Shown here: piece after piece, positions 1 to 64,000 of the stretch | Position numbering within the stretch: position 1 is the first letter of the stretch | Layout of the letters: every line of letters begins with the position of its first letter | Program-made: the position numbers and the translations under genes | Source: Candidatus Methanospirareceae archaeon | Lineage (GTDB): Archaea > Halobacteriota > Syntropharchaeia > Alkanophagales > Methanospirareceae | DNA length: 64,000 bases | NCBI GenBank assembly: GCA_049975405.1 | Contig: JBNGDK010000001.1 | Location: 38,593 to 102,592, forward strand | Direction: 5' to 3' | The notes under the pieces: generated by a model | Told to the model about the DNA's origin: nothing | The model's database searches: none | Seen by the model: the letters and a program-made list of their open reading frames with translations, nothing else

Positions 1-372
1 CCATGGGATTGGAAACTACCAGCAGGATGGCATCCCCCTCGTGCTCTACGATGTTAGCGATGATCTGCTTGAAAATCGCCGCGTTTCTCTGCGTCAGGTC
101 TATCCGCGATTCGCCCGGCTCCTGTCTGGCCCCCGCGGTGATCACCACGATGTCCGCATCCTTACAACCTTCGTAGCCCGCGGCATAGATGCGCACCGGC
201 TGCACAAAGCTGGCACCGTGGTTGAGATCCATGCATTCACCTTCGGCCTTGTTCATATCTCGCCCGATGAGCACGATCTCACGCGCGAGCCCACTGATCG
301 TCAAGGCGAACGCGAAGGTGCTGCCGACGTTTCCCGGGCCCACGATCGCCACTTTTGAACGCGTTGCCTGCA
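1..372 (-). CDS. mdh: Malate/L-lactate dehydrogenase (LDH-like MDH), N-terminal part; gene runs off the window start
   Basis: Reverse translation from ATG at 370-372 gives MQATRSKVAIVGPGNVGSTFAFAL...VSNPM. This has the Rossmann GxGxxG and the LDH/MDH family N-terminus. There is no stop before position 1. Confidence 0.75.
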
Positions 373-405
373 TTGTTACCGCCCTTTTAGCGGCGTTAAA
401 CCGCC

Positions 406-840
406 CTAGAAAAGCGTGTAGACCTTTGTCTTGCTTTCCCAGCTCTCTCGCCACTCGATCTTCTGTATGCGTATCTTGAAGAGGCAGAACTCCGCAGACC
501 CGTGGCCCTCAGGAAAGAACCGGGACAGATCCAAGGGGGCTATCTTCCACACCCGCTTCTTCTGATCCAGATCGCCGATTGGTTCTGCCTCACCGGTGAC
601 GATCGCCACGCTATCGCCGCCGGGGTGCTCCACAAAGGAGAGGGCAATCCGGGGATTCGCCGTAATCTCCTGCACCTTTCGCGAGCTGCAGTGGGTCGCG
701 ACCCAGAGGGAGAGGTCGGCCTCCACGATAGGCGCTACCGGTCGAACCCGCGGCTGGGCGCCGTCACAGGTGGCAAGGTGCGCGCCAAAGAAGTTCTTCT
801 TCATGATCTCCACTATTTTCGACTTTTCTGATTGGTTCAT
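406..840 (-). CDS. Pyridoxamine 5'-phosphate oxidase-like FMN-binding split-barrel protein
   Basis: 144-aa ORF. Its composition and length fit the PNPOx-like family. Weak motif-level call only. Confidence 0.45.
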   Translation of the reverse strand: MNQSEKSKIVEIMKKNFFGAHLATCDGAQPRVRPVAPIVEADLSLWVATHCSSRKVQEITANPRIALSFVEHPGGDSVAIVTGEAEPIGDLDQKKRVWKIAPLDLSRFFPEGHGSAEFCLFKIRIQKIEWRESWESKTKVYTLF

Positions 841-1019
841 TCTTGCTCACTCTTCTTCCTCTTGGAGGTGATGAGCGAAAAATTTCCCTGTAAAACTACC
901 TCCCGTTATATCTCTAGTGATCGTCACATACATAAGCTTTTCACTTTTATATGGTACTTCCTATCACCTTACATCTGCAAATGCAAAAAAGCTTGCAGGG
1001 AATTTTTTGATGAAAAAGA

Positions 1020-1093
1020 TGGGCTCGATGCGATTCGAACGCATGGCCTCCGCCTCGTGAAGGCGGTGTCATAACCAACTAGACCACGAGCCC
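1020..1093 (-). tRNA. tRNA-Val (anticodon CAC)
   Basis: Reverse complement reads GGGCTCGTGGTCTAGTTGGTTATGACACCGCCTTCACGAGGCGGAGGCCATGCGTTCGAATCGCATCGAGCCCA. The acceptor stem is 7 bp. The anticodon stem is CCGCC/GGCGG with loop TTCACGA. A TTCGAAT T-loop is present. Confidence 0.8.
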
Positions 1094-1216
1094 CTGCCCT
1101 TCCGTTTCTTACTGTTATATCAAGAAAGCCAACGTTAAATAAATTTTCTTTTGTGTAGCGCTATGGGTATGATGAGGGCGAAGGGGCAAAGGAATCGCGA
1201 GGCAGGGCGTTGAGCA

Positions 1217-2416
1217 ATGAAGTTTGAGATGATTAAGGGTGGCATTTGCGCGGTCAAGGGCGTAAGAGCATATGGGCTCAAAGAGGGGAAGAATGGCCTA
1301 ACGCTGATAGAGGGCAAAGGCACCGTTGCCGGTGCGTTTACGGTCAATAAGCTGCGAGCGGCACCGACAGAGTTCACAGCGAAGCAGATCGCCCGCGGTC
1401 GGTTGAGTGCGGTCATTGCGAACAGCGGCTGTGCTAACAGCTTCACTGGCGAGCAGGGGATGCGGAACGCGGAAAAGATGGCAGAGCTCGCAGCAGCTGC
1501 GTTGCACGTGCCCAAAGCCGAGATCGGGGTGCTTTCAACCGGCTCGATCGGCACACAACTCGATATGACGCTGATCGAGCGGCAGCTTGGAGCAGTCCTC
1601 GAAGGCATGACCGTCGAACCGGAAGGGAGCATGGCCGCGGCGCAAGGCATCATGACCACCGACACCTTCCCGAAAGAGATTGCGGTACGTATCGAGGCGG
1701 AGAGCGGCGAATCGGTGGTCATCGGCGGTATTGCGAAAGGCTCGGGTATGATTGCGCCGCACATGAACACGGCCACTATGCTCGCGGTCCTTTACACCGA
1801 CGCCGCTGTAGCGGCTGACGCGCTGCGGAGCTGTCTCCAGGACGCGGTTAACGATTCGTTCAATATGGTCATTGTGGACGGCGATATGAGCACGAACGAT
1901 TCCGTGCTGGTGGTTGCCACCGGCCAGCGTGGGGCGATCGGTATAGAAACGTTCAAAGAGGGTCTAACGTTGGTCTGCCAGACGCTGGCGAAACAGATGG
2001 CGCGCGACGGTGAAGGCGCGACAAAGTTCGTCGAGGTTAAGGTACATGACGCGCAGTCCGTTGGGGACGCACGGGAAGCCGCGCGAGCGATTCTCAGGTC
2101 ACCGCTGGTGAAGAGCGCGGTCTTCGGCGAACGGCTCGACCTCGTCTGCGGCCGTACCATTGCCGCTCTCGGTAGCGCGTGCATCACCGGCCAACTTGAC
2201 CAGCGTAAGCTCGCAATCAGTATAAAAAGTGACGCCGATGAGGTGCCCGCCGTGCAGAACGGTCTGTTCCTGAAGCTTTCGGAGTCCGAAAGAGCGATTA
2301 TGACGGCAAAGGAAGTCACTCTGACCGTGGATCTCGGAACAGGAGGCGGCGCGGAAGCCACTGCGTGGGGCTGCGATTTATCCTACGACTACGTGAAGAT
2401 CAACGCCGCGTATTAG
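1217..2416 (+). CDS. argJ: Bifunctional glutamate N-acetyltransferase / ornithine acetyltransferase ArgJ
   Basis: 399 aa. The N-terminus matches ArgJ and the ATML autoproteolysis motif (MNTATMLAV) is present. Confidence 0.9.
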   Translation: MKFEMIKGGICAVKGVRAYGLKEGKNGLTLIEGKGTVAGAFTVNKLRAAPTEFTAKQIARGRLSAVIANSGCANSFTGEQGMRNAEKMAELAAAALHVPKAEIGVLSTGSIGTQLDMTLIERQLGAVLEGMTVEPEGSMAAAQGIMTTDTFPKEIAVRIEAESGESVVIGGIAKGSGMIAPHMNTATMLAVLYTDAAVAADALRSCLQDAVNDSFNMVIVDGDMSTNDSVLVVATGQRGAIGIETFKEGLTLVCQTLAKQMARDGEGATKFVEVKVHDAQSVGDAREAARAILRSPLVKSAVFGERLDLVCGRTIAALGSACITGQLDQRKLAISIKSDADEVPAVQNGLFLKLSESERAIMTAKEVTLTVDLGTGGGAEATAWGCDLSYDYVKINAAY

Positions 2417-2418
2417 CG

Positions 2419-3015
2419 TTACCTGCTCGGCGCTGCTGCCGATTTACGGACATTTCGCCGAGCCGTTTCGGCGATCTGCTCATACAGGCTGTTCCCCTGG
2501 GCATCCATGCTCACCACGAGCGGCCCGAAGTCTTCCACACGGAGTTGCCAGACCGCCTCGGCCAGCCCCAGATCTTCCCAGTAGACCGCTTGCACTTCTT
2601 TGATTTGCGTGGCCGCTAGCACCGCCGCACCACCGGTCAGGGCGAAGTATACACAGCCATAGCGTGCCAGTGCCGCTTTCGTCGCACTGCCCATGCCACC
2701 TTTTCCAATGAGCCCGCGGATCTGAAGCATTTCTATGACCTCGGGCGTTAGTGCCTCCATTCGTGTGCTCGTGGTCGGGCCCGCGGCAATGATCTCCCAC
2801 AGATCCCCGCGCTTCCTCACCACGGGCCCACAGTGGTACAGTATCGCGCCTCTGGGTATCGGAATCTCCGCGTCAGCACCTCGACGGGTAAGCTCGATAA
2901 TGCGCTGGTGCGCCCTGTCGCGAGCCGTGTAAACTTCACCATTGAGGTGCACGATATCGCCGACCTGTAGCCGCTTCATCTCCCCTACCTCAACCGGCGT
3001 GATCACCCGCTTCAT
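2419..3015 (-). CDS. Fe-S hydro-lyase beta subunit (class I fumarate hydratase / tartrate dehydratase beta, FumB C-terminal domain type)
   Basis: Start moved to the internal Met (MKRVITPVEVGEMKRLQVGDIVHLNGEVYTARDRAH). This is the typical N-terminus of the archaeal FumB beta subunit. No alpha subunit is adjacent. Confidence 0.65.
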   Translation of the reverse strand: MKRVITPVEVGEMKRLQVGDIVHLNGEVYTARDRAHQRIIELTRRGADAEIPIPRGAILYHCGPVVRKRGDLWEIIAAGPTTSTRMEALTPEVIEMLQIRGLIGKGGMGSATKAALARYGCVYFALTGGAAVLAATQIKEVQAVYWEDLGLAEAVWQLRVEDFGPLVVSMDAQGNSLYEQIAETARRNVRKSAAAPSR

Positions 3016-3111
3016 GAATTCGTTCCTCTTGCACCGAAAGCTCCGCCTGCTCAAACCTTTATTAGATTTCGCGCTTCTTAACACTACCCAACACGGCTAG
3101 AGCGACCTGAC

Positions 3112-4419
3112 ATGAACGAGCACGAGAACGCAGCGGATAACGAGCAGTTACGGGCGGCAAACAAGCCAAACGAGCTTGCCCTGGAGTACCATACACGTTA
3201 CACCGGCAAGATAGAGCTCGGGCTGAAGGCGCCCGTTACCAGTTACCATGATTTCGCGATCTGGTACACGCCCGGCGTTGCGGTTCCCAGTCGTGCAATC
3301 CAAGAGCACCGGGAGTTTGTGTACAAGTACACGAACAAGGGGAACTTCGTAGCCATCGTTACGGATGGCACGCGTGTGCTGGGTCTGGGCGATGTGGGCC
3401 CGGAAGCGGCGCTGCCCGTGATGGAGGGGAAAGCCATGCTCTTCAAATATCTCGGCGGTGTTGATGCGTTCCCCATCTGCCTGGCCACGAAGGACCTGGA
3501 GGAGATTATTACCGTGGTGAAGGCACTCGCACCAACCTTTGGCGGCATCAATTTGGAAGACATCGAGAGCCCGAAATGCTACGAGCTGCTCGATCGGTTA
3601 CAACATGAGCTCACGATGCCGGTCTGGCATGATGACCAACAGGGCACCGCACTCGTTATCCTCGCGGGCGTGATCAACGCCCTGAAGCTTCTGGGTAAGC
3701 GCTTGAGCGAGGTGACTGTATCGCTCATCGGCGCGGGTGCGGCGAATATGAACGTCGCGAAGTATATGCATCTGGCTGGCGCGCGTTGGGGTAATATGAT
3801 CATGGTGGATAGCAAAGGGATCTTGAACTCGGCGAGAACGGATGTACGGGCCAATGTGCAGAAGTGGGCGATCTGCGAGCAGACGAACCGCGAGGGGCGA
3901 AGCGGTGGCATTGCCGAGGCCATGCGTGATACAGATGTCTGCATCGCGCTCTCGACACCCGGGCCAGGAGTAATCAAGCCGGAATGGGTTGCGCAGATGG
4001 CGGACGACCCGATCCTCTTTGCCGCCGCGAATCCCGTGCCGGAGATCTGGCCCTGGGAGGCGGAGGCCGCGGGCGCGCGGATCGTCGCCACCGGGCGGTC
4101 AGATTTCAAGAACCAGATCAACAACTCGCTGGGGTTCCCTGCGGTCTTCCGGGGTGCTTTAGATGTGCGCGCGACGCGCATCACGGATGAGATGTGTATC
4201 GCGGCGGCAGGTGCGATCGCGCGCTACGCGGAAGAACAAGGGCTGCAGGAGGACGCGATTATTCCGAGCATGGAGGAGCGCGAGATGTACGTTTGCGAGG
4301 CCCGTGCGGTCGCTCTGAAAGCGATCGAACAGGGCGTTGCAGACCGGAAACTGAGCGCGGCCGCGGTGGAATCAGCGGTACGAGCGCACCTGTATCACGA
4401 GCCAGCGAAAACTTTATAA
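3112..4419 (+). CDS. NAD(P)-dependent malic enzyme (short form)
   Basis: 435 aa. It carries the malic-enzyme N-terminal and Rossmann (GAGAA) regions. Confidence 0.85.
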   Translation: MNEHENAADNEQLRAANKPNELALEYHTRYTGKIELGLKAPVTSYHDFAIWYTPGVAVPSRAIQEHREFVYKYTNKGNFVAIVTDGTRVLGLGDVGPEAALPVMEGKAMLFKYLGGVDAFPICLATKDLEEIITVVKALAPTFGGINLEDIESPKCYELLDRLQHELTMPVWHDDQQGTALVILAGVINALKLLGKRLSEVTVSLIGAGAANMNVAKYMHLAGARWGNMIMVDSKGILNSARTDVRANVQKWAICEQTNREGRSGGIAEAMRDTDVCIALSTPGPGVIKPEWVAQMADDPILFAAANPVPEIWPWEAEAAGARIVATGRSDFKNQINNSLGFPAVFRGALDVRATRITDEMCIAAAGAIARYAEEQGLQEDAIIPSMEEREMYVCEARAVALKAIEQGVADRKLSAAAVESAVRAHLYHEPAKTL

Positions 4420-4590
4420 GATCACCTGCCTATCATTAATTGTAGCACCGGCGTCGACTTCGATTACGGGGATACCCATCAGATGAGAAGTTGACTTCCG
4501 CTACACTTCAGAAGAAGGTGATGGGGACACGAACCGAAGATTGTCGTGTCCGACTGGGAAGCAAAAAACCCAATCTGACGAGCCAGTAGA

Positions 4591-6144
<1,554 letters not shown>

Positions 6145-6226
6145 GCTGAAAGTATCGTCGGATTGTGGGTGAGCTTCTCAAAACTTTACATTATCGCATG
6201 GTGTATAGCTAGCTGGGAGATGGGCC

Positions 6227-6298
6227 GGGCTCGTAGATCAGTGGAAGATCGTCGCCTTTGCGAGGCGAAGGCCCTGGGTTCAAATCCCAGCGAGTCCA
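6227..6298 (+). tRNA. tRNA-Ala (anticodon TGC) in the 16S-23S spacer
   Basis: Sequence is GGGCTCGTAGATCAGTGGAAGATCGTCGCCTTTGCGAGGCGAAGGCCCTGGGTTCAAATCCCAGCGAGTCCA. The acceptor stem is 7 bp with a G3:U70 wobble, which is the tRNA-Ala identity pair. CCA is not encoded. Confidence 0.9.
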
Positions 6299-6456
6299 TC
6301 CATGCGTGGGACTGATGGTGAGGAAGCTGTATGTATGTAAATGCACCTAGCAACCCGGGTGTTGCTAGGGAAGTACCGATGGCGAGGCGTGGCCTCTGCC
6401 AGATGAGGTGTGTAGACGCACTTGACAACTCTGACATCCAATGGGCTTAGTGAGAC

Positions 6457-9385
<2,929 letters not shown>

Positions 9386-9535
9386 ATCTCGCTGAGCTCA
9401 GATGAAATCAGAGTTGCAAGTGCGTTTGCCCTTTTCCTCACCTTCTTATTTTTGTAAGAGCACGTAACCACGGTAGTGGAACTCAGGCACATAACCTATT
9501 TTTAGATCTCAGTGCTATCAATTAGCAAGAGTTGG

Positions 9536-9607
9536 GCCAGGGTGGCGGAGCGGCTACGCGGCTGACTGCAGATCAGCTACACCCCAGTTCGAATCTGGGC
9601 CCTGGCT
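9536..9607 (+). tRNA. tRNA-Cys (anticodon GCA) immediately downstream of 23S
   Basis: Acceptor stem is GCCAGGG/CCCTGGC. Anticodon stem is GCTGA/TCAGC with loop CTGCAGA. T-arm is CCCAG-TTCGAAT-CTGGG. Confidence 0.85.
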
Positions 9608-9844
9608 TCCCGGTATCTCCAGTGGATCGTTGGTCCGGTGCGTACTTCTTTCACTATACGTATAACGTTGTTCGTTGTGTGGTACGTGCCTCTTCGCACG
9701 AGATCGGGACGCCACTGCTTTTCCCGTTTAAAAACGGTTAATTCCCCTAAAAGACGGATAATACTCAGTTAATTTACGAAAAAAACGTTATTTTATCTCA
9801 AATACAAATTTAAACGCCTATAAACGCTCAGAATTAGGTGCAAC

Positions 9845-9870
9845 CGAGGGTTTTATAAGGGTAGAGCGAC
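9845..9870 (+). promoter_or_regulatory. Putative archaeal BRE/TATA promoter for the nrdH-like/nrdD operon
   Basis: GGTTTTATAAGGGTAG lies about 45-60 nt upstream of ATG 9912, within an AT-rich stretch. Confidence 0.35.
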
Positions 9871-9911
9871 AATGATTCTCCAATAATCTTCAGCTTTTTT
9901 GCGGTCGCGCG

Positions 9912-10193
9912 GTGGAGTGGAAGAAAATGGGTATAAAAGTTTACACAACGAAAGTTTGTCCGAATTGTAAGCTCGTCAAAGAGTTCCTGGCAGCTGAGGG
10001 CGAGCAGGTTGAGGAGGTGGATATCACGACAGCGGAAGCGCTGACCGAGCTGCGGATGGCGGGCGTCTTCACGATGACCACCCCCGTCGTGCAGATCGGG
10101 CCGCGGTTTCTCACCTCGGAGGTCTTGTTTGATGGTGATGTATTACGGAAGGATATGCTGAAAGCAGCGTTAAAGGAAGTGGGAGGAGCATGA
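9912..10193 (+). CDS. Glutaredoxin/NrdH-like small redoxin (CxxC)
   Basis: 93 aa with VYTTKVCPNCKLVKEFL, a thioredoxin-fold CPxC motif. Its stop overlaps the nrdD start (ATGA at 10190-10193). Confidence 0.6.
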   Translation: MEWKKMGIKVYTTKVCPNCKLVKEFLAAEGEQVEEVDITTAEALTELRMAGVFTMTTPVVQIGPRFLTSEVLFDGDVLRKDMLKAALKEVGGA

Positions 10194-12481
10194 ACCGACT
10201 TTTTGGTATTGAGAATGGCTCGGTGCAGACCATGCTGGACGGGATGCGATTACGTTTCCCCAAGGTGCGAACCAGCGACGGACACATAGTTGAGTGGGAC
10301 CGGGAAGCAATCGTGAAGCAGCTGCTACGTGAGACCACGTTGGGTGCGAAATTCTACGGTAAGCCCTCGATTGACGAGGAAACGGCGCGTGAAATCGCGA
10401 GGGAGGCGGAGCTCCGGATCAAGGTGATGGGTATCTCGCAGCTCTCGGGCGCGCTCGTGCGCGAGATCGTGAACCAGATCTTACTGGAGGAGTACAAGGA
10501 GCAGGAGTGGCGGAATGTCTGTACCCGGGTGGGTACGCCGGTCTACGACGCGCATCTGATCGACGTTGGCGAGGGCTTCGAGGCGAACGAGAACGCGAAT
10601 CTGCAGGAGAACGCGGAGACCTCGCACAAGAAGAAGGCGGACAAGATCTGCAAGGAGCAGTATCTGTTGTTGTTGCCGCCGAAGCTCGCTGATCTGCACC
10701 TCAGCGGCGATCTGCACATCCATGATCTCGAGTATTTCGGGACGCGCGGGTTCTGCCAGGACTGGGACCTGCGGTACTTCTTCTATTATGGCCTGATGCC
10801 GGATGGCTCGGGCACAAAGGCCTCGGTCGCGGGCCCCGCGAAGAAGCCGGAAGTGGCGATCCTGCACGCGGTCAAGATATTAGGGAGCGCGCAGACGAAC
10901 TTCGCGGGCGGCCAGGGCTTCTTCAATTTCCTTACGTTCATTGCACCCTACCTGGAAGGTTTATCATACGAGGAGATCGAGCAGTTGATGCAGATGTTCG
11001 TCTACGAGATGACGCAGATGCAGGTGGCGCGAGGCGGGCAGCTGGTCTTCTCCTCGGTGCAGCTCACGCCAGGCGTGCCGAAGATCTGGAAAGATAAGCC
11101 CGTGGTGTACAAGGGTGACGTCTGGGACGGCGAACGGGCGCCGTTGAGAACCTACGGTGAATACGAGCGCGAGGTACGGCTGGCCTTCAAGGCGCTGATG
11201 AATGTGATGCTGCAGGGCGATTACTGGGGCAAGCCGTTCAACTTCCCGAAGCCGGAGATCGCAATCGAGCCGTTCTTCCTGACCGAGGACGAGCCATTCA
11301 ATACCGACCATCCAGATTTGCCCACGTATTCAGAGCTCTATGATCTGGCGTTCAAATTGACCGCGAAGTACGGGTCGCCGTATTTCGATAACAAGATGCC
11401 GGAGTATCGAGGCGCGGGCGAAGGCGTGTCCTGTTACCAGTGCTGCGCGTACAGCTTCAAGACCTCGCCGGACGATGAAGACTTCAAGGACAAGATGTAC
11501 TTCAGGAACGGCGCACACTTCACCATGGGCGGCTGGCAGGTGATCACGCTTAACTGCCCGCGGGCCGCGTATCGGGCTGATCACGACGACGAACAGCTGT
11601 TTGCTGAGCTGAAGCGGCTGATGGACCGCGCGGTTGAGGTGCTGAAGATCAAGAAGCGGTGGATGCACCAGATTGTCGAGAGCGGACGGATGCCGTTCGC
11701 AACACAGCGGCCAAAAGATCCGCATACGAACGAGAAGGGCACAATGGCTGTTCATCTCGACGAGCTCGTGTATATCATCGGTGTGGCCGGTATCAACGAG
11801 ATGGTGCAGTACCATTACGGGAAGCAATTGCACGAGGACGAAGGAGCGTTACGGCTCGCCGTGCACGCGATGACCGTGATGGAGCTGTACGCGAAGGAGC
11901 TCTCGCAGCGCGAAGGTATGACAATTAGCTTCTCACGCACGCCCGCAGAGACCGTGGTGCAGCGGTTTGCTGTGGCCGACCTCTTGAATCAGGAGTTCAG
12001 GGAGAACGCGCTGAGCGTGGTGAAAGGCGATATTGAGGGCGCACTGGCACGGATCCACGAGACGCGTGATCTGCCTATTTACTATACGAACGGGACGCAC
12101 GTCCCACCCGCCGCGAAGATCTCACTTGCCGAGCGGATCGAAATCGAGCACCGGTTCTTCCCCATCGTGGACGGCGGGAACATCATGCACATCTTCCTCG
12201 GCGAGGGGTATCCCGATCCACGCGGCGTTAAGAGTCTGGCGATGAAGATCGCGAAGAACACGCAGACGGGCTACTTCGCCTTCACCAAAGATCTGACGGT
12301 CTGTAAAGACTGCGCGCATGTCACGATGGGGCTGCGAGAGGTGTGTGAGCAGTGCAACTCGGACAACCTCGATTACATCTCACGGATAACCGGCTACCTG
12401 CAGGCGGTGAGTGGCTGGAACGCGGGCAAGCGCCAGGAACTGCTTGATCGGATGCGGTACGGTGGGGATGAGGTGCGGTAA
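10190..12481 (+). CDS. nrdD: Anaerobic (class III) ribonucleoside-triphosphate reductase NrdD
   Basis: 763 aa. A C-terminal glycyl-radical motif (RITGYLQAV) is present. A C-terminal Zn ribbon (CKDCAH...CEQC) is present. Confidence 0.9.
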   Translation: MNRLFGIENGSVQTMLDGMRLRFPKVRTSDGHIVEWDREAIVKQLLRETTLGAKFYGKPSIDEETAREIAREAELRIKVMGISQLSGALVREIVNQILLEEYKEQEWRNVCTRVGTPVYDAHLIDVGEGFEANENANLQENAETSHKKKADKICKEQYLLLLPPKLADLHLSGDLHIHDLEYFGTRGFCQDWDLRYFFYYGLMPDGSGTKASVAGPAKKPEVAILHAVKILGSAQTNFAGGQGFFNFLTFIAPYLEGLSYEEIEQLMQMFVYEMTQMQVARGGQLVFSSVQLTPGVPKIWKDKPVVYKGDVWDGERAPLRTYGEYEREVRLAFKALMNVMLQGDYWGKPFNFPKPEIAIEPFFLTEDEPFNTDHPDLPTYSELYDLAFKLTAKYGSPYFDNKMPEYRGAGEGVSCYQCCAYSFKTSPDDEDFKDKMYFRNGAHFTMGGWQVITLNCPRAAYRADHDDEQLFAELKRLMDRAVEVLKIKKRWMHQIVESGRMPFATQRPKDPHTNEKGTMAVHLDELVYIIGVAGINEMVQYHYGKQLHEDEGALRLAVHAMTVMELYAKELSQREGMTISFSRTPAETVVQRFAVADLLNQEFRENALSVVKGDIEGALARIHETRDLPIYYTNGTHVPPAAKISLAERIEIEHRFFPIVDGGNIMHIFLGEGYPDPRGVKSLAMKIAKNTQTGYFAFTKDLTVCKDCAHVTMGLREVCEQCNSDNLDYISRITGYLQAVSGWNAGKRQELLDRMRYGGDEVR

Positions 12482-12703
12482 CCAGGGTTGTAGACACTTA
12501 AAGACGGCTATTTCCGAACGAGCGTAAAGCGAAGACGAGCAGGTTACGGCTGGGCGGCAAGTCTCCAAGACGACAACCGCTTGATATGGCATCTAACTGT
12601 TGAACGAGCGTCCTGAAAGCGCGCTACTTTAAGTACGCGAAGTCGCAATCTGGAAGTAGATTCCGTTTCATATCTCAACACAATCAAGTACTGGGGTAGC
12701 ATA

Positions 12704-13312
12704 ATGACCGCCGAAGAAGGATGCTTTATCGTCATCGAAGGCCTGGACGGCGCGGGCCTGTCCACGCAGGCTGCCCTCCTGGCGGGATATCTGCGCAGTA
12801 CCGGCAATGACGTTCTGCTTACCAAGGAGCCCACGACCTCGCCGATCGGCAAGCTCATCAAGGCTGCTTTGAATCGTAACCCTGAGTTATCCCTGTTCAC
12901 GCTGCAGTTGCTCTTCGCTGCTGACCGTGCGGAGCACCTGAAACAGGAGATCGAGCCCGCGCTTGCAGCCCATAAAATCGTTATCTCCGATCGTTATGTG
13001 CTCTCATCGCTCGCCTTCGGCTCCGTAGATAACGATCTCGAATTTCTGCTCGCGCTCAACGCGCGATTCAGACGGCCAGATCTCACCGTGATTATCGATA
13101 CGCCGCCCGCAGTATGTCTGGATCGGATCGAGCGGAACCGAGAGAATATCGAGCTCTTCGAGGAGGAGCAGCGGCTGGAACAGGTCAGAGCGCGGTACCT
13201 TGAGCTGCGCGAGTGCTTTAAACACACGGTCATTGTGAACGGCGATCGCTCGAAGGAGGCGGTTGCGAAGGAGATCCAAACGGTGGTCGAGCACACGCTC
13301 TGCCATGCCTGA
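12704..13312 (+). CDS. tmk: Thymidylate kinase
   Basis: P-loop IVIEGLDGAGLSTQ and Tmk DRY-like motif (ISDRYVLS). Confidence 0.85.
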   Translation: MTAEEGCFIVIEGLDGAGLSTQAALLAGYLRSTGNDVLLTKEPTTSPIGKLIKAALNRNPELSLFTLQLLFAADRAEHLKQEIEPALAAHKIVISDRYVLSSLAFGSVDNDLEFLLALNARFRRPDLTVIIDTPPAVCLDRIERNRENIELFEEEQRLEQVRARYLELRECFKHTVIVNGDRSKEAVAKEIQTVVEHTLCHA

Positions 13313-13356
13313 ATGGGCACCGCACCCGGGGTTTTATTTGGCTGTTAACAGAATTA

Positions 13357-13665
13357 GTGCTCGGGAGCGCGGAAGCGCAAAGGAGGAAAGCAGAAATGAC
13401 AATGCGCATCATACCGATGATCTCTGATCCAACACACCAGAAACTCCTGCTCTTCGTTATTATTGGCGGGTTAGCAATTAGCTCATTCACCTTCTTCATC
13501 GAGGCAGAGCACTGGCAGGTCGGTATTGCCTTACTGCTCTTCTCCGCCGTGGCTTACGTGCTCTGGCGCGGGCATCCGCTTGATGACTGTTACGCGCTCG
13601 TCTTCTGGCTGAGTTTTATTATGGGTGCCTCCGCGCTCTTTATGGATATCAAGGATCTACTGTAA
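13357..13665 (+). CDS. Small membrane protein, unknown function
   Basis: 102 aa with two predicted TM helices. No recognisable motif. Confidence 0.3.
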   Translation: MLGSAEAQRRKAEMTMRIIPMISDPTHQKLLLFVIIGGLAISSFTFFIEAEHWQVGIALLLFSAVAYVLWRGHPLDDCYALVFWLSFIMGASALFMDIKDLL

Positions 13666-13673
13666 TCGATCGG

Positions 13674-14285
13674 ATGAAACACGAAAAGCTGAGTACCACG
13701 GAACGTTTAAAGCTCGTGAAACTGCTCGGCCTGTTTACCCTGCTGGCCGCTTTTTTGATCCTGGCTCTACTGCCGCTGGTGAACGCCGGGCGGCTCCCGA
13801 TCTGGACCCCGTGGCTCGTGCTCAGTGCCGGCGCCGTTGGCTGGTTTGCGGTTGAGCTCTTGGTGGAAAAACCGGCGGGCACGAGGTTGAAGAAGGCCCT
13901 GATCGTCGCGATCTTCCTAATGCTCTTCGATTTCATCTTCGAGAATTCGGGTACGATCTTCAATTTATGGTACAGCTCGAACAATTTGGTGCCCGTATGT
14001 ATGCCCATAGAATCGATCCATCCCGCCTGCGTGCCGATCGAGGTGATGCTGGTCATCCTGTTTGGCGGCGCGGCATGGGCGCTCTATGTGCCGCAGGACT
14101 TCAAGCTCACCTATAGCGTGCTGGATATCCTCCTCATTGCCTCCTTCGGCGCGATTGGCGAATTCATACTGATCCAGTTCGGATTGATGCATTACCTCCA
14201 GTGGTGGACCTCGGTGCACGCCTTCCTCTCGTACATGGCCACGTGGATACTGCTCCATCTCGTGCGGTACCGGGTTGTTGGCTGA
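13674..14285 (+). CDS. Polytopic membrane protein, unknown function
   Basis: 203 aa with about six hydrophobic segments. It follows the small membrane ORF with a 9-nt gap. Confidence 0.4.
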   Translation: MKHEKLSTTERLKLVKLLGLFTLLAAFLILALLPLVNAGRLPIWTPWLVLSAGAVGWFAVELLVEKPAGTRLKKALIVAIFLMLFDFIFENSGTIFNLWYSSNNLVPVCMPIESIHPACVPIEVMLVILFGGAAWALYVPQDFKLTYSVLDILLIASFGAIGEFILIQFGLMHYLQWWTSVHAFLSYMATWILLHLVRYRVVG

Positions 14286-14314
14286 GGCTTACAAATCGTA
14301 AAGCTTATCGTTAG

Positions 14315-14872
14315 TTACAGCCCGAGCTGTTCCATCCACCACAATAGCGCGGTCAAAGCGGCAGCCACGGGAATCACGAGGATCCACGGGTTTACTTTGA
14401 AGAGCGTTGGCAAGGTGAGCTCGCCGAAGTCGCCTTTGCTCAGAATCGTCTGCTGTAATTTTGGATAGAGCGCGGCAAACACACCCGCGCCGATCAGCAT
14501 CCCGACGACGCCGCCAAAGAGCGCGTCGAGCGAGCCCTGGCCGACCGCACCCGCGACCGTCCCCGGGCAGTAGCCGAGAATGCCGAAGCCGATGCCGAAG
14601 AGCAGACCTCCGATGACTGAGGCACCAAATGATCCCGGCTTGGGATGGAGCTGGGCCAGGCCCAGGCTGCGGAGCAGGTGCACACCCAGCATCCCGGTGA
14701 TCGAGGCTGCGAGCATGATCTTAACCACGGTGAAATCGGTGAGCAGCAACTGCCCAATGATCACATTGTAGTCCGTCACGCCACCTTTCTGGAGCAGGAA
14801 GCCGAATATGATCCCGATGAGTAGTCCAAGCACCAGTTGCAGGTTCTTCTTCTCGTGCAATCCTGTTAACAT
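14315..14872 (-). CDS. YeeE/YedE-family sulfur-compound transporter, half-protein (second of a split pair)
   Basis: 185 aa. It has a Gly-rich re-entrant motif with a conserved Cys (GFGILGYCPGT) typical of YeeE/YedE (TsuA-like). Confidence 0.7.
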   Translation of the reverse strand: MLTGLHEKKNLQLVLGLLIGIIFGFLLQKGGVTDYNVIIGQLLLTDFTVVKIMLAASITGMLGVHLLRSLGLAQLHPKPGSFGASVIGGLLFGIGFGILGYCPGTVAGAVGQGSLDALFGGVVGMLIGAGVFAALYPKLQQTILSKGDFGELTLPTLFKVNPWILVIPVAAALTALLWWMEQLGL

Positions 14873-14884
14873 GCGTTCGCCCTC

Positions 14885-15403
14885 CTACCCGATGACATGA
14901 AAGATGAGCATCGCCGCGGCGATACCGCCGATGAAGAAGCAGATCGCAGCGAGCCAGCTACTGACCGCTAACTGGAGTGTACCACTGATCCCGTGGCCGC
15001 TGGTGCAGCCACCCGCCCAGCGCGCGCCGAAGCCCATGAAGAAACCACCAATGATCGCCACGAGCCACCGGAGTGCCGGACTGGTACCAAAGGTCGCGGC
15101 CCACGTGCTCGGCACCCAGATCAGCTGAAAGGAGCCCGAGAGCTGCGCGGAGATGAATGCGCCGATCACAACACCCACAACGAGCATCCACTCCCAATCA
15201 ACAACGGGCGCGAACTTCTGGTAATACGGCTTCTCCAGCACCGTCTTGCCGCGGACGAGCCGCTCAAGCATCCCGCTCGTACGCGCATATGCGGTTGAGC
15301 AGCCGATCGGCTTGTCGGAGAGCACGAAGGCGAACCAGCTCAGGACTCCGATGCCGATACCCACCATATAGGGTGACCAGCGTGCCATCGTGAGCCAATC
15401 CAT
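14885..15403 (-). CDS. YeeE/YedE-family sulfur-compound transporter, half-protein (first of a split pair)
   Basis: 172 aa membrane protein with the YeeE/YedE-type motif (GFGARWAGGCTSGHG). It lies 13 nt upstream of its partner. Confidence 0.7.
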   Translation of the reverse strand: MDWLTMARWSPYMVGIGIGVLSWFAFVLSDKPIGCSTAYARTSGMLERLVRGKTVLEKPYYQKFAPVVDWEWMLVVGVVIGAFISAQLSGSFQLIWVPSTWAATFGTSPALRWLVAIIGGFFMGFGARWAGGCTSGHGISGTLQLAVSSWLAAICFFIGGIAAAMLIFHVIG

Positions 15404-15406
15404 CCC

Positions 15407-16849
15407 TCATCCCCCCCTCTTCTCTTGTGGTTCGGGCGTGAAGAATCGCGGCCCGTGTGGCACGGAGCAGACCGGGCATTCGAGGCCGTAGCCTGCCGCG
15501 TTGTAGCCCGTCATGCCGCCTGCGACGTTGAAAACCTCCGTGAATCCTCGTTGCTTCAGAATGCTCACGCCCATACTCGAGCGATGGCCGGTATTGCAGA
15601 TGACGATCGTTGGCGCGGTCGGATCAAGTTCCGTGTACCGCGTTCGGAGATCCGCGAAGGGGATGTTGAGCGCACCGTTAATATGATACGCCGCGTACTC
15701 GCTCGGCGAGCGCACGTCAATGAGTACCATCTTCTGATCGCCGGTGATCGCTTGACGGAACGCTCCTATCGATAGCTGCCGGACGTAACTCGTCGGTAAG
15801 CCAGCCTTCGCCCATTCGAACATCCCGCCGTCAAGATAGCCGATGACCTTATCGAGCCCAACGCGTCTCAGCCAGACCTGAGCCGCTTCGGCCTGCTCGC
15901 TGCTGTCCGTCACCAGAAGAATATCAGCGTCCGGCGGTAGCACCCAGCCCGCGAAGGTGGCGAAATTGCCCGCGAAGTCGATGTGAAACGCTCCGGGCAC
16001 ATGCTGGCACCCGAAGGAGTCGTAACCACGTACACCGACAACGATCGTATCATCCCGTTTCGACCGCTCGTAGAAGGACTTCGGGTCTAAAGCAGCCAGT
16101 GCCGGCAGGGTCCGCACCAGTGTAGGTCCGCGGCGGTTGATCTCGCTGCAGCGACTGAAATGATCGGGGGCCGGAGGCATGTCTGTGGTCAGCGAGCCGA
16201 TGAACTCCTCACGATCCGCGATCTGCAGTTCTGGATTATACTTCCGTTCATACCCGATGGTGCTCGTCCGCTTCGCGCCGAGCATACGACCGCAGAGCGA
16301 GCCAGCGCCGTGCGCAGGATAGACCTCACAGAAGTCCGGCAGGTGGAGCAGTTTCTCGTGCAGGCTCTCATACAACTTCGACGCCAGCTCGCGCGCCCTG
16401 CCCGGGAAGAGATCCGGTCGGCCAACATCGCCGACGAAGAGCGTATCGCCACAGAAGACACTCACCGGCTCCTCCCCCCGCGTGCTGTCCGAGACCACGT
16501 AGCTGATATGCTCGGGTGTGTGTCCCGGCGTTTCCAGAACTCGAAGCCGCATATTTTCGATCCCAAAGTGGTCACCTTCGGCGACACCAACATGGTTGAA
16601 GGCGCAATGTGCGGATTTCGGCGCGTAAATCTGCGCGTTCGTTCGGTCTGCCAGCTCGAGATGTCCGGAGACGAAGTCGGCATGGAGATGTGTCTCCAAA
16701 ACATGGGTGATATCCATGCCCATAGCTTTGGCCGCTTCAAGATAGAGTTCCACATCACGCCGAGGATCGATGATCGCGCAGGTCTCGGTTCCGCCAAGCA
16801 AATAGGAACTGTGCGCCAGCCCCTTAACAAAAAACTGCTGAATAATCAT
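15407..16849 (-). CDS. Metallo-beta-lactamase-fold (ETHE1/GloB-like) domain fused to two rhodanese domains (CstB-like persulfide dioxygenase-sulfurtransferase architecture)
   Basis: N-terminal HxHxDH (HLHADFVSGH). Two C-terminal rhodanese modules follow, the last carrying the active-site loop CNTGHRS. Confidence 0.75.
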   Translation of the reverse strand: MIIQQFFVKGLAHSSYLLGGTETCAIIDPRRDVELYLEAAKAMGMDITHVLETHLHADFVSGHLELADRTNAQIYAPKSAHCAFNHVGVAEGDHFGIENMRLRVLETPGHTPEHISYVVSDSTRGEEPVSVFCGDTLFVGDVGRPDLFPGRARELASKLYESLHEKLLHLPDFCEVYPAHGAGSLCGRMLGAKRTSTIGYERKYNPELQIADREEFIGSLTTDMPPAPDHFSRCSEINRRGPTLVRTLPALAALDPKSFYERSKRDDTIVVGVRGYDSFGCQHVPGAFHIDFAGNFATFAGWVLPPDADILLVTDSSEQAEAAQVWLRRVGLDKVIGYLDGGMFEWAKAGLPTSYVRQLSIGAFRQAITGDQKMVLIDVRSPSEYAAYHINGALNIPFADLRTRYTELDPTAPTIVICNTGHRSSMGVSILKQRGFTEVFNVAGGMTGYNAAGYGLECPVCSVPHGPRFFTPEPQEKRGG

Positions 16850-16959
16850 GTTTATCTCTCTATCCCTCCAGTAGGGTTGCTAATGCGCCCCGTGCGATAA
16901 ATAAGTTATGCAGCGCACGAGCAGACTAGGGATGCTGAGGAACGAACGGTGGTGAATGG

Positions 16960-17313
16960 TTAAGCGTCCTCAGTGGTACGCTCCACGCACGGGTAGGACG
17001 CAGCCAGCTCATGGTCGAGGAAATAGCTGAGCACCGTTCTGATGAGCACGATCCCGCCCAGGAGCGCCATCTCTTTCAGTGTCGGATCGGTGATGGTCCG
17101 AATAATATCCGCGGCAATGAGGAACTCCAGGCCCAGCAGGAGATACGACCCGAGTTGATGACGGAGTGCTTCGCGCTCCCTACAGATCGCTCTGCCCCGC
17201 AACCGGGTAAATTCGAGCTGCAGCACTCTGCTGAAGATGAGCAGGACGCCCCAGACGATGACCCCCATGCCAATGAGTCCGATACCCGTGTAGAGATAAT
17301 AGAAGATGTCCAT
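16960..17313 (-). CDS. Small membrane protein (DUF1622-like)
   Basis: 117 aa with 3 TM segments. The family call is tentative. Confidence 0.35.
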   Translation of the reverse strand: MDIFYYLYTGIGLIGMGVIVWGVLLIFSRVLQLEFTRLRGRAICREREALRHQLGSYLLLGLEFLIAADIIRTITDPTLKEMALLGGIVLIRTVLSYFLDHELAASYPCVERTTEDA

Positions 17314-17364
17314 GGCCGTCGCCCGCGGCTGCTCGCTTCACCGCGTACTCTCGTAACTCGGTTG

Positions 17365-19164
17365 TTAGACGTACAATAAATAAATGAGCCCGACCGCGAC
17401 AACGATGAAGATGATCGTCAGCATCCCGCCGGCCTTCAGGTAGTCCGCGTTGTGATAGCCGCCGGGAGCCATTAGTAACGCATTCACCTGATGCGTGGGC
17501 AGGACGAAGGAGTTGGCGGCACAGACAGCAACGAGCAGCGCGAGCGCGCGTGGACTGATCTGAGCCATCTCGCCAATGATAAGGACGAGCGGTACCAGAA
17601 CGACAGTGGCCGCAGCGTTGGACATGAAGAGGCTGAAAAGCGTCGCGAGCGCGGCGACGGCGACCAGAATGACGAGAGGATGGCCGCCCTGTAACGGCGA
17701 GATCATACGGGTGGCTAGGAAACTTGCCGCGCCCGTCTTCTCCATCGCGATCCCTAGCGGAATCAAGCCGGCGAGCAGGAAGACGGTGCGCCAGTCAACG
17801 GCCTTATACGCTTCGTCGATCGGCACGATGCGCAGGATGATCATCGCCAGCGCACCGGAGAGGAGCCCGAGCGCGAGCGGCACACCCAATAAAATCAGTG
17901 TAATGGCGCCCAAAAAGCACAGGCTCGCCGCGAGCGGTCGCGATGTTCCCGCTGACTCGGTCTCGATCGGCGTGACGAGCACGAAGTTACGGTTATCAGC
18001 CATCGCCTTGATATTCTCCCAGCGGCCATGGACGATCATCGCGTCACCCGGCTCTAAGATCCGATCCGAGAAATCTTCTCGCTCCTCGCGGGCGCCGCTC
18101 AGCAGCATTATAGGCTCCACGCCGTACGTCTTCCGGATCGCCAGTTGCCGCATCGTCTTTCCCGCTACGGGCGCGCGAGGCGGTATGATGAGTTCGGCGA
18201 ATCCCGCAACTTCGCCGCTGCGTAAAGCCTCAAAGTCCGTGCTCGCTGTCGTGACCTTCAACCGGAAATCAGCGATGAAGCGCTCGAGATCGCGCGGGGC
18301 ACCGAGTACCGCGAGCTCCTGACCCACGGCGAAGCGGGTGTAGCGCCAGGGCGCGTAGAGCAGCTCGTCGCCCTCTGCGAGCGCTAAGAGGTTGAGGGTA
18401 TAACGCGCCCAGATCTGAGCTTCCTCGCGCGTCTTCCCGATGAGCGGGCTCTCAGGCGGAATGACGACGTGAAAAATGGTCGAGGGTAGATCCCAGGTCT
18501 CGATCAATTCCTGCTGTGGGCTGATAAACTCTCCTCCTTTGCCCGCGGGAAATACCCGTCTACCAACCGTCAGGAAATAGATGATGCCCATAGTTAAGAG
18601 CGCGATACCGATGGGTGTGACACCAAAGAGGCCAAAGGGCTCCTGACCCCCTTGCCGTAAGAGATCGTTGAGGAGGATCAGCGGGGCGGAGCCGACCAGG
18701 GTGAGCGTGCCGCCCAATATGCCAGCGAAGCCCATAGGCATCAAGAGCCGTGAGACGGGTATGCGCATCTTCTTGGCGATTCGCATCACCGCCGGCAGGA
18801 AAAGGGCGACCGCGCCGATATTCTGCATGAACGAGGAGATCAGTCCAACCGCCACGGCCACGAGCCCAATCAGCCGTCTCTCGCTCGTGCCTGCCACGCT
18901 GATTATCGCGCGACTAAACCTGTTCATCACGCCCGAACGGCCCACACCATAGCTCAGGATCATCACCGCGATGATCGCCACCACGGCGTTACTTGCAAGG
19001 CCCGAGAACGTTTCCGATGGTGTAAGCAGCCCCAGCCAGGGCAGCGTGACCATGATCAAGATGGCGATGACATCGACGCGGAAGGCCTCAGTCACGAAGA
19101 GGATAATGGTGGCCACGAGCACCGCCAGCACGAGTATGATTTCAGGTGTCATAAACCTCTTCAC
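17365..19164 (-). CDS. DASS/SLC13 (ArsB/NhaD superfamily) anion transporter with two central TrkA-C (RCK_C) domains
   Basis: 599 aa. Hydrophobic N- and C-terminal halves flank a roughly 180-aa soluble insert with a duplicated RCK_C-like pattern. Confidence 0.7.
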   Translation of the reverse strand: MKRFMTPEIILVLAVLVATIILFVTEAFRVDVIAILIMVTLPWLGLLTPSETFSGLASNAVVAIIAVMILSYGVGRSGVMNRFSRAIISVAGTSERRLIGLVAVAVGLISSFMQNIGAVALFLPAVMRIAKKMRIPVSRLLMPMGFAGILGGTLTLVGSAPLILLNDLLRQGGQEPFGLFGVTPIGIALLTMGIIYFLTVGRRVFPAGKGGEFISPQQELIETWDLPSTIFHVVIPPESPLIGKTREEAQIWARYTLNLLALAEGDELLYAPWRYTRFAVGQELAVLGAPRDLERFIADFRLKVTTASTDFEALRSGEVAGFAELIIPPRAPVAGKTMRQLAIRKTYGVEPIMLLSGAREEREDFSDRILEPGDAMIVHGRWENIKAMADNRNFVLVTPIETESAGTSRPLAASLCFLGAITLILLGVPLALGLLSGALAMIILRIVPIDEAYKAVDWRTVFLLAGLIPLGIAMEKTGAASFLATRMISPLQGGHPLVILVAVAALATLFSLFMSNAAATVVLVPLVLIIGEMAQISPRALALLVAVCAANSFVLPTHQVNALLMAPGGYHNADYLKAGGMLTIIFIVVAVGLIYLLYV

Positions 19165-19382
19165 AACCTCTTAGCACGGCTTATGGTTCGTTTGTTCGCT
19201 CGCTTTTCCTTCTATCAGTCCGACGATCATGGGCTCCAGTTGAAAGTGTCTCGCATTTTAGCTTGAGAAGAGCTAAAGCTCCGTGTTTATGGTCCTGAGC
19301 CGTTATTCGTGCCATTCGATTGGTGTCGCGGCATAAATAACTTGCGAGAGTTAGTTTCTGCGGTCTGATATTCCCTGATTCT

Positions 19383-20492
19383 TTAAGCAAATCGCTGCTG
19401 CTTCGCATCGAGCACGCTCAGCGTCGAGACGCGAACGCCGAGCAGCCGTATCTGCTTCTCGCCCGCGTTCTCGCCGATAAATTCCGTGAGCAGCTCCTTC
19501 GCGGTCTTCGCGATCGTAGCGCGATCAGTATGGAGTGCTCTGAACGTCTTTGCGCGCGTATACACGGAGAAATCGTCGAATTTGACCTTAATTGCGACCG
19601 TCTTGAAGCCAAACCCATCGCGTATCAAATGTTCGTGAACGCGTTCCGCTAACGCAGCAATGCAGCGATTGAGCAGCTCGGGGTCGCTCGTATGCTCATC
19701 AAGCGTCGTCTCCCGGCTCAGCGATTTGCGCTCCCACTTCTCTTCCACTTCTTGCTCGTCAATGCCGTGGGCTACCTGATGCAGCCGCCAGCCATATCTG
19801 CCGAATCGCGCCACGAGTTCTTGCACGTCTCGCATCGCCAGCTCGTGAATCGTCGCGATCCCCATTTGTAGCAGCGTCGCGGCCGTTTTTGGGCCCACAC
19901 CCGGAATCTTCTTCACCGGCAGGGGCGCTAAGAACGTAGCTGCATCTCCCGATTCCACCACGGTGAGCCCGTCAGGCTTCTCGAAATCCGAGGCGATCTT
20001 TGCGACGATCTTGTTGGGCGCGATGCCGATGGAGCAGCGAAGTCCTGCCTTATCCGCAATCTCCCGCTTGATCCGCTGTGCATACGCGCGCGCCTCCCGC
20101 CAGTCGTTGACGCGGGTGCTGATATCGAGATAGGCCTCGTCAATGCTTACCTGCTCGAAGCTATCGGCGAAGGCCCGCAGAATACGCATGACCTGCTTTG
20201 ACGCCGCGTTATACAGCGCCATATTCACCGGGAGGAAGATCGCGTCGGGACAGAGCTGGTACGCCTGTGACAGCGGCATCGCCGAGTGGAGACCGAATTC
20301 GCGTGCCTCGTACGAGCAGGTGCTCACGACGCCGCGTATTCTCCGCTTCTCCCCCGCTACTCCTGTCTCGAGCTCGGCCTTCGGCGGGATTCGGCCACCC
20401 ACGACGACCGGTTTATCCTTCAGCTCCGGCTTCTCACGCACCTCAACGGCTGAGAAGAAGCTGTCCATGTCCACGTGCAGTATGACCCTCAT
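19383..20492 (-). CDS. dinB: Y-family DNA polymerase IV (DinB/Dbh)
   Basis: N-terminus MRVILHVDMDSFFSAVE with the catalytic DMD motif. 369 aa. Confidence 0.9.
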   Translation of the reverse strand: MRVILHVDMDSFFSAVEVREKPELKDKPVVVGGRIPPKAELETGVAGEKRRIRGVVSTCSYEAREFGLHSAMPLSQAYQLCPDAIFLPVNMALYNAASKQVMRILRAFADSFEQVSIDEAYLDISTRVNDWREARAYAQRIKREIADKAGLRCSIGIAPNKIVAKIASDFEKPDGLTVVESGDAATFLAPLPVKKIPGVGPKTAATLLQMGIATIHELAMRDVQELVARFGRYGWRLHQVAHGIDEQEVEEKWERKSLSRETTLDEHTSDPELLNRCIAALAERVHEHLIRDGFGFKTVAIKVKFDDFSVYTRAKTFRALHTDRATIAKTAKELLTEFIGENAGEKQIRLLGVRVSTLSVLDAKQQRFA

Positions 20493-20504
20493 TTCATATG
20501 CGCG

Positions 20505-22379
20505 CTACAGCCGCTTATACCATTTTACGAGCCCAAATATGAGCACGGTGATGATGAGCGTAACGGCAATGCCGACCCCTTTCGTCTTCACTGAGCTTAA
20601 CGGAGAGTCCCCGGTGGGCGCCGCTCTAGCACGTGAACCTGCGACCGAGCCGTATTTCACCGAGGCGTTCCAGTCGTGAAGGAAGACCGCCTCGTAAAAA
20701 GCTGCTACCGCTTCGCTATCCACAATGACGCCCACTTCACGGTTCTGCACCGAATTGCCGTTCCAATTGAGCGAGGTGATAACGGCGGTCTGACCATCGA
20801 CGATCAACGCCTTCGTATGTACCTTGACCACGCCGAGTTCATCTAAATTCGCTAAGGTCGCCGCTAGATTCAGATCTTCGTCATGCGCTACCTGTTCCAG
20901 CCATGCGACGACTTCGTCGTTATCATTTACCGTTTCGAGGTTGTAATCGTTGGCATCCAGCAGCACTTTCACCTCGCAGCCGCGCCGGGCGGCCGCGATC
21001 AATGCGGTAATGAAGATGTTCTCATCTTTACCCCAGAAACGCGGGGCTGAAAACTGCTGCACGTAAATGCGCTCCTCCGCGTTCCGGATGGTGCCCAGGA
21101 TCGTCTCATTATCGAGTGCGGAATCCGGGGCGACGACCGGGATCACGATGAACTCACCCGCTACGGTTACTGGCTCGAATGCGGCAGCGAAGTTGCCCTG
21201 CGGTATCCATGCCACCGTGCTGCTCGTCCCGGCGTCGAGTATGTCTGCGGTCACTGCAGAACCACGGTAGAAGTCCTCAAAGAAGAGCGCTGTGAAGTAG
21301 CTCGCGACATCTTTCGCTCGTATAACGATCCCCCAGCCGCGATTGCCGTACGAGTTGTCCACGGGCACGCCGGTCAGTTTCCAGTTCTCGGTCATCACGA
21401 TGAGCGTTCGATTATCGACCACGGCATACTTAGCATGATTGATGTACGGGTCCTCAGCGAGTCGTACCTCCAAACCGCGTTCCAGGGCCTGATTCATACT
21501 GTACCGCTCGTCAGCCGTGACGCCACCGACCGGATTGCTTTCGAGCAGGAGCTTTACTGCCACACCGCGATCTACCGCCGCCCCGAGTGCGTCCATGAGG
21601 TGTCGATGCTCGAACTGATAGAGGTTGAGGTAGATCGAGGAGGTTGCCGCGTCGAGTTCGCGCTGCAAAGCGGAAAAACTGCAATCGGGCGAGACGAACG
21701 CGGTCACTTCGCCGGAGCAGGAGAAAACCGTGGGCTCGTGATAGGACGCACCCAGTGGCAGCGCGAGCCAGTCGTTACTCCGGTCTGAGTCCCGGGCTCC
21801 TTTTCGTGTCAAGATCATACCTTCACGCGGCTTTTCTAACGGAGCGCCGTGCCATCCCTCACCCGTGTAACTGCACTCGCCGTAGATGACCGCGTCCACT
21901 TCCTCTCCCGCATCGTTCACAAGGATCACTTCGTCGCCCGTATTGCGCAGGGCGAAAGTCATACCACTGGTTTGTAATTGCGGTATCGCAGGGTCTGAAT
22001 CGGGACCGTATTCGAAATCCGGCTTTTCGCTCACTTTTACAACCGCGCCGCGGTGCGCCATGAACGCCGATGCGTTGCGCGTAACGTACAGGGTTTGATA
22101 TGGCGCAAGCTCGAAGGCAGGGTAGATAAGCGTGCCTTCGGTATCCGTGAGGCTCCAGCCATCGAGATTTACCATATTCGCGCCGAAATTGGTTACGGCA
22201 ACGTACTCGTCCAGCTCGTTACGCATCGCGGTATCTGGATAGAGCTCGGTGATGAGCACCCGCGCCTCGTTTTCGCGGTATTGGGCTGCGATGATCGGCG
22301 TGAGGATCAGGAGAACGAAGAGCACGAGTATGACTGCACCTGCGAAGCGTTCTATGCTCAAAACTCCTTTCTCACTCAT
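20505..22379 (-). CDS. Membrane-anchored lamin-tail-domain protein with two phospholipase-D (HKD) domains
   Basis: N-terminal TM helix. Lamin-tail-like segment (ITELYPDT...YVAVTNFGANMVNLDGWSL). Two HxK(x4)D motifs (HAKYAVVDN, HTKALIVDG). Confidence 0.7.
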   Translation of the reverse strand: MSEKGVLSIERFAGAVILVLFVLLILTPIIAAQYRENEARVLITELYPDTAMRNELDEYVAVTNFGANMVNLDGWSLTDTEGTLIYPAFELAPYQTLYVTRNASAFMAHRGAVVKVSEKPDFEYGPDSDPAIPQLQTSGMTFALRNTGDEVILVNDAGEEVDAVIYGECSYTGEGWHGAPLEKPREGMILTRKGARDSDRSNDWLALPLGASYHEPTVFSCSGEVTAFVSPDCSFSALQRELDAATSSIYLNLYQFEHRHLMDALGAAVDRGVAVKLLLESNPVGGVTADERYSMNQALERGLEVRLAEDPYINHAKYAVVDNRTLIVMTENWKLTGVPVDNSYGNRGWGIVIRAKDVASYFTALFFEDFYRGSAVTADILDAGTSSTVAWIPQGNFAAAFEPVTVAGEFIVIPVVAPDSALDNETILGTIRNAEERIYVQQFSAPRFWGKDENIFITALIAAARRGCEVKVLLDANDYNLETVNDNDEVVAWLEQVAHDEDLNLAATLANLDELGVVKVHTKALIVDGQTAVITSLNWNGNSVQNREVGVIVDSEAVAAFYEAVFLHDWNASVKYGSVAGSRARAAPTGDSPLSSVKTKGVGIAVTLIITVLIFGLVKWYKRL

Positions 22380-23284
22380 GTTCCCTGCAAAAGCCGCTCA
22401 AAGAGGTCCGCAACGATCTCCTCGGTGACATCGATACCACAGGCCTGGTTAATGCCTCTGCCCGACGGCGTCCCGTTGACTTCGAGCAGCAACAAACCAT
22501 CTTCGCCTTCGATCAGGTCAACGCCGGCGAAGTCCGCGCCGACCGCTTTAGTCGCACGTACCGCGAGGTCGCGTAGCTCTCCTGTGAGTTCACACCTTAC
22601 AGGTCTCCCGCCCTGACTCAAGTTACTGACGACCGAGCCGTCGAGCGAGACACGATACATGGCGCCGAGTGCCTCCTCGCCAACGACAAAGACGCGAATA
22701 TCACGGCCCGGGTTCGGCACGAACTCTTGAATGTAGAGCACACCGCGCTCTTTAAGCAATCCGGCGAGGGTTGATTCCACATTCGGCTCTTCTTCTGATA
22801 GCATGACAATGCCTTTGCCCTGGCTGCCGAAGATGGGCTTCACTATCGCGCGCCCCCATGCAGCGATGGCATTGAGCGCGACATCCAGCTCAGCCGTTAC
22901 CAGTGTGCGAGAGATGGGGAGCTGCGCACGCTGAAACAGAACAAAGGAGTAGAATTTGTTCGCCGCGTTCTGGATCGCGGCAGAGGTGTTCATCACCGGC
23001 ATGATTGCTTCTAACTGCCGGATAAGATCGAACTTGAAGGAGATCTGTTCGAGCGCGAAGCTGATGCCCACGTCCCTTACAATGAGTGCATCGAGGTCTA
23101 CGGTTTGCGAGCGCGCATCGGAGATCGAGCAGGTGGCCGGTGAGAGCGAAGCACTGAGTTGAGCGAGATTCAGAGGCACCGCTTGTGCACCAGTCCTCTC
23201 AATATGCTTGACAAAGGCCGCGGCAGTCCAGTCCTCAGGGTCGGTAAGGGCGACACCAATTTGGAGCTCTTTTTCAGGTACCAT
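22376..23284 (-). CDS. RimK-family ATP-grasp alpha-L-glutamate ligase (MptN/CofF-like)
   Basis: 302 aa with ATP-grasp motifs (IVKPIFGSQGKGI, LLLEVNGTP). The start overlaps the upstream gene by 4 nt. Confidence 0.7.
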   Translation of the reverse strand: MVPEKELQIGVALTDPEDWTAAAFVKHIERTGAQAVPLNLAQLSASLSPATCSISDARSQTVDLDALIVRDVGISFALEQISFKFDLIRQLEAIMPVMNTSAAIQNAANKFYSFVLFQRAQLPISRTLVTAELDVALNAIAAWGRAIVKPIFGSQGKGIVMLSEEEPNVESTLAGLLKERGVLYIQEFVPNPGRDIRVFVVGEEALGAMYRVSLDGSVVSNLSQGGRPVRCELTGELRDLAVRATKAVGADFAGVDLIEGEDGLLLLEVNGTPSGRGINQACGIDVTEEIVADLFERLLQGT

Positions 23285-23319
23285 TGTATCTTGAACTGTG
23301 ATCGTTACGGCGCAGTTAC

Positions 23320-24078
23320 TTACGGATAGGCGGCAATCAAGGGCACCGTTCCCATCATCTTCCTCTTTGCCTTCCTGTTCTCGGCCAGGTGCGCCACATG
23401 ATCACCGCAGATGAGCAGCACGCCTTCGCGCGCGCTCACAGCCGCAGCTATTTTAGCCATACGCTCATTCATTAAATGCGCCGCGATATGTAAATCCTTG
23501 TTCCGGTGCGCGAACCGGTCGATGGCGCGGAGGTGCGCGAAGACGAACCGCACCTCCTCCTTCTGCACCACGGAAACCGTGTACGTGGTTATTAATGCGT
23601 CATACTCCTCTATATCTTCGCGATCGTCAACTGGACACACGTAGCCGATCCGGCCGACGAGCGGTCTTGTACCTGCGGTCTCGAGAATGGCCGCGGTTGG
23701 CTTGCCCACGTCGTTGAGCAGCTCCAGAAGCGAGTTCACCGGTGAAGTACCGACCTCTTTGCTCGTGAGTATTCCGTGTTCTTCCGGCAGAAGCCCGGTA
23801 AGGATCGAGGCAATCGCCGGCGTGGTCGTATCCGTCACCGTTTCACAATCGAACACTAACCCCGCGGAAGCGAGCGTGTGCAGCACGTCGAGATCATCGG
23901 CGAGCGTAGCATAAAGGGAAGAATCAAGGCTGTCGATCACCACCAGTGTCACGACTGAAGACTCGCGGGCCTGCAAGAACGCGAGCAGCTGCTCCACAGG
24001 GCGTTTTGAAGAGTCCAGAGGCACCCTAAAGAAAGCAGCAAGGGTCGGTGCGATATCTAAGAGCGAAATAAGTTGCAT
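23320..24078 (-). CDS. Alkaline-phosphatase-superfamily protein (type I phosphodiesterase / nucleotide pyrophosphatase-like)
   Basis: VVIDSLD and TTPAIASILTGLLPEEHGI resemble the NPP-family LxSxDG and TxPxxxSxxTGxxPxxHGI motifs. GDH lies near the C-terminus. Short (252 aa), so the call is tentative. Confidence 0.4.
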   Translation of the reverse strand: MQLISLLDIAPTLAAFFRVPLDSSKRPVEQLLAFLQARESSVVTLVVIDSLDSSLYATLADDLDVLHTLASAGLVFDCETVTDTTTPAIASILTGLLPEEHGILTSKEVGTSPVNSLLELLNDVGKPTAAILETAGTRPLVGRIGYVCPVDDREDIEEYDALITTYTVSVVQKEEVRFVFAHLRAIDRFAHRNKDLHIAAHLMNERMAKIAAAVSAREGVLLICGDHVAHLAENRKAKRKMMGTVPLIAAYP

Positions 24079-24151
24079 ATGAAAGACTCAGTTTTTTCGT
24101 TGATATAAGTTTGGACAATTCACGAAGCTGGCGTTGCCCCTTTTTCGGATC

Positions 24152-24235
24152 AGGAGGGTTGGAAAGTGGGAGGTTCGGCCTAGTGTTTTTATTTGGCCCC
24201 CGTTTTGTGGTTAGGAGGGTTGGTAAGGGGTGGGG
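24152..24235 (+). repeat. Two G-rich direct repeats in the intergenic region
   Basis: AGGAGGGTTGGAAAGTGGGAGG (24152-24173) and AGGAGGGTTGGTAAGGGGTGGGG (24213-24235). Confidence 0.6.
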
Positions 24236-24243
24236 ATTGGCCC

Positions 24244-25101
24244 TTACTGATAGAGCTCCTTCCGTCGCGCCTCCAGCATATCGACCTCGCGTCCGAGATA
24301 TTCAGCAGCCGTTGTTACGGTTACCTTTTCAGCAGCAGCGCTCGCGTACGCATCAGCTATTCGTTCCTTATATTTCAGGTCGCGCATGAAATGGTGCTCT
24401 ATCAGAATTTCCTGGACAGAGGTCTCCGTTATAATTCGGGTGATATACTCGATCGAGCGTTCCAGGCTCTGCTGCGAATAGCGGAATCCGAGCAGATAGG
24501 TCATCGGACCATCCAGTATGAGCATATCAGGCTCTTTCTGCAGGATGAATTTTGCCTGCTCCGCTAACGCGGGCCCTTCAACATCGCTCGTAAAGACCAG
24601 CTTCTCACCACCGCACGCAATGCTCACCTCGACCACGTAGCCGAGCTTGGCGTTCGTGCCATGAAAGACCGCCGGTGAGAATCTGATGGTGGTCGAGCCG
24701 TGCTTGAATTCGTTCCCGTCCGCGAACTCGATGGTTTGGGGCAGGTCAGCGAGCTGCTCCAAAAAGAACGCCGCGCGTCCGCGTTGACTCCGGTTGATCC
24801 GCTCCTCAGGATGCTTGAGATACACGACCTTACCATCATAGAGCTCAGGCGCGTAGGGGTCATGATGATCGTAATGATAATGGGTGACGATGAGAACGTC
24901 GCTCAGAGCGGCATGCGCCGTGATCTCGTCCCAGCACGCGGTCATCCGCTGCTCCTCCACGGGATGCGGCGGTAACCCATACCGGATGGGGGCCAAGGAA
25001 ACGCCAGGATCAATAAGCACCGCGAGGTCGTCCGTCTCAACGAAGGTCGCCATGGAGCGAACCCCTAAACTCTCAAATGCGAGCGGCTTGACCGTCAGCA
25101 T
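24244..25101 (-). CDS. MBL-fold metallo-hydrolase
   Basis: HxHxDH motif (THYHYDHHD). Start trimmed to the internal Met (MLTVKPLAFE...) to remove the divergent overlap with the next gene. Confidence 0.6.
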   Translation of the reverse strand: MLTVKPLAFESLGVRSMATFVETDDLAVLIDPGVSLAPIRYGLPPHPVEEQRMTACWDEITAHAALSDVLIVTHYHYDHHDPYAPELYDGKVVYLKHPEERINRSQRGRAAFFLEQLADLPQTIEFADGNEFKHGSTTIRFSPAVFHGTNAKLGYVVEVSIACGGEKLVFTSDVEGPALAEQAKFILQKEPDMLILDGPMTYLLGFRYSQQSLERSIEYITRIITETSVQEILIEHHFMRDLKYKERIADAYASAAAEKVTVTTAAEYLGREVDMLEARRKELYQ

Positions 25102-25178
25102 GGTACTGCTCACTATACTGAAAGACGATCCTGTCCTGCTTAAATTTATAAGCCTACCGCGCTTCTTCCTATAGGAAC

Positions 25179-27521
25179 ATGAAGCCAAATCCTTCGCGCT
25201 CTTGCTGGGTTTTGGTCTTTGCAGTTCTCTGCTCTATCTGTTTCAGCGGCTGCCTCGAGCCCACTCCAACAGAACCGGAAGAGACAATGGCAACCTTACA
25301 AACCGCTGCGATTGATCTGTCGAGCGCGGAAGCGACGGCGAAGACGCGATTCATCGAATATTATTCGTTACCTGCGCTGAATATCAGTTTACAGACCGCG
25401 CAGTACAGTCTACCGCTCGATACCGATAAGGTCAGTAACTACCGCGAGTTCTCGCGTACAATCTCACTGGATGAAGCTGCTATACAACTCTTGGAGACAA
25501 ACGGGTTCGTCGTCATCGATTATCCGTTCAACGCACATGAGGAGGATATAACAACACCATATACCACCCTAAAGGATCGCGAGATACCGATCTTCATCAC
25601 CGCCGATTCGCTCCTGCATCTCTATCATATCCAGTTCGATGAAACGCTGCGGCAGATCGAGGAGCGCGAATTTTACGACCTCATCTGGGAGATCAGCCGT
25701 GAGCTGTTGAACGAGTCTGTAGCTGATTATAACCGGTACGACGGCGAGCTGAAGGAAGCTGCACGCAGGAATACGGCCTACTTCGCGGTCGGTTTGAGCC
25801 TGTTGCAGCCACGGGAGGATCAGCTCTGTACCGACGGCTGGGAATGTCGGGATCCCGGGCTGGCGAGCGCGTATTTCACCTCAGAGGAGTTGGTGATCTA
25901 TAGTTTCGAGGTACCGGATTTTGTGAAGGCTGAGGTTGAGGCGGAATTAGCGCTGATCGAGACCCACGCTGGCTTAGAGACGTCACCGATCTTCAGGTAT
26001 GCAGAGGATTACTCGCAATACGTGCCGCGGGGGCATTACACGCGGAGCGAGAAGCTGAAGAATTATTTCAAAGCGTTCATGTGGTACGGCCGTCTCAGTT
26101 TCTTGCTGAAAGGCCGTCCGGAAGGATTGGTCGCGGAAGAAGACGCCAGACTACAGACGATGGGCGCGGCGCTCATTACAACGCACTTAGAGCAGCAGCC
26201 GGCGTTACAGGCAAAGTGGGATCGGATTTATGCCGTCACTGCGTTCTACGTTGGACTCTCCGACGACCTGGGCCCCTATGAGTACCGGGAGGCCTTGAAT
26301 TCCGTGTTCACCGGAACGTTCGAGCCGACCATGCTCACCGAAGAGCGCGTGAAGGACTTGAAGACGAAGCTCGCTGAGTATCGTTCGCCTGAAATCTACG
26401 GTGGCACGGGCGATTGCGTGATTCCACCGCCGTTCACACCGGAACAGGCCGATGAGTGCCTGGAGGCCACCAAAGGATTCCGGTTGATGGGCCAGCGGTT
26501 CATTCCTGATTCCTACATGTTCTCGAATCTGGTTGGTACGTATACAGATATCTATCAGGGCGATCGAGAGCCGAAACCGTTTACGTACGTAGTTTCAGGC
26601 GCGGGCCGCCCGATACGGGGATTCCCGCGCGGTCTGGACGTCATAGCGCTCTTGGGCGCTGCTCGCGCACGGGCGCTCCTGGACGAGCTGGATGATTCCA
26701 ATTATAAAGGGTACGTTGCGGCGTATAGCGACTTAGCGGCGGAATTCCAGAACTTCAGCGACGCTGACTGGAACCAGAATTTATACTGGAGCTGGCTCTT
26801 CACGCTCCAGCCACTCTTAAAAACGTACGGCACCGGCTATCCGACTTTTATGCAGTCCACAGCATGGCAGGACAAAGCGCTCACCACCGCGCTCGCCTCA
26901 TGGACCGAGCTGCGGCACGATACCATACTCTACGCGAAACAGAGCTATACCATGGTGGAATCCGCGATGCCGATGCCAACGCCGGAGAAAGAGGTGGTCG
27001 GCTATATCGAGCCGGCGCCTGAGTTTTACAACCGGTTGCTGGCACTGACCCGGATGACCACGGACGGCCTGGAGAGCATGGATGTGCTGGACGAACCGGC
27101 GAAGTACCGGTTAGAGCGGTTAGAGACGATTTTGGAGCGTCTGGTGGTCTTATCTGGGAAGGAGCTGGCGAACGAGGAATTGACCGAGGCTGATTACCAG
27201 TTCATCGAGAACTTCGGCGACGAGTTGAACGACGTGATCGCGGAGGTCGATGAGAAGGCGAAGAAGACCACGATCGTCGCGGACGTCCACACGGAAGGGA
27301 ACACCGGGCAGGTGCTCGAGGAAGGGGTCGGGTACGTCGATCTGATAGTCGTGGCCTACAAGGTTCCCGACGGGCGAATACTAATCGGTGCGGGCCCTGT
27401 GCTGAGCTATTACGAGTTCAAGCAGCCCATGCAGAACCGGCTAGCAGACGAGCAGTGGCGTGAGTTGCTCCAGGATGAGCCACCCGCGCGGCCGGAATGG
27501 TACGTTAATTTCGCCCGGTAA
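25179..27521 (+). CDS. Large secreted lipoprotein-like protein of unknown function
   Basis: 780 aa. N-terminal signal with lipobox-like Cys (LCSICFSGCLEP). No catalytic motif recognised. Confidence 0.5.
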   Translation: MKPNPSRSCWVLVFAVLCSICFSGCLEPTPTEPEETMATLQTAAIDLSSAEATAKTRFIEYYSLPALNISLQTAQYSLPLDTDKVSNYREFSRTISLDEAAIQLLETNGFVVIDYPFNAHEEDITTPYTTLKDREIPIFITADSLLHLYHIQFDETLRQIEEREFYDLIWEISRELLNESVADYNRYDGELKEAARRNTAYFAVGLSLLQPREDQLCTDGWECRDPGLASAYFTSEELVIYSFEVPDFVKAEVEAELALIETHAGLETSPIFRYAEDYSQYVPRGHYTRSEKLKNYFKAFMWYGRLSFLLKGRPEGLVAEEDARLQTMGAALITTHLEQQPALQAKWDRIYAVTAFYVGLSDDLGPYEYREALNSVFTGTFEPTMLTEERVKDLKTKLAEYRSPEIYGGTGDCVIPPPFTPEQADECLEATKGFRLMGQRFIPDSYMFSNLVGTYTDIYQGDREPKPFTYVVSGAGRPIRGFPRGLDVIALLGAARARALLDELDDSNYKGYVAAYSDLAAEFQNFSDADWNQNLYWSWLFTLQPLLKTYGTGYPTFMQSTAWQDKALTTALASWTELRHDTILYAKQSYTMVESAMPMPTPEKEVVGYIEPAPEFYNRLLALTRMTTDGLESMDVLDEPAKYRLERLETILERLVVLSGKELANEELTEADYQFIENFGDELNDVIAEVDEKAKKTTIVADVHTEGNTGQVLEEGVGYVDLIVVAYKVPDGRILIGAGPVLSYYEFKQPMQNRLADEQWRELLQDEPPARPEWYVNFAR

Positions 27522-27667
27522 AGCTCGAATCATCTGAACGATCGAAGAAAACAAAGGGCACTATTTATCTTATTTGAAGACCATACGGCTACAACAGGAA
27601 GCGTTCTAATACTCTGAAAGCGTTAGCTCCTGTAGCCAAAATAAACGGTGTGAGGATATAAACCAGC

Positions 27668-28732
27668 ATGCCTCAGCCTATCACGAAACGGTCGAAGAAG
27701 AGTGGACTGCCACCGGGCACGCTCATTCATATCGGCGAGCGGAAGACCGAGAAGGTACGTATTACGCTCATTGATTATGATGAAGAGCAGTTAGAGGAGC
27801 GTGAAGTAGAACGGGTCGAAGAGGTCTTTACCTTTAACCAGCGGCCCACAGTCACCTGGATCAACATTGATGGTATCCATGATGTAGAGCTGATGAAAGC
27901 GGTCGGGCAGCATTTCGGCGTTCATCCACTCCTCCTAGAGGACATTCTGAACACTGAGCAGCGTCCCAAGATGGATGATTACGAGTCATACCTCTTCCTC
28001 GTCCTAAAGATGCTCTATTATAACGGGGAAGAGCGCGAGATCGAGGCCGAGCAGGTGAGCTTGATACTTGGTTCGACCTTCGTTATCTCCTTCCAGGAAC
28101 GCGAGGGCGACGTCTTCAATTTCGTGCGTGACCGCATCAGGAACAAGAAAGGGCGGATACGAAAGGCGGGTCCCGATTATCTTGCCTACGCATTGATCGA
28201 TGCGATCGTGGATAACTATTTCATGATCCTGGAGAAGATCGGGGAGGTGATTGAGGATACCGAGGAGGAACTGGTGACCAATCCGACGCCAGAGACGATA
28301 CGCACCATCCACGGCCTCAAACGGAGCATGATCTTCCTCCGGAAGTCCGTCTGGCCGCTTCGTGAGGTCCTCAGCGGCCTTGAACGTCTTGAATCACCGC
28401 TCATTCAGGAGCCCACCGACATTTATCTCCGCGATCTCTACGACCACACCATCCAGGTGATCGACACCGTCGAGAATTTCCGCGATATGATCGCCGGGAT
28501 GCTCGATATTTACCTCTCCAGCCTCAGCAACAAGATGAACGAGATCATGAAGGTGCTGACCATCATCGCCACGATCTTTATCCCATTGACGTTTATAGCG
28601 GGCATCTACGGCATGAATTTCGAATACATGCCCGAGCTCGGCTGGCGCTGGGGCTACCCTGCTGTTTGGATTGTGATAGTTGCGATTTGCGCTACGATGG
28701 TTCTTTACTTCAGACGAAGAGGATGGTTGTGA
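27668..28732 (+). CDS. corA: Magnesium/cobalt transporter CorA
   Basis: 354 aa. C-terminal two TM helices with the YGMNFEYMPEL (GMN) signature. Confidence 0.9.
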   Translation: MPQPITKRSKKSGLPPGTLIHIGERKTEKVRITLIDYDEEQLEEREVERVEEVFTFNQRPTVTWINIDGIHDVELMKAVGQHFGVHPLLLEDILNTEQRPKMDDYESYLFLVLKMLYYNGEEREIEAEQVSLILGSTFVISFQEREGDVFNFVRDRIRNKKGRIRKAGPDYLAYALIDAIVDNYFMILEKIGEVIEDTEEELVTNPTPETIRTIHGLKRSMIFLRKSVWPLREVLSGLERLESPLIQEPTDIYLRDLYDHTIQVIDTVENFRDMIAGMLDIYLSSLSNKMNEIMKVLTIIATIFIPLTFIAGIYGMNFEYMPELGWRWGYPAVWIVIVAICATMVLYFRRRGWL

Positions 28733-28798
28733 ATGCATAAAACAATAGATGGGAGCAAATTATCTGAGCCCAAACTGCTTAAAGAAGGAAGTGAGGCC

Positions 28799-29112
28799 AT
28801 GAGGATACAAGGCATTTTTGAAGAATTCAAGAAGGAACTTGAGAAATTATATGGTGCAAGATTGAAGCAAGTTATTCTTTACGGCTAATGGGCACGAGGA
28901 GATGCTGCTGCGGATTCTGATATTGACTTACTCGTTGTTCTTGAGGGTGAAATCAGTCCTGGTGCAGAGATTGATCGGATGATCGATATAATTACAGGAA
29001 TCAACCTAAAATATGATTTATTACTTTTCATTTATCCAATATCTGAGCGGGATTATTCCGCTATACCGAGCCTATTGCTCCTTAACGTACGCAGGGAAGG
29101 GATACCAGCGTG
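28799..29112 (+). pseudogene. Minimal nucleotidyltransferase (MNT, Pol-beta superfamily) antitoxin gene interrupted by an in-frame TAA
   Basis: MRIQGIFEEF...ILYG*WARGDAADSDIDLLVVLEG. The stop replaces the conserved Ser of the GS...D.D motif at 28886-28888. The region is low in GC. Confidence 0.6.
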
Positions 29113-29193
29113 AAGGAAATAAATTCGCTGCTCGAAAGGACAAATAGATATCTCAGAAGCGCGGAATTACTTCTCGTATCTCTAAGTGGCTAG
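29109..29193 (+). pseudogene. Truncated HEPN-domain toxin gene remnant (start overlaps MNT stop, GTGA)
   Basis: VKEINSLLERTNRYLRSAELLLVS* is a HEPN N-terminal helix pattern. It ends after 28 codons where the vapC 3' end begins. Confidence 0.35.
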
Positions 29194-29565
29194 AAACAGC
29201 TTCAAGCCGAAATCGCAGAACCGTTCAAAATGCACGTTGTTCAGCGTGGCGAGCCGCGCATCTCGGTTGATGCACATGGCTGCAATCATCGCGTCAAACC
29301 TTCCAGCGGGCTTGCCCCGCTTCTCCACTTCCACTTCAAGCTTTGCTGAGCGTAGCGCATCGCGCCGTGTAAAGTCCACGATCGTAAACTCCAGCAGCTC
29401 ATCCAATGTCTTTTTCCTCACCTTATAAAAACCGTACAAAATTTCATGAAGGTTAATCGAGGTGGTAGCGATCTCGTATCCCTCTATTTTTGCCAGTATC
29501 TCCGCACCTACTGCGGATTCCTTATCGAAGATCTCGATGAGGACATCACTATCCAGGACGATCAT
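29182..29565 (-). CDS. vapC: PIN-domain ribonuclease toxin VapC
   Basis: Start at the internal Met (MIVLDSDVLIEIF...), giving the PIN N-terminal acidic motif. About 127 aa. Confidence 0.8.
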   Translation of the reverse strand: MIVLDSDVLIEIFDKESAVGAEILAKIEGYEIATTSINLHEILYGFYKVRKKTLDELLEFTIVDFTRRDALRSAKLEVEVEKRGKPAGRFDAMIAAMCINRDARLATLNNVHFERFCDFGLKLFLAT

Positions 29566-29806
29566 CAAAAGCTCGTTTTTCCCCCCGTTTCGCGTATATC
29601 TCCTTGAGAATAATATCCTTTTCTGCACTGCGGAGTTCGAGCGTTTTCCGTAAATTCTTCAGCAATTCGATATTTTTTCTTTCCTCTTTCCCTTCACCCA
29701 GCAGGTGCTCCAGGAAATCATTGAGTGACGCATCCCCTTTCAGGGCACGCAATTTCTCATACAAATCGTCCCGTATTGTTATCGTCTTCGACATGGTTCC
29801 TGTCAC
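29549..29806 (-). CDS. vapB: VapB-like antitoxin (RHH/CopG-type)
   Basis: 85 aa (MSKTITIRDDLYEKLRALKG...). It overlaps the vapC start by 17 nt. Confidence 0.6.
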   Translation of the reverse strand: MTGTMSKTITIRDDLYEKLRALKGDASLNDFLEHLLGEGKEERKNIELLKNLRKTLELRSAEKDIILKEIYAKRGEKRAFDDRPG

Positions 29807-29899
29807 TTTTAATAAGATCTTCTCGTTTTAAATTTTGCCTGTTCACCAAAAATGTTTTCCAGAGATGTTTTTCAGAGATGAAAATACCACTGCGCACCA

Positions 29900-31084
29900 T
29901 CAAAACATCGTCTTCACGAGGCTCATAAGAATCCTGGGATTCTTCATAATGAGCGTCTTCAGAAACGCGCGTTCACTGTACTCTTTCAGTTTGATCTCGC
30001 CGCGAAGGGGCTGGAAGAACTTTGTCAGCTCCTGCTCGTTCAGATTCAGCACGATGTTCTTCGCCTTCAAGCCCACCTCGAGTACCCGCCCGAATTCGCG
30101 TTTCCACCGCTTCTCATATTCCCGTAACCGCTTCTTCGAGACGTTCTGCTCCTTCACCGCCTTCGCAATAACTTCGCCGGCGATTCTGCCGCCCTGGACC
30201 GCCTGCAGAATCCCTCCGCCCGTGATCGGCTGCACGTGCCGTGCCGCATCACCCACTAAAACTACACCGTTCGCAACGGTCTCGTAAACGGGCCCGCTTA
30301 GAGGCACCACACCATAGATCTCCGCCAGCACCTTCCCGTCCGGGAACCGCTGATTGACAAAGGAGCGCAGATAATCGCTTGCGCGATGGCCCTCACCAGA
30401 GACATCACCACCGATCCCCAGGCCGACGTTCGCGCAGCGTTTGCCTTTCGGGAATATCCAGAGATAGCCCTTTGGCGCGATTCCACGGCCGAAGTACGTA
30501 TCCAAATAATGTTCGTTCACATCGATATCGCTCATAAGGAACTCCGCACACGTGCACACATCCGACAGGGACAATCGCGTATCGATTCCCGCCCAGCGAC
30601 CCACACGTGACTCCACACCGTCCGCACCGACCACAACATCCGCACGAATACACCGTTCCTCGTCCGGCGTTCGCACGCACACGCCCGTTACAGTGTCCTT
30701 CTCATGAACAAGGCCATAAGCCTGCGTCTTCACCCGCACGTCGGCACCCGCACGCGCCGCCTGCTGCGCCAGATGCTTGTCAAAGAGCCGCCGCTCCAGC
30801 ACGTAACCAGCAACATCGGAGCCATCAACCGAGAGCGAGACCGCCGTACCGTCCGGACCATAGGTGGAAATCCCTTTGACCTCCGTGCAGATCCACCGCG
30901 GATCAATCTCTACATACCGCTTAATCTCCCTGCTCACGCCCTCCGCGCACCTTACCGGCACGCCGATCTCCGCGTTGCGTTCGATGAGCAGCACGTCCAG
31001 ACCGTTCTCCGCCGCTGTTCGTGCCGTTACGCTCCCTGCAGGGCCTGCACCAACCACAACAACGTCATAAGACTCCGCGATCAT
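29900..31084 (-). CDS. Geranylgeranyl reductase (digeranylgeranylglycerophospholipid reductase)
   Basis: FAD-binding N-terminus YDVVVVGAGPAGS. 394 aa, typical of archaeal GGR. Confidence 0.9.
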   Translation of the reverse strand: MIAESYDVVVVGAGPAGSVTARTAAENGLDVLLIERNAEIGVPVRCAEGVSREIKRYVEIDPRWICTEVKGISTYGPDGTAVSLSVDGSDVAGYVLERRLFDKHLAQQAARAGADVRVKTQAYGLVHEKDTVTGVCVRTPDEERCIRADVVVGADGVESRVGRWAGIDTRLSLSDVCTCAEFLMSDIDVNEHYLDTYFGRGIAPKGYLWIFPKGKRCANVGLGIGGDVSGEGHRASDYLRSFVNQRFPDGKVLAEIYGVVPLSGPVYETVANGVVLVGDAARHVQPITGGGILQAVQGGRIAGEVIAKAVKEQNVSKKRLREYEKRWKREFGRVLEVGLKAKNIVLNLNEQELTKFFQPLRGEIKLKEYSERAFLKTLIMKNPRILMSLVKTMF

Positions 31085-31212
31085 TCGTTCTCAGTAAGCA
31101 CAGCTTGTGCTACCTTCTTATGGAGTGCTTCAACATACTTAAAGCTATCTTGCAGTAGCCTCTGTAAGAATTGGGAAGACCGTCTACACCTTACTGGTAC
31201 ATTCGAAAAGAA

Positions 31213-32214
31213 ATGACGCTCATCTTGGGCCTCGAAGGCACGGCATGGAACCTCAGCGCGGCACTTGTCGACGAGTCTGACGTACTATCCGAAGCCGTCT
31301 CGACCTATCAGCCGAAATACGGCGGTATTCATCCACGTGAGGCCGCGCAGCATCACGCCACTGAAATAAAAGCGGTTATTGCCCGCGTCTTCCATGAAGC
31401 GCAGGAGATCAACCCTGAGTTCTCCTTGGGCCAGATCGACGGCGTTGCCTTCTCCCAGGGCCCCGGCATGGGTCCCTGTCTTCGTACCGTTTCAACCGCG
31501 GCACGGGCGCTCGCGCTAGCGTTAAAACGACCGTTACTGGGGGTAAATCACTGCATCGCGCATATCGAGGTCGGTCGCTGGCAGTGTAAAACGAACGATC
31601 CGGTGATTTTGTACGTCAGTGGTGCAAACTCGCAGGTGCTTGCTTATCGTGCCGGCTATTACCGGATTTTCGGGGAAACGCTCGATATCGGCATCGGCAA
31701 TGCGCTCGACAAATTCGCCCGACACCTCGGGCTCAGCCATCCCGGCGGCCCGAAGATCGAGGAGCTGGCCTTACAGGGTACGAGCTATATTGAGCTGCCC
31801 TACGTCGTGAAGGGCATGGATCTTTCCTTCTCAGGTCTCACAACGGCTGCAAAGGAGACCGATGATAAAATGCCGGGGACACGAGCTGATATCTGCTATT
31901 CCTTCCAGGAGACTGCATTCGCCATGCTTACGGAAGTTACGGAGCGCGCGATGGGACATCTCGGCAAGGATGAGGTGCTGCTGGCCGGCGGCGTGGGCGC
32001 GAATCGTCGTTTGCAGCAGATGCTCCAGACGATGTGCGAGGATCGCGGCGGACGGTTCTTCGTGCCCGCGAAGAAGTTCCTGGGCGATAACGGGATCATG
32101 ATCGCTTATCTCGGGCTGCTCATGCTCACCAGCGGTTCGATAACGCCGATCGAGCAGTCGCAGGTGCGCCCCAATTACCGCCCCGATGACGTCAAGGTCA
32201 CGTGGCGCGAGTAG
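31213..32214 (+). CDS. kae1: tRNA N6-adenosine threonylcarbamoyltransferase Kae1 (stand-alone, not fused to Bud32)
   Basis: MTLILGLEGTAWNLSAAL plus HCIAHIE metal-binding motifs. Start set at the Met preceding LGLEGTAWN. Confidence 0.9.
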   Translation: MTLILGLEGTAWNLSAALVDESDVLSEAVSTYQPKYGGIHPREAAQHHATEIKAVIARVFHEAQEINPEFSLGQIDGVAFSQGPGMGPCLRTVSTAARALALALKRPLLGVNHCIAHIEVGRWQCKTNDPVILYVSGANSQVLAYRAGYYRIFGETLDIGIGNALDKFARHLGLSHPGGPKIEELALQGTSYIELPYVVKGMDLSFSGLTTAAKETDDKMPGTRADICYSFQETAFAMLTEVTERAMGHLGKDEVLLAGGVGANRRLQQMLQTMCEDRGGRFFVPAKKFLGDNGIMIAYLGLLMLTSGSITPIEQSQVRPNYRPDDVKVTWRE

Positions 32215-32289
32215 CCTGCCAGTCCCGGACAAAAAAGCTTTAAAGGGCATTCAACCTCTTGTATTTTAGACGAGAAGCAGGCAAGCGCA

Positions 32290-33159
32290 ATGAAACGCGA
32301 AGAGGTGCTGATCGAGGCGTTGCCGTACATCCGTGAGTTTTACGGCTCAAAGATCGTGATCAAGATTGGCGGGCATGCATTAGTCGATGAGAGCATCATG
32401 GACAAGATCACGCAGGATTTGGTGTTGCTCCGCTACGTTGGTATCTGCCCCATCGTGGTGCATGGCGGCGGCCCTGAGATTACGCGGTTGATGGAGCGGC
32501 TGGGTAAGAAGCCCACCTTCGTCGGCGGGCTTCGCATTACGGACGATGAAACCATGGAGATCGCGCAGATGGTGCTCGTGGGTAATGTGAATGAGCGTAT
32601 CGTCTCCCTCATTGGCACGCATGGCGGCAAGGGCATCGGGCTCTCGGGCAACGATGGCGCATTGATTGTGGCGAAGAAGAAGCGGAAGCAGAAGGTCGGC
32701 CGCGCGGGCGAGGAGCAGGAGGTAGACCTCGGTTGGGTCGGCGAGATTGAGACGATCAACGCGGAGATCATCAATCTCATGAGCGAGCAGGGCTATATAC
32801 CCGTGATCTCACCCATTGCCGTTGATACCGCGGGTAATAGCCTCAACGTCAATGCCGATTCCGTCGCCGGCGAGATCGCAGCCACGATTAAGGCTAAGAA
32901 GCTGATACTGCTCACCGATGTCCCCGGTGTGCTGAGTGATCCCGACGACCTGACAACCTTGATAGCCCGTACCACGCCCCTTGAGCTCCAGGAGCTCATC
33001 GCCAAGAAACTCATTGGTGCGGGTATGATCCCGAAAGTGGAGGCGGGCCTCCGTGCCGCTGAAGGTGGCGTCACCGCTCATATCATCGACGGCCGCAAGC
33101 CGCACTCGCTCCTGCTCGAGCTCTTCACCGATGAAGGCATCGGTACGATGATCGGCTAA
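32290..33159 (+). CDS. argB: Acetylglutamate kinase (amino-acid kinase family)
   Basis: KIGGHAL and VVHGGGPEI motifs. 289 aa. Confidence 0.8.
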   Translation: MKREEVLIEALPYIREFYGSKIVIKIGGHALVDESIMDKITQDLVLLRYVGICPIVVHGGGPEITRLMERLGKKPTFVGGLRITDDETMEIAQMVLVGNVNERIVSLIGTHGGKGIGLSGNDGALIVAKKKRKQKVGRAGEEQEVDLGWVGEIETINAEIINLMSEQGYIPVISPIAVDTAGNSLNVNADSVAGEIAATIKAKKLILLTDVPGVLSDPDDLTTLIARTTPLELQELIAKKLIGAGMIPKVEAGLRAAEGGVTAHIIDGRKPHSLLLELFTDEGIGTMIG

Positions 33160-33294
33160 ATAAGGGCGCGTTTACTTCGTTCCCGTCTGCACCCCAATTA
33201 TTAGCTATTTGGATAATACATACTACCTTAAAATGGGGGGTATTTATGCCCCGCGCTCCAACTACGGTTTATGAATTGTGAGAGGCAGTAATCC

Positions 33295-34215
33295 ATGAGA
33301 AAAAGAGCGGATTACCTCGGCAGGAAACGTACGCTAATCTTTATTTTCTTTCTTCTAATGGGGATTTCGGCTCTGCCCGTGATGGCGAGCGCGCTTCCTG
33401 ACGAGAGCTGTAGTGGTACTGTGAACGAAGAGCAGCAAGAGATCCTCTGGCAGGGTGACGTGATTCTAACGAACAGAACGACGATCACGGTGACGGCGCA
33501 CAATAGCGGCGTTGAGTATGAGGTGAACGAAACGACTGCGCTCGGGGCATTGGACGCAGCCGCGACCGCCGGCGCGTTCAACTACACGGTGACGGACGAA
33601 TGGGGCTTCCTCTTCGCCGACTCGATCGCGGATGTCGCGCAAGAGGGCTGGAGCGGGTGGATCTACTGGGTGAACTACCCGGCGAAGCCGATGCCGCTGG
33701 TGGGCGCGACCGACCACGCGGTAGAAGATGGCGATGTGGTGACGTGGTACTGGAGCAGCAGCATGGAGATGACACCCGCGGATTCGCCACTGCTCGTGAT
33801 CATCAACGTCTCTGTGACGGAAGATCCAACGTCGCCAACACCAGATCCCACGCTTGAGCCTACGCCAGCGCTATCACCACGCCGCAGTGGCGGAAGGCGT
33901 GAACCACAGGACTCCGATGCCGATGGCTACTCAGACATCAAGGAACTTCTGGCCGAAACCAATCCGAACGATCCCACTGACTACCCGGGCAAAGTGCGTG
34001 CAGAAGTCACCATGACGACACCTGCACCATCCTCAACACCAATGAGCACGCCAGCACTAACACCAACTGCAACGCTGCCACAAACCTCGGTTGCAATAAC
34101 GCCGCCACCCGCATCATCAACCGCAACGCTTCAGGCGCCGGGTTTTGAAGCCATAGCTCTCATCGCCGGGTTGCTCGCCACAGCCTGTATCCTCAAACGA
34201 AAAACGAGCCGGTAA
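33295..34215 (+). CDS. Secreted protein with transcobalamin-like beta-domain (DUF4430-like) and C-terminal PGF-CTERM archaeosortase signal
   Basis: N-terminal signal peptide. GWSGWIYWVN...GDVVTWYW motif resembling DUF4430. Thr/Pro-rich linker. C-terminus ...LQAPGFEAIALIAGLLATACILKRKTSR. Confidence 0.6.
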   Translation: MRKRADYLGRKRTLIFIFFLLMGISALPVMASALPDESCSGTVNEEQQEILWQGDVILTNRTTITVTAHNSGVEYEVNETTALGALDAAATAGAFNYTVTDEWGFLFADSIADVAQEGWSGWIYWVNYPAKPMPLVGATDHAVEDGDVVTWYWSSSMEMTPADSPLLVIINVSVTEDPTSPTPDPTLEPTPALSPRRSGGRREPQDSDADGYSDIKELLAETNPNDPTDYPGKVRAEVTMTTPAPSSTPMSTPALTPTATLPQTSVAITPPPASSTATLQAPGFEAIALIAGLLATACILKRKTSR

Positions 34216-34221
34216 CCAAGA

Positions 34222-35898
34222 ATGAGCAGATCAAGCCTCTTTCCTTCTTTTATCCCTCATCCATGTCTGTTCTCCGTTCTCTTAGTGGTTGCGCTATTTC
34301 TCACGCTACCCCTGACGCTCGCCGCCGTGAGCGACAGGGGGGGATACCCCATGCTCCAGTACGACGCGCAACGTACCGGGAACGCGAGCCGCACGGCACC
34401 AGGAACCGCCACGCTGCTCTGGCAATCGAGCGAGAAGACCGCCGGCTGCTTCCAGGCGGGACCAATCGTTGCCAACGACCGGGTCTACGTGGCTACCTGG
34501 GCGTCGTGGATGGCTGGAAATGCCACTGATGCGCTCTACTGCCTTGATTTGGAGACAGGCAGGGAAATTTGGAATAACACGAACGTTTACGGCGCCTCAA
34601 CGGCGGCATGTGCTAACAACAGGCTCTTTCTGGGCACCACAGCCGGAACCTTGGCGTGCGTCAATGCGACGAGCGGTGAAGTCCTCTGGAATAAGCAAAT
34701 AGATCCGAGTGCTTCGTATCATGGCGTCGCCTCCTCGCCGCTGGTGCACGAAAATCTGGTGTACGTCCTGAGCTTCTCGGATGGCACGCTCCATGCCTTC
34801 TCCTTTGACGGCACCGAGCAGTGGCACTTCTCCACCGGCGGCCAGATCTTCTGCTACGCCTCGCCCGCGGCATATGCGGATAAACTGCTCTTCGCCGGAA
34901 ACGCAGCAAATCAGCACGCGCTCTACTGCATGAACCTGAGTACGCACGAGGTGGTCTGGAAGTTCACTACGGCCACTGAAATCCGGGCCACACCTACCAT
35001 TTGGGCGGACGAAGATTTGGTCTTCTTCTCCACGAAGTACGTCATCGGGAAACCACATGGCCTCTACGCACTCAATCTGAGCACGGGTGTAGAGTCCTGG
35101 AACGTCACGCACAAATCGAGCTGGGCTTCTCCCGCGTTGAGCGACGGAAAACTGTACATTGGAGGCTCGGCCGTCGATTCCACGCTCTATTGCTACAACG
35201 CACGCAACGGCTCGCTCCTCTGGAAGAACGAGGAGATGCGCGGCTCGATCGACTCTTCACCGGTCGTCGCTGGTGGGAAGGTGTACTTCGGCACGAATGA
35301 AGTTGATGGAACGGTCTTCGCGGTGGATGCGGACACGGGAACCACGCTCTGGAGCTACACGCTTCACATCCCCCCGGGCTATGGTGGAGGATACAATATA
35401 GCATCACATCCAGCCGTCGCTGATCGCACGTTACTTATAGGAGTCGATAATATCGGTGTACTCGCCTTTCGTGATCCGCAGTTCGCGGAATTCGATACTG
35501 GCACGCCGGAGCATCCGTATCCAAGCATCCCTGGTACATTTTATGGGTCGCTCACGCCCGCACACGATCTCTTGGTAAACACAATGCTCTCATGGGCATG
35601 CGACGGAACCGGCGGACATGTTGAATACGTTAGGATATGGAACGATACGTGGATAGGCGCAACCGCGCAGTGGAACGGGTACGTGGGCGATTGGCACACT
35701 ATCACGTTTTCGGAACCATTTCTGCTTCATAAAAACGAACTCTATTATTATCGTATAGAAATCGGCTCATACCCGCAGCTGCACCATAAAAACGAGCTTA
35801 TAGTGAGCGATGGGATGATCACTTGCACGAACTTCACCGATGCAAACGGGGTGGCCCATTACGGGGCAATTCCCGCAATACGGTTGTATTTCTGGTAA
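34222..35898 (+). CDS. Secreted PQQ-repeat beta-propeller protein with extra C-terminal domain
   Basis: 558 aa with an N-terminal signal peptide. Repeated LYCxD/xGxxLW blade motifs are present (e.g. ALYCLDLETGREIWN, LACVNATSGEVLWN). Confidence 0.7.
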   Translation: MSRSSLFPSFIPHPCLFSVLLVVALFLTLPLTLAAVSDRGGYPMLQYDAQRTGNASRTAPGTATLLWQSSEKTAGCFQAGPIVANDRVYVATWASWMAGNATDALYCLDLETGREIWNNTNVYGASTAACANNRLFLGTTAGTLACVNATSGEVLWNKQIDPSASYHGVASSPLVHENLVYVLSFSDGTLHAFSFDGTEQWHFSTGGQIFCYASPAAYADKLLFAGNAANQHALYCMNLSTHEVVWKFTTATEIRATPTIWADEDLVFFSTKYVIGKPHGLYALNLSTGVESWNVTHKSSWASPALSDGKLYIGGSAVDSTLYCYNARNGSLLWKNEEMRGSIDSSPVVAGGKVYFGTNEVDGTVFAVDADTGTTLWSYTLHIPPGYGGGYNIASHPAVADRTLLIGVDNIGVLAFRDPQFAEFDTGTPEHPYPSIPGTFYGSLTPAHDLLVNTMLSWACDGTGGHVEYVRIWNDTWIGATAQWNGYVGDWHTITFSEPFLLHKNELYYYRIEIGSYPQLHHKNELIVSDGMITCTNFTDANGVAHYGAIPAIRLYFW

Positions 35899-35899
35899 G

Positions 35900-36556
35900 A
35901 TGAACGAGAATAAGGCCTTCGTGTCCTGGAGTGGCGGAAAGGACAGCTCGCTTGCCTGTTTACGCGCTATGACGGCAGGCTGCGAGGTCTCGTATCTCCT
36001 GAACATGCTGGATGAGTCTGGCGAGCGCGAGCGAGCACATGGCACACGCCCGTTTCTGCTGCAACTGCAGGCAGAAGCGATGCACATTCCCATGATCCAG
36101 GTGAACGCCTCGTGGGAAATGTACGAGCCCGAATTCAAAGCCGCCGTGAGGAGACTGAAGCGCGAGGGGATAGAACGAGGCGTATTTGGTGATATTGATC
36201 TCCGCGAGCATCGCGCCTGGGTTGAACGCGTCTGTGAAGAGCTGGCGATCGAGCCCATACTTCCGCTCTGGGGGGTCGATCCTGATGCACTCTTACACGA
36301 GTTCGTCACATCAGGCTTCGAGGCTATCGTCGTCGCGACGCGGGTCAATAAGGACTGGCTCGGCCGGAAGATCGATGAGTCGTTCATCAGTGAGCTGCAG
36401 GAGTGCGAGTTCCACGCAGCCGGTGAATCCGGCGAGTATCATTCGTTCGTCATCAACGGTCCGCTCTTCAGGAGAAGGATACGGGTGAGCGAAACTGAAC
36501 GGGTGCGTCATGGCGACCACTGGTTCCTGGATATCACGCGGGGTGAGCTTGAATGA
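35900..36556 (+). CDS. PP-loop ATP pyrophosphatase of the Dph6/DUF71 (MJ0570-like) family
   Basis: Start MNENKAFVSWSGGKDSSLA, an SGGKDS PP-loop. The start is 2 nt after the upstream stop. Confidence 0.6.
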   Translation: MNENKAFVSWSGGKDSSLACLRAMTAGCEVSYLLNMLDESGERERAHGTRPFLLQLQAEAMHIPMIQVNASWEMYEPEFKAAVRRLKREGIERGVFGDIDLREHRAWVERVCEELAIEPILPLWGVDPDALLHEFVTSGFEAIVVATRVNKDWLGRKIDESFISELQECEFHAAGESGEYHSFVINGPLFRRRIRVSETERVRHGDHWFLDITRGELE

Positions 36557-38550
36557 GCACGCGCACACTCGTGGTTCTCTTTACTGTACTGGCGTTCTGC
36601 TTCAGCTCCACGATCTGCGTGGCGAGCAGCGTCACCCCCTGGAACTCTATCACCAATGACGCTTCTGAGAGCTTATCCCTCGATCTCCACCTGGACGAAT
36701 ATGCGGAGGTTGAATTCTCCGTTACTGCTGGCTCGTCCTATCGGTGGACGTGGATGGTGAACGGTGAAGTGATCAAGGAGACCGACGGAACGAGCTCAAA
36801 TCTCGAGTATGTCGTCAATGACTACGGCAGTTACGCTATCAGTGCCCGAGGCACCGGTGGAAATGAGACGCTTCAAGCCTCATGGAACCTGACCGTTTGG
36901 CTGGTCTTAGATAAAGAAAACGACGTTCGGGAACTCGAAGGGCTTGAGGACTACGTCTTACGGCTTTCTAAGAGACCCGAGCGGATCGTTTCTATGGCAC
37001 CGAGCTGCACGGAGTTCCTGTTCGCCGTTGGCGCCGGGGATCAGGTGGTCGGCGTGACGGAGTACTGCGATTATCCGTCCGAGGTGGTGGAGAAGAAGAA
37101 GCGTGGCGAAATAGGTGTGATCGGCGGCTATTCCACACCCAGCTTCGAGAAGATCGTGGCACTACAGCCCGATCTGGTCGTGGGCGCCTATGGCAATCCT
37201 GACGACGTGCTCTACTGGCTCGTTGACGAAAGCGCACACCCGGGGGTCATCTATCCGCTCTATGCACAGAACCCTGAGAACATCGAGGAGATCTTCCAGC
37301 ATCTCACGGTGGTAGGCGCGCTAACAGGCTGCAGAGCTGAGGCCGATTCACTGGAGTACGAGCTTCGAGAGAGAATAGCAGCCATCACAGCAGAGACCGC
37401 TTCCATTACTAAACAGGAGAAGCCGCGCGTCTTTTATAATATCGGCGATTTCTTCACCGCCGGTGACAATACTTTCGTCAACGAGGTCATTACGCTCGCG
37501 GGTGGCACAAACATTGCCGCCGAGTCCTCGGGTTACTTCGTTATGAACCTCGAAGAGCTGATCTATCGCAATCCGCAGGTAATTATCTGCGATAGCGGTA
37601 TGGGGAGCATGAGTCTCGCGTATGAGCAGATCATGGGGGACAAACGGCTGCAAATGCTCGATGCAGTAAAAAACAGCTGGGTGTACGTCATTGACGCCGA
37701 CATCATAGATCGGCCAAGCCCCCGCATTGTGGATGCTCTGGAGCTCGTCCACCTTGATTATAGCGACTTCTTCGTGGCCACACGCCCAACACCCTCACCG
37801 ACAGAATCTCCTTCATCAGCCAGCAGTGGTGGCTCGAGCGCGAAAGCTACCCCGACTGCTACAGCGCCCTCGACGGCCGCGTCGTCGCCACAGGTGACCG
37901 AAGCTGCGCGAATCGTTCCGGTGCTGAAGGCAGGTGAAGCTGCAGCAATGCTCTTCGCGGATATGGATATCTCGATGCTCACGCTCAGCTCGGATACCAC
38001 GGTCAGCGATGTAAGAATCGCGATAAAACGTGTGGCGAGACCCCCGAACGTTCCTGCGCCTCCTGCCACCACGTATGTATACCTTGACCTCACGGTCGCA
38101 ACAGAAGAAAGTTCACCGATCTCTGGCAGTATCGATTTTAAGGTGCTGAAATCGTGGCTCGAAGTCCATGATATTGCGGAGTCGACCGTTAGTCTTTCCA
38201 GATATGATGAGCGAGTTGGGTGGTCTAAACTATCCACCTCGCGCGTCGATGCGGACGATCTCTTCGTCTTCTTTGAGGCGGCGACGCCGGAGTTTTCGCT
38301 CTTCGCGATCACGGGAGAGCAGCAACCAAGGGCAGAAGGAACAACCGCCGCTCCGTCTGCTGCGCCTACCGCAACACCACGTCCCCTAAGCGATCCCGCA
38401 CAAACAGCAAACGCTCCTGTTGCAACATCCGAGCCAGAGACGAGCGCCGCAGGGATTCCGGGATACGAAGCGATCGGCGCGGCGATTGCGCTACTCATCA
38501 TTACTGTCCGCAGGCGAGGTAGAGGATTGAAATCCGGGACGGGGCGCTAA
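36553..38550 (+). CDS. Class III (BtuF/FhuD/TroA-type) substrate-binding protein with an N-terminal extra domain, a pre-PGF-like domain and a PGF-CTERM-like anchor
   Basis: Signal peptide. SBP core (RPERIVSMAPSCTEFLFAVGAGDQVVGV ... RPSPRIVDALE). Ser/Thr/Pro linkers. C-terminus ...AAGIPGYEAIGAAIALLIITVRRRGRGL. Confidence 0.75.
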   Translation: MSTRTLVVLFTVLAFCFSSTICVASSVTPWNSITNDASESLSLDLHLDEYAEVEFSVTAGSSYRWTWMVNGEVIKETDGTSSNLEYVVNDYGSYAISARGTGGNETLQASWNLTVWLVLDKENDVRELEGLEDYVLRLSKRPERIVSMAPSCTEFLFAVGAGDQVVGVTEYCDYPSEVVEKKKRGEIGVIGGYSTPSFEKIVALQPDLVVGAYGNPDDVLYWLVDESAHPGVIYPLYAQNPENIEEIFQHLTVVGALTGCRAEADSLEYELRERIAAITAETASITKQEKPRVFYNIGDFFTAGDNTFVNEVITLAGGTNIAAESSGYFVMNLEELIYRNPQVIICDSGMGSMSLAYEQIMGDKRLQMLDAVKNSWVYVIDADIIDRPSPRIVDALELVHLDYSDFFVATRPTPSPTESPSSASSGGSSAKATPTATAPSTAASSPQVTEAARIVPVLKAGEAAAMLFADMDISMLTLSSDTTVSDVRIAIKRVARPPNVPAPPATTYVYLDLTVATEESSPISGSIDFKVLKSWLEVHDIAESTVSLSRYDERVGWSKLSTSRVDADDLFVFFEAATPEFSLFAITGEQQPRAEGTTAAPSAAPTATPRPLSDPAQTANAPVATSEPETSAAGIPGYEAIGAAIALLIITVRRRGRGLKSGTGR

Positions 38551-38619
38551 TCTTTACGATCCGCTGCTTTAAGCTAAGCATGGACAATAGCGTGAATAAA
38601 GAATCGAGGAAACTGGGCT

Positions 38620-39672
38620 ATGAAGCACGATGAACCGGTATATAGCGCACCGGGACTGCGAAAAGTACTCCACTGGAAGCTGGTGCTGATTTACTTGCTG
38701 CTCTTTCTTGGTCTCTCCATCATCTTGACCACGGCGATTGGGCCCGTGTACGTGCCGCCGCAGGAGATCGTCGCGTTGTTCGGTAGCAAACTCGGGCTCT
38801 GCGTCCCCTCCTCAGTGGCCCATGAGGTTATCATCTTCGAGATACGATTACCGCGGATTTTCCTCGGTCTCCTAGTCGGCATTGCCCTCGCCACCGCAGG
38901 AACAGCACTCCAGGGCCTGTTCAAGAACCCCATGGCCGACCCCTACATCATCGGCATCGCCTCCGGCGCCTCGGTCGGCGCCGCGCTCTCGATCCTGGTC
39001 ATCCCGCAGGTCTTCTCCATCTATACCACGCCGCTTATGGCCTTTCTTGGCGCGCTCTGCACCATCCTCGCCGTCTATAATATCGCGAAGGTCGGCGGTC
39101 GTATCCCCGTGGATACCCTCTTGCTCACCGGTATTGCCGTCTCCCTGTTCCTGGGCGCGGTGTTATCTTTTATGATGTCCATCGCCGGCGAGGCATTGCA
39201 TAACATCTTCTTCTGGACGATGGGCGGCTTCTGGCTCGCGAACTGGACGAAAGTGAAAATAACCCTGCTGCCCGTGCTTCTCAGCTTCGGCGTGATCTAT
39301 CTCTTCGCCAAGGACCTCAATGCCATGCTGCTCGGTGAAGAATCAGCACAGACCCTCGGCATCAATGTCGAGACGGCAAAACGGATCCTTCTGGTGCTCG
39401 CTGCGTTCATCACCGCCGCGGCCGTCGCGTTTACCGGTACCATCGGGTTCGTGGGGTTGATCATACCGCACATCACCCGAATTTTGGTGGGCCCCGATCA
39501 TCGCATCCTCTTTCCCGCCTCGGCATTACTGGGTGGGATTTTCCTCATTTGGACGGACGCACTGGCGCGGTTATTGGCCGAGATGCCCGTTGGCGTGATC
39601 ACCGCTTTCTTCGGTGCGCCGTTCTTCATTTACCTGCTGAAGAAGCGAAAGAGCGGATATGCCCTGGCATAA
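38620..39672 (+). CDS. FecCD/BtuC-family ABC transporter permease
   Basis: 350 aa and about 10 TM helices. A conserved Gly-rich motif (ADPYIIGIASGASVGAAL) is present. No ATPase gene follows. Confidence 0.85.
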   Translation: MKHDEPVYSAPGLRKVLHWKLVLIYLLLFLGLSIILTTAIGPVYVPPQEIVALFGSKLGLCVPSSVAHEVIIFEIRLPRIFLGLLVGIALATAGTALQGLFKNPMADPYIIGIASGASVGAALSILVIPQVFSIYTTPLMAFLGALCTILAVYNIAKVGGRIPVDTLLLTGIAVSLFLGAVLSFMMSIAGEALHNIFFWTMGGFWLANWTKVKITLLPVLLSFGVIYLFAKDLNAMLLGEESAQTLGINVETAKRILLVLAAFITAAAVAFTGTIGFVGLIIPHITRILVGPDHRILFPASALLGGIFLIWTDALARLLAEMPVGVITAFFGAPFFIYLLKKRKSGYALA

Positions 39673-39698
39673 CGGTAGAACCTAAAACTAGTTTGCAC

Positions 39699-40049
39699 TC
39701 ACTCAACCGCTACACCGACGGCACGCTGAATCAATCGCCCGATCTCATCGAGCTCCTTCTCAATCGGCCCTCGCTTATCCGGTATTTCAAGGATGATGGG
39801 CCGTACGCCCTTTTTCTTCGCATTGATGTCCCGGATCTTCTCACGGGTACGTGGATCAGCCGCCAGCTTCTCAGTGATAAGAATAAGCGCAAAGTCCTCG
39901 CGTACCAGGCGATCCAATACACGGACGGTATCCTCCCCTTCCTGGTCCTGCTCATACACCGCATTCACGCCCGCGAGCCGGAATCCCGTGGCGGTATCTG
40001 GATCACCAATCACTGCTACTGCGTTCATGTTCCCTTTTATAGAGTGCAA
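39699..40049 (-). CDS. atpF: A/V-type ATP synthase subunit F
   Basis: MNAVAVIGDPDTATGFRLAGV is the typical subunit F N-terminus. Confidence 0.8.
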   Translation of the reverse strand: MHSIKGNMNAVAVIGDPDTATGFRLAGVNAVYEQDQEGEDTVRVLDRLVREDFALILITEKLAADPRTREKIRDINAKKKGVRPIILEIPDKRGPIEKELDEIGRLIQRAVGVAVE

Positions 40050-40135
40050 GGGAATGGAAAGAAGTGATCATCCCACCCGCGCTCGCTTTTTACACCTCCT
40101 TTCTCGTATCTGATGATCAGACAGATCGAACTGGA

Positions 40136-40801
40136 TCAGGAAGACGTTTTCTCGAAGAGCGCTTTTACGATCTCCTCACGGAGACTCGTCGAGAAACGTG
40201 CTCTGCGTTGCTCGAAGGTGTTGTTCACCTCGATCTTCCCGTCCCTTTGCCGGACTATAACGCCCCCAACTGATTTTATCTGTTCGGCGGCCAGCGTGAG
40301 CTTAAAATCTCTGCCATGCTCGCTGCTCAGTGTTTTACCCAATTCCGTGAGCTGTGCTTGCGTAATATGTGCTGCGGCTGCATCTTCCTCGCTAAGGAGC
40401 ACGTCCAGGTCTATTCCAGCACTGCTACTCCCGGTCGCAATGCTCAAGACACTCTCGGTTATGAGCCCGCTCAAGATCCCCGCGTACGAGACGTCCTTGA
40501 ATCCGGAGCGCTTCACCTCGGATATGTGGGTAAGTGCGGACTCCAGGGTTCTCTCGATCATCGCTTCCTCTGTCCTCCATTTGAGCTTTCTCGCGTTTTG
40601 GCGTGCCGCACGTACAATGCGCTCCTTTTCATCCACACCTTTCCGCTCTTCAGCAGCTATAAACTGTTGCTTCTGCTGCTCGAGTTCTTGACGCGCTGCT
40701 TCGAGTTTCGCTTCGGCCTGCTGCTTCGCATCAGCCGTAATCTGTTGCCCTTCCTCGCGAGCTTCCTCTCTTATCCGCTCCACCATCTCTTTCGCGCCCA
40801 T
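40136..40801 (-). CDS. atpE: A/V-type ATP synthase subunit E
   Basis: 221 aa with a charged coiled-coil N-terminus (EEAREEGQQITADAKQQAEAKLEAARQ) and a subunit-E-like globular C-terminus. Confidence 0.7.
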   Translation of the reverse strand: MGAKEMVERIREEAREEGQQITADAKQQAEAKLEAARQELEQQKQQFIAAEERKGVDEKERIVRAARQNARKLKWRTEEAMIERTLESALTHISEVKRSGFKDVSYAGILSGLITESVLSIATGSSSAGIDLDVLLSEEDAAAAHITQAQLTELGKTLSSEHGRDFKLTLAAEQIKSVGGVIVRQRDGKIEVNNTFEQRRARFSTSLREEIVKALFEKTSS

Positions 40802-40807
40802 CGACTA

Positions 40808-41125
40808 TCACCTCAGGCCTAAAATGCGCTCCAGCACGACTGCAATCGCATGATCGAGATTCGACTCAGCGGCAGCTTTCAGCTGCCCTGCTTCCGCTTC
40901 GGCAGCTTGCATAATCTTCGCCTCCTCTTGCTTCCCCTCCTCAATATGCCTCGCAGCAATCTCAGCGGCTAAACGCTTCTCTTCCTCACGCGTCTGCTCC
41001 TTGAGCCGTTTGATCTCCTCATCAGCATTCTGGAGAATGGTCGAGACGCTCGCTTTTGCCTCTTCGAGCACCTTTCGGCCTTCCTCTTCACCTTCTCGTA
41101 TGATCTTCAGCGCTTCTACTGCCAT
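40808..41125 (-). CDS. atpH: A/V-type ATP synthase subunit H
   Basis: 105 aa all-helical EAK-rich protein (ALKIIREGEEEGRKVLEEAKA) immediately upstream of subunit E. Confidence 0.6.
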   Translation of the reverse strand: MAVEALKIIREGEEEGRKVLEEAKASVSTILQNADEEIKRLKEQTREEEKRLAAEIAARHIEEGKQEEAKIMQAAEAEAGQLKAAAESNLDHAIAVVLERILGLR

Positions 41126-41269
41126 CGTTATTAACCTTCTATGCTCGCTTCTCTTTAATAATCCTACCCTTTTAAAATCTTCAGCACTGAGTTCTCTATT
41201 TAACCTGCAGCGGGGCCCGTGCGCGTACGCCGCGCCGTCATCCTCAAGAGCCAGGGCAGATTACGATCG

Positions 41270-41722
41270 ATGAAGGTAATCAGTATAGTGGGAAAGCAGA
41301 AATCCGGGAAAACGCGTCTCATCGAGCGCTTGATCGCGAGCCTGAAGCATTATGGGAAGGTGGGCTGCATAAAGCACGCTCAGGAGTTGGAGTTGGCGAT
41401 GCCGATCGCTCGTGATACCGATCGGTTCTTCACTGCAGGCGCTGACGTGGTCGTGGGGGTATCAGGGGAACGGAGCATAAAACTGAGCGGTCCACGCGAT
41501 TTAACTGATTTAATCGAGGAAATGGCGCGGTCAGGCATCTCATTTCTGCTCGTCGAGGGGTTCAAAAGTAGCGCATTACCGAAGATCGCACTGAGCGAGT
41601 ATCCGCCTCACGAGGTCAGGAACATTCGCAAACACGTGGCGCTAAAAGGTGGCACTGAGATACCTGAGACGATAATACAGGAGCTGGTTGCGTTCATTCT
41701 CGCGCTTGACGAGTATGCTTGA
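41270..41722 (+). CDS. mobB: Molybdopterin-guanine dinucleotide biosynthesis adapter MobB (P-loop)
   Basis: MKVISIVGKQKSGKTRLIERL Walker A motif. About 150 aa. Confidence 0.7.
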   Translation: MKVISIVGKQKSGKTRLIERLIASLKHYGKVGCIKHAQELELAMPIARDTDRFFTAGADVVVGVSGERSIKLSGPRDLTDLIEEMARSGISFLLVEGFKSSALPKIALSEYPPHEVRNIRKHVALKGGTEIPETIIQELVAFILALDEYA

Positions 41723-41817
41723 CCGAACAGAATGCCGGTCGTCATAAGGTTCGTTAATGCACGTCGTGCGACTCAGTATCTTTTTCTCTTCGCGGTCTCT
41801 ACAGAGTACCGAGAAGG

Positions 41818-42639
41818 TTGGTGGTCAGTGTGAACGTGACAGTTAGCTTTTCTTCGGTTGATGCCCTTCGCAGTCCCCTGGACTGGATGTACCGGCTCGA
41901 GGAGGCCGGCTTCCAAGGCTGGGAGATCGTAAATGAGGGACTACAGAAAGTAGAAGGCGGCTTGAAAGAGCGGGTGCGAGCAGTGCATGAAACGACTGAT
42001 CTTATCTTTTCACTTCATGCACCGCTCTCAGATATCAACATCGGGAGTGTTAACGAGCCGATCTGGAAGGAGAGCGTGCGTCAGGTAAAGGAGAGCATAG
42101 AGAGCACTTACGAATTCATCGACGATGTCTGCGTCGTCCACCCGGGTTTCTTCTCGCCGCTATCCGTGCAACAGCCAGATTCCGCGGTTCAGAAGGCCGT
42201 TCAGGCACTCACCTCACTCTGCGAGTTCGCTGCCGATCGCGGTTTGCGCATTGCGGTCGAGAACTTGACCTCGGCGAATATGCTCATGGGTCGGTATCCC
42301 GACGAACTCGTGCAACTTGTTCGTGAGACGAATATGGAGAATCTGGGGATCTGCCTCGATGTCGGGCATGCAAATACCACTCAGACGCTGGACGCGTTTT
42401 TCCGTATTCCAGCAGAGAACGAGGGCGTGGAGATCATACACCTGCATGCGAGCGATAATATGGGCGAGCGCGATCTTCATCTTCCGCTGGGAGAAGGTAA
42501 TCTGGATTGGCGCAAAGTGGTTCGCGGCGTGCATGATAATGGCTACTCTGGGATCATGGTACTGGAGCTCTACACCCTTGAGGCGGGTATCGCGAGTCTG
42601 GACTTCCTCAACAACCTGCTCGCACACCACGGCCTCTGA
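41818..42639 (+). CDS. Sugar-phosphate isomerase/epimerase (xylose-isomerase-like TIM barrel) family protein
   Basis: 273 aa with an HxxD/E metal-ligand pattern (LHASDNMGERDLHLPLGEG). Confidence 0.55.
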   Translation: MVVSVNVTVSFSSVDALRSPLDWMYRLEEAGFQGWEIVNEGLQKVEGGLKERVRAVHETTDLIFSLHAPLSDINIGSVNEPIWKESVRQVKESIESTYEFIDDVCVVHPGFFSPLSVQQPDSAVQKAVQALTSLCEFAADRGLRIAVENLTSANMLMGRYPDELVQLVRETNMENLGICLDVGHANTTQTLDAFFRIPAENEGVEIIHLHASDNMGERDLHLPLGEGNLDWRKVVRGVHDNGYSGIMVLELYTLEAGIASLDFLNNLLAHHGL

Positions 42640-42671
42640 GCAGGCTTGCCACTTTATGTTCACACAATGTA

Positions 42672-43202
42672 ATGAACACCATGCGCCTCTATGCCTATGA
42701 TGCAGGACAGTGTGATCCGAAGAAGTGCACCGCGCGGAAATTGGCACGGTTCGACCTGATTACGACGGTCAACGTGCTGCGAAAGATCCCCTACACAACC
42801 ATCCTTCTGGTTCCCATCGCGGAGAGGGCGCTTTCACCTGCAGACCGTGCACAGGCAGGTAGCATCACGGTCTTTGATTGTTCGTGGAAGCATTTTGGTC
42901 CGTTTGAAGAGACGTTGAGGCGTTTGAAGCGGAAAAAGCGCGCACTCCCCTTCCTGATCGCCGCTAATCCCACCAACTATGGGAAACCGTTCATCCTCAG
43001 CTCTGTAGAAGCATTGGCCGCAGCCTTGGTCATCCTCAATGAACGCGAGCACGCGCGTGAGCTGTTAGCAAAGTTCAAGTGGGGCGTTGAATTCCTGCGG
43101 TTGAATGAGGATTTACTGCTTGCCTATGCCGCGGCTCGGGACAGCAGCGAAGTGGTCGAGCTGCAGGCGCAGTTCATGGAGCTGCAAGCACGAAAGTCCT
43201 AA
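42672..43202 (+). CDS. tsr3: 16S rRNA aminocarboxypropyltransferase Tsr3
   Basis: N-terminal YAYDAGQCDPKKCTARKL is the Tsr3/DUF367 signature. Confidence 0.75.
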   Translation: MNTMRLYAYDAGQCDPKKCTARKLARFDLITTVNVLRKIPYTTILLVPIAERALSPADRAQAGSITVFDCSWKHFGPFEETLRRLKRKKRALPFLIAANPTNYGKPFILSSVEALAAALVILNEREHARELLAKFKWGVEFLRLNEDLLLAYAAARDSSEVVELQAQFMELQARKS

Positions 43203-43254
43203 GATTTTTCTCTTTCGATATTTATCGATAAAAATACCCTACATACACAAAGGC

Positions 43255-43770
43255 ATGGCATTCTGCGATATCGAGGGGGAACGATTCCGGCGGAAATATC
43301 GTGCAGTTCAGTTGGGCGAATCGGAGGCAGAGGCTATTTCCGCGGTCTATAAGGCCGTCTGGCTGACCGCATGCGACTATCCGCAAGAATGGCGTGAGAA
43401 GCGCGCGATGACTGCAGAAACGGTCAGAAACGAGATGAAAGCTGGCTATTACTTCTTCGGCGTGTACGCAACGGGCACACTCGTCGGCGTCTACAAAGCC
43501 TCCATCACCGAGCGCGGGTGCTACGGCGAGCAGCAGGCGGTGCTACGCGAATACCAGAATCAGGGCGTGGCATACGCGATGTATGAGCAATTCCTGGAGT
43601 TTGCCAAAACGAATCACTGTAAAGTTAACTATGTCAATATCCTTATCGGCAACGAGCCCTGTGAACGTGCCATGCAGCGCTATCACTTCTACAAAACAGG
43701 CGAGCCGTGGGAGCAAGCAAAGGGGATGTGGGTGCAGACCTATGAGCGCAAGGTTGATGAGGATTGCTAA
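43255..43770 (+). CDS. GNAT-family N-acetyltransferase
   Basis: Start at the internal Met (MAFCDIEG...) to avoid overlap with tsr3. An acetyl-CoA motif-like YQNQGVAYAMYEQFLEFAK is present. Confidence 0.5.
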   Translation: MAFCDIEGERFRRKYRAVQLGESEAEAISAVYKAVWLTACDYPQEWREKRAMTAETVRNEMKAGYYFFGVYATGTLVGVYKASITERGCYGEQQAVLREYQNQGVAYAMYEQFLEFAKTNHCKVNYVNILIGNEPCERAMQRYHFYKTGEPWEQAKGMWVQTYERKVDEDC

Positions 43771-43797
43771 AACGCCCTGCCCCTCTCACCCTTTTCT

Positions 43798-44871
43798 GTG
43801 ACTTCACCCTTTTTTAGCCGCAGCCCACTAGTAAACACAACAATGCGTGCACCAACAACCCCGGCACAACGACCGGTTGCCGTATGGCTCGATGAGGATT
43901 TCTTGCCCGAGGAGCGACGGGCGATCCGATCATTGACCGTGATCTTGAGAACGATTGGCTGCCAGTGGCGGAAATGCACGATGTGCAGCTTCTGGCAGGA
44001 ATCTGCCCAGGTTACGCAAGCGGATGTGCTCATACAGATGGCGCACGCGCTCCAGAGCAGTCCAGAAGAGGAGTTCGTCCTCAAGATCTTCACCTCCGGC
44101 AGCTTCCTCGATGAGCGCGAGATCACGGCTGACTCGCGACGGGCAATCGCGGATATGGTGCGCGAAAGAGTGGGGCTGCGAAAGCTTATCGTCGAGACGC
44201 GACCAGAATTCGTCACTCCTTCCAAGCTTCAGGATTTTGCGGGCAGTGCGCAGCTCGAGCTTGCAATCGGCCTGGAAACAGCCGATGACTTTATCAGATC
44301 GACCTACATCAACAAGGGTTTCACGTTCGCTGCATATCAGCAGGCCGCGGAGACTGCACGGGACTGCGATGCGACGGTGAAGACCTATCTGCTGCTGAAA
44401 CCACCCTGGGTCTCGGAGAAGCAGGCGATTGAGGACGTTATCAGCTCTGCCGAGCGCGTATCGCAGTATTCCTCGACCATCTCCTTGAATCTCTGCAATA
44501 TTCAGCGGCATACACCCCTGGAAACGCTCTGGAGACGGGGCTATTATCGACCCCCTTGGCTCTGGAGCGCGCTCGAAGCACTCAGTGCGATAGTGAATCG
44601 TGATCTCGTGGTGATGTCCGATCCCGTGGGCGCAGGCCATCGCCGCGGCCCGCATAACTGTGGCATCTGCGATCGCGCGATAATTACTGCCATCAAGCGC
44701 TTCAACGTCACACAGGATGTACGCGTGCTCACCGAGCTTGATGAGCGCGAGTGCGCGTGCAAGGATATCTGGCATGCACTGTTGAACCGCGATGCGTTTC
44801 TCTTCGGCGCACTACCGTACCGCGAAGAAAAGGTTAACAAAAGAGCACGAGAATTAGTAGCATATGAGTGA
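43798..44871 (+). CDS. Elp3-like small radical-SAM protein (TIGR01210/RaSEA-like candidate)
   Basis: Cys motif CQWRKCTMC (Cx4Cx2C, as in Elp3-type radical SAM). About 350 aa. Exact start uncertain. Confidence 0.45.
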   Translation: MTSPFFSRSPLVNTTMRAPTTPAQRPVAVWLDEDFLPEERRAIRSLTVILRTIGCQWRKCTMCSFWQESAQVTQADVLIQMAHALQSSPEEEFVLKIFTSGSFLDEREITADSRRAIADMVRERVGLRKLIVETRPEFVTPSKLQDFAGSAQLELAIGLETADDFIRSTYINKGFTFAAYQQAAETARDCDATVKTYLLLKPPWVSEKQAIEDVISSAERVSQYSSTISLNLCNIQRHTPLETLWRRGYYRPPWLWSALEALSAIVNRDLVVMSDPVGAGHRRGPHNCGICDRAIITAIKRFNVTQDVRVLTELDERECACKDIWHALLNRDAFLFGALPYREEKVNKRARELVAYE

Positions 44872-45354
44872 ATGAGTATGGAGAGTCTCGAGCACGCGAA
44901 ACGAGTGGTGGATTACCCGAAATATCTCAAACGGCTGCTGATCTCATTAGCACTCGCGCTGCTCACGCTGTTCATTGCCTTTGGCTTGATGTTTTTCGCG
45001 CTTGAGGATCGCACGATCCCCGGTGCGTTCATCTTGCTGGTTTTCGCCCTCTTCTTCATCATTTTTACGGTCTTTTACGAGTCGAAAGCGAGGAGCACGA
45101 GCAAGGTAAAAGGAAGAGGCAAGACGAAGGAGGGGAATCAACTGGGGGAAGGCTTAAAACCGCTCATTAGAGGCGTATTCCTTGGGATCTGTGCAACCTT
45201 CGCACTCGTGACCGTATTCGGCGGCCTGCTGTTCACGCTTGAGCGTGGTTTTGCACTGATCGGTGGCGAGCTATCGTTTATCTCGGCGCTGGCTGTCGCT
45301 ATGATCATAAGCATGGTGTATCTCAGCCTCTTGCGGCCGTCGAGTACGTCATAG
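44872..45354 (+). CDS. Membrane protein, unknown function
   Basis: 160 aa, 4 TM helices. Confidence 0.35.
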   Translation: MSMESLEHAKRVVDYPKYLKRLLISLALALLTLFIAFGLMFFALEDRTIPGAFILLVFALFFIIFTVFYESKARSTSKVKGRGKTKEGNQLGEGLKPLIRGVFLGICATFALVTVFGGLLFTLERGFALIGGELSFISALAVAMIISMVYLSLLRPSSTS

Positions 45355-45771
45355 CGAGATCTTGAGGACACGCTCGAGCTTCGCCCGTACCTCGTCCGTG
45401 GGTATAATCTCCTCATGCTCGATCTTCCGGAGCAAGGATTGCTTCTCGTTGATCCGTTGCGCGAGCTCTGTCTGCTTCAATCCGACCCGTTCTCGCGCCT
45501 CCTTTATCCGTCGGCCGAAATCCTCCGGGATCTCGAGCTCCTCCTCCAGCTCATGATCCATCTGCTCGTACAGACGCTGCTTTGCCCGTGCGAGTTGCTC
45601 CTGCTCGCTCGTGAAGCTGCCGAGTAACGTTCGCGCCTTTGCTGGCTGACTCTCCTGTGCGCTCGTTCCATATCGCGCACATGCGCGACAGACGCGGAGC
45701 TGCGAGCTACCAATGGTAATAAACTGCGTCTTTCCTACTATTGTCGCGCCACATATCTCGCATTCGGCCAT
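45349..45771 (-). CDS. mbf1: Archaeal multiprotein-bridging factor 1 (Zn-ribbon + HTH-XRE)
   Basis: N-terminal CEICG...CRAC zinc ribbon. C-terminal HTH ([21 protein letters not shown]). Confidence 0.8.
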
Positions 45772-45849
45772 GTCAAAACCTCCTGCGTCTATCTAACCGC
45801 TAGTATCTTATATATTATCACACGTGCAGTAATAAATAGAGGGGATAAC

Positions 45850-47085
45850 ATGAAAGCGAGCAGTGTTGGGGTTCCGTCAGATGATGAATACTCACGCTAC
45901 CTTCATGACCGCATTAAGCAACTGGAGGAGTCAAATAACCGGCTACGAGATCGACTGGAGCGTATGAATCGCGAAGGACGGTATTATGAGGATATGCGAA
46001 CGCGTTATGAGGGTGAACTGCGAAAGTTGCGGTCTGAGCTGGAGAAGTTGCGTGCCCCACCGTTGATTATTGGTACGGTCGTTGAGGTCATTGACGATAA
46101 TAAGCTGGTCGTGCGGAGCAGCACCGGTCCGCGTTTTGTCGTACATTACTCAACCCAATTCTGCGAGCCCCATAAACTCTTCGCGGGCGCACAGGTGGGC
46201 TTGAATCAGCAGTCACTCGCGGTCGTCAGTGTGCTTTCATCTGCAAAGGATCCCTCGGTCTACGGCATGGAGGTAATCGAATCCCCCGACGTTGATTATG
46301 GCATGATCGGTGGGTTAGAGAGCCAGATAGAGGAGGTAACAGAGATCGTTGAGCTCCCGCTTACCGATCCCGAACGGTTCCTGCGCATCGGTGTGGTGCC
46401 GCCGAAGGGCGTGCTTCTCATCGGCGAGCCCGGAACGGGCAAGACCATGCTCGCGAAAGCGGTGGCAAACCGTACTTCAGCCACCTTTATCCGCGTCGTT
46501 GGCTCTGAACTGGTGCAGAAGTATATCGGCGAGGGTGCCCGGATGGTGCGTGAGCTGTTCGAACTGGCGAAGGAGAAAGCACCTTCTATACTCTTCATTG
46601 ACGAGATCGATGCGATCGCGGCACGAAGGATCGAAGATGGTACTTCGGGCGAGCGAGAGGTGCAGCGAACGATGATGCAGCTCCTGGCAGAAGTGGATGG
46701 GTTCGATCAGCGTGGCGAGGTACGCATCATCGGCGCCACGAACAGGCCGGACATTCTCGATCCCGCACTGCTTCGACCTGGTCGATTTGATCGTATCATC
46801 CATGTGCCGGTGCCTGATAGACAGGGGCGGCTGGAGATCTTCAAGATCCATACCGGGCCGATGAAGCTGGCGAAAGACGTGGATCTCGAGTCCCTAGCGA
46901 AACTTACCGAGCATGCAACGGGCGCAGATATCAAGGCGATTGTGGTCGAAGCCGGCATGTTTACCGCACGCTTGGAGAAAAAGGCGGTTGGCATGGAGGA
47001 ATTCGAACGCGCGATCAAGAAAGTCAAAGAGAGCAAGCAGTGGGATTATCTCACCACAAAAGAAGCGGGCGTTATGTTCGCCTGA
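45850..47085 (+). CDS. pan: Proteasome-activating nucleotidase (AAA+ ATPase)
   Basis: Coiled-coil N-terminus, Walker [12 protein letters not shown] region. The C-terminus ends in a hydrophobic-Tyr/Phe-X-like tail (VMFA). Confidence 0.95.
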
Positions 47086-47120
47086 TGCGTCAGCCGTTAT
47101 GTTCGCCTGATGCGCTAGCA
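47071..47120 (+). repeat. Tandem 25-nt direct duplication spanning the pan stop codon
   Basis: GTTATGTTCGCCTGATGCGTCAGCC / GTTATGTTCGCCTGATGCGCTAGCA (23/25 identical). Confidence 0.75.
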
Positions 47121-47234
47121 CCCTGCTACTCCTGCTACTGTTCCGCAATCCAAAATAGCGCCCGCCCGTTTACAGAGGTATTCTTATCAAACCTCAAGGT
47201 ACGGCGATAGCTTCCAGGGATTGTATGTAGTAAC

Positions 47235-47825
47235 ATGCGAGCCACGCAATCGCACCTGGTATGGGCTGAGATAAGGCGAAAAGCGCTGCATGTCTGCGGG
47301 GTAATTATTCCCGTGCTCTATCTCATCTTTCCCAAGTACTGGATCCTTCTCGGCTTTCTTATCGGTTTCTGTATCCTCGTCCTCCTTGAATGGTTACGAT
47401 TTCGCGGACGCATTACGCTGCCCGCTCTCAGGGAACGGGAGCACCGAACCATCCCTGCCTACGTCTTCTTCGTCATCGGCGCATTCCTGAGTATACTCAT
47501 CTTCGAGAAAGGCATTGCGATCTCGGCGATCCTCATGCTGGCACTCGGAGATACCACCTCGGCACTCACCAGAGTGCTCATTGATTCAGAACCACGATGG
47601 CAGGAAGGCAGAAGGAAACGGCTGGAGGTGCTGCTCGTGATGTTCGTTACGTGCTTTGTAATTGGCTGGCTGATGCGCTTCTCGATACCCGTAGCGGCCG
47701 TCGGCGCGCTGGGCGCCACCGTGGCGGATGGGGTGCCACTGAGACTTCGTGGTTATTACCTGGATGACAATCTCACGATCCCGCTCTTTGCGGGCGCGTT
47801 GATGACTGTTGGAGCGATGTGGTAG
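47235..47825 (+). CDS. Integral membrane CTP-transferase-like protein (CarS / dolichol-kinase family)
   Basis: 196 aa and 5-6 TM. The composition resembles CDP-archaeol synthase / DUF46. Weak call. Confidence 0.35.
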   Translation: MRATQSHLVWAEIRRKALHVCGVIIPVLYLIFPKYWILLGFLIGFCILVLLEWLRFRGRITLPALREREHRTIPAYVFFVIGAFLSILIFEKGIAISAILMLALGDTTSALTRVLIDSEPRWQEGRRKRLEVLLVMFVTCFVIGWLMRFSIPVAAVGALGATVADGVPLRLRGYYLDDNLTIPLFAGALMTVGAMW

Positions 47826-47841
47826 GTACGGCACACACAAC

Positions 47842-48612
47842 TTAAAGGGCCGCGAGGGCGTTGAGGCGCCAGCCTCGTTTAGACATATATTCATGCGCCT
47901 GCATCAGTACGTCCGTCTCCGCATCCTTCTTGCTCTTAAACCACTGCCCACTCCGCACACCCTTCAAATCCCTGAAGTCGCCTGTTGCCGGGTCTTTGAT
48001 TGCGCACTGCTCGACCCGCCACTCCAGCTGGTGCGCTTCACCCCGAGACTCGTACGTGAACCTGATCTCGGGGTTGCGCCGATAGATCTCGCGAAATCTG
48101 TTCTCAAATTGGTTTCGCACGGGCAGGAACGCTTCTTCAATCGCGAGACGCTCCTGCAGCCGCGTAAATAGATCGAATTGGTTCAGAAACCGCTTCACCT
48201 CTCGCAGTCCTTCTGCCTCCCCGCTATCCCTGTAAATAGCACCGCAAATAGCCTCAAAGACGTCCGCAACCACTTTAGCGCTGATCTCAACGTGAGGTTC
48301 AGTCGCTCTGATAAACGCGGTCAAACCGAGTTGCTCGCCGAACGCTGCGAGCTGCTCGTTACGCTCGATCTCCGCCTTGAGGAACGTCATCTTACCCTCG
48401 TCCAGTGAACTCTGGGCAAATAGATATTCAGCTATGATCAAGCTGATAACGCGATCGCCGAGGAACTCCAGTTCCTGATAATTGGCGATCTCAGGGTGAT
48501 CTTGTGTGTACGAGCTTGTGGTGAGGGCAGTCACCAGCAACGTCTGATCTGTGAACTGGTAGCCGATCCGGTGTTGGAGTTCGGCGAGTGCGTTGGATGG
48601 AAGCTCACTCAT
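47842..48612 (-). CDS. rnc: Ribonuclease III (bacterial-type, catalytic domain + dsRBD)
   Basis: RNase III signature ELEFLGDRVISLIIAEYLF (ERLEFLGDA-like). 256 aa with a C-terminal dsRBD-like region. Confidence 0.8.
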   Translation of the reverse strand: MSELPSNALAELQHRIGYQFTDQTLLVTALTTSSYTQDHPEIANYQELEFLGDRVISLIIAEYLFAQSSLDEGKMTFLKAEIERNEQLAAFGEQLGLTAFIRATEPHVEISAKVVADVFEAICGAIYRDSGEAEGLREVKRFLNQFDLFTRLQERLAIEEAFLPVRNQFENRFREIYRRNPEIRFTYESRGEAHQLEWRVEQCAIKDPATGDFRDLKGVRSGQWFKSKKDAETDVLMQAHEYMSKRGWRLNALAAL

Positions 48613-48663
48613 AAACGCTCCTTATGGGCTACCTGCATGATTTCACCCGTACGAAACGAACCT

Positions 48664-48700
48664 AAAAATAAAATGAAGAAAGAGGCTGTTCAGGCCTCTT
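48664..48700 (-). terminator. Hairpin + oligo-T downstream of ftr (minus strand)
   Basis: Plus strand reads aaaaataaaatgaagaaAGAGGCtgttcaGGCCTCTT. On the minus strand this is a GC hairpin followed by a TTTTATTTTT tract. Confidence 0.4.
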
Positions 48701-48745
48701 CCGTTCTCTGCTCGGGGGACGGTTTGTTACAGCGTTGCTAATGCG

Positions 48746-49651
48746 CTACAGCCCCAAGACATCCTTGAGCTGGAACTGATACTTCCCTAGGGTGCCGCCG
48801 AAATTACCCGCCGTTATCTTTACCACACCGGGGACCTTAACTGCTGCTTTAATACCCGTCGCCATCGCAGCCTTCACCGCGTCTTCACTGACGCCGTTGA
48901 TCACAATCTCAAAAACACCGTTAACGTTTACGGGTATCACGGTATCTTCAACCTGATCTTTCAGAGTCGGGCAGTATCGCTCATTCGTCGTAGCGTGCAT
49001 GAACTTGTACTTCTTCGAACCTACCTTCGAGCCCGATGCAACAACACCTCCAGGGAACGGCGTAATCGTACCGGGTACAGATCTAATCGCGTCTACAGCC
49101 ATTTCAGCCGCTTTCAACGCGGTATCTCGGTCCTTGGCGAAGATAAAGAAGTTACCGCCAGCGACGCCCTCTCGTGCACCTAAGTTTGTCTCCACCACGA
49201 ACTCGCCGCCCATGATTGGCACCTTCCAGACAGCTTTACCGCCGATCTTATCCTCTTTTTCGTACCCATCGCCAAAGAACTTGAGTTTAAAGCCGATATT
49301 GAACTCCTTCTCGGTTTCTTCTGCGGGAAGCGCATTGAAGACCGCAGCGGTCGGTGAAGTGAAAACGCACTGTCCAATGCGGGCAAGCAACTGCGCATCC
49401 AGTGCCTTATAGCCAAAGGTGCAGAACATCACGTTTACACCAGGACGTCCATCGGGTGTCTCCTTAGCTGGGACAACGCCGTCCACGCCCGCCTCCGCAG
49501 GGCACATGATGACCGACGTGCCGAACCCTGTAACCTCTTTCGCCGCTTCCATCGCCCACTTCTCGTTCACTGCCGTGATCAACACACGTGCAACCTTTAT
49601 GGGAAACGCTTCAGCAAAGGTATCGTCTATCTCAACTCCTTCCAATTCCAT
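48746..49651 (-). CDS. ftr: Formylmethanofuran--tetrahydromethanopterin N-formyltransferase
   Basis: N-terminus [26 protein letters not shown] is the Ftr signature N-terminus. 301 aa. Confidence 0.9.
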
Positions 49652-49702
49652 TTTTGCCTTTCTCCTTGATGTGGCTAGAAGGCCGCAAAGTAAAAAAGCT
49701 TT

Positions 49703-50389
49703 CTACTTTTCCCGCTCTTCTGCTGTGCCGCGCATGATCACCGCACGGGTCTTCGCCTGCTTATCCGCAAGCAGTCGTACACCAATACGACGAAGATACG
49801 TGGTCGAGTACCCCGTGCCATGAATCAATAGCTCGATCAGGTCGTCCACCTCATCAATATCCGTACTGATAAAGAACGAATCATGGATCGAGAAGCGCAA
49901 ATGCCGCCGCTGTGCGAGCTCGCGATGCTTCGTGAAGCTCATCCCATAGTAGGAGACTGAGAACGCTGACGGGTTTCGCAGGAATAGCGCGTTCGTACCT
50001 CCTTTTCGTCCCGGCACGATCACCACCTCTTCGGGGTGCGCAACGATCTCATTAATCGTCGCGGGCAGCGCGAGCGGAATATCGGCCATGACGATCAGTA
50101 CCGGCTCTCGTTCGTCCGCGAGCAGCTCGTTGAGCGCATCATTCAAGTCCCGGGTATCTTCATGCGCGGTGATGCTTATGTTTGCAGCACTATGTTGCTC
50201 TGTCACCGTTATGAGATCAGCCGAAGTAGCAGTCGTGATGATCTCAACCTCGCGGATCGTCGATCGAGCAAGCGTTGCTAACACGTCCCTGAGCATGCAC
50301 AGTGCGAGCTCCTCACGTTCGTTCTCGCTCAATAACGTGCCCAAACGCGATTTTGCGCCTGCCTGCTTGAAGGGTATTACCGCTCTCAC
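49703..50389 (-). CDS. cofC: 2-phospho-L-lactate guanylyltransferase (F420 biosynthesis)
   Basis: MRAVIPFKQAGAKSRL nucleotidyltransferase N-terminus typical of CofC. 228 aa. Confidence 0.8.
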   Translation of the reverse strand: MRAVIPFKQAGAKSRLGTLLSENEREELALCMLRDVLATLARSTIREVEIITTATSADLITVTEQHSAANISITAHEDTRDLNDALNELLADEREPVLIVMADIPLALPATINEIVAHPEEVVIVPGRKGGTNALFLRNPSAFSVSYYGMSFTKHRELAQRRHLRFSIHDSFFISTDIDEVDDLIELLIHGTGYSTTYLRRIGVRLLADKQAKTRAVIMRGTAEEREK

Positions 50390-50533
50390 GTCGTCTAGTC
50401 TTTACCTTCACTCTCTTTATAAGGTTTGATTTCGCTTCCGGTCTCGTTCGTGAAAAGAAAGGGGCTGATCGCGCTATGATCGTCGCATACGATCAGAACC
50501 AGATCAAAACAGGTATTATTCAGATTCAGACGG

Positions 50534-51178
50534 TTAGCAAATCGCGTTTAACCCCGCGAGCACATGCTCGCACTTTGCGCGCAATAAATTCGCCGCTTCG
50601 CTGATGATCTCATCCACCGGCAGCGCACCATCACTCTCGACCGTAAAGAGCAGAGAGCCTTTATGCCCCCCGTCAACCAGCTCCTGGTAGCTGCAGGCGG
50701 TGACGGCCTGCCACTTCGCATGCTCACGTCCGCATCCCAAACGTGCAAACGCCTCCAGGGCGATCCTTTGGCGGGCAACCGACTTCAAGCCACCCACTTC
50801 ACGCTCCGATGAGATCAACTTTACTAACGGGATATTCCCATACGCCGGCTCCACGGTCGGATCGGAGGAGATAAGCTCCTTGGAATAGACAACGGTATAC
50901 CCCTCCCGTTCCGGACTGATCGCTTCTAGGGTCAATGAAACCCGGTCTTGAGGCCCAAACTCATGCCGCTTCGTTGTCAACGGAACTAAGCCCAACCGGA
51001 GCACTAACTGCTCGTCGTATAAGAGCGAGGTGTTCTCAAGGATGTTCACCTCATCGATGGCAAGCTTCGCTACGTCCGCGATCATCGTTCGCCGTAATGC
51101 ATTGGCAAAACGGACCTTCACGCCCGAGAGTATGAACTTTACCTCGGTCTCTCCGCGTTCCGCTATTTCCACGTCCAT
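50534..51178 (-). CDS. rpoD: DNA-directed RNA polymerase subunit D (Rpo3)
   Basis: FANALRRTMIADV motif. Conserved position downstream of S11. Confidence 0.8.
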   Translation of the reverse strand: MDVEIAERGETEVKFILSGVKVRFANALRRTMIADVAKLAIDEVNILENTSLLYDEQLVLRLGLVPLTTKRHEFGPQDRVSLTLEAISPEREGYTVVYSKELISSDPTVEPAYGNIPLVKLISSEREVGGLKSVARQRIALEAFARLGCGREHAKWQAVTACSYQELVDGGHKGSLLFTVESDGALPVDEIISEAANLLRAKCEHVLAGLNAIC

Positions 51179-51219
51179 TTCAATCTTAATAATGCGTCCC
51201 CACCAGACGTCACAGCACC

Positions 51220-51609
51220 TTAAACTCGCCTACCACGTTTGCCACCCGGCCGTTTCGTGCCGTCGTGCGGGACCGGTGTCACGTCCTCGATCTTTCCGAT
51301 GCGCAATCCAGCACGAGCAAACGCGCGAATCGCCGCCTGTGCACCGGGTGCGGTTGTCCGCGATTTTCGGCCCGAGGCCGCCTTCACCTTCACCCGCAAT
51401 CCCCGTATCTCCCGCTCTTTCAGCTTGTCTGCCAGCTGTTGCGCCATGAGCATCGCGGTGTACGGGGAGCTCTCATCGCGGTCCGCTTTCGCCACCATCC
51501 CCCCGGATGCGCGTGCAATTGTCTCCGCGCCAGTCCTATCGGTAATCGTAATGATGGTATTATTGAATGACGAGAAGATGTGCGCGATCGCCCAACGATC
51601 CTCGACCAT
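51220..51609 (-). CDS. rps11: 30S ribosomal protein S11 (uS11)
   Basis: 129 aa, [16 protein letters not shown] signature. Confidence 0.9.
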
Positions 51610-51610
51610 G

Positions 51611-52171
51611 CTATCGCGTCACCTCCTCTGCCTCTCCTCCTGTCATCGGTCTCGGTTTTACCACGATCGGTGGCGCGCCATAGTAATCGATCTTCTTTTC
51701 TTCGTCCACATCCACAATGTACGACGGAACAGTCACCCGTCGGCCATCAACCGCGATATGACCGTGCACAATGAGCTGACGCGCCTGTTTGAGCGAGTTG
51801 GCCAGCCCTTTCTTGTAGACCCGGGTCTGCAGTCGCCGCTCCAGAAGATCCTCGACGGTCAGTGCCAGGACGTCCTCCACACGGCCGGTAGAGCCTTCAC
51901 TCTCGCGCAGTATCCCGCGTCGGCGCAAGGCCGCTAAGATCGCATCGCGCTTCCGTAAGGTGTGTTCTGTAGGCTTCATGCCTGCGATCTCAGCCAGAAT
52001 CGCGCGGATTTCGCGTCGGTAACGCTTGACCACACTATCAGCCTTCCAGATCTCTCGTTTGCTCTTCAGGCCAAAGGCCTCTGTGATCTCGCGCTCCTCT
52101 TTCATTCGCGTCATCTCCCACGGCCGTCGTGGCTTCTCGTATCGTTTCTTTCTCTGTTTTGGTTGTCCCAT
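51611..52171 (-). CDS. rps4: 30S ribosomal protein S4 (uS4)
   Basis: Start at [19 protein letters not shown], the archaeal S4 N-terminus. The upstream in-frame extension is rejected. Confidence 0.9.
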
Positions 52172-52190
52172 CTTCTCCTCTCGCCCCCGG

Positions 52191-52784
52191 TTATTTGCCT
52201 CCCTTCGCTGCCAACTGCTTCCTGCGTATAACACCAACGACCAGCCCTCGCCGGCCCGTGGATCGCGTGCGTTGTCCACGCGCCTTCAGACCACGCTCGT
52301 GCCGTATACCACGATACGACCGGATCTTCCGGAGCAAATTAACGTCCTCACGTAACTGCAGCACCTGATCCGCGCCCATAATATGTTTATCATCACCCGT
52401 GAGGATGTCTTTCCGTCGATTCAGCATCCACTGCGGTAAGCGCTTCTCAACACTGGTGATCGCGTTCTTGAGCTGCTCTATATCATCATCTGAAAGGTTA
52501 CCCATCTTCTGATTCGGGTCTACGCTCGTAGACGCGACCAGCACCCGTGCCACGCGCTGTCCGATTCCTTTTATCCCGCAGAGCGCGTGGATAACATGTC
52601 TATTACCATCCAGGTCAGTATCCAGGATCCGGACGATGTGCCTGAAATCCGCTTTCTCCGCTTCGCTCTCTTTAACCTTATCCGTGGCTTTACCCGTGGC
52701 TTTACTCGTCGCCTTCGTTTTGGCTTTGGGTTTGGCTTCTGCTTTTGCTTGTGCTTGTGCGCCCTTCTCCCCTTCTTCGGTCAT
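52191..52784 (-). CDS. rps13: 30S ribosomal protein S13 (uS13) with Lys/Ala-rich N-terminal extension
   Basis: Core [32 protein letters not shown] at 52782-52784 gives a 40-aa [23 protein letters not shown] extension. Longer upstream start rejected because it runs into the tRNA. Confidence 0.8.
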
Positions 52785-52819
52785 CTTTATCCGTTCTCGC
52801 TTCTCCAAGCATACGTATG

Positions 52820-52918
52820 CGCCGAGGAAGGGATTTGAACCCTTGAGTTCCTTTCGGAACACAGGCTATCTAGTCCGGAGAGCTCCAGGCCTGCGCCTTA
52901 CCGCTCAGCCACCTCGGC
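52820..52918 (-). tRNA. tRNA-Ser (anticodon GGA) with a ~15-nt intron 3' of position 37
   Basis: Reverse complement reads GCCGAGGTGGCTGAGCGGTAAGGCGCAGGCCTGGAG[CTCTCCGGACTAGAT]AGCCTGTGTTCCGAAAGGAACTCAAGGGTTCAAATCCCTTCCTCGGCG. 3-bp D stem, long variable arm, anticodon stem CAGGC/GCCTG. Confidence 0.75.
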
Positions 52919-53914
52919 TTTACTTCTCCAACCTTTAGGATATGTCCCGGGCTTCATAAGTACTTTCCGTGTTTCTACACATATACCTTTCTCGGCCCGA
53001 AGCATTTCCTGTGAGTTCAGCACCGCTTCGCCAAAGCTCACAGCTTCTCCCTTTGCGGTATATACTATCAGGGTGTCTCCTCTATTTATTCCTTCTTCGA
53101 TCCGCGCGATCCCCGGCGCACTCAGATCAGCACCGTGACAGAGCGCATCCACCGCGCTATCCTTCGCAATGATGCAGCGCAGGTGCCTGACTGCATATTC
53201 CAGCGGCATGACCAACTGCCGCAGCATTCGCTCATCGCCATCCTGGTAAAAGACGTATGCATCTTTCACGTCGTGGAGCGTCGTCAGCGTCTCCTCGGTG
53301 AACGGGAACGACTTCGTTCGTCGCAGTTCGGCCATGTGCGCACCAACGCCGAGAGCGAGCCCGAGGTGATGACAGAGCATGCGTATGTACGTGCCTGCTT
53401 CGCACCCGATCTTCAAGAGCACCTCCTTATCCGCGATCTCCATAACGTCAAGGTAATGCACGGTTCGTTTTCGTATTCTGCGTCTGACCGCGGACTTCAA
53501 CGGCGGGCGCTGGTAGATCTCACCCACAAATTCCGCGCTCACTTCCCGCAGCTTGCTCTCGTCCACCGGACTGTGGACCCGCATCACGCATACATATTCC
53601 TTATCGCCCACGAAACTCTCTGCGAGCTTCGTCGCCGTGCCGAGCAAAACGGGGAGCACGCCAGTCACCTTCGGGTCGAGCGTGCCGGTATGCGCCGCCT
53701 TGTTCATCTCCAGCAGTGCTCGGATCCAGGCCACGACCTCATGCGATGTGGGCCCCGCAGGCTTATCAATCGTCATCACGCCGTGCTCGAGGTGCTCACG
53801 TATAGGGCGCTTCTCCGGTGGTGTGCCGTAGCGTTGATCGGTGATCGCAGGTGCTTTCTCCAGGCTGCAGCGTTCTAAAGGCTTTTGGAATTCGCTCATC
53901 CGGTGCTTGCACAA
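52898..53914 (-). CDS. cbf5: H/ACA RNP pseudouridine synthase Cbf5 (TruB family, with PUA domain)
   Basis: TruB catalytic motif region (TIDKPAGPTSHEV). C-terminal PUA. The last 7 codons overlap the 5' half of the tRNA-Ser gene. Confidence 0.9.
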   Translation of the reverse strand: MCKHRMSEFQKPLERCSLEKAPAITDQRYGTPPEKRPIREHLEHGVMTIDKPAGPTSHEVVAWIRALLEMNKAAHTGTLDPKVTGVLPVLLGTATKLAESFVGDKEYVCVMRVHSPVDESKLREVSAEFVGEIYQRPPLKSAVRRRIRKRTVHYLDVMEIADKEVLLKIGCEAGTYIRMLCHHLGLALGVGAHMAELRRTKSFPFTEETLTTLHDVKDAYVFYQDGDERMLRQLVMPLEYAVRHLRCIIAKDSAVDALCHGADLSAPGIARIEEGINRGDTLIVYTAKGEAVSFGEAVLNSQEMLRAEKGICVETRKVLMKPGTYPKGWRSKAEVAER

Positions 53915-53915
53915 C

Positions 53916-55004
53916 TCAATTTATCTTATATAAGGTCGTCCGTCGCTTTGGTATGCGGCCTGCCTCGCTGATCAGCCGCTCGAACTCATCAGGACTCATA
54001 TACTCGCCCGAGGGCGAGCCGGACAATCGCGAAATGTTCTCCTCCATCAACGTCCCGCCCAGGTCGTTCGCGCCAAAAGCCAGCATCCGCTGTGCATCCC
54101 GCGGGCCGAGCTTCACCCAGGATACCTGAAGATTCCTGCAGTACGGATGCAGAATGACCCGGGCGAGCGCATGAACCACGGCGTCCTCGAAGAACGAGAG
54201 CGCCCGCTTCACCATCCGTCCCAATTCGTTGTTCTTATCCATGAACTTCAGGGGCACGAATTCAGTAAATCCCCCCGTCTCCTTCTGAATCGCGCGAATC
54301 GTGAAGAGATGATCAATTCGATCCTCCAACGTCTCGATATGCCCATACAGCATTGTCGCCGTTGACGGGATTCCCAGGCGGTGCGCGGTCGTTATGATCT
54401 CGCACCATTTCGCGGTGCTCAGCTTCGTCGGGCAGATGATCGCACGCACGGAATCCTTGAGGATCTCCGCAGCCGTTCCGGGCATAGAGCCAAGTCCCGC
54501 GCGTTTGAACGCTCTGAGAACCTCATCCTCACTCATCTCCGACTGCTGTGCTATGTGATAGACTTCCATGGGCGAATACGCGTGCAAATGCACTGCAAAC
54601 TGCGATTTCACGCCCTCGAGAATCGCACAGTAGTCCTCCACCGTGAGCTCGGGATGAAGACCACCTTGAATACAGATCTCTGTAGCGCCCTTCTCCACCG
54701 CTTCTGCGACCTTAGCCAAGATCTCGTCCAGACTCAGCAGATAGCCCGACTCGTTCACCTCGCGGAATGCGCAGAATTTGCAGGTGCCCACACAGATATT
54801 CGTGAAATTGATGTTCCGATTCACAAGATACGTGACCACATCGCCGTTTTGCTCCCCTCGTAGCGTATCAGCTATGTTAAACAGGTAGGAAGGGTGCGCA
54901 GCCAGAAAAAGCGCATCACTTCGCTCAATCGTACCCGCCCGTATCTTCTCCTCCAGCTCGTCCCAGGCCGCGTCCATGAATATCTTAGTTAGAAGATAAC
55001 GCAC
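53916..55004 (-). CDS. Radical-SAM enzyme of the CofH/CofG/MqnC/MqnE family (likely FO synthase subunit)
   Basis: CVGTCKFCAF CxxxCxxC motif. 362 aa. cofC lies 4 kb away. Confidence 0.6.
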   Translation of the reverse strand: MRYLLTKIFMDAAWDELEEKIRAGTIERSDALFLAAHPSYLFNIADTLRGEQNGDVVTYLVNRNINFTNICVGTCKFCAFREVNESGYLLSLDEILAKVAEAVEKGATEICIQGGLHPELTVEDYCAILEGVKSQFAVHLHAYSPMEVYHIAQQSEMSEDEVLRAFKRAGLGSMPGTAAEILKDSVRAIICPTKLSTAKWCEIITTAHRLGIPSTATMLYGHIETLEDRIDHLFTIRAIQKETGGFTEFVPLKFMDKNNELGRMVKRALSFFEDAVVHALARVILHPYCRNLQVSWVKLGPRDAQRMLAFGANDLGGTLMEENISRLSGSPSGEYMSPDEFERLISEAGRIPKRRTTLYKIN

Positions 55005-56024
55005 TCAACCACTCTCTTCGCTCACGATTCCGGTTATTATCTCTCGCGTGAAATCAAAAAGAGTGACCGTATCATTCCCATCGGTGAGCTTCAAGTGTCT
55101 GCTCGCATCCACTTCGCCGATGATCGAGGCCGCTATACCTGCAGCTTCGAAGATCCGGATGCATTCTCGGCCACGCTCTTCGTCTTTAACCGTGAGCACG
55201 AAACCCGTTCCAGGGTACAGCTTTAACCAGTGGGCAAGCGGTATCCTGTTCGAGTCCACACGAGGAATCTTCGTCAGATCCACCAGTGCCCCTACCCGGG
55301 AACTCTCCAGTAACATCCCCAGCGTGCCGATTGTGCCGGGATTACTGATGTCCTTGCCTGCAGTTGCTAACTGCTGCTGCCCGATGGTCACCATCGTCTC
55401 CAATTGCTGCTTTATCACTGCGGATGATTTCATGGTCGTGGTGTCCCAGGCGAGGTTATAGCTCGGATAAATCTGTCCTTCAAGATCGATCGCAGCCACG
55501 ATCTTGTCACCGGGCCGCGCGCCGGTGGAATAAATAACGCTATCCCGATTCACCGTGCCCACAATTCCCACGTCGATCGCGTCGTAGATCGTGTCTGGGT
55601 GCATGTGCCCGCCGACCATGGGAACACCAAACTTCTGCACGCCATCTTGCATGCCCCGTCCCAGCTCGAGACAGATATCCCGCCGCTGCGTCGAAGTCAA
55701 ATTCACCATCGCCAGAGGGACGCCCCCCATCGCTGCGATGTCCATTACATTCACGAGCACCGCGCAATATCCCGCCCACCACGGGTCTGCACTTAATAAT
55801 TTACCCCAAATGCCATCGACCGCAAGTAAAATGTACATGTCATCGTTGACCGCGAGCACAGCGGCATCTTCGCCAAAGGCCGTTATCGTTCGGCTTCCCA
55901 CCTTGTCCGAGTTCCCCAGCCTTCGCACCAGATTGCTGATCGCCCGTTTCCGCGTGATCCCCTCGAAGTTCCGTAACTCTTCAGCCAGCGATTTCAGGTT
56001 AATCTCCTCTTTCGCACCCGCCAT
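55005..56024 (-). CDS. AIR-synthase-related (PurM-like) protein, methanogen-marker-2-like
   Basis: 339 aa with PurM-like N-terminal (GEDAAVL) and C-terminal domains. Confidence 0.55.
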   Translation of the reverse strand: MAGAKEEINLKSLAEELRNFEGITRKRAISNLVRRLGNSDKVGSRTITAFGEDAAVLAVNDDMYILLAVDGIWGKLLSADPWWAGYCAVLVNVMDIAAMGGVPLAMVNLTSTQRRDICLELGRGMQDGVQKFGVPMVGGHMHPDTIYDAIDVGIVGTVNRDSVIYSTGARPGDKIVAAIDLEGQIYPSYNLAWDTTTMKSSAVIKQQLETMVTIGQQQLATAGKDISNPGTIGTLGMLLESSRVGALVDLTKIPRVDSNRIPLAHWLKLYPGTGFVLTVKDEERGRECIRIFEAAGIAASIIGEVDASRHLKLTDGNDTVTLFDFTREIITGIVSEESG

Positions 56025-56026
56025 TT

Positions 56027-56833
56027 TTATCCACGCAGCTCCTCTACTATTTCTCGTACCTCTCCTATATCTTTTATTCTGAAATCCGCCACGTCAAACA
56101 CTTCCTGTGGTCTGCTCGCAGCTTCCTGTAAGGACAATACCGCTATATCCGCCTCACGCATCGCGAGATAATCGTTCCGGTCATCCCCGACCATCATCAC
56201 CCGGTACTTTTCCTTCAGACTCCGTACCAGATCTCGTTTGTCTTCCGGCTTCATGGTGCCATACATGTGCTCAGGGGGGACATCCGGTAAATAGATCGCC
56301 ATCTCTTGCCGTTCGATTCTATCCCCCGATGCTATATATGTCTGAATCCCTAACTCACGTAATTCCTTAAATAGCTTCAGCGTTCCTGGAAACAGATTGA
56401 TCCCGCCGGCAATGACGTAGCGTATCCGCGCTGGGGCCATCTCCAGGATCAAACCGATACCAAGGACTGGCAAAATATCGCAGCGGCGCAACTTTCTCAC
56501 CACCTCATGCACATCACGCAGCGTGACACTCCTGTCTTGCAATATGATCTCCCGGACGTCCTCATCGCTCACCCCTTCGCGCTTATAAATAACCTTTGTT
56601 TCTATTTCGCGCGCCCTCACCACCTCTGCAAATAGGTTCGTGGGGTCCTCATGCTCCAGCGTCTCTTCATACCTCGTCTCCAGGATAACCATCGCGCCCG
56701 TTGCCAGCCTATCCGTGCAGGTAATACCGGAGATACGACTTCGCTTTGTCAGCCCACGCTGCATATCCTTGATGATCCTGAAGGGCGCATAGATCACGCC
56801 CGCACCGTCAAAGACGACCGCTAAGCTTAACAT
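56027..56833 (-). CDS. HAD-superfamily hydrolase (P-type-ATPase-like HAD domain)
   Basis: C-terminal MVGDDRNDYLAMREADIAV (HAD motif IV). Confidence 0.6.
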   Translation of the reverse strand: MLSLAVVFDGAGVIYAPFRIIKDMQRGLTKRSRISGITCTDRLATGAMVILETRYEETLEHEDPTNLFAEVVRAREIETKVIYKREGVSDEDVREIILQDRSVTLRDVHEVVRKLRRCDILPVLGIGLILEMAPARIRYVIAGGINLFPGTLKLFKELRELGIQTYIASGDRIERQEMAIYLPDVPPEHMYGTMKPEDKRDLVRSLKEKYRVMMVGDDRNDYLAMREADIAVLSLQEAASRPQEVFDVADFRIKDIGEVREIVEELRG

Positions 56834-56970
56834 TCACATCAACGCTCCGCTCACCACTCGCCCGCATTCGTCATGACTACTCCGCATGACGGTCGGTGAG
56901 TGAGTAGATAGTAACAAAAGCTCTGGTACCATATATTTACCACTGGTATGAGCCGCGACGTGATCACGAG

Positions 56971-59100
56971 GTGGGGTCGGATGCGGCGGGTGCGATGATG
57001 CAGGACCTGGTAACGGAGAAGTGGGAGGACTTTTTGAAACGGTATTACTGGCATGAGACCGTTGATCTCTCCAATTCATACCCGGAGCGGCGCAGCTTAC
57101 TCGTGAAGTTCGCGGACCTGGACATTTACGATCCAGCAATGGCCGAAATGCTCCTCGAGGATCCGGATGTTATCATCGAATCGGCGACCCGCGCGTTACG
57201 GGAGATGGATATCCCGACCGGTGTAACGCTGGACGAAGCGAATTTGCGGATCGTCAAGCTGCCGATGAAGGTCGCGATCAGGGACATCCGCAGTAATGAC
57301 ATCGGTAAACTGGTGAGTATCGAAGGGCTGGTGAGCAAGGCGACAGAGGTGAGACCGCGGATCGTGGAAGCAGCGTTTGAGTGCCCCTTCTGCCACCATA
57401 TCTTTTCTGTGCTACAGGCCGGGACACAGTTCAAGGAGCCCTACGAGTGCCCGCAAGAGGACGGCGGGTGCGGTCGCAGGGGGCAGCGGTTCATTTTACG
57501 CGCGGACAAGTCGAGATTTGTCAATGCGCAGAAGGTTCGGCTACAAGAGTCACCGGAAGAGCTTCGGGGCGGTGAATTACCACAGGCTCTAGATGTCAAT
57601 CTGGAGGACGACATCGCGGGTGAGGTCGCTCCCGGTGATCGGGTCATTGTCACGGGCATTTTGCGATCCTATCAGCGGGTAACACAGTACGGCAAGAAGC
57701 TCTTCTTTGATATTTACCTCGACGGCACGGCGTTGGAGCTCAAAGAAGAGGAATTTGAGGAGATTGTGATCACCGAAGAGGATGAGCACCGGATCATGGA
57801 GCTGAAAGATCTGCCTGATGTCTATGAGCGGCTCATCCGCAGCATCGCACCCTCGATCTACAGCTACGAGGAGATAAAAGAGGCGATGGTGCTGCAGTTA
57901 TTCTCCGGGATCAGCAAGCAACTCCCGGATGAGACACGGGTACGGGGCGACATCCATGTGCTGCTCGTCGGCGATCCAGGCGTGGCGAAGAGCCAGTTGC
58001 TCACGTATTTAGTGAATTTAGCTCCGCGCGGACTGTACACCGGCGGCAAGAGCAGCTCCTCTGCAGGACTCACGGCTGCAGCCGTGCGCGACGAATTTGG
58101 CGAGGGGCGGTGGACGCTCGAAGCCGGAGCGCTTGTGCTCGCAGACAAAGGGATTGCGGCGGTTGATGAGATCGATAAGATGAAGAAGGAAGATCGAGAC
58201 GCTCTTCACGAAGCGATGGAGCAGCAAACGGTATCAATCGCGAAAGCGGGCATTATGGCACGATTGAACTCACGATGCGCGCTCCTGGCCGCGGCAAATC
58301 CGATCGGCGGGCGGTTCAATACCTACGAGCCGATCTCCAAACAGATTAACATGCCGCCGACACTCCTCTCACGATTCGACCTTATTTATACCATGATCGA
58401 TCGGCCGAACGAGGAGCGGGATACCAGAACTGCGGAGCACATCATCGAGACGCACTATGCGGGAGAGCTACTCGCGCGCTACGAGCATCGCGGGAAGTTC
58501 GAAGAGGAGAGCAGGGAGCGGTTTCGGGAGCAGGTAGAGGCGATGAAGCCCGCGATCTCCGAAGACTTGTTGCGGAAATACGTCGCCTGGAGCAAGCGCA
58601 ACATCTTTCCGATCATGAGTGAAGCGGCGAAGCAAAAGTTCATGGAATTCTATATCGGCCTTCGACGCCAAGGTTACGAGGACGCAGACGCGCCCGTGCC
58701 GATCACGGCGCGGCAGTTAGAAGCATTGATACGGCTCGGTGAGGCGCGTGCACGTGCGCGGCTCAGCGATACGGTCACCAGCGAGGATGCCGAGCAGGTC
58801 ATCAAGGTGGTCACCACCTGTTTGAAACAGGTCTTTGTGGATCCCGAAACGGGCAGACTCGATGTCGATTGGGTCGCGGCGGGCACGACGAAGACCCGGC
58901 GGGACCGCGCGCGTTCGATAAAGGAGCTCATCAAGGAATTGGAGAAGGAATACGGCGAGGATGTGCCGATCGACGAAGTCCTCAACCTCGCAGAAGAGGA
59001 GGGGATGGAGCGCGATAAAGTTGAAGAGATACTTGAAGCGATGAAGCGTGACGGGATCCTCTATTCACCGGAGAGCGGCGTGATCAAGTTCGTGCGCTGA
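56971..59100 (+). CDS. mcm: Minichromosome maintenance helicase MCM
   Basis: 709 aa. Zn finger CPFCHH...CPQEDGGCG, Walker A GDPGVAKS, Walker B/arginine finger SRFDL. No intein. Confidence 0.95.
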   Translation: MGSDAAGAMMQDLVTEKWEDFLKRYYWHETVDLSNSYPERRSLLVKFADLDIYDPAMAEMLLEDPDVIIESATRALREMDIPTGVTLDEANLRIVKLPMKVAIRDIRSNDIGKLVSIEGLVSKATEVRPRIVEAAFECPFCHHIFSVLQAGTQFKEPYECPQEDGGCGRRGQRFILRADKSRFVNAQKVRLQESPEELRGGELPQALDVNLEDDIAGEVAPGDRVIVTGILRSYQRVTQYGKKLFFDIYLDGTALELKEEEFEEIVITEEDEHRIMELKDLPDVYERLIRSIAPSIYSYEEIKEAMVLQLFSGISKQLPDETRVRGDIHVLLVGDPGVAKSQLLTYLVNLAPRGLYTGGKSSSSAGLTAAAVRDEFGEGRWTLEAGALVLADKGIAAVDEIDKMKKEDRDALHEAMEQQTVSIAKAGIMARLNSRCALLAAANPIGGRFNTYEPISKQINMPPTLLSRFDLIYTMIDRPNEERDTRTAEHIIETHYAGELLARYEHRGKFEEESRERFREQVEAMKPAISEDLLRKYVAWSKRNIFPIMSEAAKQKFMEFYIGLRRQGYEDADAPVPITARQLEALIRLGEARARARLSDTVTSEDAEQVIKVVTTCLKQVFVDPETGRLDVDWVAAGTTKTRRDRARSIKELIKELEKEYGEDVPIDEVLNLAEEEGMERDKVEEILEAMKRDGILYSPESGVIKFVR

Positions 59101-59203
59101 CCGCGCCAGCTATGTGACGAGGAAGCGGCGCGCGTATGGCGTAAAATAAAATTGAAGAGTTATAAACAAGCAAGTTGGTTTTAAGATACTAAAACGATGG
59201 TAG

Positions 59204-61273
59204 GTGAAGGAGCGAAATAAGATCATGAAATTGGGTGTATTCCTCTGTACCTGTAATAAAACTATGGATATTGATCTGAAGAGCATCAAGAAGAGTCTCA
59301 AAAACGAGGTTGAGGTTGTTGAGACGCTTGATCAGCTCTGCCAGCGTGATCTGGATTATATTATCGATGACCTGCGTCGATTCGAGCTCGACGGCGTGAT
59401 CATCGCGGCATGTACCGAGAAGAACCGCGTTATCAATCGGCTCATGGCTGGTTTTGACGCTGAAACGTATTTCCTGAACCTCCGCGAGCATTGCGGCTGG
59501 GTGCATGATAAAAAGGAAGCAACAGAGAAGGCGAAGAGCATGATCTCCGCGCTCATTCGCTCGATCGAGCTGGCGGACTCGCTCCCACGGCCTGATACGA
59601 TCGATCTGGACACAGGCCGCGAGGTTCTGGTCGTCGGCAAGAACGCCGGCGGTACATTTGAGCTCGCGAAACGGCTATCGAAGATGGCCCACGTCCATCT
59701 GCTGACGGATACCGTGCCTGAATGGTGCGAAGATGTGGAGCTGCACCTCGGCACACTCAAGGACATCCAGGGCGATATCGGCGATTTCGAGGTCGAGATC
59801 GAGCGCAGGATAGACCAGGAGAAATGCATATCCTGTGGTCTTTGCACAGCGGCATGCCCGAAGGATGCGATACATTACGACGCAGTCTACTGGATCGACG
59901 AGCGCTGCGATGACTGCGGTAAGTGCGTGGACTGGTGTCCGACCCGTGCCATTACGCTCCATGATACTGAGCTACTGCATCTCGGCCACATTCTCATCAT
60001 CGATGAGCACTGGCAGGGTCCGAGCTACTTCGGCATTTATACCGCTGATGATTACCAGGATGCGTGCATGCAGGTCTCTGAACTTGTCGCGAATCTAAAC
60101 GAACTGACGAAGCCGCGGTATCTGTCTGTGGATTTGAAGCGGTGTGCCAGTGGGCGGAGTGAAATAGAGGGCTGTGAGCTCTGTTTACGGTGCCCCCACG
60201 AGGCGATCGAGCGGGAGGGAATCGATGTGATCTTCGATGTGGCAAGCTGTCAGGGTTGCGGGCTCTGTGCTTCACTGTGCCCCCTCTCCGTTCCTCAATT
60301 GCGTGACGCTCCCAATCAACTCCTGTATTCCCAGATAGAGAGCTTATTATCCGCCGATGTGCGTCCGAAGGTACTCCTCTTTGCCGGGGACGAACATTTC
60401 GAGCTGCTAAATGAGGTAGGCAGGCGAAAACTCCGCTATCCTCCTGTATTACCGCTCTTCGTGCCCTGCACCGATGTGATCTCAGAGGCGCACCTCCTCA
60501 GCGCGTTCGTGCAGGGTGCCGACGGGATCATCCTCTGGGCCTGCAAGGAGAGCCTGTATGAAGAGCTTGAAGCCGTGACCGCTTTTGCACAGAAAGCGCT
60601 GGACGCCTTCAGAATGGGGAAACGTGTGCTCCTGCTTGATGCTGCGATCCGTACACCGGAGGCGTTTACAAAGACGGTTTCTGCGTTCGTTGAGCAGCTC
60701 AAGCCGTCCTCCATACGGAAGCGCGTGCCGATTGACCTTGCCCAGCCGAAGCGTGAGATTCTGCTCGAGCTGCTGCGAGCGCTTTCGGTGCAGACCGGCG
60801 TGCAGCCGCACCTGGTCGAGAAAGATACTCCGTATCCCTTCGCCGAGGTTGCAATCGAGGCTACTAAGTGCACGCTCTGTAACGCTTGCGTGACCATGTG
60901 TCCCACCCATGCACTGAGCAAGGCGATTAACAAGCTCGAGTTTGATTACGGGCACTGCATCGCCTGCAGCATGTGTGAGCAGGCCTGCCCTGAAGAGGTG
61001 ATCACATTACACCCCGTGCTCAATTTATCACAGCTGATGGAACAGACCCCACAGCAACTGATCGAAGTCGAGTTCGTGCCCTGTGCTGGCTGTGGCGAGC
61101 TATTTATGCCCAAAGCAGCATTCGACCGAATAGCACAGACCATGAAGACCGGTACGGACGAAGGCGAGCTCACCATAGAAGAACGGTTAGAGCTGCTCAA
61201 ATATTGCACGAAGTGCAGACCGGTGAAGGCAGTTGAACGGTCGTTGGAGAAGTTGGAGCGTGAGAAAGAATAG
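59204..61273 (+). CDS. Polyferredoxin with MvhD/FlpD-like domains (HdrA-associated-type Fe-S protein)
   Basis: Five CxxCxxCxxxCP 4Fe-4S motifs. An N-terminal CTCN domain and a central MvhD-like segment (RYPPVLPLFVPCTDVISEAHLLSAFVQGADGIILWAC) are present. The usual CxxC Fe-S ligands are replaced in the central segment. Confidence 0.55.
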   Translation: MKERNKIMKLGVFLCTCNKTMDIDLKSIKKSLKNEVEVVETLDQLCQRDLDYIIDDLRRFELDGVIIAACTEKNRVINRLMAGFDAETYFLNLREHCGWVHDKKEATEKAKSMISALIRSIELADSLPRPDTIDLDTGREVLVVGKNAGGTFELAKRLSKMAHVHLLTDTVPEWCEDVELHLGTLKDIQGDIGDFEVEIERRIDQEKCISCGLCTAACPKDAIHYDAVYWIDERCDDCGKCVDWCPTRAITLHDTELLHLGHILIIDEHWQGPSYFGIYTADDYQDACMQVSELVANLNELTKPRYLSVDLKRCASGRSEIEGCELCLRCPHEAIEREGIDVIFDVASCQGCGLCASLCPLSVPQLRDAPNQLLYSQIESLLSADVRPKVLLFAGDEHFELLNEVGRRKLRYPPVLPLFVPCTDVISEAHLLSAFVQGADGIILWACKESLYEELEAVTAFAQKALDAFRMGKRVLLLDAAIRTPEAFTKTVSAFVEQLKPSSIRKRVPIDLAQPKREILLELLRALSVQTGVQPHLVEKDTPYPFAEVAIEATKCTLCNACVTMCPTHALSKAINKLEFDYGHCIACSMCEQACPEEVITLHPVLNLSQLMEQTPQQLIEVEFVPCAGCGELFMPKAAFDRIAQTMKTGTDEGELTIEERLELLKYCTKCRPVKAVERSLEKLEREKE

Positions 61274-61274
61274 A

Positions 61275-61940
61275 ATGAACGAGATAACTGAGGTATTGGA
61301 GACGCGAACGAACTTTTACGGGTTTTTGAGTCGCATGTATATCGAAGAGCCGACTCGCGAGTTCGCTGACGATGTGGTGAACGCGCGTTTTGATTTCGGG
61401 CAGTTAACTGCGTTGGACCTCAACGCAGAGCTTACGGAAGGATTTCAGCTATTAAAAGCCTTTGTGGAGCGAAATAAAGGGCGGGACACTGCGGCACTCC
61501 ACGAAGATCTCCGGGATGAATACACGCTCCTCTTTATCGGCCCGCATCGGCTGCCCATCGAGCCCTACGAGGCCTGGTGGTTGAGCGGGAAACGGCTGGG
61601 AATGCCCCTGGTGAGCGTGAAGGAGGCGTACCAAAAAGCGGGTGTCACGAAATCAAAGGAGTATCCCGAGCCTGAGGATTACATCGGCTTTGAGCTCAAA
61701 TATATGCAGTACCTCTCTGCGGAGACCTTGAAGGCAGAGACACGTGAGGACATGAAAGAGTACCTGAAGCTGCAGCGGGGGTTTATGGATGAGCACCTTC
61801 TAAAGTGGGTACCCGCATTCTGCGACGCAGTGTATGAGTACAAACTCTCAGCATTCTTTAAGGGCATCGCAAAGCTCACCAAGGGCTTTATTATGCTCGA
61901 TGACGCGGTACTCGATGACCTGTTAGATAGCGTACGCTGA
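61275..61940 (+). CDS. TorD/DmsD-family redox-enzyme maturation chaperone-like protein
   Basis: NFYGFLSRMYIEEP and EDYIGFELKYMQYL match TorD-family motifs. Start set at MNEITEV right after the upstream stop. Confidence 0.6.
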   Translation: MNEITEVLETRTNFYGFLSRMYIEEPTREFADDVVNARFDFGQLTALDLNAELTEGFQLLKAFVERNKGRDTAALHEDLRDEYTLLFIGPHRLPIEPYEAWWLSGKRLGMPLVSVKEAYQKAGVTKSKEYPEPEDYIGFELKYMQYLSAETLKAETREDMKEYLKLQRGFMDEHLLKWVPAFCDAVYEYKLSAFFKGIAKLTKGFIMLDDAVLDDLLDSVR

Positions 61941-61973
61941 GTTCTCATCATTTTCTGCTTCCCGAGCCGCGCA

Positions 61974-62951
61974 CTATCGTCTGCTTCGTTTCCCGAGCCA
62001 TCGCAGGCCAATCAGAAGAGAGAAGCACATAATGACTGCGCCTGCCTCGAATCCAGGGATCCCTTTTGAATCCGGTGCCGGTGTCGGGCTGGGGATGAGC
62101 TCGCCTTCTTCCCGGTACGCGCTCTCCACGGCCGACAAGAGCTCTTCCCGGTGCACCGTATCCACCTTCCGGAAGCTGATGTACCCCTGCGGAGTGATGA
62201 CTACCACGGTTGGCGTGGCGAGAACATACCCCTGATATTTATGGGCCAGGTCCTCCGTGTCACGCGCAAACAGCCAATCAGCGTTGTAGGCCTCCTTGAA
62301 GCTTCTCAGATTCTCATCGGTTTCCAGCGGGTCAATGGACACGCTTATCACCTGCACCTCGGGATATGCTTCGCGCAGATACGCGAGTTCAGCCATCTCT
62401 TCCTGACACAGACTGCAGGAGGTCATAATGAGCGTGAGCACCACGACCTTACCGCGGAAATCACTGAGGCTGAATGTCCTGCTCTCGACGCTCGTCAGCG
62501 TAAACGGCGGTGCCATGATCGCGCCTTCCAGTACCGTAGGCGACGGTGAGCTGAGCGTGGTGGGATATTTCTCCTTCCATGCATTTATCCCGCCGGTGAT
62601 GCTGTACACATCCTTAAAGCCGTTCTGAACAAGGATATCTGCGGCGATTTGGCTGCTGCCACCTACCTGACAGTACACGATAATCTCCTTCGAGGGATCT
62701 AATTCATCAAGACGGCTCTCTAACTCCTTGACCGGGATGTTGATCGCGCCCGGTATATGCTCGGAATCGTAGGTTGCTGCAACGCGGACATCAAGCAGCG
62801 TTATCTCCTCGGGCCGCTCCTGCAGCCGTTGATACGCCTCATCCACCGAGATCTCCCCACGCTCTGCAGCTGCTAACCCAGCAGCGAGTACTGCGAACAG
62901 GAGCAGCGCAACCAGTACAGTTCCTGAAACGAGCTTCCTCGTATTGTGCAT
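61974..62951 (-). CDS. Secreted rhodanese-domain + TlpA/redoxin-like (CxxC) fusion protein with PGF-CTERM anchor
   Basis: Signal peptide. Rhodanese active-site loop CQVGGSS. Redoxin motif TSCSLC. C-terminus ...DSKGIPGFEAGAVIMCFSLLIGLRWLGKRSRR. Confidence 0.7.
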   Translation of the reverse strand: MHNTRKLVSGTVLVALLLFAVLAAGLAAAERGEISVDEAYQRLQERPEEITLLDVRVAATYDSEHIPGAINIPVKELESRLDELDPSKEIIVYCQVGGSSQIAADILVQNGFKDVYSITGGINAWKEKYPTTLSSPSPTVLEGAIMAPPFTLTSVESRTFSLSDFRGKVVVLTLIMTSCSLCQEEMAELAYLREAYPEVQVISVSIDPLETDENLRSFKEAYNADWLFARDTEDLAHKYQGYVLATPTVVVITPQGYISFRKVDTVHREELLSAVESAYREEGELIPSPTPAPDSKGIPGFEAGAVIMCFSLLIGLRWLGKRSRR

Positions 62952-63085
62952 TCTTTATGAATCACCTCACTACCTCATTGGAGATTGGTAGATATAAAGA
63001 GGAAAGGGAAGGGTTCCTATCTTATCCTGCTGAAGGAGTCTTCTCCATCATCTGGAACACAGTCAGGCCCTCATCACCGCAGAGC

Positions 63086-63478
63086 TTAAACCTGCGCTAG
63101 CAGCTCGCGAGCTTCTCTGACTTCAGCTCTAAACGCTTTGACCCCCGCTTCCTTCTCGCCCACCTCTTTCTCGAGCAGCTCGATGTAGTGCAAAAGCCTG
63201 GCTTTATCCGCTTCGTTCGCTCTGCTGAGCTCATCAATGATGAACTGCGGTTTATCAGTGAACGCATCGATCGTCTTATCGACCGGGAAGAAGTAGCGTT
63301 TCACGATATCCGCTTCAAAATCCTTGATCTCCACGGTCAAATCATCCAGTACTTCGGGTTTATTAAACAGACGCTGCGCTGAGCTAAATACGGCTCGTAG
63401 ACACTCAAGAATACTTGATTCACGTTCGAGCAGCTTGGTCAATTCCCGCTTGCTTATCTTCCCTGTGTGCGTACTCAT
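63086..63478 (-). CDS. Hypothetical coiled-coil protein
   Basis: 130 aa, charged/helical, no motif. Confidence 0.3.
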   Translation of the reverse strand: MSTHTGKISKRELTKLLERESSILECLRAVFSSAQRLFNKPEVLDDLTVEIKDFEADIVKRYFFPVDKTIDAFTDKPQFIIDELSRANEADKARLLHYIELLEKEVGEKEAGVKAFRAEVREARELLAQV

Positions 63479-63625
63479 GTTTTTAAAAGGGCATGTTGCG
63501 GTTATAAAAATCTACTCCTGGACAGGAGCGTGCGTTCCGGAAAGACTTTTTGCGCTGCCATACGCTGCCTATACCCTTATATAACGGGAAGACGAATAGA
63601 ATTGCAGTTGGAGGGTAAAGATCTA

Positions 63626-64000
63626 ATGCGGGGCTTGAACGCTTCTGGAGGTTGTGTTGTGGGGGTACTCGTTGGTATGGTGCTCCTTCTTGTACTGGGT
63701 GGTGTTTGCGATCTTGTGAGCGCGCAGAATGCGGAAGAGGGCGAATTTATGGCCTGGTATAACGCCAGCATGACAACAATAGAGTACGACGCGCTGCAGA
63801 TCGCGACTGCCATCGGGAACTACGATTGCACGGGCTGTGAGGTGTGGGCGAGCAGTAGCTATGATGATGCCACGAGAATGCTGAGTGAGCTCGAGACGTA
63901 TGAGGTTTCAGCGGACTTACAGCCGGTGAAGCGCCATGTGCAGCAGGCGTTGGAGGATTTCCGGGAGGCCTGTTATCATGCCGAACTGGGGGCGATGATG
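63626..64000 (+). CDS. Secreted protein, N-terminal fragment (continues past window end)
   Basis: ATG at 63626. Signal-peptide-like GVLVGMVLLLVLGG. No stop before 64000. Confidence 0.35.
   Translation, partial: MRGLNASGGCVVGVLVGMVLLLVLGGVCDLVSAQNAEEGEFMAWYNASMTTIEYDALQIATAIGNYDCTGCEVWASSSYDDATRMLSELETYEVSADLQPVKRHVQQALEDFREACYHAELGAMM

Follow-up and report, generated by a model that had tools for sequence, protein, structure and literature searches.

Three co-oriented genes on the minus strand of the window, by which is meant the whole stretch of 64,000 nucleotides that was analysed, encode a fusion of a metallo-beta-lactamase (MBL) domain with two rhodanese domains, followed by a pair of half-size YeeE/YedE transporter proteins (Table 1). 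An earlier reading of the DNA, referred to here as the sequence-only reading, had placed ORFs of 480, 172 and 185 aa at these positions, and all three are present there with these sizes; it was also right that the pair and the fusion share a strand, but it had put the pair before the fusion, and the order of transcription is the reverse, with the fusion first and the halves after it. The fusion stop codon lies 3 nt from the start of the 172-aa half gene and the gap between the two half genes is 12 nt, a spacing which suggests that the fusion and transporter genes are co-translated. A GGAGGG sequence precedes the ATG of the 185-aa half gene, and a Shine-Dalgarno-like sequence, again GGAGGG, stands ahead of the fusion gene, following the candidate archaeal TATA box TTATTTAT. 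The conserved unit is larger than was noted earlier: it extends upstream to position 19164 and takes in a DUF1622 gene and an SLC13-like permease gene.

The host is an archaeon of an anaerobic type, as the sequence-only reading had presumed: the window holds archaeal 16S and 23S rRNA genes and NrdD, and its MCM is 100% identical to one of 'Candidatus Methanospirareceae archaeon' (NCBI), i.e. ANME-1. The second, rhodanese-redoxin protein that had been reported elsewhere in the window (61974-62951) is likewise present, with a signal/TM anchor, a rhodanese Cys94, an AhpC/redoxin domain containing C179xxC182 and a PGF-CTERM-like tail.

Table 1. Positions of the cassette features in the window, with the basis of each assignment (PDO, persulfide dioxygenase).
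Feature	Position	Strand	Basis
CstB-like (type III) persulfide dioxygenase/pseudo-rhodanese/rhodanese fusion, 480 aa	15407..16849	-	Pfam, PDB matches, AF2
PDO (metallo-beta-lactamase) domain, residues ~1-240	16130..16849	-	CstB alignment, NJ tree
Middle pseudo-rhodanese, residues ~245-355, without catalytic Cys	15785..16117	-	Internal alignment; equivalent to RHD domain of CstB
Catalytic rhodanese, residues ~357-456, C418-N-T-G-H-R423 and R380	15482..15781	-	CstB alignment
Fusion C-terminal tail, residues 457-480, E-C458-P-V-C461-x-x-P-H465	15410..15481	-	Homologue counts
PmpA/YedE1-like half transporter, 172 aa, equivalent to C-terminal half of YeeE/TsuA	14885..15403	-	Pfam Sulf_transp
PmpB/YedE2-like (DUF6691-type) half transporter, 185 aa, equivalent to N-terminal half of YeeE/TsuA plus central helix	14315..14872	-	Pfam Sulf_transp
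DUF1622 small membrane protein, 117 aa	16960..17313	-	Pfam DUF1622 E 8.9e-25
SLC13/DASS-related (CitMHS) anion permease, two TrkA_C domains, 599 aa	17365..19164	-	Pfam
TTATTTAT, candidate archaeal TATA box, ~50 nt upstream of fusion ATG	16897..16904	-	Read from sequence, inference only

Domains and active site of the fusion protein

In Pfam the fusion matches Lactamase_B at E 1.9e-16 and, in two stretches, Rhodanese at E 3.7e-31. Two PDB structures match it over its full length: 3tp9 (E 6.8e-90), an uncharacterised protein of Alicyclobacillus, and 3r2u (E 5.4e-69), which is S. aureus CstB. In a Foldseek comparison an AF2 model of the fusion (pLDDT 83) reaches a TM of 0.86-0.88 to 3tp9 and, normalised to the target, of 0.84-0.87 to 3r2u. 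The window protein has in common with both the order PDO, pseudo-rhodanese, rhodanese, an identity of 43-48% in the MBL domain, the HxHxDF motif, the Fe triad, the Cys-Gly swinging loop, and the rhodanese Cys with its flanking Arg. The CstB-like character that had been proposed for the fusion is borne out by its sequence, by the arrangement of its domains, by the predicted fold and by the catalytic residues.

The catalytically relevant residues of CstB, which comprise the Fe triad, the loop and the rhodanese site (PMC12934615), have counterparts throughout: H56, H58, H119, D145, R154, C201-G202, G198, G206, R370, C408 and R413 of CstB are matched by H54, H56, H110, D135, R144, C186-G187, G183, G191, R380, C418 and R423 of the fusion, respectively. 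The Fe triad is H54/H110/D135 (CstB H56/H119/D145), accompanied by H56 (CstB H58); the motif H54-L-H56-A-D58-F59 aligns its last two residues with D60 and F61 of CstB, and the sequence H180-G-A-G-S-L-C186-G187 is the CstB-specific Cys-Gly loop. Residues 182-193 have low pLDDT in the AF2 model, matching the dynamic loop of CstB, and this low confidence is consistent with flexibility; the C-terminal tail is modelled as disordered. Two rhodanese domains with an active Cys in CNTGHRS had been described earlier, and the motif is confirmed, its Cys being residue 418, but catalysis is confined to the C-terminal rhodanese: the internal alignment of the two domains places a Thr of the middle rhodanese opposite C418, as in the pseudo-rhodanese of CstB.

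The sequence-only reading had left room for an MBL domain that hydrolyses a thiol ester, and had named firm grouping with glyoxalase II (GloB), not with persulfide dioxygenases, among the results that would refute its proposal. In an NJ tree of MBL domains (200 bootstraps), the window protein, its homologues from anaerobes, CstB and 3tp9 form one clade with 100% bootstrap support, and the GloB clade stands apart, also at 100%. The sixth residue of the motif is Phe59, and not His, in 142/142 close homologues, which leaves the second GloB metal site incomplete; the ligand pattern is that of a mononuclear 2-His-1-Asp site with HLHADF in place of the HxHxDH of GloB, and the second-metal His of glyoxalase II is absent. 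The GloB equivalog TIGR03413 is the top NCBIfam match by score, and many homologues are labelled 'hydroxyacylglutathione hydrolase' by JGI, but the score, 107.6 bits, is far under the cut-off of 200.8. Foldseek TM values (normalised to the target) are likewise higher for PDOs (0.83-0.87) than for the canonical GloB enzymes of human, Arabidopsis, E. coli, Salmonella, Pseudomonas and Leishmania (0.56-0.66), and S. aureus GloB and YcbL, at 0.75-0.78, are still under the PDOs; a CstB-type HGAGSxCG loop takes the place of the GloB 'HEY' region. By motif, score and separate clade the protein falls outside glyoxalase II, and a thiol-ester hydrolase of the glyoxalase II type, or any other hydrolase, is an extremely improbable reading of the domain.

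Conservation was evaluated in 142 close homologues, whose named members include anaerobic archaea and bacteria, in 136 diverse members of the family, which comprises at least 8,000 clusters at 90% identity, and in an alignment of 47 sequences (A2). H54, H56, H110, D135, C186, G187, R380, C418 and R423 are invariant among the close homologues, and R144, G183 and G191 are invariant in A2. Among the diverse members, H54, D58, H110, H180 and C418 are present in 136/136, C186 in 135/136 and R380 in 134/136, while H56 (122/136), D135 (119/136), G187 (127/136) and R423 (128/136) are not strict. Such conservation of the catalytic residues points to purifying selection at the oxidase site.

The fusion clade also differs from CstB, beyond the fact that the host of the window protein is a strictly anaerobic archaeon. 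Gln13 and Cys20 of CstB are replaced in the window fusion by His13 and Gly20, and the clade has four near-invariant cysteines, Cys24, Cys82, Cys174 and Cys234, none of which is found in the characterised CstB, as well as the E-C-P-x-C-x-x-P-H tail. C458 and C461 of the tail are present in 133/142 close homologues, and C458, C461, P464 and H465 are invariant in A2; the tail is missing from CstB, from 3tp9 and from the Methanoregulaceae and Atribacterota versions, and on these alignments CPxC...PH is a clade-specific motif. Together with the four extra cysteines, it could signal a different chemistry.

The split transporter pair and its neighbourhood

Both half transporters exceed the gathering cut-off of the Pfam family Sulf_transp (PF04143; 27 bits), the 172-aa half at 97.4 bits (E 1.5e-27) over profile positions 171-309 and the 185-aa half, which also has a weak DUF6691 match, at 58.4 bits (E 1.1e-15) over positions 13-150; with NCBIfam TsuA they reach 62 and 57 bits, far short of the 400 required. 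The homologue profile of the 172-aa half spans residues 194-336 of E. coli TsuA, and that of the 185-aa half spans residues 6-167. The Gly-rich, Cys-containing motif that had been attributed to each half is present in both, and both cysteines are invariant: C133 of the 172-aa half (GARWAGGC133TSGHG), equivalent to TsuA C302, in 20/20 homologues, and C102 of the 185-aa half (LGYC102PGT), equivalent to TsuA C94, in 19/19. A further cysteine of the 172-aa half, C35, is present in 16/21. The halves are a real split pair, in which the C-half comes first and the N-half second, each with its own start and Shine-Dalgarno-like sequence; an annotation frameshift of a single YeeE gene is excluded by the swapped order, the separate starts and the recurrence of the arrangement in more than 20 genomes.

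Two described pairs, PmpA/PmpB of Serratia and YedE1/YedE2 of Cupriavidus pinatubonensis, are likewise adjacent, with a C-half-like gene first and an N-half-like (DUF6691-type) gene second, have one essential Cys per protein (the TsuA C302 equivalent in the first, the C94 equivalent in the second), and are associated in the genome with a persulfide dioxygenase (PMC11582611, PMC10812762). Their proteins, however, are ~130-145 aa long, with four helices each and without the central helix, whereas the window pair of 172 + 185 aa jointly covers both segments of TsuA including the central helix that is missing from the short PmpAB pairs; the first half in the window has the extra Cys35 motif compared to PmpA/YedE1, and its partner enzyme is CstB-type, in place of the Blh/type II enzyme beside PmpAB/YedE1E2. 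The closest annotated analogue of the pair, 175+199 aa with 37-39% identity, is found on a Cupriavidus campinensis plasmid, which carries the same cassette. PDO genes beside split YedE1E2/PmpAB pairs have already been described in aerobic bacteria, and YedE1E2 is an importer of zero-valent sulfur (PMC10812762, PMC11582611).

With the E. coli system TsuA (YeeE)/TsuB (YeeD) the window pair shares the Sulf_transp fold, and it keeps the two Cys at the positions of the residues that have been reported to be indispensable in S. thermophila. TsuA is, however, a single polypeptide of ~350 aa, while the window has two polypeptides with the gene order swapped; nothing in the N-half-like protein corresponds to C25, the first Cys of TsuA; and the TusA-like partner TsuB/YeeD, which adjoins TsuA, is lacking. 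The window yielded no TusA-like ORF, none of its real ORFs having a CPxP motif, and no TusA/DsrE-type partner family recurs in 22 related neighbourhoods; the earlier description of the locus as a sulfur-trafficking cluster, for which such partners were to be sought, is not supported.

The permease matches the Pfam families CitMHS (E 2.2e-84), Na_sulph_symp (E 2.6e-17) and, twice, TrkA_C, with VcINDY and human SLC13A1 as remote PDB matches. It is encoded directly upstream of the fusion gene in the ANME-1 clade, Methanoregulaceae, KSB1, Atribacterota and a metagenomic locus (L005), and in the window clade and that metagenomic locus a DUF1622 gene, for which no functional account was found in the literature, lies between the two. 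SLC13-like permeases are the commonest flanking family (8/22 loci), the only transporters that recur beside the cassette are SLC13-like and SulP, and the order fusion, C-half, N-half is kept in ~24/30 loci. SQR, a CstR/BigR-type sensor, CstA and TauE are absent from the window neighbourhood, and none of them recurs among the 83 flanking ORFs of 22 loci; the context is therefore unlike that of every characterised PDO operon, including the cst operon (CstR, CstA, SQR, TauE), which has no equivalent around the window fusion. The bigR operon of Xylella/Agrobacterium, with the Blh sulfurtransferase-dioxygenase and a sulfite exporter, and the Rho-PDO of Desulfobulbales/cable bacteria also represent PDO-sulfurtransferase fusions encoded with membrane transporters (PMC5823870, PMC13047784), and Rho-PDO likewise raises the question of why an anaerobe should have a PDO (PMC13047784), but in these proteins the sulfurtransferase is N-terminal and the PDO belongs to type I/II or to the HxQADY type, whereas the window fusion has the PDO first, with HLHADF, and no linked regulator.

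Proposed function of the cassette with and without oxygen

Architecture, fold, catalytic residues, membership of the CstB clade, linkage to the split YeeE pair and the SLC13-like permease, an ANME-1 host and nesting among bacterial sequences are computed properties of the locus. By analogy with characterised enzymes, it is on balance probable that it represents a horizontally acquired cassette for sulfane sulfur (persulfide/polysulfide) with a bona fide CstB-type (type III) PDO-rhodanese, whose most likely role is detoxification when O2 intrudes. The reaction that turns two persulfides into thiosulfate with the help of Fe(II) and O2 is known from S. aureus CstB (PMC12934615) and otherwise only from a few type III PDOs in recombinant E. 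coli cells that co-express SQR (PMC5702731). If the window enzyme works as CstB does (PMC12934615), low-molecular-weight persulfides would load sulfane sulfur on the loop Cys186 and the rhodanese Cys418, the mononuclear Fe(II) site (H54, H110, D135) would use O2 to convert the Cys186-persulfide to an S-sulfonate, the flexible loop would bring this group to the Cys418-persulfide, flanked by Arg380 and Arg423, and thiosulfate would be released with no free sulfite. The split YeeE pair would move zero-valent sulfur or thiosulfate across the membrane, and the SLC13-like permease, or SulP in bacterial versions, would transport the oxyanion product. In a sulfidic habitat sulfane sulfur would come mostly from O2 meeting sulfide, so that a PDO that consumes O2 would, during intrusions, remove the oxidant along with the toxic sulfur species; under anoxia the enzyme would be limited to the role of a persulfide carrier or sulfurtransferase. 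ANME and methanogens are inhibited by polysulfide at concentrations of at least 0.25 mM (PMC6286981), which would provide a selective reason for the cassette.

The sequence-only reading had called a persulfide dioxygenase unexpected in an anaerobe, and the paradox is real, but it is not special to this genome: the fusion clade is also found in Syntrophus, Desulfobacterales, Atribacterota, KSB1 and Methanoregulaceae. The general view of ANME-1, Methanoregulaceae, Syntrophus and Atribacterota as strict anaerobes counts against an O2-dependent role. Literature searches found no expression or biochemical data on any member of the fusion clade.

The cassette may instead acquire or handle sulfur independently of O2, although this is rather unlikely. 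The YeeE pair would then import thiosulfate or polysulfide, Cys418 would replace TsuB/YeeD and convert thiosulfate to an enzyme persulfide and sulfite, the PDO domain (taken here as the Fe site, the Cys186 loop, the extra Cys and the CxxC tail) would be a relay or act non-oxidatively, and the sulfur would feed assimilation or reductive disposal. BpPRF, a PDO-rhodanese fusion which the paper describing it reportedly assigns to sulfur assimilation, is among the PDB matches of the fusion, and the CPxC tail and four extra Cys have no explanation in the CstB mechanism. TsuA-type transporters depend on a cytoplasmic partner that bears a Cys (PMC11582611), and the only one encoded here is the fusion protein, whose gene is joined to the transporter genes by the short gaps described above. 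C201 and C408 of CstB are still persulfidated under anoxia, while its S-sulfonation is strictly O2- and Fe-dependent (PMC12934615), and ANME have been proposed to assimilate sulfur more oxidised than sulfide (PMC6286981). Invariance of the Fe triad, H56 and the Cys-Gly loop in the close clade, however, would be unexpected for a mere relay, and in the wider family H54, H110 and C186 hold almost without exception, with D135, H56 and G187 less strict. O2-independent turnover has so far been demonstrated for no PDO active site, the remark that a PDO 'does not need oxygen' (PMC13047784) resting on expression correlation only, and abundant sulfide in the habitats means that thiosulfate assimilation is not obviously needed.

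A more specific proposal, and a distinctly improbable one, concerns the anaerobe clade that is marked by the four extra Cys and the CPxC...PH tail and coupled to a complete two-piece YeeE channel and oxyanion permeases: with its Fe site, Cys relay and CxxC tail, the enzyme of this clade would convert sulfane sulfur, or reduce it, without dependence on O2. It might do so by interconverting persulfide/sulfite and thiosulfate, or as a persulfide reductase driven by thiol-disulfide exchange.

Probable transfer between domains, and significance

The cassette is ~70% identical to versions from anaerobic bacteria, the Methanoregulaceae cassette forms a separate clade, and the archaeal sequences are nested among bacterial ones. 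The identity and the separate clade suggest that the cassette has moved between domains, probably at least twice. Such a transfer could have left a recently acquired passenger without function in the archaeon, an idea with which the nesting agrees, as does the ANME-1-THS copy, whose three genes lie in a defence/mobile-element island with BrxL, a methyltransferase and a PIN gene. That the cassette is a relic of this kind is nevertheless very unlikely: all five ORFs are intact, the catalytic residues are invariant, the GC content of 0.59 is close to the ~0.55 of the rest of the window, and at least three related archaeal genomes carry the cassette at 90-96% identity, in synteny with housekeeping neighbours.

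The type III PDOs catalogued so far are from aerobic bacteria and, among archaea, from Crenarchaeota only (PMC5702731). An intact, strongly conserved type III PDO and transporter cassette is now found in ANME-1, with a sister clade in Methanoregulaceae, both amid versions from strictly anaerobic bacteria; this kind of cassette is already known from bacteria, and finding it in strict anaerobes is mildly surprising. In practical terms the gain is modest, mainly a correction of the labels 'MBL fold metallo-hydrolase' and 'hydroxyacylglutathione hydrolase' on those homologues for which a source name is shown. Work on transporters can make use of the long split YeeE pair, which represents the whole TsuA fold in two natural pieces. 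Should the enzyme depend on O2, the cassette would be a sulfur-specific addition to the oxygen-intrusion defences of methane-cycling archaea and would explain how they could cope with toxic polysulfide. Should the enzyme not depend on O2, it would represent new chemistry for a well-studied enzyme family, and an O2-free function throughout the clade would amount to a dedicated zero-valent-sulfur route for ANME-1, Methanoregulaceae and syntrophic bacteria, and would bear on the old debate over zero-valent sulfur in anaerobic methane oxidation.

Organization of the locus and identity of the host

The cassette lies in a run of five minus-strand ORFs, all co-oriented, that covers 14315-19164 (see the table). 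In the order of transcription the fusion gene is ahead of both transporter genes, its stop being 3 nt from the start of the gene for the 172-aa protein, and a gap of 12 nt containing GGAGGG separates the latter from the gene for the 185-aa protein. The coordinates and lengths previously given for these three genes in a reading made without database searches (the sequence-only reading) are exact. The same letters, TTATTTAT, form a box ahead of both the fusion gene and the permease gene; if these boxes are archaeal TATA elements, as they may be, there would be two transcription units.

Features of the window discussed in the text
Feature	Coordinates	Strand
rRNA region	4636-9607	
16S-tRNA-23S operon	4636-9387	
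Sulf_transp (YeeE/YedE) protein, 185 aa	14315-14872	-
Sulf_transp (YeeE/YedE) protein, 172 aa	14885-15403	-
Lactamase_B + rhodanese + rhodanese fusion, 480 aa	15407-16849	-
Segment encoding fusion-protein tail, residues 457-480	15410-15481	-
TTATTTAT box upstream of fusion gene	16897-16904	-
DUF1622 membrane protein, 117 aa	16960-17313	-
CitMHS/SLC13-like permease with two TrkA_C domains, 599 aa	17365-19164	-
TTATTTAT box upstream of permease gene	19333-19340	-
Region syntenic with closest relatives	20505-25188, 25179-27521	
Low-GC patch	28733-29806	
Nucleotidyltransferase-like ORF fragment	28733-28888	
PIN-domain protein	29182-29628	-
VAPB_antitox protein	29549-29806	-
tRNA match, 99 nt	52820-52918	
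Ferredoxin/MvhD(FlpD)-domain protein	59204-61273	
TorD-like chaperone	61233-61940	
Rhodanese-redoxin protein	61974-62951	-

The gene content of the window is archaeal (MCM helicase, anaerobic ribonucleotide reductase NrdD, geranylgeranyl reductase, a CofH-like radical SAM protein), and, although no record was found for the exact sequence of the 480-aa protein, the MCM protein is 100% identical to an NCBI protein named ‘Candidatus Methanospirareceae archaeon’. The Methanospirareceae are a family in the order Methanophagales, i.e. ANME-1, and because this match identifies the host as ANME-1, the earlier premise of a strictly anaerobic archaeon is reasonable. The rRNA region has one tRNA in the spacer and another past the 23S gene, and no 5S rRNA was detected at the gathering threshold; the length of a separate tRNA match suggests that it carries an intron.

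Several features lie outside the cassette. The second, extracytoplasmic rhodanese-redoxin protein that had been reported is present, with a rhodanese domain (Cys94), an AhpC/redoxin domain (C179xxC182), a signal or TM anchor at the N-terminus and a PGF-CTERM-like sorting signal at the C-terminus; it is a secreted or anchored protein, and its gene adjoins those for a TorD-like chaperone and a ferredoxin/MvhD(FlpD)-domain protein, and it is 45 kb away from the cassette with no obvious link to it. A patch of low GC content (0.47 vs ~0.55), probably a mobile insertion of small size, holds a VapBC-type toxin-antitoxin pair and a short nucleotidyltransferase-like ORF fragment. The syntenic region encodes an LTD + PLD-domain protein, a RimK-type ATP-grasp protein, a phosphodiesterase/sulfatase-like protein, a Lactamase_B_2 protein and a 780-aa DUF3160 protein.

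Assignment of the fusion protein

Among all PDB sequences, the best match to the fusion protein is 3tp9, the Alicyclobacillus ‘beta-lactamase and rhodanese domain protein’ (E 6.8e-90), followed by S. aureus CstB, 3r2u (E 5.4e-69), and both matches are collinear over the full length; BpPRF, Myxococcus PDO, Beggiatoa PDO and ETHE1 rank after these, with the glyoxalase II enzymes lower still. The functional residues of CstB have been described as an Fe(II) facial triad (H56/H119/D145) with H58 and R154, a flexible loop, C201-G202, that is S-sulfonated in an O2- and Fe-dependent manner, and a rhodanese C408 that stands behind R370 and R413 (2026 preprint, PMC12934615). Their counterparts in the fusion protein are H54/H110/D135, H56, R144, C186-G187 (in HGAGSLCG), C418, R380 and R423. 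All of these are invariant across 142 close homologues (H54, H56, H110, D135, C186, G187, R380, C418, R423) or, for R144, in the 47-sequence alignment, and in the wider family of 136 diverse representatives H54, D58, H110, H180 and C418 are present in every member, C186 in 135 and R380 in 134. The middle rhodanese-like domain has Thr at the position of the catalytic Cys and in this resembles the pseudo-rhodanese of CstB.

The alternative that the MBL domain belongs to GloB, one of the two results named as refuting the sequence-only reading, is rejected on three kinds of evidence. In a neighbour-joining tree of MBL domains (BLOSUM62 distances, 200 bootstraps), with verified reference sequences obtained by PDB searches, there are three groups, each with 100% support: GloB; ETHE1 with BpPRF, Myxococcus PDO and Beggiatoa PDO; and the window protein with its anaerobe homologues, CstB and 3tp9. 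Inside the anaerobe clade, nodes have only weak support both in this tree and in the full-length tree, which was also built from BLOSUM62 distances. The NCBIfam GloB equivalog gives 107.6 bits, under its cut-off of 200.8 bits. Foldseek comparison of the predicted fold with the PDB gives TM-scores of 0.86-0.88 for 3tp9, 0.84-0.87 for CstB 3r2u and, with scores for single-domain targets normalised to target length, 0.82-0.87 for single-domain PDOs and 0.62-0.66 for human, plant and E. coli GloB. The proposal that the domain hydrolyses a thiol ester is unsupported. The signature motif also differs, being HLHADF in the fusion protein, much as in CstB and 3tp9 (HIHADF), but HxHxDH in ETHE1 and GloB; the fusion protein therefore lacks a His that in glyoxalase II contributes to binding of the second metal. 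The AlphaFold2 model compared here was built from the 47-sequence alignment (mean pLDDT 83, pTM 0.77) and is poorly defined only in the loop that holds Cys186 (residues 182-193) and in the tail at the C-terminus (residues 457-480).

The anaerobe clade is set apart from CstB by additional cysteines. Cys24, Cys82, Cys174 and Cys234 are near-invariant in the clade; in CstB and 3tp9 these positions are occupied by Ala, Asp or Pro, Ile or Val, and Met, respectively. Among 136 diverse members the four occur together only in the query's clade and in one representative cluster, P0122, with partial patterns among neighbours. Since the replacements elsewhere are mostly hydrophobic (A; A/V/L/F; V/T/L; and M, less often D/N), the four may simply be buried residues. 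The tail carries the motif E-C-P-x-C-x-x-P-H, which does not vary in the 47-sequence alignment and occurs in 133 of 142 close homologues but is missing from CstB, 3tp9 and the Methanoregulaceae and Atribacterota versions; it is disordered in the AlphaFold2 model, and may serve as a redox-active CxxC or bind a metal.

The split transporter

In the Pfam model the 172-aa protein corresponds to the C-terminal half, and a profile of its homologues spans residues 194-336 of E. coli TsuA; the 185-aa protein corresponds to the N-terminal half, with a profile that spans TsuA 6-167 including the central helix, so that together they make up nearly the whole TsuA fold with the gene order swapped. A frameshift of a single gene cannot yield halves in swapped order, and the spacer between them is conserved and holds its own ribosome-binding-like sequence; the possibility, also raised in the sequence-only reading, that the pair is an annotation frameshift is ruled out on both counts. 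C133 (GGCTSGHG, 172-aa protein) and C102 (GYCPGT, 185-aa protein) are invariant and occupy the positions of TsuA C302 and C94, which are those of S. thermophila Cys reported as indispensable.

The same arrangement is found in PmpA (C-half-like)/PmpB (N-half-like) of Serratia and YedE1/YedE2 of Cupriavidus, for which a heterodimer has been proposed, which take up zero-valent sulfur, and whose genes typically adjoin PDO genes (PMC11582611, PMC10812762); the window proteins are longer than these, which have ~130-145 aa. When plasmids were searched with the 172-aa protein there were only two matches, one of which led to the same cassette on Cupriavidus campinensis plasmid NZ_CP043439.1. This plasmid has two pairs, one short (144+144 aa) and one long (175+199 aa). 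The long pair (YeeE/DUF6691) is 37-39% identical to the window YeeE proteins and immediately follows a CstB-like gene whose identity to the window fusion protein is 38-39%. This gene (locus L031, stretch 3537-6097) is annotated as three fragments, two hypothetical proteins and a rhodanese-like protein, and is apparently frameshifted or mis-called. Also in this stretch are an ArsR-family regulator, a multicopper oxidase and the short pair, which is of the YeeE/DUF6691 kind as well.

Distribution and proposed role of the cassette

The cassette is conserved, mobile and for the most part found in anaerobic hosts. With one genome scanned for each GTDB species, 22 loci were obtained, and the identity of the CstB-like protein to that of the window is 84-95% in three archaeal MAGs of the window clade, including ANME-1-THS, 58-67% in Deltaproteobacteria, Syntrophus, Desulfobacterales, Thermodesulfobacteriota, KSB1, Atribacterota, Hydrogenedentota, Acidobacteria and PVC, and 56-58% in nine Methanoregulaceae/Methanolinea MAGs. 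In a collection of 5.8 billion proteins, bacterial homologues (Planctomycetes, Poribacteria, Deltaproteobacteria) reach ~70% identity; on clustering at 50% identity the whole anaerobe clade is one cluster of a family that has 1,543 clusters at E < 1e-30. In the full-length neighbour-joining tree the ANME-1 clade (100%) lies inside a 100% group with Planctomycetes, Poribacteria, Acidobacteria, Deltaproteobacteria and KSB1, and the Methanoregulaceae clade (100%) is placed elsewhere; these two separate archaeal placements point to at least two inter-domain transfers of the cassette.

The order fusion gene, C-half, N-half is kept in ~24 of 30 loci. An SLC13-like permease is immediately upstream in the ANME-1 clade, Methanoregulaceae, KSB1, Atribacterota and the metagenomic locus L005, with DUF1622 between permease and fusion gene in the ANME-1 clade and L005, and seven distinct loci have a SulP/STAS permease after the cassette, L005 and six bacterial ones (L004, L007, L014, L029, L030 and L008, a duplicate of L007). 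In the window and its closest relatives the cassette lies between DinB and thymidylate kinase/NrdD. In ANME-1-THS (L003, RXIE01000033.1, 179-10191) the three genes occur without those for the permease and DUF1622, next to BrxL, a large N6-methyltransferase/Eco57I-type gene and a PIN gene, a defence-island setting that suggests mobility. A Pfam census of 83 flanking ORFs in the 22 loci found only transporters to be recurrent (CitMHS 8, Sulfate_transp/STAS 6), and no recurrent ArsR/BigR, CstR, SQR, TusA or DsrE; in the search for TusA/DsrE partners that the sequence-only reading had proposed, a scan of all window ORFs for the CPxP motif likewise gave off-frame ORFs only. CstB itself has sensor, SQR, CstA and TauE partners in its gene context, whereas the anaerobe clade is without any of these.

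Most likely, by analogy with CstB, Cys186 and Cys418 would be persulfidated by low-molecular-weight persulfides, the Fe(II) site would use O2 to convert Cys186-SSH to an S-sulfonate, and the loop would hand this to Cys418-SSH, setting thiosulfate free as the product; transport of sulfane sulfur or thiosulfate, inward or outward, would fall to the split YeeE channel and the anion permeases. The dependence on O2 is thus carried over from CstB, and an O2-independent role is conceivable, in which the rhodanese Cys418 would stand in for the TsuB-like partner that the YeeE channel lacks and would either cleave thiosulfate brought in by the channel or pass on sulfur from polysulfide. We regard this as rather unlikely; the residues of the oxidase site are strictly conserved over many anaerobes, which argues that the site is in use.

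Neither the enzyme family nor the split transporter is new, nor is the pairing of the two, and the same paradox of a PDO in an anaerobe is posed by a fusion of another, rhodanese-first type in Desulfobulbales (2026 cable-bacteria paper, PMC13047784). What is new is the host range, ANME-1 and Methanoregulaceae, the only type III PDOs among archaea in a 2017 survey having been those of Crenarchaeota (PMC5702731), together with the linkage of the cassette to DUF1622 and an SLC13-like permease, a split transporter that is long and complete, and the clade-specific Cys features of the fusion protein. Literature searches gave nothing specific on DUF1622 or on PDOs in methanogens, ANME or obligate anaerobes, and no paper on this cassette in such hosts. 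In an anaerobe of sulfidic sediments, a CstB-type cassette could serve as a defence against oxygen intrusion, with an enzyme that would use up both O2 and toxic sulfur species; such a role is plausible because sulfane sulfur arises in places where O2 meets sulfide, and because polysulfide at 0.25 mM inhibits ANME and a related methanogen (PMC6286981).

Follow-up and report, generated by a model that had tools for sequence, protein, structure and literature searches.

Gene content and base composition of the corA-GGR interval

The window analyzed in this study was a stretch of 64,000 nucleotides from contig JBNGDK010000001.1 (assembly GCA_049975405.1) of an archaeon labelled Candidatus Methanospirareceae by NCBI, with an archaeal rRNA operon in it. 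The family name Methanospirareceae was coined for a clade that branches deeply within ANME-1 (PMC9894754). The interval between corA, a Mg2+ transporter gene, and the lipid gene for geranylgeranyl reductase (GGR) contained an MNT nucleotidyltransferase gene interrupted by a stop codon (psi-MNT), the remnant of a HEPN toxin gene, and a vapC-vapB pair on the opposite strand (Table 1). All of these elements had been listed in an earlier sequence-only reading; their coordinates were slightly corrected here. Synteny of corA was kept in the related loci L089, L093, L113, and L116, and GGR was syntenic across all related loci.

Table 1. Features of the corA-GGR interval and its flanks, in window coordinates.
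Feature	Position	Strand	Evidence
corA, Mg2+ transporter; conserved left flank	27668..28732	+	Pfam CorA, E = 6.7e-75
High-identity tract, window vs. L116 (97.7%)	28778..29923	.	26 mismatches in 1144 aligned positions
psi-MNT, MntA-type nucleotidyltransferase antitoxin, pseudogene, 104 codons	28799..29113	+	Pfam; homology to relatives
In-frame TAA at codon 30, replacing Ser of the G-S motif	28886..28888	+	Alignment of relatives
HEPN (HepT-type toxin) remnant, native codons 1-22	29110..29174	+	tblastn, blastn
HEPN stub, open frame with GTG start, 27 sense codons and stop (TAG, 29191-29193)	29110..29193	+	Sequence
713-bp segment (vapC, vapB, and 93 bp upstream of vapB), absent from MNT-HEPN-only relatives	29175..29887	.	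blastn vs. L081; alignment
vapC, PIN-domain toxin, 127 aa, intact	29182..29565	-	Pfam PIN, E = 5.6e-12
vapB, PF02697 (VAPB_antitox) antitoxin, 81 aa, intact	29549..29794	-	Pfam, 40.3 bits vs. cut-off 27.9
vapB upstream region, 93 bp, 32% GC, AT-rich TATA-like boxes (by eye)	29795..29887	-	Sequence
GGR, geranylgeranyl reductase, lipid gene; conserved right flank	29900..31084	-	Pfam GGR_cat, E = 1.3e-23, and FAD_binding_3

The GC content of the interval was 0.439, compared with 0.555 for the whole window. This was close to the minimum of the 64 kb, as only 0.016% of the sliding 1167-bp windows had a lower GC content. The trough was bipartite. Psi-MNT and the stub had a GC content of 0.40, while the values were 0.45 for vapB, 0.32-0.36 upstream of vapB, and 0.50 for vapC. 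The sequence-only reading had described an AT-rich island between corA and GGR and had made its proposal dependent on a deviant GC content. The computed deviation was strong, and the position of the island was confirmed by the Pfam-called flanks.

No recombinase or integrase gene was found in the corA-GGR interval. No tRNA or other RNA gene that might serve as an integration target lay near the island, the nearest tRNA gene being about 19 kb away. Further paralogues of MNT, HEPN, or vapBC were absent from the window. A scan of species-representative genomes with CorA gave a best match of 72% identity and no useful synteny; CorA has evidently been widely exchanged.

Remnants of an MNT-HEPN module

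HEPN-MNT modules consist of a HEPN RNase toxin that is neutralized by the MNT protein via AMPylation (PMC7641770, PMC11586414). The psi-MNT frame was open throughout except for the single TAA. In relatives, codon 30 encodes Ser (TCA in L081 and TCG in L089) within the motif LYG-S-WARG, and the TAA differs from the TCA of L081 by one transversion. When the stop was read as Ser, and only then, the translation matched the profiles of the MNT family, namely NTP_transf_2 (PF01909; E = 7.9e-11, 42.6 bits vs. a cut-off of 21) and Polbeta (PF18765; E = 2.2e-8, 34.6 bits vs. a cut-off of 26.9). The catalytic G-S...D-x-D pattern was interrupted at the Ser codon, and DSDID was retained. The protein was otherwise 87% identical to P0001, an intact MNT of 104 aa.

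The identical TAA was present in two independent assemblies, L116 (GCA_016928455.1, 'Methanomicrobia archaeon') and L117 (SRR13394437), together with an identical joint between HEPN and vapC. In these two loci MNT carried additional lesions: a change of the start codon from ATG to ATA, a 1-nt deletion, and a 2-nt insertion. The proposal that MNT was killed by an in-frame stop at the GS motif was borne out by the Ser codon of the relatives and by the TAA of L116 and L117. Psi-MNT is therefore a pseudogene of the MNT family and no functional member of it.

The rate of MNT evolution was investigated by polarizing substitutions between the window branch and the L081 branch with L089, L109, or L113 as outgroup. 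In MNT, 21-22 nucleotide changes fell on the window branch and 4 on the L081 branch; the corresponding amino acid changes numbered 11-13 and 0-2. In GGR, the two branches had 51 and 42 nucleotide changes and 14 and 15 amino acid changes, respectively. The difference between MNT and GGR was significant for nucleotides (Fisher p = 0.01) and amino acids (p = 0.001) and held with all three outgroups. MNT evolution was thus relaxed on the window branch.

The start of the HEPN stub overlapped the MNT stop as GTGA at 29110-29113, as had been proposed. Adjacent MNT and HEPN genes with overlapping stop and start codons are the arrangement of a type VII module, and the intact relatives were arranged alike. 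With the L089 HEPN as a tblastn query, residues 1-22 matched at 29110-29175 with 82% identity, and it is this identity, together with synteny, that shows the HEPN ancestry of the stub. Residues 23-128 had no match anywhere in the window, and no 3' remnant was found. With residues 1-22 of 128 left, the stub had no Pfam match and no HEPN domain with the Arg-containing RNase motif. Its last five codons (VSLSG*) merely read the 3' end of vapC in antisense. The sequence-only reading had the HEPN gene cut off after 28 codons. The truncation was correct, and the frame comprises 27 sense codons and a stop, of which only codons 1-22 are native. L116 and L117 have a 5-nt insertion in the stub; therefore, it is no conserved small protein. 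Where a conserved short HEPN-like frame might have been expected in relatives, a full-length HEPN of 128 aa (PF05168) was found instead (L089, L109-L113).

The vapBC pair

VapC matched PIN (PF01850) with 46.8 bits (cut-off 23.6) over profile positions 1-117 of 120. In an alignment of 18 sequences, it retained all subfamily-invariant residues, including D5, D7, E41, D91, and H112. The start codon of vapC was ATG, and the overlap with the 3' end of vapB was canonical at 17 nt. An intact pair with this overlap, convergent with HEPN, had been anticipated from the sequence and was found as described. VapC of the window was 100% identical to NCBI MGC9443366.1, and VapB to MGC9443367.1. The region upstream of vapB contained two tandem 13-nt repeats at 29853-29878 (TGTTTTCCAGAGA/TGTTTTTCAGAGA). 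L093 lacked this 26-nt tandem repeat, which both L116 and L117 carried. The region is a putative vapB promoter.

Homologues of VapC with 73-77% identity were always paired with a PF02697 gene (L102-L108), and the pairing was also seen in L116. The neighborhoods of the homologous pairs were unrelated (ccm genes in one case, phosphatase and NosD genes in another), and DNA similarity among them did not extend past the two coding sequences, which is what a mobile cassette of two genes would show. The long-term omega values vs. L093 were 0.28 for vapC and 0.31 for vapB. The vapBC pair of the window probably works as a normal VapBC module.

Compared with L116, all nine substitutions in vapBC were non-synonymous, a pattern that lends no support to recent constraint on vapBC. 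When polarized by L093, eight of the nine fell on the L116 branch, including a replacement of the invariant L4 by R. The L093 copy has ATA where its ATG had been, together with the replacement D91V. With such changes in L116 and L093, vapBC itself seems to be in decay in part of the lineages.

Ancestral state of the locus

MNT (104 aa) and HEPN (128 aa) stood directly beside GGR, without vapBC, in at least five related lineages. The gene order was DUF3160-corA-MNT-HEPN-GGR-Kae1 in L089/L090 (about 75% nucleotide identity to the window), Cpn60-MNT-HEPN-GGR-Kae1 in L109-L112 (about 70%), and corA-MNT-HEPN-two unknown ORFs-GGR in L113 (about 73%). In L081-L088 (about 90%), the order was corA-MNT-HEPN-GGR, and HEPN had an in-frame TAA (SA*LLL). 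vapBC was absent from all of these loci. The 128-aa HEPN of L089 and L109-L113 lay at exactly the position of the stub, which answers the question raised by the sequence-only reading of whether HEPN is full-length elsewhere. Since MNT-HEPN without vapBC was found down to about 70-75% nucleotide identity, vapBC was the later arrival.

For the module, omega was 0.12 for MNT and 0.10-0.27 for HEPN (0.10-0.17 for HEPN among intact copies), indicating purifying selection. Because relatives without vapBC carry the module under purifying selection, MNT-HEPN is an old resident kept vertically beside GGR. The GC content of MNT-HEPN was 39-42% in every lineage, in hosts of 45% and 55% GC alike. The low GC content of this half of the interval is therefore intrinsic and no mark of recent import, and the idea that it betrays a recent transfer of MNT-HEPN was rejected. 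Of the successive acquisition that had been proposed, the older residence of MNT-HEPN was upheld by synteny.

The HEPN gene of L081 was interrupted by a nonsense change of GAA to TAA. Its branch was not yet accelerated (31 vs. 26 nucleotide changes), and MNT was intact, with no amino acid replacement on the L081 branch.

Replacement of the HEPN gene by the vapBC segment

Homology of the window to L081 and L089 ended at 29174 and resumed at about 29871-29888 (blastn, MAFFT). By blastn, homology to L081, L089, L109, and L113 stopped at 29174 or 29165. On the vapC side, homology to L093 extended to about 29176, through GTATCT[C/T]T, a 5-nt indel, and AAGTGGCTAG. The left joint at 29174/29175 is therefore exact to 1-2 nt. 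It lies 7 nt past the vapC stop codon.

The exchange of sequence was unequal. A total of 713 bp was gained and 370 bp was lost, the latter comprising HEPN codons 23-128 and about 50 bp of a spacer of 55-60 bp. Since no HEPN 3' remnant was left in the window, the event was a replacement and not a simple insertion. The suggestion that vapBC landed inside the HEPN gene of an older module was thus correct in making vapBC the later arrival and has to be amended in its geometry, as the insertion was not clean.

At the joint, target-site duplication was absent and microhomology did not exceed 2 nt. The sequence-only reading had proposed a search for direct repeats around the inserted segment; none flanking it were found, and direct or inverted matches at its ends were at chance level. 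A 12-nt match between 29172-29183 and 29472-29483 was considered as an end repeat and rejected, since by our rough estimate a few pairs of this kind would arise by chance alone. Without terminal or flanking repeats, target-site duplication, integrase, or tRNA, the segment did not resemble a mobile element with defined ends such as an IS, an integron cassette, or an integrative element.

Alternative haplotypes at the corA-GGR site

The loci L093-L101 were co-linear with the window on both sides, the identity being 90% up to and including corA and 88% past the vapC stop. The stretch that separates corA from vapC in these loci, about 3 kb, contained different cargo: one gene whose product is a membrane protein like PDC-M50A, two DUF1670 genes, and a ThsB-like TIR (PDC-M50B) gene. 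L094 and L095 diverged further out, for example by a HEC-01 pair. No MNT or HEPN remnants were found in L093. An exact 25-nt pattern from the vapC 3' end retrieved only L093-type loci from metagenome contigs and nothing from viral contigs.

In the GGR-Kae1 region, L081 and L093 were 95% identical and locally 100% identical. A quartet analysis grouped L081 with L093 against the window, with 52 informative sites vs. 21 and 6 for the other two groupings. Close relatives thus differ wholly in cargo, and the more distant window shares vapBC and the GGR-side junction with L093. As the vapBC-carrying L093 is sister to the vapBC-free L081, recombinational exchange or old polymorphism is needed, and simple vertical descent does not suffice. 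These comparisons show that the corA-GGR site is a turnover hot spot with multiple haplotypes. The simplest chain would lead from MNT-HEPN to the state of the window (psi-MNT, HEPN stub, and vapBC) and from there to another island with vapBC.

vapBC adjoined GGR in three lineages, namely the window, L116, and L093. This distribution would also fit the opposite order of events, in which vapBC was an old resident by GGR and was joined there by an inserted fragment with MNT and the 5' end of HEPN. The full MNT-HEPN, and no vapBC, is present in L081 and in the outgroups at 70-75% identity (L089, L109, and L113), the conserved GGR-side spacer motif of L081, L089, and L113 is missing from the vapBC carriers, and the quartet counts give this order no support. 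We consider it highly improbable.

A further point concerns the number of steps. vapBC may have entered the spacer between HEPN and GGR, perhaps within a larger defense island like that of L093, without harm to MNT-HEPN, and a later illegitimate deletion may have taken out all sequence starting with HEPN codon 23 and ending 7 nt past the vapC stop. In L093-L101, vapBC does lie at the same GGR-proximal junction, followed by TIR, the two DUF1670 genes, and PDC-M50A. L113 has two ORFs between an intact HEPN and GGR, so insertions that spare HEPN do occur here, and the bare joint of the window is of the kind left by a deletion. Two such steps require more events than direct replacement, and L093 retains nothing of MNT-HEPN. 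A haplotype with intact HEPN and vapBC was found in none of the collections searched. Arrival and deletion in separate steps is accordingly the less probable course, yet one to be taken seriously among the alternatives.

Both haplotypes of the sister species were recovered from the same samples, L085 with L097 from ERZ27248936 and L086 with L099 from ERZ27248920, and the window itself comes from a metagenome-assembled genome. In such material the TAA could be a sequencing error and the HEPN/vapC joint a chimera of co-occurring haplotypes. The occurrence of the same TAA and joint in L116 and L117, which stem from independent projects, excludes an error or chimera of this kind for practical purposes. 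Moreover, the 11-13 lineage-specific amino acid replacements in MNT are beyond a single base error, and the parental sequences have no common k-mer at the joint. The chance of an artefact is minimal, smaller even than that of the reversed order.

Recent exchange of the composite island

The similarity between the window and L116 was not uniform. In the 2 kb on each side of the high-identity tract, the two were about 89% identical (436 mismatches in 3992 positions), and the difference between tract and flanks was highly significant (Fisher p = 3e-24). Within the tract, identity was 96.8% for psi-MNT (with three indel columns), 93.8% for the stub, and 98.4% for vapC and vapB. A lower identity of psi-MNT and stub than of vapBC is the pattern expected if psi-MNT and stub are neutral. 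A pseudogene is no more constrained than corA or GGR, and its higher identity therefore means that the composite island was passed between the lineages long after they diverged. Because the TAA and the joint are common to the window and the L116 tract, the exchange postdates both lesions. The results indicate that the whole composite island of 1.15 kb was exchanged recently as one unit.

Homologous recombination in the flanks would be the likely route of exchange. The edges of the tract were located within tens of nt of the ends of the island. Random crossovers in homologous flanks would be expected to give less sharp edges. Tentatively, the island may instead move between species as a discrete unit with defined ends, with the 3' end of GGR as a preferred docking site for toxin-antitoxin and defense cassettes in these archaea, vapBC driving the spread, and the dead MNT-HEPN carried along; this is rather unlikely. 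The proximity of the tract boundaries 28778 and 29923 to the island ends is consistent with it.

Discussion

The history that best accounts for the locus is that an older MNT-HEPN module lost its toxin as vapBC arrived, that the orphan MNT then decayed, and that the composite island was subsequently exchanged between lineages. We assign this history a probability of about 0.8. The ancestral corA-GGR spacer would have held a functional type VII module with an MNT antitoxin of 104 aa and a HEPN RNase toxin of 128 aa. The vapBC cassette would have come in with its own upstream region, at a point some 12-30 nt past the GGR stop codon. HEPN codons 23-128 would have been lost together with most of the spacer, either in this event or through a subsequent deletion, so that HEPN codon 22 now abuts the sequence 7 nt past the vapC stop. 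With the toxin gone, MNT would no longer have been needed, and the TAA at the catalytic G-S motif and the burst of amino acid replacements could then accumulate. In the module that took its place, VapB presumably binds and neutralizes the PIN RNase VapC and autoregulates the operon. Finally, the 1.15-kb island would have been exchanged as a block between lineages about 11% apart in their flanking genes.

We infer that the toxin was lost first and the antitoxin second. A cell that loses the antitoxin but keeps an active toxin would be expected to die. Two states found at the locus fit a toxin-first order: a truncated toxin with a decaying antitoxin in the window, L116, and L117, and a nonsense toxin with an untouched antitoxin in L081.

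The MNT-HEPN half of the locus resembled HepT/MntA type VII systems (Shewanella SO_3166/SO_3165, PMC7641770; Legionella HEPN-MNT, PMC11586414) in having MNT followed by HEPN with a 4-nt GTGA overlap, a minimal MNT of 104 aa with G-S...DxD, and, in the relatives, a PF05168 HEPN of 128 aa as partner. Unlike in those systems, both genes of the module are dead in the window, MNT through the TAA in place of Ser and HEPN through reduction to 22 native codons without an RNase domain. The other half resembled archaeal VapBC type II modules in the upstream position of the antitoxin gene, the 17-nt overlap with the toxin gene, and the conserved acidic residues of PIN. Nothing substantial distinguished it from these modules, and the copy in the window is notable only for its landing site.

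Hot spots of defense and toxin-antitoxin (TA) islands, exchanged via conserved flanking genes, are known from bacterial pan-genomes. The corA-GGR site was similar to these in its fixed flanks and alternative cargo (MNT-HEPN; psi-MNT with vapBC; vapBC with PDC-M50/TIR and DUF1670; and HEC-01 nearby in one variant). It was also similar in that the island was far more alike between lineages than the flanks. It differed from the bacterial hot spots in its archaeal host (Methanophagales/Methanomicrobia group), in the absence of integrase, tRNA, and repeat, and in tract boundaries that hug the island ends. All elements belong to known classes, namely type VII and type II TA modules, pseudogenization, and defense-island turnover. 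The locus is a case of ordinary turnover, with no new system or mechanism.

The locus provides a clean natural example of the death of a TA module and its replacement by another. The toxin gene probably went first; it was truncated in the window, it acquired a nonsense codon in a sister lineage, and it was replaced completely in a third lineage. The antitoxin left behind then decays measurably, and the incoming module crosses species boundaries. The corA-GGR interval also stands out as a variable defense/TA site among relatives of methane-cycling archaea and can help in annotation and strain typing.

Boundaries of the high-identity tract and state of vapBC

The tract shared with the independent assembly L116 at 97.7% identity had both boundaries within ~20–60 nt of the island ends, and identity fell to ~80–89% just outside it. 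These boundaries are sharper than random homologous crossovers would be expected to give. A perfectly registered tandem repeat of 2 × 13 nt (TGTTTTCCAGAGA/TGTTTTTCAGAGA) was located upstream of vapB, adjoining the right junction. Its 26 nt were present in L116 and in L117, a second independent assembly; they were absent from L093, a relative's locus with vapBC beside GGR. The repeat may serve as an operator or be the scar of an insertion.

As judged from the coding changes, vapBC appears to be degenerating in L093 and L116. In L093 vapC, the start codon was changed from ATG to ATA, and the active site carried D91V. The L116 pair differed from that of the window by 9 substitutions, all 9 of them non-synonymous and including the family-invariant L4>R.

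Inactivation of HEPN in the sister lineage

In L081, a sister-lineage locus, the gene for the HEPN toxin contained an in-frame TAA (GAA>TAA, ...LISA*LLLKEG...), also found in L082–L086 and L088. The MNT gene was intact in this lineage, and a 91-aa C-terminal HEPN ORF was the sole HEPN call in seven of the eight assemblies checked. The nonsense codon is an independent toxin-first inactivation, apparently a recent one.

Other features of the window

An archaeal rRNA operon was found in the window; no 5S rRNA was reported for it at the gathering threshold. A 99-nt tRNA match (Rfam, 48.9 bits), which ARAGORN did not report, is probably an intron-containing archaeal tRNA. A segment of ~500 bp, which L093–L100 lacked, covered the Pro/Thr/Ser-rich C-terminal part of a secreted protein and the start of the next PQQ-repeat protein. 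The L093 counterpart of the two appeared to be a single 696-aa gene (DUF4430 + PQQ).

Coordinates of features in the window and in related loci
Feature	Locus	Position	Detail
High-identity tract	window	28778–29923	
Tandem repeat	window	29853–29878	
vapC region	L093	5155–5546	
vapBC	L116	3709–4321	
HEPN gene	L081	486–872	
rRNA operon	window	4636–9610	
16S rRNA	window	4636–6123	
tRNA-Ala	window	6227–6298	in 16S–23S spacer
23S rRNA	window	6451–9387	
tRNA-Cys	window	9535–9610	
tRNA match	window	52820–52918 (−)	
Secreted protein	window	33295–34215	306 aa
~500-bp segment	window	33818–34319	
~3-kb island	L093	5612–8341	PDC-M50A-like membrane protein and PDC-M50B/ThsB-like TIR protein, two DUF1670 genes between
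Spacer ORFs	L113	3692–4459	149 aa, 30% GC; 95 aa, 28% GC

Relatives of corA and alternative cargo at the corA–GGR site

CorA homologues in species-representative genomes (L001–L080) were at closest only 60–72% identical and were spread across archaeal and many bacterial phyla. This scatter points to a corA type that is often transferred horizontally, or else to mis-binned contigs.

The same corA–GGR site was occupied by an island of ~3 kb in L093, and likewise in L094–L101. In L094, a HEC-01 pair (AAA_15 + DUF4276) came next, in place of corA. Two very AT-rich ORFs, neither matching a PADLOC family, lay between the intact HEPN gene and GGR in L113. L113 is a more distant relative, and the two ORFs are a further insertion into the same spacer.

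Follow-up and report, generated by a model that had tools for sequence, protein, structure and literature searches.

Cobamides, the vitamin B12 family, are essential for methyl-transfer steps in methanogenesis and reverse methanogenesis, and are made by some microbes only. To our knowledge, their acquisition from outside the cell by archaea is known only in the form of the BtuFCD transporter. In mammals, the carriers transcobalamin, intrinsic factor and haptocorrin clamp B12 between an alpha-barrel and a C-terminal beta-domain. In Bacteroides, several surface-tethered binders (BtuG, BtuH or the fused BtuGH, BtuJ and BtuK) are layered before the membrane transporter BtuB; a 2026 review of this relay calls extracellular capture in organisms without an outer membrane uncharacterised, and reports no archaeal homologues of the BtuJ-type binder family PF14717 (PMC13616437).

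The locus described here lies in a 64-kb window (i.e. the whole stretch of DNA that was analysed) of a Methanospirareceae MAG, an ANME-1 methane-oxidising archaeon, and probably encodes the capture, import and salvage of cobamides. It most likely represents a system with which archaea and monoderm bacteria capture cobamides outside the cell and import them, and of which the literature that we searched holds no description, in line with the proposal of the initial annotation that such a module is undescribed for methanogen-like archaea. That annotation had recognised four co-directional genes, here termed a to d; all four are present on the + strand within 33295-39672, but the count is five, a 218-aa Diphthami_syn_2 gene (DUF71-B12) between b and c having been overlooked. 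The spacings along genes a, b, DUF71-B12, c and d are 6, 1, -4 and 69 nt and thus fit one tightly packed operon, in which the DUF71-B12 gene starts 1 nt past the stop of gene b, overlaps the start of gene c by 4 nt and is translationally coupled.

Gene a (33295..34215, + strand) encodes a 306-aa protein. Its signal peptide (assigned by reading, with the long start kept in P0002) is followed by a DUF4430 domain and by a linker rich in Pro and Thr, which contains a TSP3/dockerin-like Ca-binding repeat (residues 206-227); the protein ends in a probable PGF-CTERM anchor. The DUF4430 domain (33427..33819, + strand; residues ~45-175) is the proposed corrinoid-binding unit. The transcobalamin-like signature noted for it initially is borne out both by Pfam, with PF14478 matching residues 81-154 at 26.2 bits (gathering 23.8, E 1e-5) and being present in every close homologue, and by fold comparison, which identifies the domain as having the beta-domain fold of transcobalamin, intrinsic factor and haptocorrin. 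The nearest solved folds are cobalamin carriers throughout, although identity to the mammalian carriers is only 13-18%. Gene a differs from these carriers further in that no N-terminal alpha6/alpha6 barrel, the other half of the clamp, was found before its beta-domain in a Pfam search, and in that its product is membrane-tethered, whereas the carriers are soluble plasma or gastric proteins; the barrel is present in the gene a homologues P0050, L086 and L047, from Archaeoglobus and Dehalococcoidia. The solved bacterial DUF4430 structure, 3u7z, is called a 'putative metal binding protein' in its deposition, and on a Syntrophomonas contig (L040) Moco/W and c-di-GMP-II riboswitches precede a secreted DUF4430 protein; the linkage of DUF4430 to B12 is not exclusive. 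With respect to the sorting signal (34138..34212, + strand), the proposed PGF-CTERM tether is evident in the sequence as a PGF motif followed by a TM helix and a basic tail ('...LQAPGFEAIALIAGLLATACILKRKTSR'), but its Pfam PF18204 score of 17.8 bits is slightly below the 18.8 gathering threshold.

Gene b (34222..35898, + strand; 558 aa) encodes a secreted PQQ-type beta-propeller, as first annotated, with a signal peptide, no C-terminal anchor, and matches to PQQ_2 (131 bits) and Beta-prop_ACSF4 (143 bits), all Pfam families on it being of the PQQ/BamB type. In the predicted model the propeller (~60-420) has 8 blades and is followed by a C-terminal beta-rich domain (~440-558), which reappears after DUF4430 in ANME-1 paralogues; the protein is a candidate scaffold or second binder coupling a and c. 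BamB, tetrathionate hydrolase and YxaL are its nearest solved folds in a Foldseek search against the PDB, BamB being the closest (E 2e-18, TM 0.8 on target, identity 16-18%). BamB is a protein-protein scaffold, and we know of no BAM complex in archaea; the likeness is one of fold only, and gene b adds its C-terminal domain. Neither BtuG nor BtuK is among the 50 listed matches which, together with the 8 blades and the BamB-like folds, ruled out gene b as a BtuG relative. The comparison with BtuG made initially is therefore accurate in that both proteins are beta-propellers, but the parallel with Bacteroides is one of analogy.

The same structural results bear on whether the propeller, rather than DUF4430, might be the main high-affinity corrinoid binder. 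In that case it would be a lid resembling BtuG by convergence, from which the substrate-binding protein (SBP) is loaded, and DUF4430 would be a reservoir in the manner of BtuH or BtuJ. The Bacteroides propellers BtuG and BtuK1 bind B12 on one face, and in BtuGH the propeller is joined to a second B12-binding domain (PMC13616437); fusions of a similar kind, to DUF4430 and to SBPs, occur for the present propeller, which in Firmicutes is B12-riboswitch co-regulated. Since the blade number and the nearest solved folds, which include a scaffold and, among the 50 listed matches, neither Bacteroides propeller, point the other way, we hold this arrangement to be possible but rather unlikely.

Gene c (36553..38550, + strand; 665 aa) has, after its signal peptide, an Ig/PKD-like N-domain (~30-130) and a class III SBP domain (~138-400), followed by a PST linker, then a PGF-pre-PGF domain (472-588; 77 bits, cutoff 28) and a putative PGY-TM-basic anchor. 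Its placement in the BtuF/FhuD class is supported by a 116-bit Pfam match of the Peripla_BP_2 (BtuF-like) domain (36964..37752, + strand) and by NCBIfam, where BtuF PRK03379 is the top ligand-named model (82 bits; equivalog cutoff 234). The PGF-CTERM anchoring ascribed to it can be upheld in part: the pre-PGF domain is present and in the L009 orthologue the PGF-CTERM match, at 29.8 bits, exceeds the gathering score, but the tail of gene c itself ('GIPGYEAIGAAIALLIITVRRRGRG') is a PGY variant without a Pfam PGF-CTERM match. Like TIGR04281, the PGF-CTERM-anchored ABC SBP family, gene c is an archaeal class III SBP with a probable PGF-type C-terminal anchor, but it reaches only 147 bits (cutoff 325) and differs by its extra N-terminal Ig-like domain, its pre-PGF domain and the PGY variant. 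Gene d (38620..39672, + strand; 350 aa) encodes the BtuC/FecCD type II ABC importer permease that had been recognised from the outset, with a FecCD score of 308 bits and, as the best NCBIfam model, archaeal-type BtuC NF007081 (359 bits versus 226 for the next family; equivalog cutoff 461).

The module shares with the BtuFCD type II importer (of E. coli and of the haloarchaeal models NF007081/NF007082) a class III SBP and a FecCD permease for which BtuF and BtuC are the best ligand-named models, but differs in its multidomain, membrane-anchored SBP, in scoring under the equivalog cutoffs and in having no BtuD at the locus. No ABC ATPase was found anywhere in the window, either in an ORF search for Walker A plus LSGGQ or by tblastn with ANME-1 BtuD, and the transporter is thus incomplete at this locus. 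BtuD is also missing from the related locus L088 and is present in L006, L013, L016 and L087; the ATPase of an ANME-1 relative has as its top match a 'corrinoid ABC transporter ATPase'. The initial annotation was silent on the absence of an ATPase.

The class III SBPs that bind B12, haem or siderophores are closely related, and it is conceivable, though improbable, that the transporter imports, and the surface proteins capture, another metal chelate or tetrapyrrole; candidates are an iron-siderophore, F430 or another nickel tetrapyrrole, and haem, which would go into the abundant multihaem cytochromes of ANME. The best PDB match of gene c is a vitamin B12-binding protein (5ysc, 3e-25), but judged by sequence alone an 'iron-binding protein' (4m7o, 5e-25) is as close, the haem binders ShuT/PhuT match its SBP at 9e-17, and weaker NCBIfam matches extend to F420-0, IsdE and FecB models; neither gene c nor gene d reaches an equivalog cutoff, and the DUF4430 protein behind a Moco riboswitch suggests that this domain may not be ligand-specific. 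Against this, the BtuC model beats the FhuB, FecD and F420-0 models by >130 bits, the solved folds nearest to gene a all belong to cobalamin carriers, no gene related to iron or haem turned up in the loci with Pfam-annotated neighbours, and five cobalamin riboswitches control homologues of module genes. Relatives of genes c and d at 37-60% identity are transporters whose genes lie in cob operons or follow a cobalamin riboswitch: the SBP of gene c is 37-39% identical to those of L050, L083 and L084, and gene d is 60% identical to a Methanocellales BtuC sited in a cob cluster. The ligand in this archaeon is thus probably a corrinoid.

The additional gene in the operon (35900..36556, + strand; 218 aa) argues in the same direction. 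It encodes a cytoplasmic DUF71-B12 PP-loop ATP pyrophosphatase, a Dph6 paralogue and predicted corrinoid salvage enzyme, which matches PF01902 Diphthami_syn_2 at 181 bits and the Dph6 equivalog at 134 bits, under its cutoff of 197. In the diagnostic motif, ESGEYH, a His replaces the Dph6 Glu (B12-type E-x-G-E-[F/Y]-H versus Dph6 EGGE/DxE). The DUF71-B12 subfamily, which was defined by the clustering of its genes with cbiB and with those for B12 transport, has a predicted role in B12 salvage (de Crécy-Lagard et al. 2012, PMC3541065); with its PP-loop ATPase domain, ExGE[F/Y]H motif and btuFCD clustering, the present enzyme is a regular member, differing in nothing from that subfamily. Homologues with 52-57% identity occur in riboswitch-controlled cob/btu operons, where they neighbour cobU/T/S, cbiB, cobD and btuFCD (L081, L083 and L084). 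The embedding of this gene, along with cobalamin riboswitches 5' of PQQ-DUF4430 proteins in Firmicutes, strengthens the case for a corrinoid ligand.

The gene neighbourhood proposed as a check in the initial annotation proved to be conserved over several archaeal orders, with its parts repeatedly fused. A relative with 80% identity (L088) has the identical five-gene order and identical flanking genes, and the module recurs in ANME-1, Methanomicrobiales, Methanosarcinales-labelled, Alkanophaga, Methanolliviera and Archaeoglobus loci. In a set of 20 archaeal DUF4430 loci, each no shorter than 12 kb, a PQQ propeller lies within 10 kb in 16, a BtuF-like SBP in 13 and a FecCD permease in 11. Propeller orthologues with 57-89% identity are fused to DUF4430 (P0172, P0179, P0183 and others) or to Peripla_BP_2 (P0197, P0199, P0200 and P0213); P0218 (L087) combines propeller, DUF4430 and Peripla_BP_2 in a single protein, and P0215 carries the source name 'Cobalamin-binding protein'. 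With respect to regulation, the cobalamin riboswitch RF00174 is found in two Firmicutes (L048, 100 bits; L049, 104 bits) immediately 5' of genes for surface proteins of the architecture PQQ-CARDB-DUF4430x2-SLH, lies between a DUF4430 gene and SBP-FecCD-ATPase genes in a Dehalococcoidia locus (L050), and heads the DUF71-B12 plus BtuFCD operons of Desulfofervidus and Dehalococcoidales (L081, 126 bits; L083, 39.5 bits). The cobalamin riboswitch looked for upstream of gene a did not materialise, either at the gathering threshold or at E<=10, and RF00174 was found neither in the 64-kb window nor in eight archaeal loci; we know of no B12-responsive element for the archaeal loci.

PQQ-repeat propellers and PGF-CTERM proteins are common on archaeal surfaces, and ANME-1 genomes hold several domain-shuffled paralogues, as might be expected were a and b generic S-layer or adhesion proteins standing beside an ordinary chelate ABC transporter, with no functional module. 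The covalent fusion of the propeller to DUF4430 and to SBPs in many genomes, adjacency kept across archaeal orders and in bacteria, the tight junctions of the operon and the riboswitch control of Firmicutes homologues make this very improbable. Overall, the reading of the locus as a corrinoid capture and uptake module, as first proposed, is supported by synteny, fusions and the best scores of the BtuF and BtuC models; the results named initially as speaking against it, i.e. no DUF4430 or transcobalamin-fold hit for gene a, unconserved synteny and an SBP grouping with iron-siderophore or Zn/Mn binders, were looked for and not obtained, BtuF being the best-scoring ligand-named model for the SBP.

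In a corrinoid module of this type, DUF4430 of gene a, on its long Pro/Thr tether and lipid-anchored via PGF-CTERM, would bind corrinoids outside the cell; the gene b propeller would associate, probably by physical contact, with a and c as a scaffold or hand-off platform, possibly with a second binding site; and the tethered BtuF-like protein would then take the corrinoid and dock on a dimer of the gene d permease, powered by an ATPase presumably encoded elsewhere in the genome. The imported corrinoid would be processed for re-use by the DUF71-B12 enzyme.

The resemblance to layered scavenging in Bacteroidetes, remarked on initially, applies to the overall arrangement and not to the parts. Both systems place several surface-tethered binders, putative ones in the present module, before a membrane transporter, use a beta-propeller to which in some proteins a further domain for B12 binding (proposed in the case of DUF4430) is joined, have Ig/PKD spacers and lipid anchoring and, for the bacterial counterparts of the module, are under B12 riboswitch control; however, no part of the module showed homology to the Bacteroides relay proteins. 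The propeller is 8-bladed and BamB-like rather than 7-bladed as in BtuG/BtuK, a transcobalamin-beta DUF4430 takes the place of the DUF4465 jellyroll, and the anchor is probably PGF-CTERM/archaeosortase, or SLH in Firmicutes. An outer membrane and a TonB-dependent BtuB are absent, and the corrinoid would be delivered to a tethered BtuF and then to BtuC; the host is an archaeon, as its rRNA operon indicates, and an ORF and Pfam search found no TonB-dependent receptor in the locus. On balance, we lean slightly towards a broader view, that the 8-bladed PQQ/BamB-like propeller plus DUF4430 constitutes an unrecognised, widespread extracellular apparatus with which organisms that lack an outer membrane, among them ANME-1, methanogens, Archaeoglobus, alkane-oxidising archaea and Firmicutes, capture cobamides. 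Such an apparatus would resemble the Bacteroides BtuG/H/J/K relay by convergence and would have an evolutionary link to the B12 carriers of animals.

The locus and its relatives thus provide a concrete candidate capture system with a defined parts list, supply a prokaryotic context for the beta-domain of animal B12 carriers, and give DUF71-B12, long an orphan enzyme, a place in an operon whose extracellular input is defined. ANME archaea and the sulfate reducers that partner them have been proposed to depend on each other for cobalamin (PMC10553843), to which an uptake side may now be added; if the broader view is correct, ANME-1 would be able to obtain cobamides from the sediment or from the partner with which it lives in syntrophy, and both cobamide exchange in methane-oxidising consortia and the DUF71-B12 reaction would become directly testable. 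Cultured carriers and riboswitch-controlled bacterial versions open binding and regulation to test; the Methanoculleus loci are so far from MAGs only, and the module was found in cultured Archaeoglobus sulfaticallidus (L086).

The interval 33295-39672, in which the initial annotation had counted four genes, holds five genes on the + strand, that at 35900-36556 having been overlooked. Gene a (33295-34215, +, 306 aa) encodes a DUF4430 domain with a PGF-CTERM tail, and gene b (34222-35898, +, 558 aa) a PQQ-type propeller followed by a C-terminal domain without family. These are succeeded by the DUF71 gene (35900-36556, +, 218 aa), for a PP-loop enzyme of the Diphthami_syn_2 family, by gene c (36553-38550, +, 665 aa), for a substrate-binding protein (SBP), and by gene d (38620-39672, +, 350 aa), for a FecCD permease. 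The gene c product combines an Ig-like domain with Peripla_BP_2 and PGF-pre-PGF domains, in keeping with the PGF-anchored BtuF-class SBP originally proposed, although its tail is of the PGY-TM-basic type and not PGF-CTERM proper. The product of gene a is 100% identical to a protein of a Candidatus Methanospirareceae (ANME-1) MAG. Genes a and b are separated by 6 nt, b and DUF71 by 1 nt, and c and d by 69 nt, while DUF71 and c overlap by 4 nt; the five genes therefore form one operon, in which the DUF71 gene is translationally coupled to genes b and c. Directly 3' of gene d, on the opposite strand, lie A/V-ATPase subunits F, E and H (39673-41125, -); the window also contains an archaeal rRNA operon, and no ABC ATPase was found anywhere in its 64 kb. 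In an 80%-identical relative (locus L088), A/V-ATPase genes likewise adjoin the permease and there is no btuD; with no btuD at the gene d locus, the transporter has to rely on an ATPase from another part of the genome.

The product of 35900-36556 might be taken for an ordinary diphthine-ammonia ligase, a reading that we reject on three grounds, i.e. a score under the NCBIfam Dph6 equivalog cutoff, a B12-type His motif (ESGEYH at the place of the Dph6 EGGE/DxE), and bacterial homologues at 52-57% identity, diphthamide synthesis being absent from bacteria (PMC3541065). Judged by its sequence, the protein is instead a predicted PP-loop ATPase of the DUF71-B12 subfamily, which, with its B12 prediction, was described by de Crécy-Lagard et al. 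(PMC3541065). Operons of the type cobU-cobT-cobS-cbiB-cobD-...-btuFCD in Desulfofervidus auxilii, whose group has been reported as an ANME partner (PMC10553843), in Dehalococcoidales and in Methanocellales contain the homologues of 52-57% identity.

The strongest evidence that genes a, b and c would work jointly comes from protein fusions. Among orthologues of the gene b propeller, at 57-89% identity, many ANME-1 proteins have a fused DUF4430 domain and others a Peripla_BP_2 domain, one of the latter bearing the source name 'Cobalamin-binding protein'; in one protein (P0218) the propeller is joined to both. A DUF4430 profile scan of 185,579 species genomes gave 78 loci, and mapping of the window proteins onto these by tblastn showed the synteny to be conserved, with arrangements recurring in ANME-1, Methanomicrobiales, Alkanophaga, Methanolliviera, Archaeoglobus and other loci. 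The ANME-1 arrangement is [PQQ-DUF4430]-SBP-DUF71-SBP-FecCD(-ATPase), and L088 keeps the gene order of the window, between argB and atpF, with one extra small SBP and no ATPase. In Methanoculleus and other Methanomicrobiales, FecCD-ATPase is followed by SBP-PQQ-DUF4430 (three to four times) and then SBP. Loci L029 (Methanosarcinales-labelled), L031 (labelled Halobacteria) and L052 (labelled Desulfobacteria) have DUF4430 repeats, then SBP(-DUF71-SBP)-FecCD, the repeats being preceded by a PQQ propeller in L029 and L031. Alkanophaga and Methanolliviera have related arrangements, and in the cultured Archaeoglobus sulfaticallidus the order is PQQ-DUF4430, DUF4430-PKD-alpha-barrel, SBP. Twenty of the archaeal loci span 12 kb or more, and within 10 kb a propeller is present in 16 of these, an SBP in 13 and a FecCD permease in 11; at L001 and L002 the gene lies at a contig end, with little context to read.

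The DUF4430 domain annotated in gene a was recovered by Pfam just above threshold (26.2 against a gathering score of 23.8). Residues 39-181 gave a confident AlphaFold2 model built on 20 homologues (pLDDT 92), and its Foldseek comparison agrees with a transcobalamin-beta-like reading; at the sequence level, neither gene a nor the DUF4430 profile gave a meaningful match in the PDB, so that the transcobalamin link comes from fold comparison only. On this modeling, gene a is a transcobalamin-beta-like domain on a tether. It has the beta-domain only; the full carrier architecture, a prenyltransferase-like alpha/alpha barrel plus DUF4430, occurs in Archaeoglobus, Dehalococcoidia and one metagenomic homologue. 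Residues 206-227 of gene a (33910-33975) form a TSP3/dockerin-like Ca-binding repeat, DSDADGYSDIKELLAETNPNDPTD, and Dockerin_1 domains occur in a number of related PQQ propellers (L009 12608-13771; P0228-P0236), which together hint at a cohesin-dockerin-style assembly of the surface complex. On a Syntrophomonas contig (L040 880-1150), two riboswitches, one of the c-di-GMP-II and one of the Moco/tungsten class, lie upstream of a secreted protein ending in PKD and DUF4430, whose ORF begins at ~1248 and reaches the contig end; the link of the DUF4430 family to B12 is therefore perhaps not exclusive.

The model of gene b is confident at residues ~60-420 and has eight blades, the nearest solved folds by Foldseek being BamB, tetrathionate hydrolase and YxaL. 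The propeller had been likened to BtuG; given eight blades, BamB-type nearest folds and the absence of BtuG among the 50 Foldseek matches listed, we reject BtuG homology and place gene b outside that family. Its C-terminal domain (residues 440-558) has no Pfam match and an AlphaFold2 pLDDT of about 35-65. This beta-rich domain (35539-35895) also follows DUF4430 in ANME-1 paralogues (L001, L003-L005 and L011) at 42-47% identity, and the DUF4430 of gene a is 72-75% identical to those paralogues, whereas it is 51-52% identical to the propeller-fused copies. The sequence identities, with the gene b-type domain found behind DUF4430 in paralogues, point to domain shuffling among the surface proteins.

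As annotated, gene d is a FecCD permease, for which BtuC is the best NCBIfam model by a margin of >130 bits, and with each of the permeases in the four operons compared it shares 43-60% identity. The SBP domain of gene c shares 37-39% identity with its counterparts in the Dehalococcoidia and Methanocellales operons; by sequence it is equally near to 'iron-binding protein' and close to haem binders in the PDB. Neither the BtuF nor the BtuC equivalog cutoff of NCBIfam was reached. The ATPase of an ANME-1 relative has 'corrinoid ABC transporter ATPase' as its best match.

A cobalamin riboswitch was looked for upstream of 33295, and none was detected there at the gathering threshold or at E<=10, nor elsewhere in the window, nor in the scanned loci of eight archaeal relatives; we therefore reject it as the regulator of the archaeal loci tested. 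Bacterial loci do carry such elements. In two Firmicutes MAGs, a large surface protein with a PQQ propeller, CARDB, two DUF4430 and three SLH domains is encoded ~340 nt downstream of RF00174 (the cobalamin riboswitch; 100 and 104 bits), and a second PQQ-SLH protein comes after it. One Dehalococcoidia MAG has a cobalamin riboswitch between the DUF4430 gene and an SBP-FecCD-ATPase operon, and the DUF71-carrying operons of Desulfofervidus auxilii and Dehalococcoidales start with cobalamin riboswitches.

The bacterial riboswitches, the DUF71-B12 gene and the transporter matches are independent ties of the module to B12. The identity of the parts, the fold, the fusions, the synteny and the regulation in bacteria are established by the analysis. 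We infer that the ligand in this archaeon is a corrinoid, that the surface proteins contact one another, and that transfer follows a set order: the tethered DUF4430 domain would catch corrinoids outside the cell; the propeller, as scaffold of the complex or as a second site, would bring DUF4430 and the tethered BtuF-like protein together; the corrinoid would be handed to BtuC and imported with power from an ATPase encoded elsewhere; and DUF71-B12 would process it in the cytoplasm. Such a system would work like the BtuG/H/J/K-BtuB relay of Bacteroides, both having several tethered binders, Ig-like spacers and a propeller that in some proteins is joined to a further binding domain. The layered, Bacteroides-like scavenging first envisaged thus stands as a similar working plan but not as homology of parts, since no archaeal part showed homology to the Bacteroides proteins, and the archaeal side has no outer membrane. 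Archaeal BtuFCD was known before, as were, likewise as separate pieces, the DUF71-B12 prediction, DUF4430 in TCN proteins and PGF-anchored SBPs, for which NCBIfam already has a model (TIGR04281). In TCN proteins the DUF4430 domain is C-terminal (PMC4350170). In the literature searched, which lacked most subscription-journal papers, neither the assembled capture module of archaea and monoderms nor a PQQ-DUF4430 pairing under B12 riboswitch control was described, an absence that does not prove novelty.

Several neighbouring genes and related loci deserve mention. The gene at 41818-42639 (+), 2.1 kb downstream of gene d, encodes a xylose-isomerase-like TIM barrel (AP_endonuc_2, 151 bits), for which the best NCBIfam match is CbiR, a cobamide-remodelling phosphodiesterase (NF041277; 72.5 bits, below the cutoff of 105, the next family scoring 48 bits). 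Homologues occur near the module at L031 (76% identity) and at L002, L019, L023 and L024 (30-35%), and the protein may be a CbiR-like remodelling enzyme of archaea. A single archaeal taxon is reported in the paper on CbiR. Between SBP and FecCD permease, the btu operons of ANME-1 and Methanocellales repeatedly encode a small protein (~226-260 aa) of the radical SAM type, with weak MoaA and NrdG-activase-like matches (L087 10591-11373; L006, L013, L016, L009 (partial), L059, L064 and L084/L085); its gene is absent from the window. In a Dehalococcoidia operon (L050 11892-12632) this position is taken by a radical SAM gene recognised by Pfam only. Among bacterial DUF4430 loci, the full transcobalamin-like architecture, a prenyltransferase-type alpha/alpha barrel plus DUF4430, is seen at L047 (8981-12820) and in numerous Dehalococcoidia loci (L025, L043, L054, L058, L061, L067-L069, L072 and L075-L078), which additionally encode a DUF6580 protein and a second, small protein with DUF4430; in many of them two tandem ABC ATPase genes lie 3-5 kb downstream and suggest a transporter of the ECF type. 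Within the window, a CorA-type Mg/Co/Ni channel (27668-28732, +) is encoded 4.6 kb upstream of the operon, NrdD, the class III anaerobic ribonucleotide reductase, at 10190-12481 (+), and a 780-aa DUF3160 protein (729 bits) at 25179-27521 (+). A tRNA match at 52820-52918 (-; RF00005, 48.9 bits) is 99 nt long, a length that suggests an intron-containing archaeal tRNA.

Follow-up and report, generated by a model that had tools for sequence, protein, structure and literature searches.

Can a substrate-binding protein that is held to the cell by its C-terminus, and not by an N-terminal anchor as is usual, serve an ABC permease, what would it carry, and is its tail a genuine sorting signal? These questions are raised by a gene of a methane-oxidizing archaeon related to ANME-1 that lies in a stretch of 64,000 nucleotides, the whole of which was analyzed here and is called the window. 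The reading frame opens with ATG and encodes 665 amino acids. NCBI lists an identical protein (P0001) from a MAG named 'Candidatus Methanospirareceae archaeon'. The 225 homologs found at E<=1e-5 mark the frame as a genuine gene and not a chance ORF. Close orthologs are publicly annotated as 'PGF-pre-PGF domain-containing protein'. The product is likely to serve a BtuCD-type (type II) ABC importer as its extracellular subunit for substrate binding, tethered at its C-terminus, with a corrinoid or related tetrapyrrole as the most likely ligand. The gene and its parts are the following:

36553..38550, plus strand: whole gene, 665-aa BtuF-like substrate-binding protein, predicted to be secreted and C-terminally tethered (ORF, domain matches, structure model)
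36553..36627, plus strand: Sec-type signal peptide, residues 1-25 (sequence reading; helix 3-16, then a low-confidence segment in the model)
36631..36909, plus strand: N-terminal beta-sandwich, residues 27-119 (all-beta, pLDDT 93-97)
36958..37782, plus strand: cluster-A (class III, helical-backbone) BtuF-like core, residues 136-410 (PF01497, TroA_like and PDB matches)
37783..37899, plus strand: disordered linker 1 (residues 411-449), rich in Ser, Thr, Pro and Ala (pLDDT 25-43; composition; poorly conserved)
37900..38316, plus strand: PGF-pre-PGF beta-sandwich, residues 450-588, the putative stalk (TIGR04213; all-beta, pLDDT 80-93)
38317..38457, plus strand: disordered linker 2 (residues 589-635), rich in Ala, Pro, Thr and Ser (pLDDT ~28-43; variable columns)
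38458..38550, plus strand: PGF-CTERM-type tripartite tail with Tyr replacing Phe, P636-G637-Y638-E639, hydrophobic 640-652, then RRRGRGLKSGTGR (DNA; ortholog columns)

The sequence-only reading had described a multidomain protein of this length with a signal peptide, a beta-rich N-terminal domain of about 100 residues, a class III binding core, a Ser/Thr/Pro linker, a module of about 150 residues resembling PGF-pre-PGF and a PGF-CTERM anchor, and had presented such anchoring as unusual. Every domain was recovered from the ORF, the domain models and the structure model, and the homology of the tail to PGF-CTERM holds as well; a PGF-CTERM model match for this copy and the unusualness of the design do not.

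The N-terminus starts with the signal-like segment MSTRTLVVLFTVLAFCFSSTICVASS, a helix at residues 3-16 in the structure model, which signal peptidase I probably removes by cutting after VAS/CVA. Inspection of the segment showed no canonical lipobox. Anchoring through an N-terminal lipobox was rejected: Cys is frequent near the predicted cleavage site, but the residue at -1 is Ile, Leu or Thr, and Cys is absent in several homologs. In the beta-sandwich that follows, W30, W65, W67 and W111 are invariant in the homolog alignment and constitute a hallmark of the family. The Pfam matches of this domain are confined to sub-threshold hits to BiPBP_C (22.0 versus 26.8 bits) and PKD (15.4 versus 23.5 bits).

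The core matches Peripla_BP_2 (PF01497) over residues 145-383 with 116.3 bits against a cut-off of 27.5, and TroA_like (NF038402) with 36.3 bits against 30. Its best match in the PDB by sequence is BtuF of V. cholerae (5ysc, E=3e-25, 27% identity), and the same structure is the best Foldseek match (TM 0.80). Of 207 PDB fold matches at E<=0.001, the best 50 are all cluster-A binding proteins, and the fold resembles BtuF as well as heme and siderophore binders. The modeled two-lobe fold has a single backbone helix at 261-282. Each lobe carries an acidic residue, E154 and E334, both invariant in 57 sequences; their alignment partners in V. cholerae BtuF are the glutamates of TE and IEQ. In BtuCD-F structures such lobe glutamates have an established role in permease docking, which E154 and E334 would share. 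Model matches, fold, lobe acids and an adjacent FecCD-type permease place the protein in cluster A (class III). It falls outside the BtuF equivalog, the corresponding model (NF002894) giving 82.2 bits against a cut-off of 234.

The binding-protein gene lies within an operon together with the following genes:

33295..34215, plus strand: surface protein with DUF4430 (transcobalamin beta-domain-like) that ends in a canonical PGF-CTERM tail, encoded at the head of the operon (PF14478)
34222..35898, plus strand: secreted beta-propeller of the PQQ-like/BamB-like type, extended at its C-terminus by a further domain of ~130 aa, same operon (PF13360, PF13570)
35900..36556, plus strand: Dph6-related ATP pyrophosphatase (PF01902, 181 bits)
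38620..39672, plus strand: BtuC/FecCD-type permease, presumed cognate, 69 nt downstream of the binding-protein gene (PF01032, 308.5 bits)

The spacings between the genes of the operon are 6, 1, -4 and 69 nt, and their order is conserved across ANME-1 MAGs; in ANME-1 loci the permease is syntenic with the binding protein, and the Dph6-related gene is conserved beside the binding-protein and BtuC genes. Because the stop codon of the Dph6-related gene overlaps the start codon of the binding-protein gene (ATGA), the two are read as co-transcribed and are probably translationally coupled. The DUF4430 protein scores 26.2 bits on PF14478 (cut-off 23.8), its isolated tail scores 22.8 bits on PF18204 (cut-off 18.8), and its top 14 PDB fold matches are all transcobalamin beta domains; the literature likewise connects DUF4430 with transcobalamin. 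The propeller matches 3hxj and designed propellers in the PDB. The permease shares 36% identity with E. coli BtuC, retains the IRLPR motif (R56/R59) and gives 359 bits with the BtuC model NF007081, below the cut-off of 461. Homologous clusters in two ANME-1 loci (L007 and L033) are adjoined by CbiM and CbiQ. With a DUF4430 protein, a propeller, an enzyme related to Dph6 and a permease of the BtuC type beside the binding protein, the conserved ANME-1 operon points to corrinoid uptake.

A true Dph6 was considered for the gene at 35900..36556 and rejected: it gives 133.9 bits with TIGR03679, below the cut-off of 197.3, and bacteria, which are not known to make diphthamide, have close relatives of it. 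We found no ABC ATPase gene in the 64-kb window, and the transporter is thus incomplete at this locus; relatives encode an ATPase of 420-460 aa immediately 3' of btuC. A search with Rfam detected no cobalamin riboswitch in the window.

The assignment of the ligand is soft, with 82 of 234 bits for BtuF, 147 of 325 bits for TIGR04281, and heme and siderophore binders nearly as close in fold. A tenable though doubtful alternative keeps the architecture and the tethering unchanged and replaces the corrinoid with heme, with a metal chelate (an iron-siderophore, for instance) or with a different tetrapyrrole, F430 being one example. The heme binders (2r7a ShuT, RhuT, BhuT) and the siderophore binders almost match BtuF in sequence and in fold, but BtuF ranks first by both measures. 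Similarly, the low BtuF equivalog score and the name 'iron complex transport system substrate-binding protein', given by JGI to many homologs, would suit such a ligand, whereas the best-scoring model of the permease is BtuC, the same operon encodes a transcobalamin beta-domain-like protein, and the genes adjoining homologous clusters belong to a cobalt ECF transporter. We retain a corrinoid or related tetrapyrrole as the preferred ligand.

Between the core and the tail, residues 472-588 match positions 32-153 of the 153-position model TIGR04213 (PGF_pre_PGF) with 77.1 bits (E=1.4e-21), well over NCBI's curated cut-off of 28. The match lies N-terminal to the sorting tail and within the folded beta-sandwich at 450-588, and we assign the domain to PGF-pre-PGF; we propose that it serves as a stalk. 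The sequence-only reading had placed the anchor remote from the permease-docking face; the concern that this raises is met in the model by ~85 disordered linker residues and the stalk domain. After Sec export and removal of the signal peptide, the protein would be attached to the cell via its C-terminus only. The linkers of ~39 and ~47 residues and the beta-sandwich would then form a long flexible stalk, so that the two-lobed core would be able to reach the BtuC-like permease, swinging down until E154 and E334 dock on the arginines of its IRLPR motif. Such a stalk of two disordered linkers and a beta-sandwich would offer a clear example of how a C-terminal anchor is reconciled with permease docking.

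The last 30 residues of the protein read PGYE, then AIGAAIALLIITV, then RRRGRGLKSGTGR, with a modeled helix at 639-655. The tail ends in the basic RRRGRG after the short hydrophobic helix. A protein that begins with a signal peptide thus closes with the tripartite layout of motif, helix and basic cluster. The hydrophobic stretch of ~13 residues is typical of a sorting signal and not of a permanent anchor. The Pro-Gly-Phe signature that precedes the hydrophobic segment in PGF-CTERM tails reads PGY here. The Tyr codon TAC at 38464-38466 corresponds to TTC (Phe) in the same column of the closest orthologs, a single T->A change at 38465, and orthologs at 73-87% identity carry PGF in the tail. In the 57 homologs compared, the motif reads [P/S]GFE (P40/S17, G57, F55/Y1/I1, E51), kept while the preceding linker varies freely, and the only Tyr belongs to the copy studied here. 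As judged from these columns, the tail is the positional ortholog of the PGF-CTERM signal, presumably a lineage variant of the tripartite arrangement of [P/S]-G-F-E, short hydrophobic helix and basic residues, with Tyr in place of Phe. Against the sorting-signal reading stands the replacement of Phe, which is second only to Gly in conservation within the motif.

The sequence-only reading had staked its PGF-CTERM anchor on a search of the C-terminus with TIGR04126. Neither this model nor PF18204 (curated cut-offs 24.5 and 18.8 bits) matched the full protein or its isolated tails of 27, 31 and 41 residues at E<=10. An in-silico Y->F revertant tail gives 12.5 and 9.4 bits, and the tail of an ortholog at 87% identity gives 12.2 bits, all still below the cut-offs. 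Other ortholog tails pass: P0003 with 19.8 bits on PF18204, P0009 with 26.0 bits on TIGR04126 and 19.3 bits on PF18204, and P0032 with 34.2 and 24.6 bits on the two models, with more distant orthologs passing both; a precomputed PF18204 match accompanies 54 of the 120 homologs listed. The claim of a PGF-CTERM anchor is thus borne out in homology, by PGF in the same column and by ortholog tails that the models accept, and fails in the PGY copy itself, which scores on neither.

Similar tails are found beyond this family. The 13 distinct tails collected from ANME-1 loci always have the core x-G-F-[E], and two further, unrelated proteins of the window end in PGFEA followed by a hydrophobic stretch and basic residues. 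A protein with the same type of tail is encoded here:

61974..62951, minus strand: secreted rhodanese+thioredoxin-like protein, unrelated, with the same tail type (GIPGFEAGAVIM...KRSRR) (tail and domain matches)

Its tail also scores below the cut-offs of the PGF-CTERM models. The recurrence of this tail type on an unrelated protein shows what appears to be a sorting signal used genome-wide.

In Haloferax volcanii, the tails of ArtA substrates are cleaved and a lipid is put in place, in a manner dependent on ArtA, PssA and PssD. By analogy, the tail of the archaeal binding protein would be a transient membrane anchor, cleaved by an archaeosortase and exchanged for a covalently bound archaeal lipid. 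Abdul Halim et al. 2016 reportedly found that processing in Haloferax is blocked when PGF is permuted. If PGY is left unprocessed, the helix would still tether the protein and its function would be unchanged.

It is conceivable, if unlikely, that the tail is a plain C-terminal membrane anchor, a decayed or never-processed PGF-CTERM whose helix is retained in a type I membrane protein without any action of an archaeosortase. Comparison of every transmembrane-rich ORF with NCBIfam and Pfam revealed no archaeosortase gene in the 64-kb window, and the ORFs of this kind that were screened in ~230 kb of related ANME-1 loci likewise included none, giving only CbiM, CbiQ, ABC permeases and glycosyltransferase-like proteins. 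The literature on ArtA in ANME-1 conflicts: a review reports the Meyerdierks ANME-1 metagenome to be without ArtA, while its table lists two ArtA matches for the second of its ANME-1 data sets, and EpsH-related/exosortase-family domains for both. The failure of the PGF-CTERM models on this copy, on its Y->F revertant and on the 87% ortholog would also agree with a plain anchor, but a permanent anchor has no need of a conserved [P/S]GFE, in which G is kept in 57/57 and F in 55/57 sequences beside a freely varying linker. Nor does it call for a terminal motif shared by unrelated proteins of the same genome, a hydrophobic stretch as short as this one or a PGF-pre-PGF domain ahead of it. A documented precedent is provided by the oligopeptide-binding proteins of Sulfolobus solfataricus and Aeropyrum pernix, which likewise combine an SPase I-type signal with a C-terminal anchor behind a glycosylated Ser/Thr-rich stretch; they differ in belonging to another class of binding proteins and in having a plain transmembrane segment without the PGF motif. 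On balance we prefer a sorting signal. A further reading, less likely than the capture relay proposed below, is that PGF-type tails persist by the dozen in ANME-1 although no recognizable ArtA is present; if true, this would imply a different processing enzyme.

That the Tyr stems from an error in assembly or consensus calling, or from a neutral polymorphism that is rare and confined to one MAG, the population allele being PGF in an ordinary PGF-CTERM protein, is quite improbable: a lone T->A (TTC to TAC, 38465) does distinguish this protein, of which a single sequence from a single contig is known, from all close orthologs and makes it the sole Tyr among 57 homologs, but the frame is intact, the neighboring codons are identical to those of the orthologs and the sequence bears no sign of error.

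The design as a whole has close counterparts. The best-scoring named NCBIfam model is TIGR04281, 'PGF-CTERM-anchored ABC transporter substrate-binding protein' (146.9 bits over residues 138-460, short of the equivalog cut-off of 325). Its family, a haloarchaeal one, has the same succession of PF01497 core, linker and archaeosortase-type C-terminal tail. The 330-position model covers residues 138-460 only and takes in neither the beta-sandwich at the N-terminus nor the PGF-pre-PGF stalk, and the tail here is PGY and fails the PGF-CTERM models: the two share a design and represent different orthologous families. BtuF of BtuCD-F (E. coli 1n4a/2qi9, V. cholerae 5ysc) has the same two lobes with a backbone helix, the lobe glutamates and an adjacent BtuC homolog, but it is a free periplasmic protein of ~250 residues, whereas the archaeal protein of 665 residues is predicted to be tethered. 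The Haloferax volcanii ArtA substrates (S-layer glycoprotein; a predicted phosphate-binding protein) resemble it in carrying a PGF-type tripartite tail on a Sec substrate, and differ in having PGF where the present protein, known from sequence alone, has PGY. Binding proteins that combine an SPase I signal with a C-terminal transmembrane segment behind a glycosylated Ser/Thr stretch have been described from archaea, a Haloferax binding protein has been predicted as an archaeosortase substrate, and Crenarchaeota are without archaeosortases (Szabo and Pohlschroder 2012). Because the C-terminal sorting-tail design is already cataloged in other archaea, in a curated NCBIfam family and in that 2012 review, the anchoring cannot be called unusual, and the 665-aa protein is an ordinary, though neatly built, example. 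As it stands, the anchoring finding changes little, such anchoring of archaeal binding proteins being already on record.

The operon has further implications. ANME-1 lineages contain fusions of the binding protein and the propeller (P0060, P0064 and P0069, the last named 'cobalamin-binding protein' by NCBI), of the propeller and the DUF4430 protein, and of the binding protein and the C-terminal domain of the propeller. Because the capture parts are shuffled and fused across lineages, we suggest that they act as one machine. We put forward tentatively, as a possibility rather than an expectation, an extracellular relay for corrinoid capture, in which the DUF4430 protein, the propeller and the stalked binding protein would be held by archaeosortase-type tails and the Dph6-related enzyme would act on the imported cofactor. 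This relay would be a functional analog of the Bacteroides BtuG/BtuH/BtuB system. The likeness lies in several surface-anchored accessory proteins beside a B12 transporter, and the differences in the lack of sequence similarity, the envelope and the type of transporter. BtuG is a beta-propeller; identity with BtuG was rejected for the propeller at 34222..35898, which has no sequence match to it and matches the archaeal PQQ-like 3hxj. BtuH was rejected as a relative of the DUF4430 protein, since its domain is DUF4465 instead.

The natural change of PGF to PGY could serve as a probe of archaeosortase specificity. The methyl-transfer metabolism of methane oxidizers depends on corrinoids, and the operon may show how uncultured members of this group scavenge them.

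The binding-protein gene is real: an ORF of 665 residues opens with ATG at position 36553 and ends at 38550 on the forward strand, exactly where the sequence-only reading had placed it. An identical protein (P0001), named 'helical backbone metal receptor', is found in an NCBI metagenome-assembled genome of 'Candidatus Methanospirareceae archaeon'; Methanospirareceae is a family within the ANME-1/Methanophagales methane oxidisers. We found 225 homologs at E ≤ 1e-5, the nearest of which (73-87% identity) have equal length and equal layout. The signal peptide, N-terminal beta domain, core, linker, PGF-pre-PGF-like module and PGY tail listed by the earlier reading are all confirmed. The boundaries below come from the AlphaFold2 model, which took an alignment of 57 homologs as input.

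Domains of the binding protein
Residues 3-16: hydrophobic N-terminal helix, signal-like segment
Residues 27-119: N-terminal all-beta sandwich (pLDDT 93-97)
Residues 136-410: two-lobe alpha/beta core with long backbone helix 261-282 (PF01497, TroA_like)
Residues 411-449: disordered segment 1 (pLDDT 25-43)
Residues 450-588: beta-sandwich 2 (pLDDT 80-93; TIGR04213)
Residues 589-638: disordered segment 2 (low pLDDT)
Residues 639-655: terminal helix (tail)

The protein is a member of PF01497 and of TIGR04213: its core matches Peripla_BP_2 (PF01497) with 116 bits and exceeds the cut-off of the NCBI TroA_like 'helical backbone' model (36.3 bits versus 30), and a PGF-pre-PGF domain makes up its second sandwich (TIGR04213, 77.1 bits versus a cut-off of 28, residues 472-588). 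The N-terminal sandwich has no above-threshold family match, with sub-threshold similarity to BiPBP_C and PKD only; its tryptophans W30, W65, W67 and W111 are invariant in the homolog alignment, and the domain is characteristic of this ANME-1 family. It also contains N-x-T sequons at N104 (NET) and N112-T114 (NLT), the latter with N112 and T114 nearly invariant or invariant among homologs, and may carry a conserved N-glycosylation site. The N-terminal sequence, MSTRTLVVLFTVLAFCFSSTICVASS, resembles a Sec signal that carries an SPase I site. A lipobox reading of the Cys near the cleavage site was rejected—the context is wrong, and the Cys is missing in several homologs.

The final 30 residues comprise P-G-Y-E, 13 hydrophobic residues and RRRGRGLKSGTGR. 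The whole protein and tails of 27, 31 and 41 residues give no match to PF18204 or TIGR04126 at E ≤ 10, which, taken literally, refutes the sequence-only reading by its own standard. Set beside its relatives, the tail is nevertheless seen to be orthologous by position to a PGF-CTERM signal. The five nearest orthologs have AAGIPGFEAIGAAIALLI in place of AAGIPGYEAIGAAIALLI, and the sole DNA change in the motif is TAC here versus TTC in the orthologs (38464-38466). In the 57-sequence alignment the motif columns hold P in 40 sequences and S in 17, G in 57/57, F in 55 and E in 51; the exceptions in the F column are a single Y, that of the binding protein itself, and a single I. The 20 columns before the motif are freely variable. 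Curated cut-offs (18.8 bits for PF18204, 24.5 bits for TIGR04126) are reached by the tails of the orthologs P0003 (19.8 bits on PF18204), P0009 (19.3 and 26.0 bits, respectively) and P0032 (34.2 and 24.6 bits); a precomputed PF18204 match is present in 54 of the 120 homologs listed. The tyrosine explains the model miss only in part, since the close clade scores poorly even with PGF: the ortholog of 87% identity, which has a true PGF, reaches only 12.2 and 9.8 bits on PF18204 and TIGR04126, and an in-silico Y-to-F revertant only 12.5 and 9.4 bits.

Similar tails terminate two unrelated proteins of the window. That of the DUF4430 protein (33295-34215) scores 22.8 bits on PF18204 by itself, over the cut-off, and that of a rhodanese/thioredoxin-like protein (61974-62951) stays below the cut-offs of both models, as in the focal clade. 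The latter protein, on the reverse strand, is a secreted 325-aa fusion of rhodanese and AhpC/TSA-thioredoxin-like parts with a PGF-type C-terminus, GIPGFEAGAVIMCFSLLIGLRWLGKRSRR. An x-G-F core and, directly after it, an acidic residue are found in 13/13 distinct tails from related ANME-1 loci, and the curated models appear to under-call the sorting signals of this lineage. The conservation of the motif, its occurrence in unrelated secreted proteins and a hydrophobic stretch that would be uncomfortably short for permanent anchoring mark a sorting signal read by an enzyme, not a mere membrane anchor. The tail is homologous to PGF-CTERM although it does not pass the formal models. What the sequence-only reading observed stands; its interpretation holds in part.

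We scanned all ORFs with at least three predicted transmembrane segments in the 64-kb window and found no exosortase/archaeosortase-family protein; the transmembrane-rich ORFs screened in related ANME-1 loci yielded none either. ArtA has been said to be absent from ANME-1, a statement based on the Meyerdierks data set (Timmers et al. 2017). Yet Table 2 of the same paper counts two ArtA hits for the Stokke ANME-1 data set and, for that of Meyerdierks, two domains labelled 'Exosortase EpsH-related'. The PGF-CTERM tails of ANME cytochromes have been treated as archaeosortase motifs (Chadwick et al. 2022). An archaeosortase is likely to be present in the lineage of the binding protein.

The mechanism that we propose starts from the observed domain order, conserved docking residues, adjacent permease and disordered linkers, and from a tail homologous to PGF-CTERM. 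The protein would be exported through Sec and lose its signal peptide, and the C-terminal helix would serve as a transient anchor. By analogy with Haloferax, where tail processing requires ArtA, PssA and PssD, an archaeosortase would cleave the tail at PG(F/Y) and attach the protein to an archaeal lipid; the linkers would be glycosylated. The earlier concern that a C-terminal anchor lies far from the docking face is answered by the stalk, whose ~85 disordered residues and ~140-residue folded sandwich give ample reach to the permease. If the tyrosine blocks processing, the protein should remain helix-anchored and keep its function.

A C-terminally anchored archaeal binding protein is not a new idea. 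NCBIfam holds a curated equivalog, TIGR04281 ('PGF-CTERM-anchored ABC transporter substrate-binding protein'), which is the best named match for our protein. Crenarchaeal oligopeptide-binding proteins combine an SPase I signal with a transmembrane segment at the C-terminus that is preceded by a glycosylated Ser/Thr stretch, and a Haloferax phosphate-binding protein is a predicted archaeosortase substrate (Szabo and Pohlschroder 2012). NCBI labels the close orthologs P0002 and P0079 'PGF-pre-PGF domain-containing protein'. In its manner of working the binding protein resembles TIGR04281 proteins and BtuF, yet it belongs to neither equivalog; it scores 147 bits on TIGR04281, far under the membership cut-off of 325. 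Particular to it are the ANME-1 architecture, with an extra N-terminal sandwich and a PGF-pre-PGF stalk, and the single F-to-Y change.

Among solved structures, V. cholerae BtuF (5ysc) is the nearest both by sequence (E=3e-25) and by fold (TM 0.80). By sequence it is followed by an 'iron-binding' protein that is uncharacterised, by the heme-binding ShuT and by BtuF of E. coli; by fold, binders of heme and of siderophores come shortly after it. Cluster-A binders dock on permease arginines through lobe glutamates, as in BtuCD-F structures; the lobe glutamates E154 and E334 are invariant and align to the BtuF residues. A FecCD permease gene begins 69 nt downstream. Its product scores highest on the BtuC model (359 bits), is 36% identical to BtuC of E. 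coli and retains IRLPR, the motif that contains R56 and R59. The whole 64-kb window lacks an ABC ATPase gene, whereas in other ANME-1 loci (L007, L008, L010, L016, L017) an unusually long ATPase (420-460 aa), which bears Walker A and LSGGQ motifs, directly follows btuC; the ATPase of this lineage must therefore be encoded elsewhere. On the opposite strand, A-type ATP synthase genes come after btuC (region 38620-40049).

Further features of the window include a complete archaeal rRNA operon (4636-9607), across which long ORFs were rejected as spurious:
4636-6123: 16S rRNA
6227-6298: tRNA
6451-9387: 23S rRNA
9536-9607: tRNA
A tRNA match at 52820-52918 (-) spans 99 nt and is thus probably an intron-containing archaeal tRNA. 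DUF3160 covers the full length of a secreted 780-aa protein (25179-27521, +) with 729 bits; NCBIfam gives no match for it.

In a compact run of five genes, that of the binding protein comes fourth:
33295-34215: DUF4430 protein
34222-35898: beta-propeller
35900-36556: Dph6-related ATP pyrophosphatase
36553-38550 (+): binding protein
38620-39672: BtuC permease

Across ANME-1/Methanophagales genomes (loci L001-L016, L080-L082) the set is kept—DUF4430 protein, PQQ-like beta-propeller, Dph6-related ATP pyrophosphatase, one or two BtuF-like binders and BtuC—and order, duplication and fusions vary. Binder and propeller are fused in P0060, P0064 and P0069, and DUF4430 is embedded within the propeller ORF region in L003, L005 and L006. 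The C-terminal domain of the propeller protein (~130 aa, residues ~425-558, ending ...TCTNFTDANGVAHYGAIPAIRLYFW) has no family model match and behaves as a mobile module; domains of this type are fused to BtuF-like binders in eight homologs (P0017, P0067, P0074, P0076, P0078, P0093, P0099, P0114). Such fusions suggest that the parts of the cluster work together. The Pfam match of the first gene product is to DUF4430, a domain that forms the C-terminal part of transcobalamin-type B12 carriers, and the top 14 PDB matches of its model are the transcobalamin beta domain. The cobalt ECF transporter genes cbiM and cbiQ adjoin homologous clusters in L007 and L033. Taken together, the DUF4430 protein, the cbiM/cbiQ neighbours and the resemblance to BtuF and BtuC favour a corrinoid, which we regard as the probable ligand, with some reserve. 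Just downstream of the btuC-ATPase pair of L007 (ANME-1 GoMg1), a 243-aa ORF (15293-16024) that ends in a canonical PGFEA... tail separates cbiM (14122-14769) from a cbiQ-looking ORF of 258 aa and 6 TM segments (16137-16913); it is predicted to be a further surface-anchored protein in a cobalt/corrinoid neighbourhood.

The pyrophosphatase gene (35900-36556), of the PF01902 'Dph6-like' kind, scores 133.9 bits on the model for true Dph6, below its cut-off of 197.3. Its stop codon overlaps the binding-protein start in an ATGA, a configuration that predicts translational coupling. Homologs lie beside btuF/btuC-like genes in one Dehalococcoidia and one Bathyarchaeota locus (L018, 10866-11492; L025, 13347-14015), and close relatives are common in bacteria (Chloroflexota, Desulfofervidus, Omnitrophica). 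Diphthamide synthesis is not known from bacteria. Both the btuF/btuC neighbours and the bacterial spread make a true diphthamide enzyme unlikely; a role in corrinoid salvage, such as ATP-dependent amidation, is conceivable. The operon, the Dph6-related enzyme included, is possibly an archaeal surface relay for corrinoid capture, and it is the more interesting lead.
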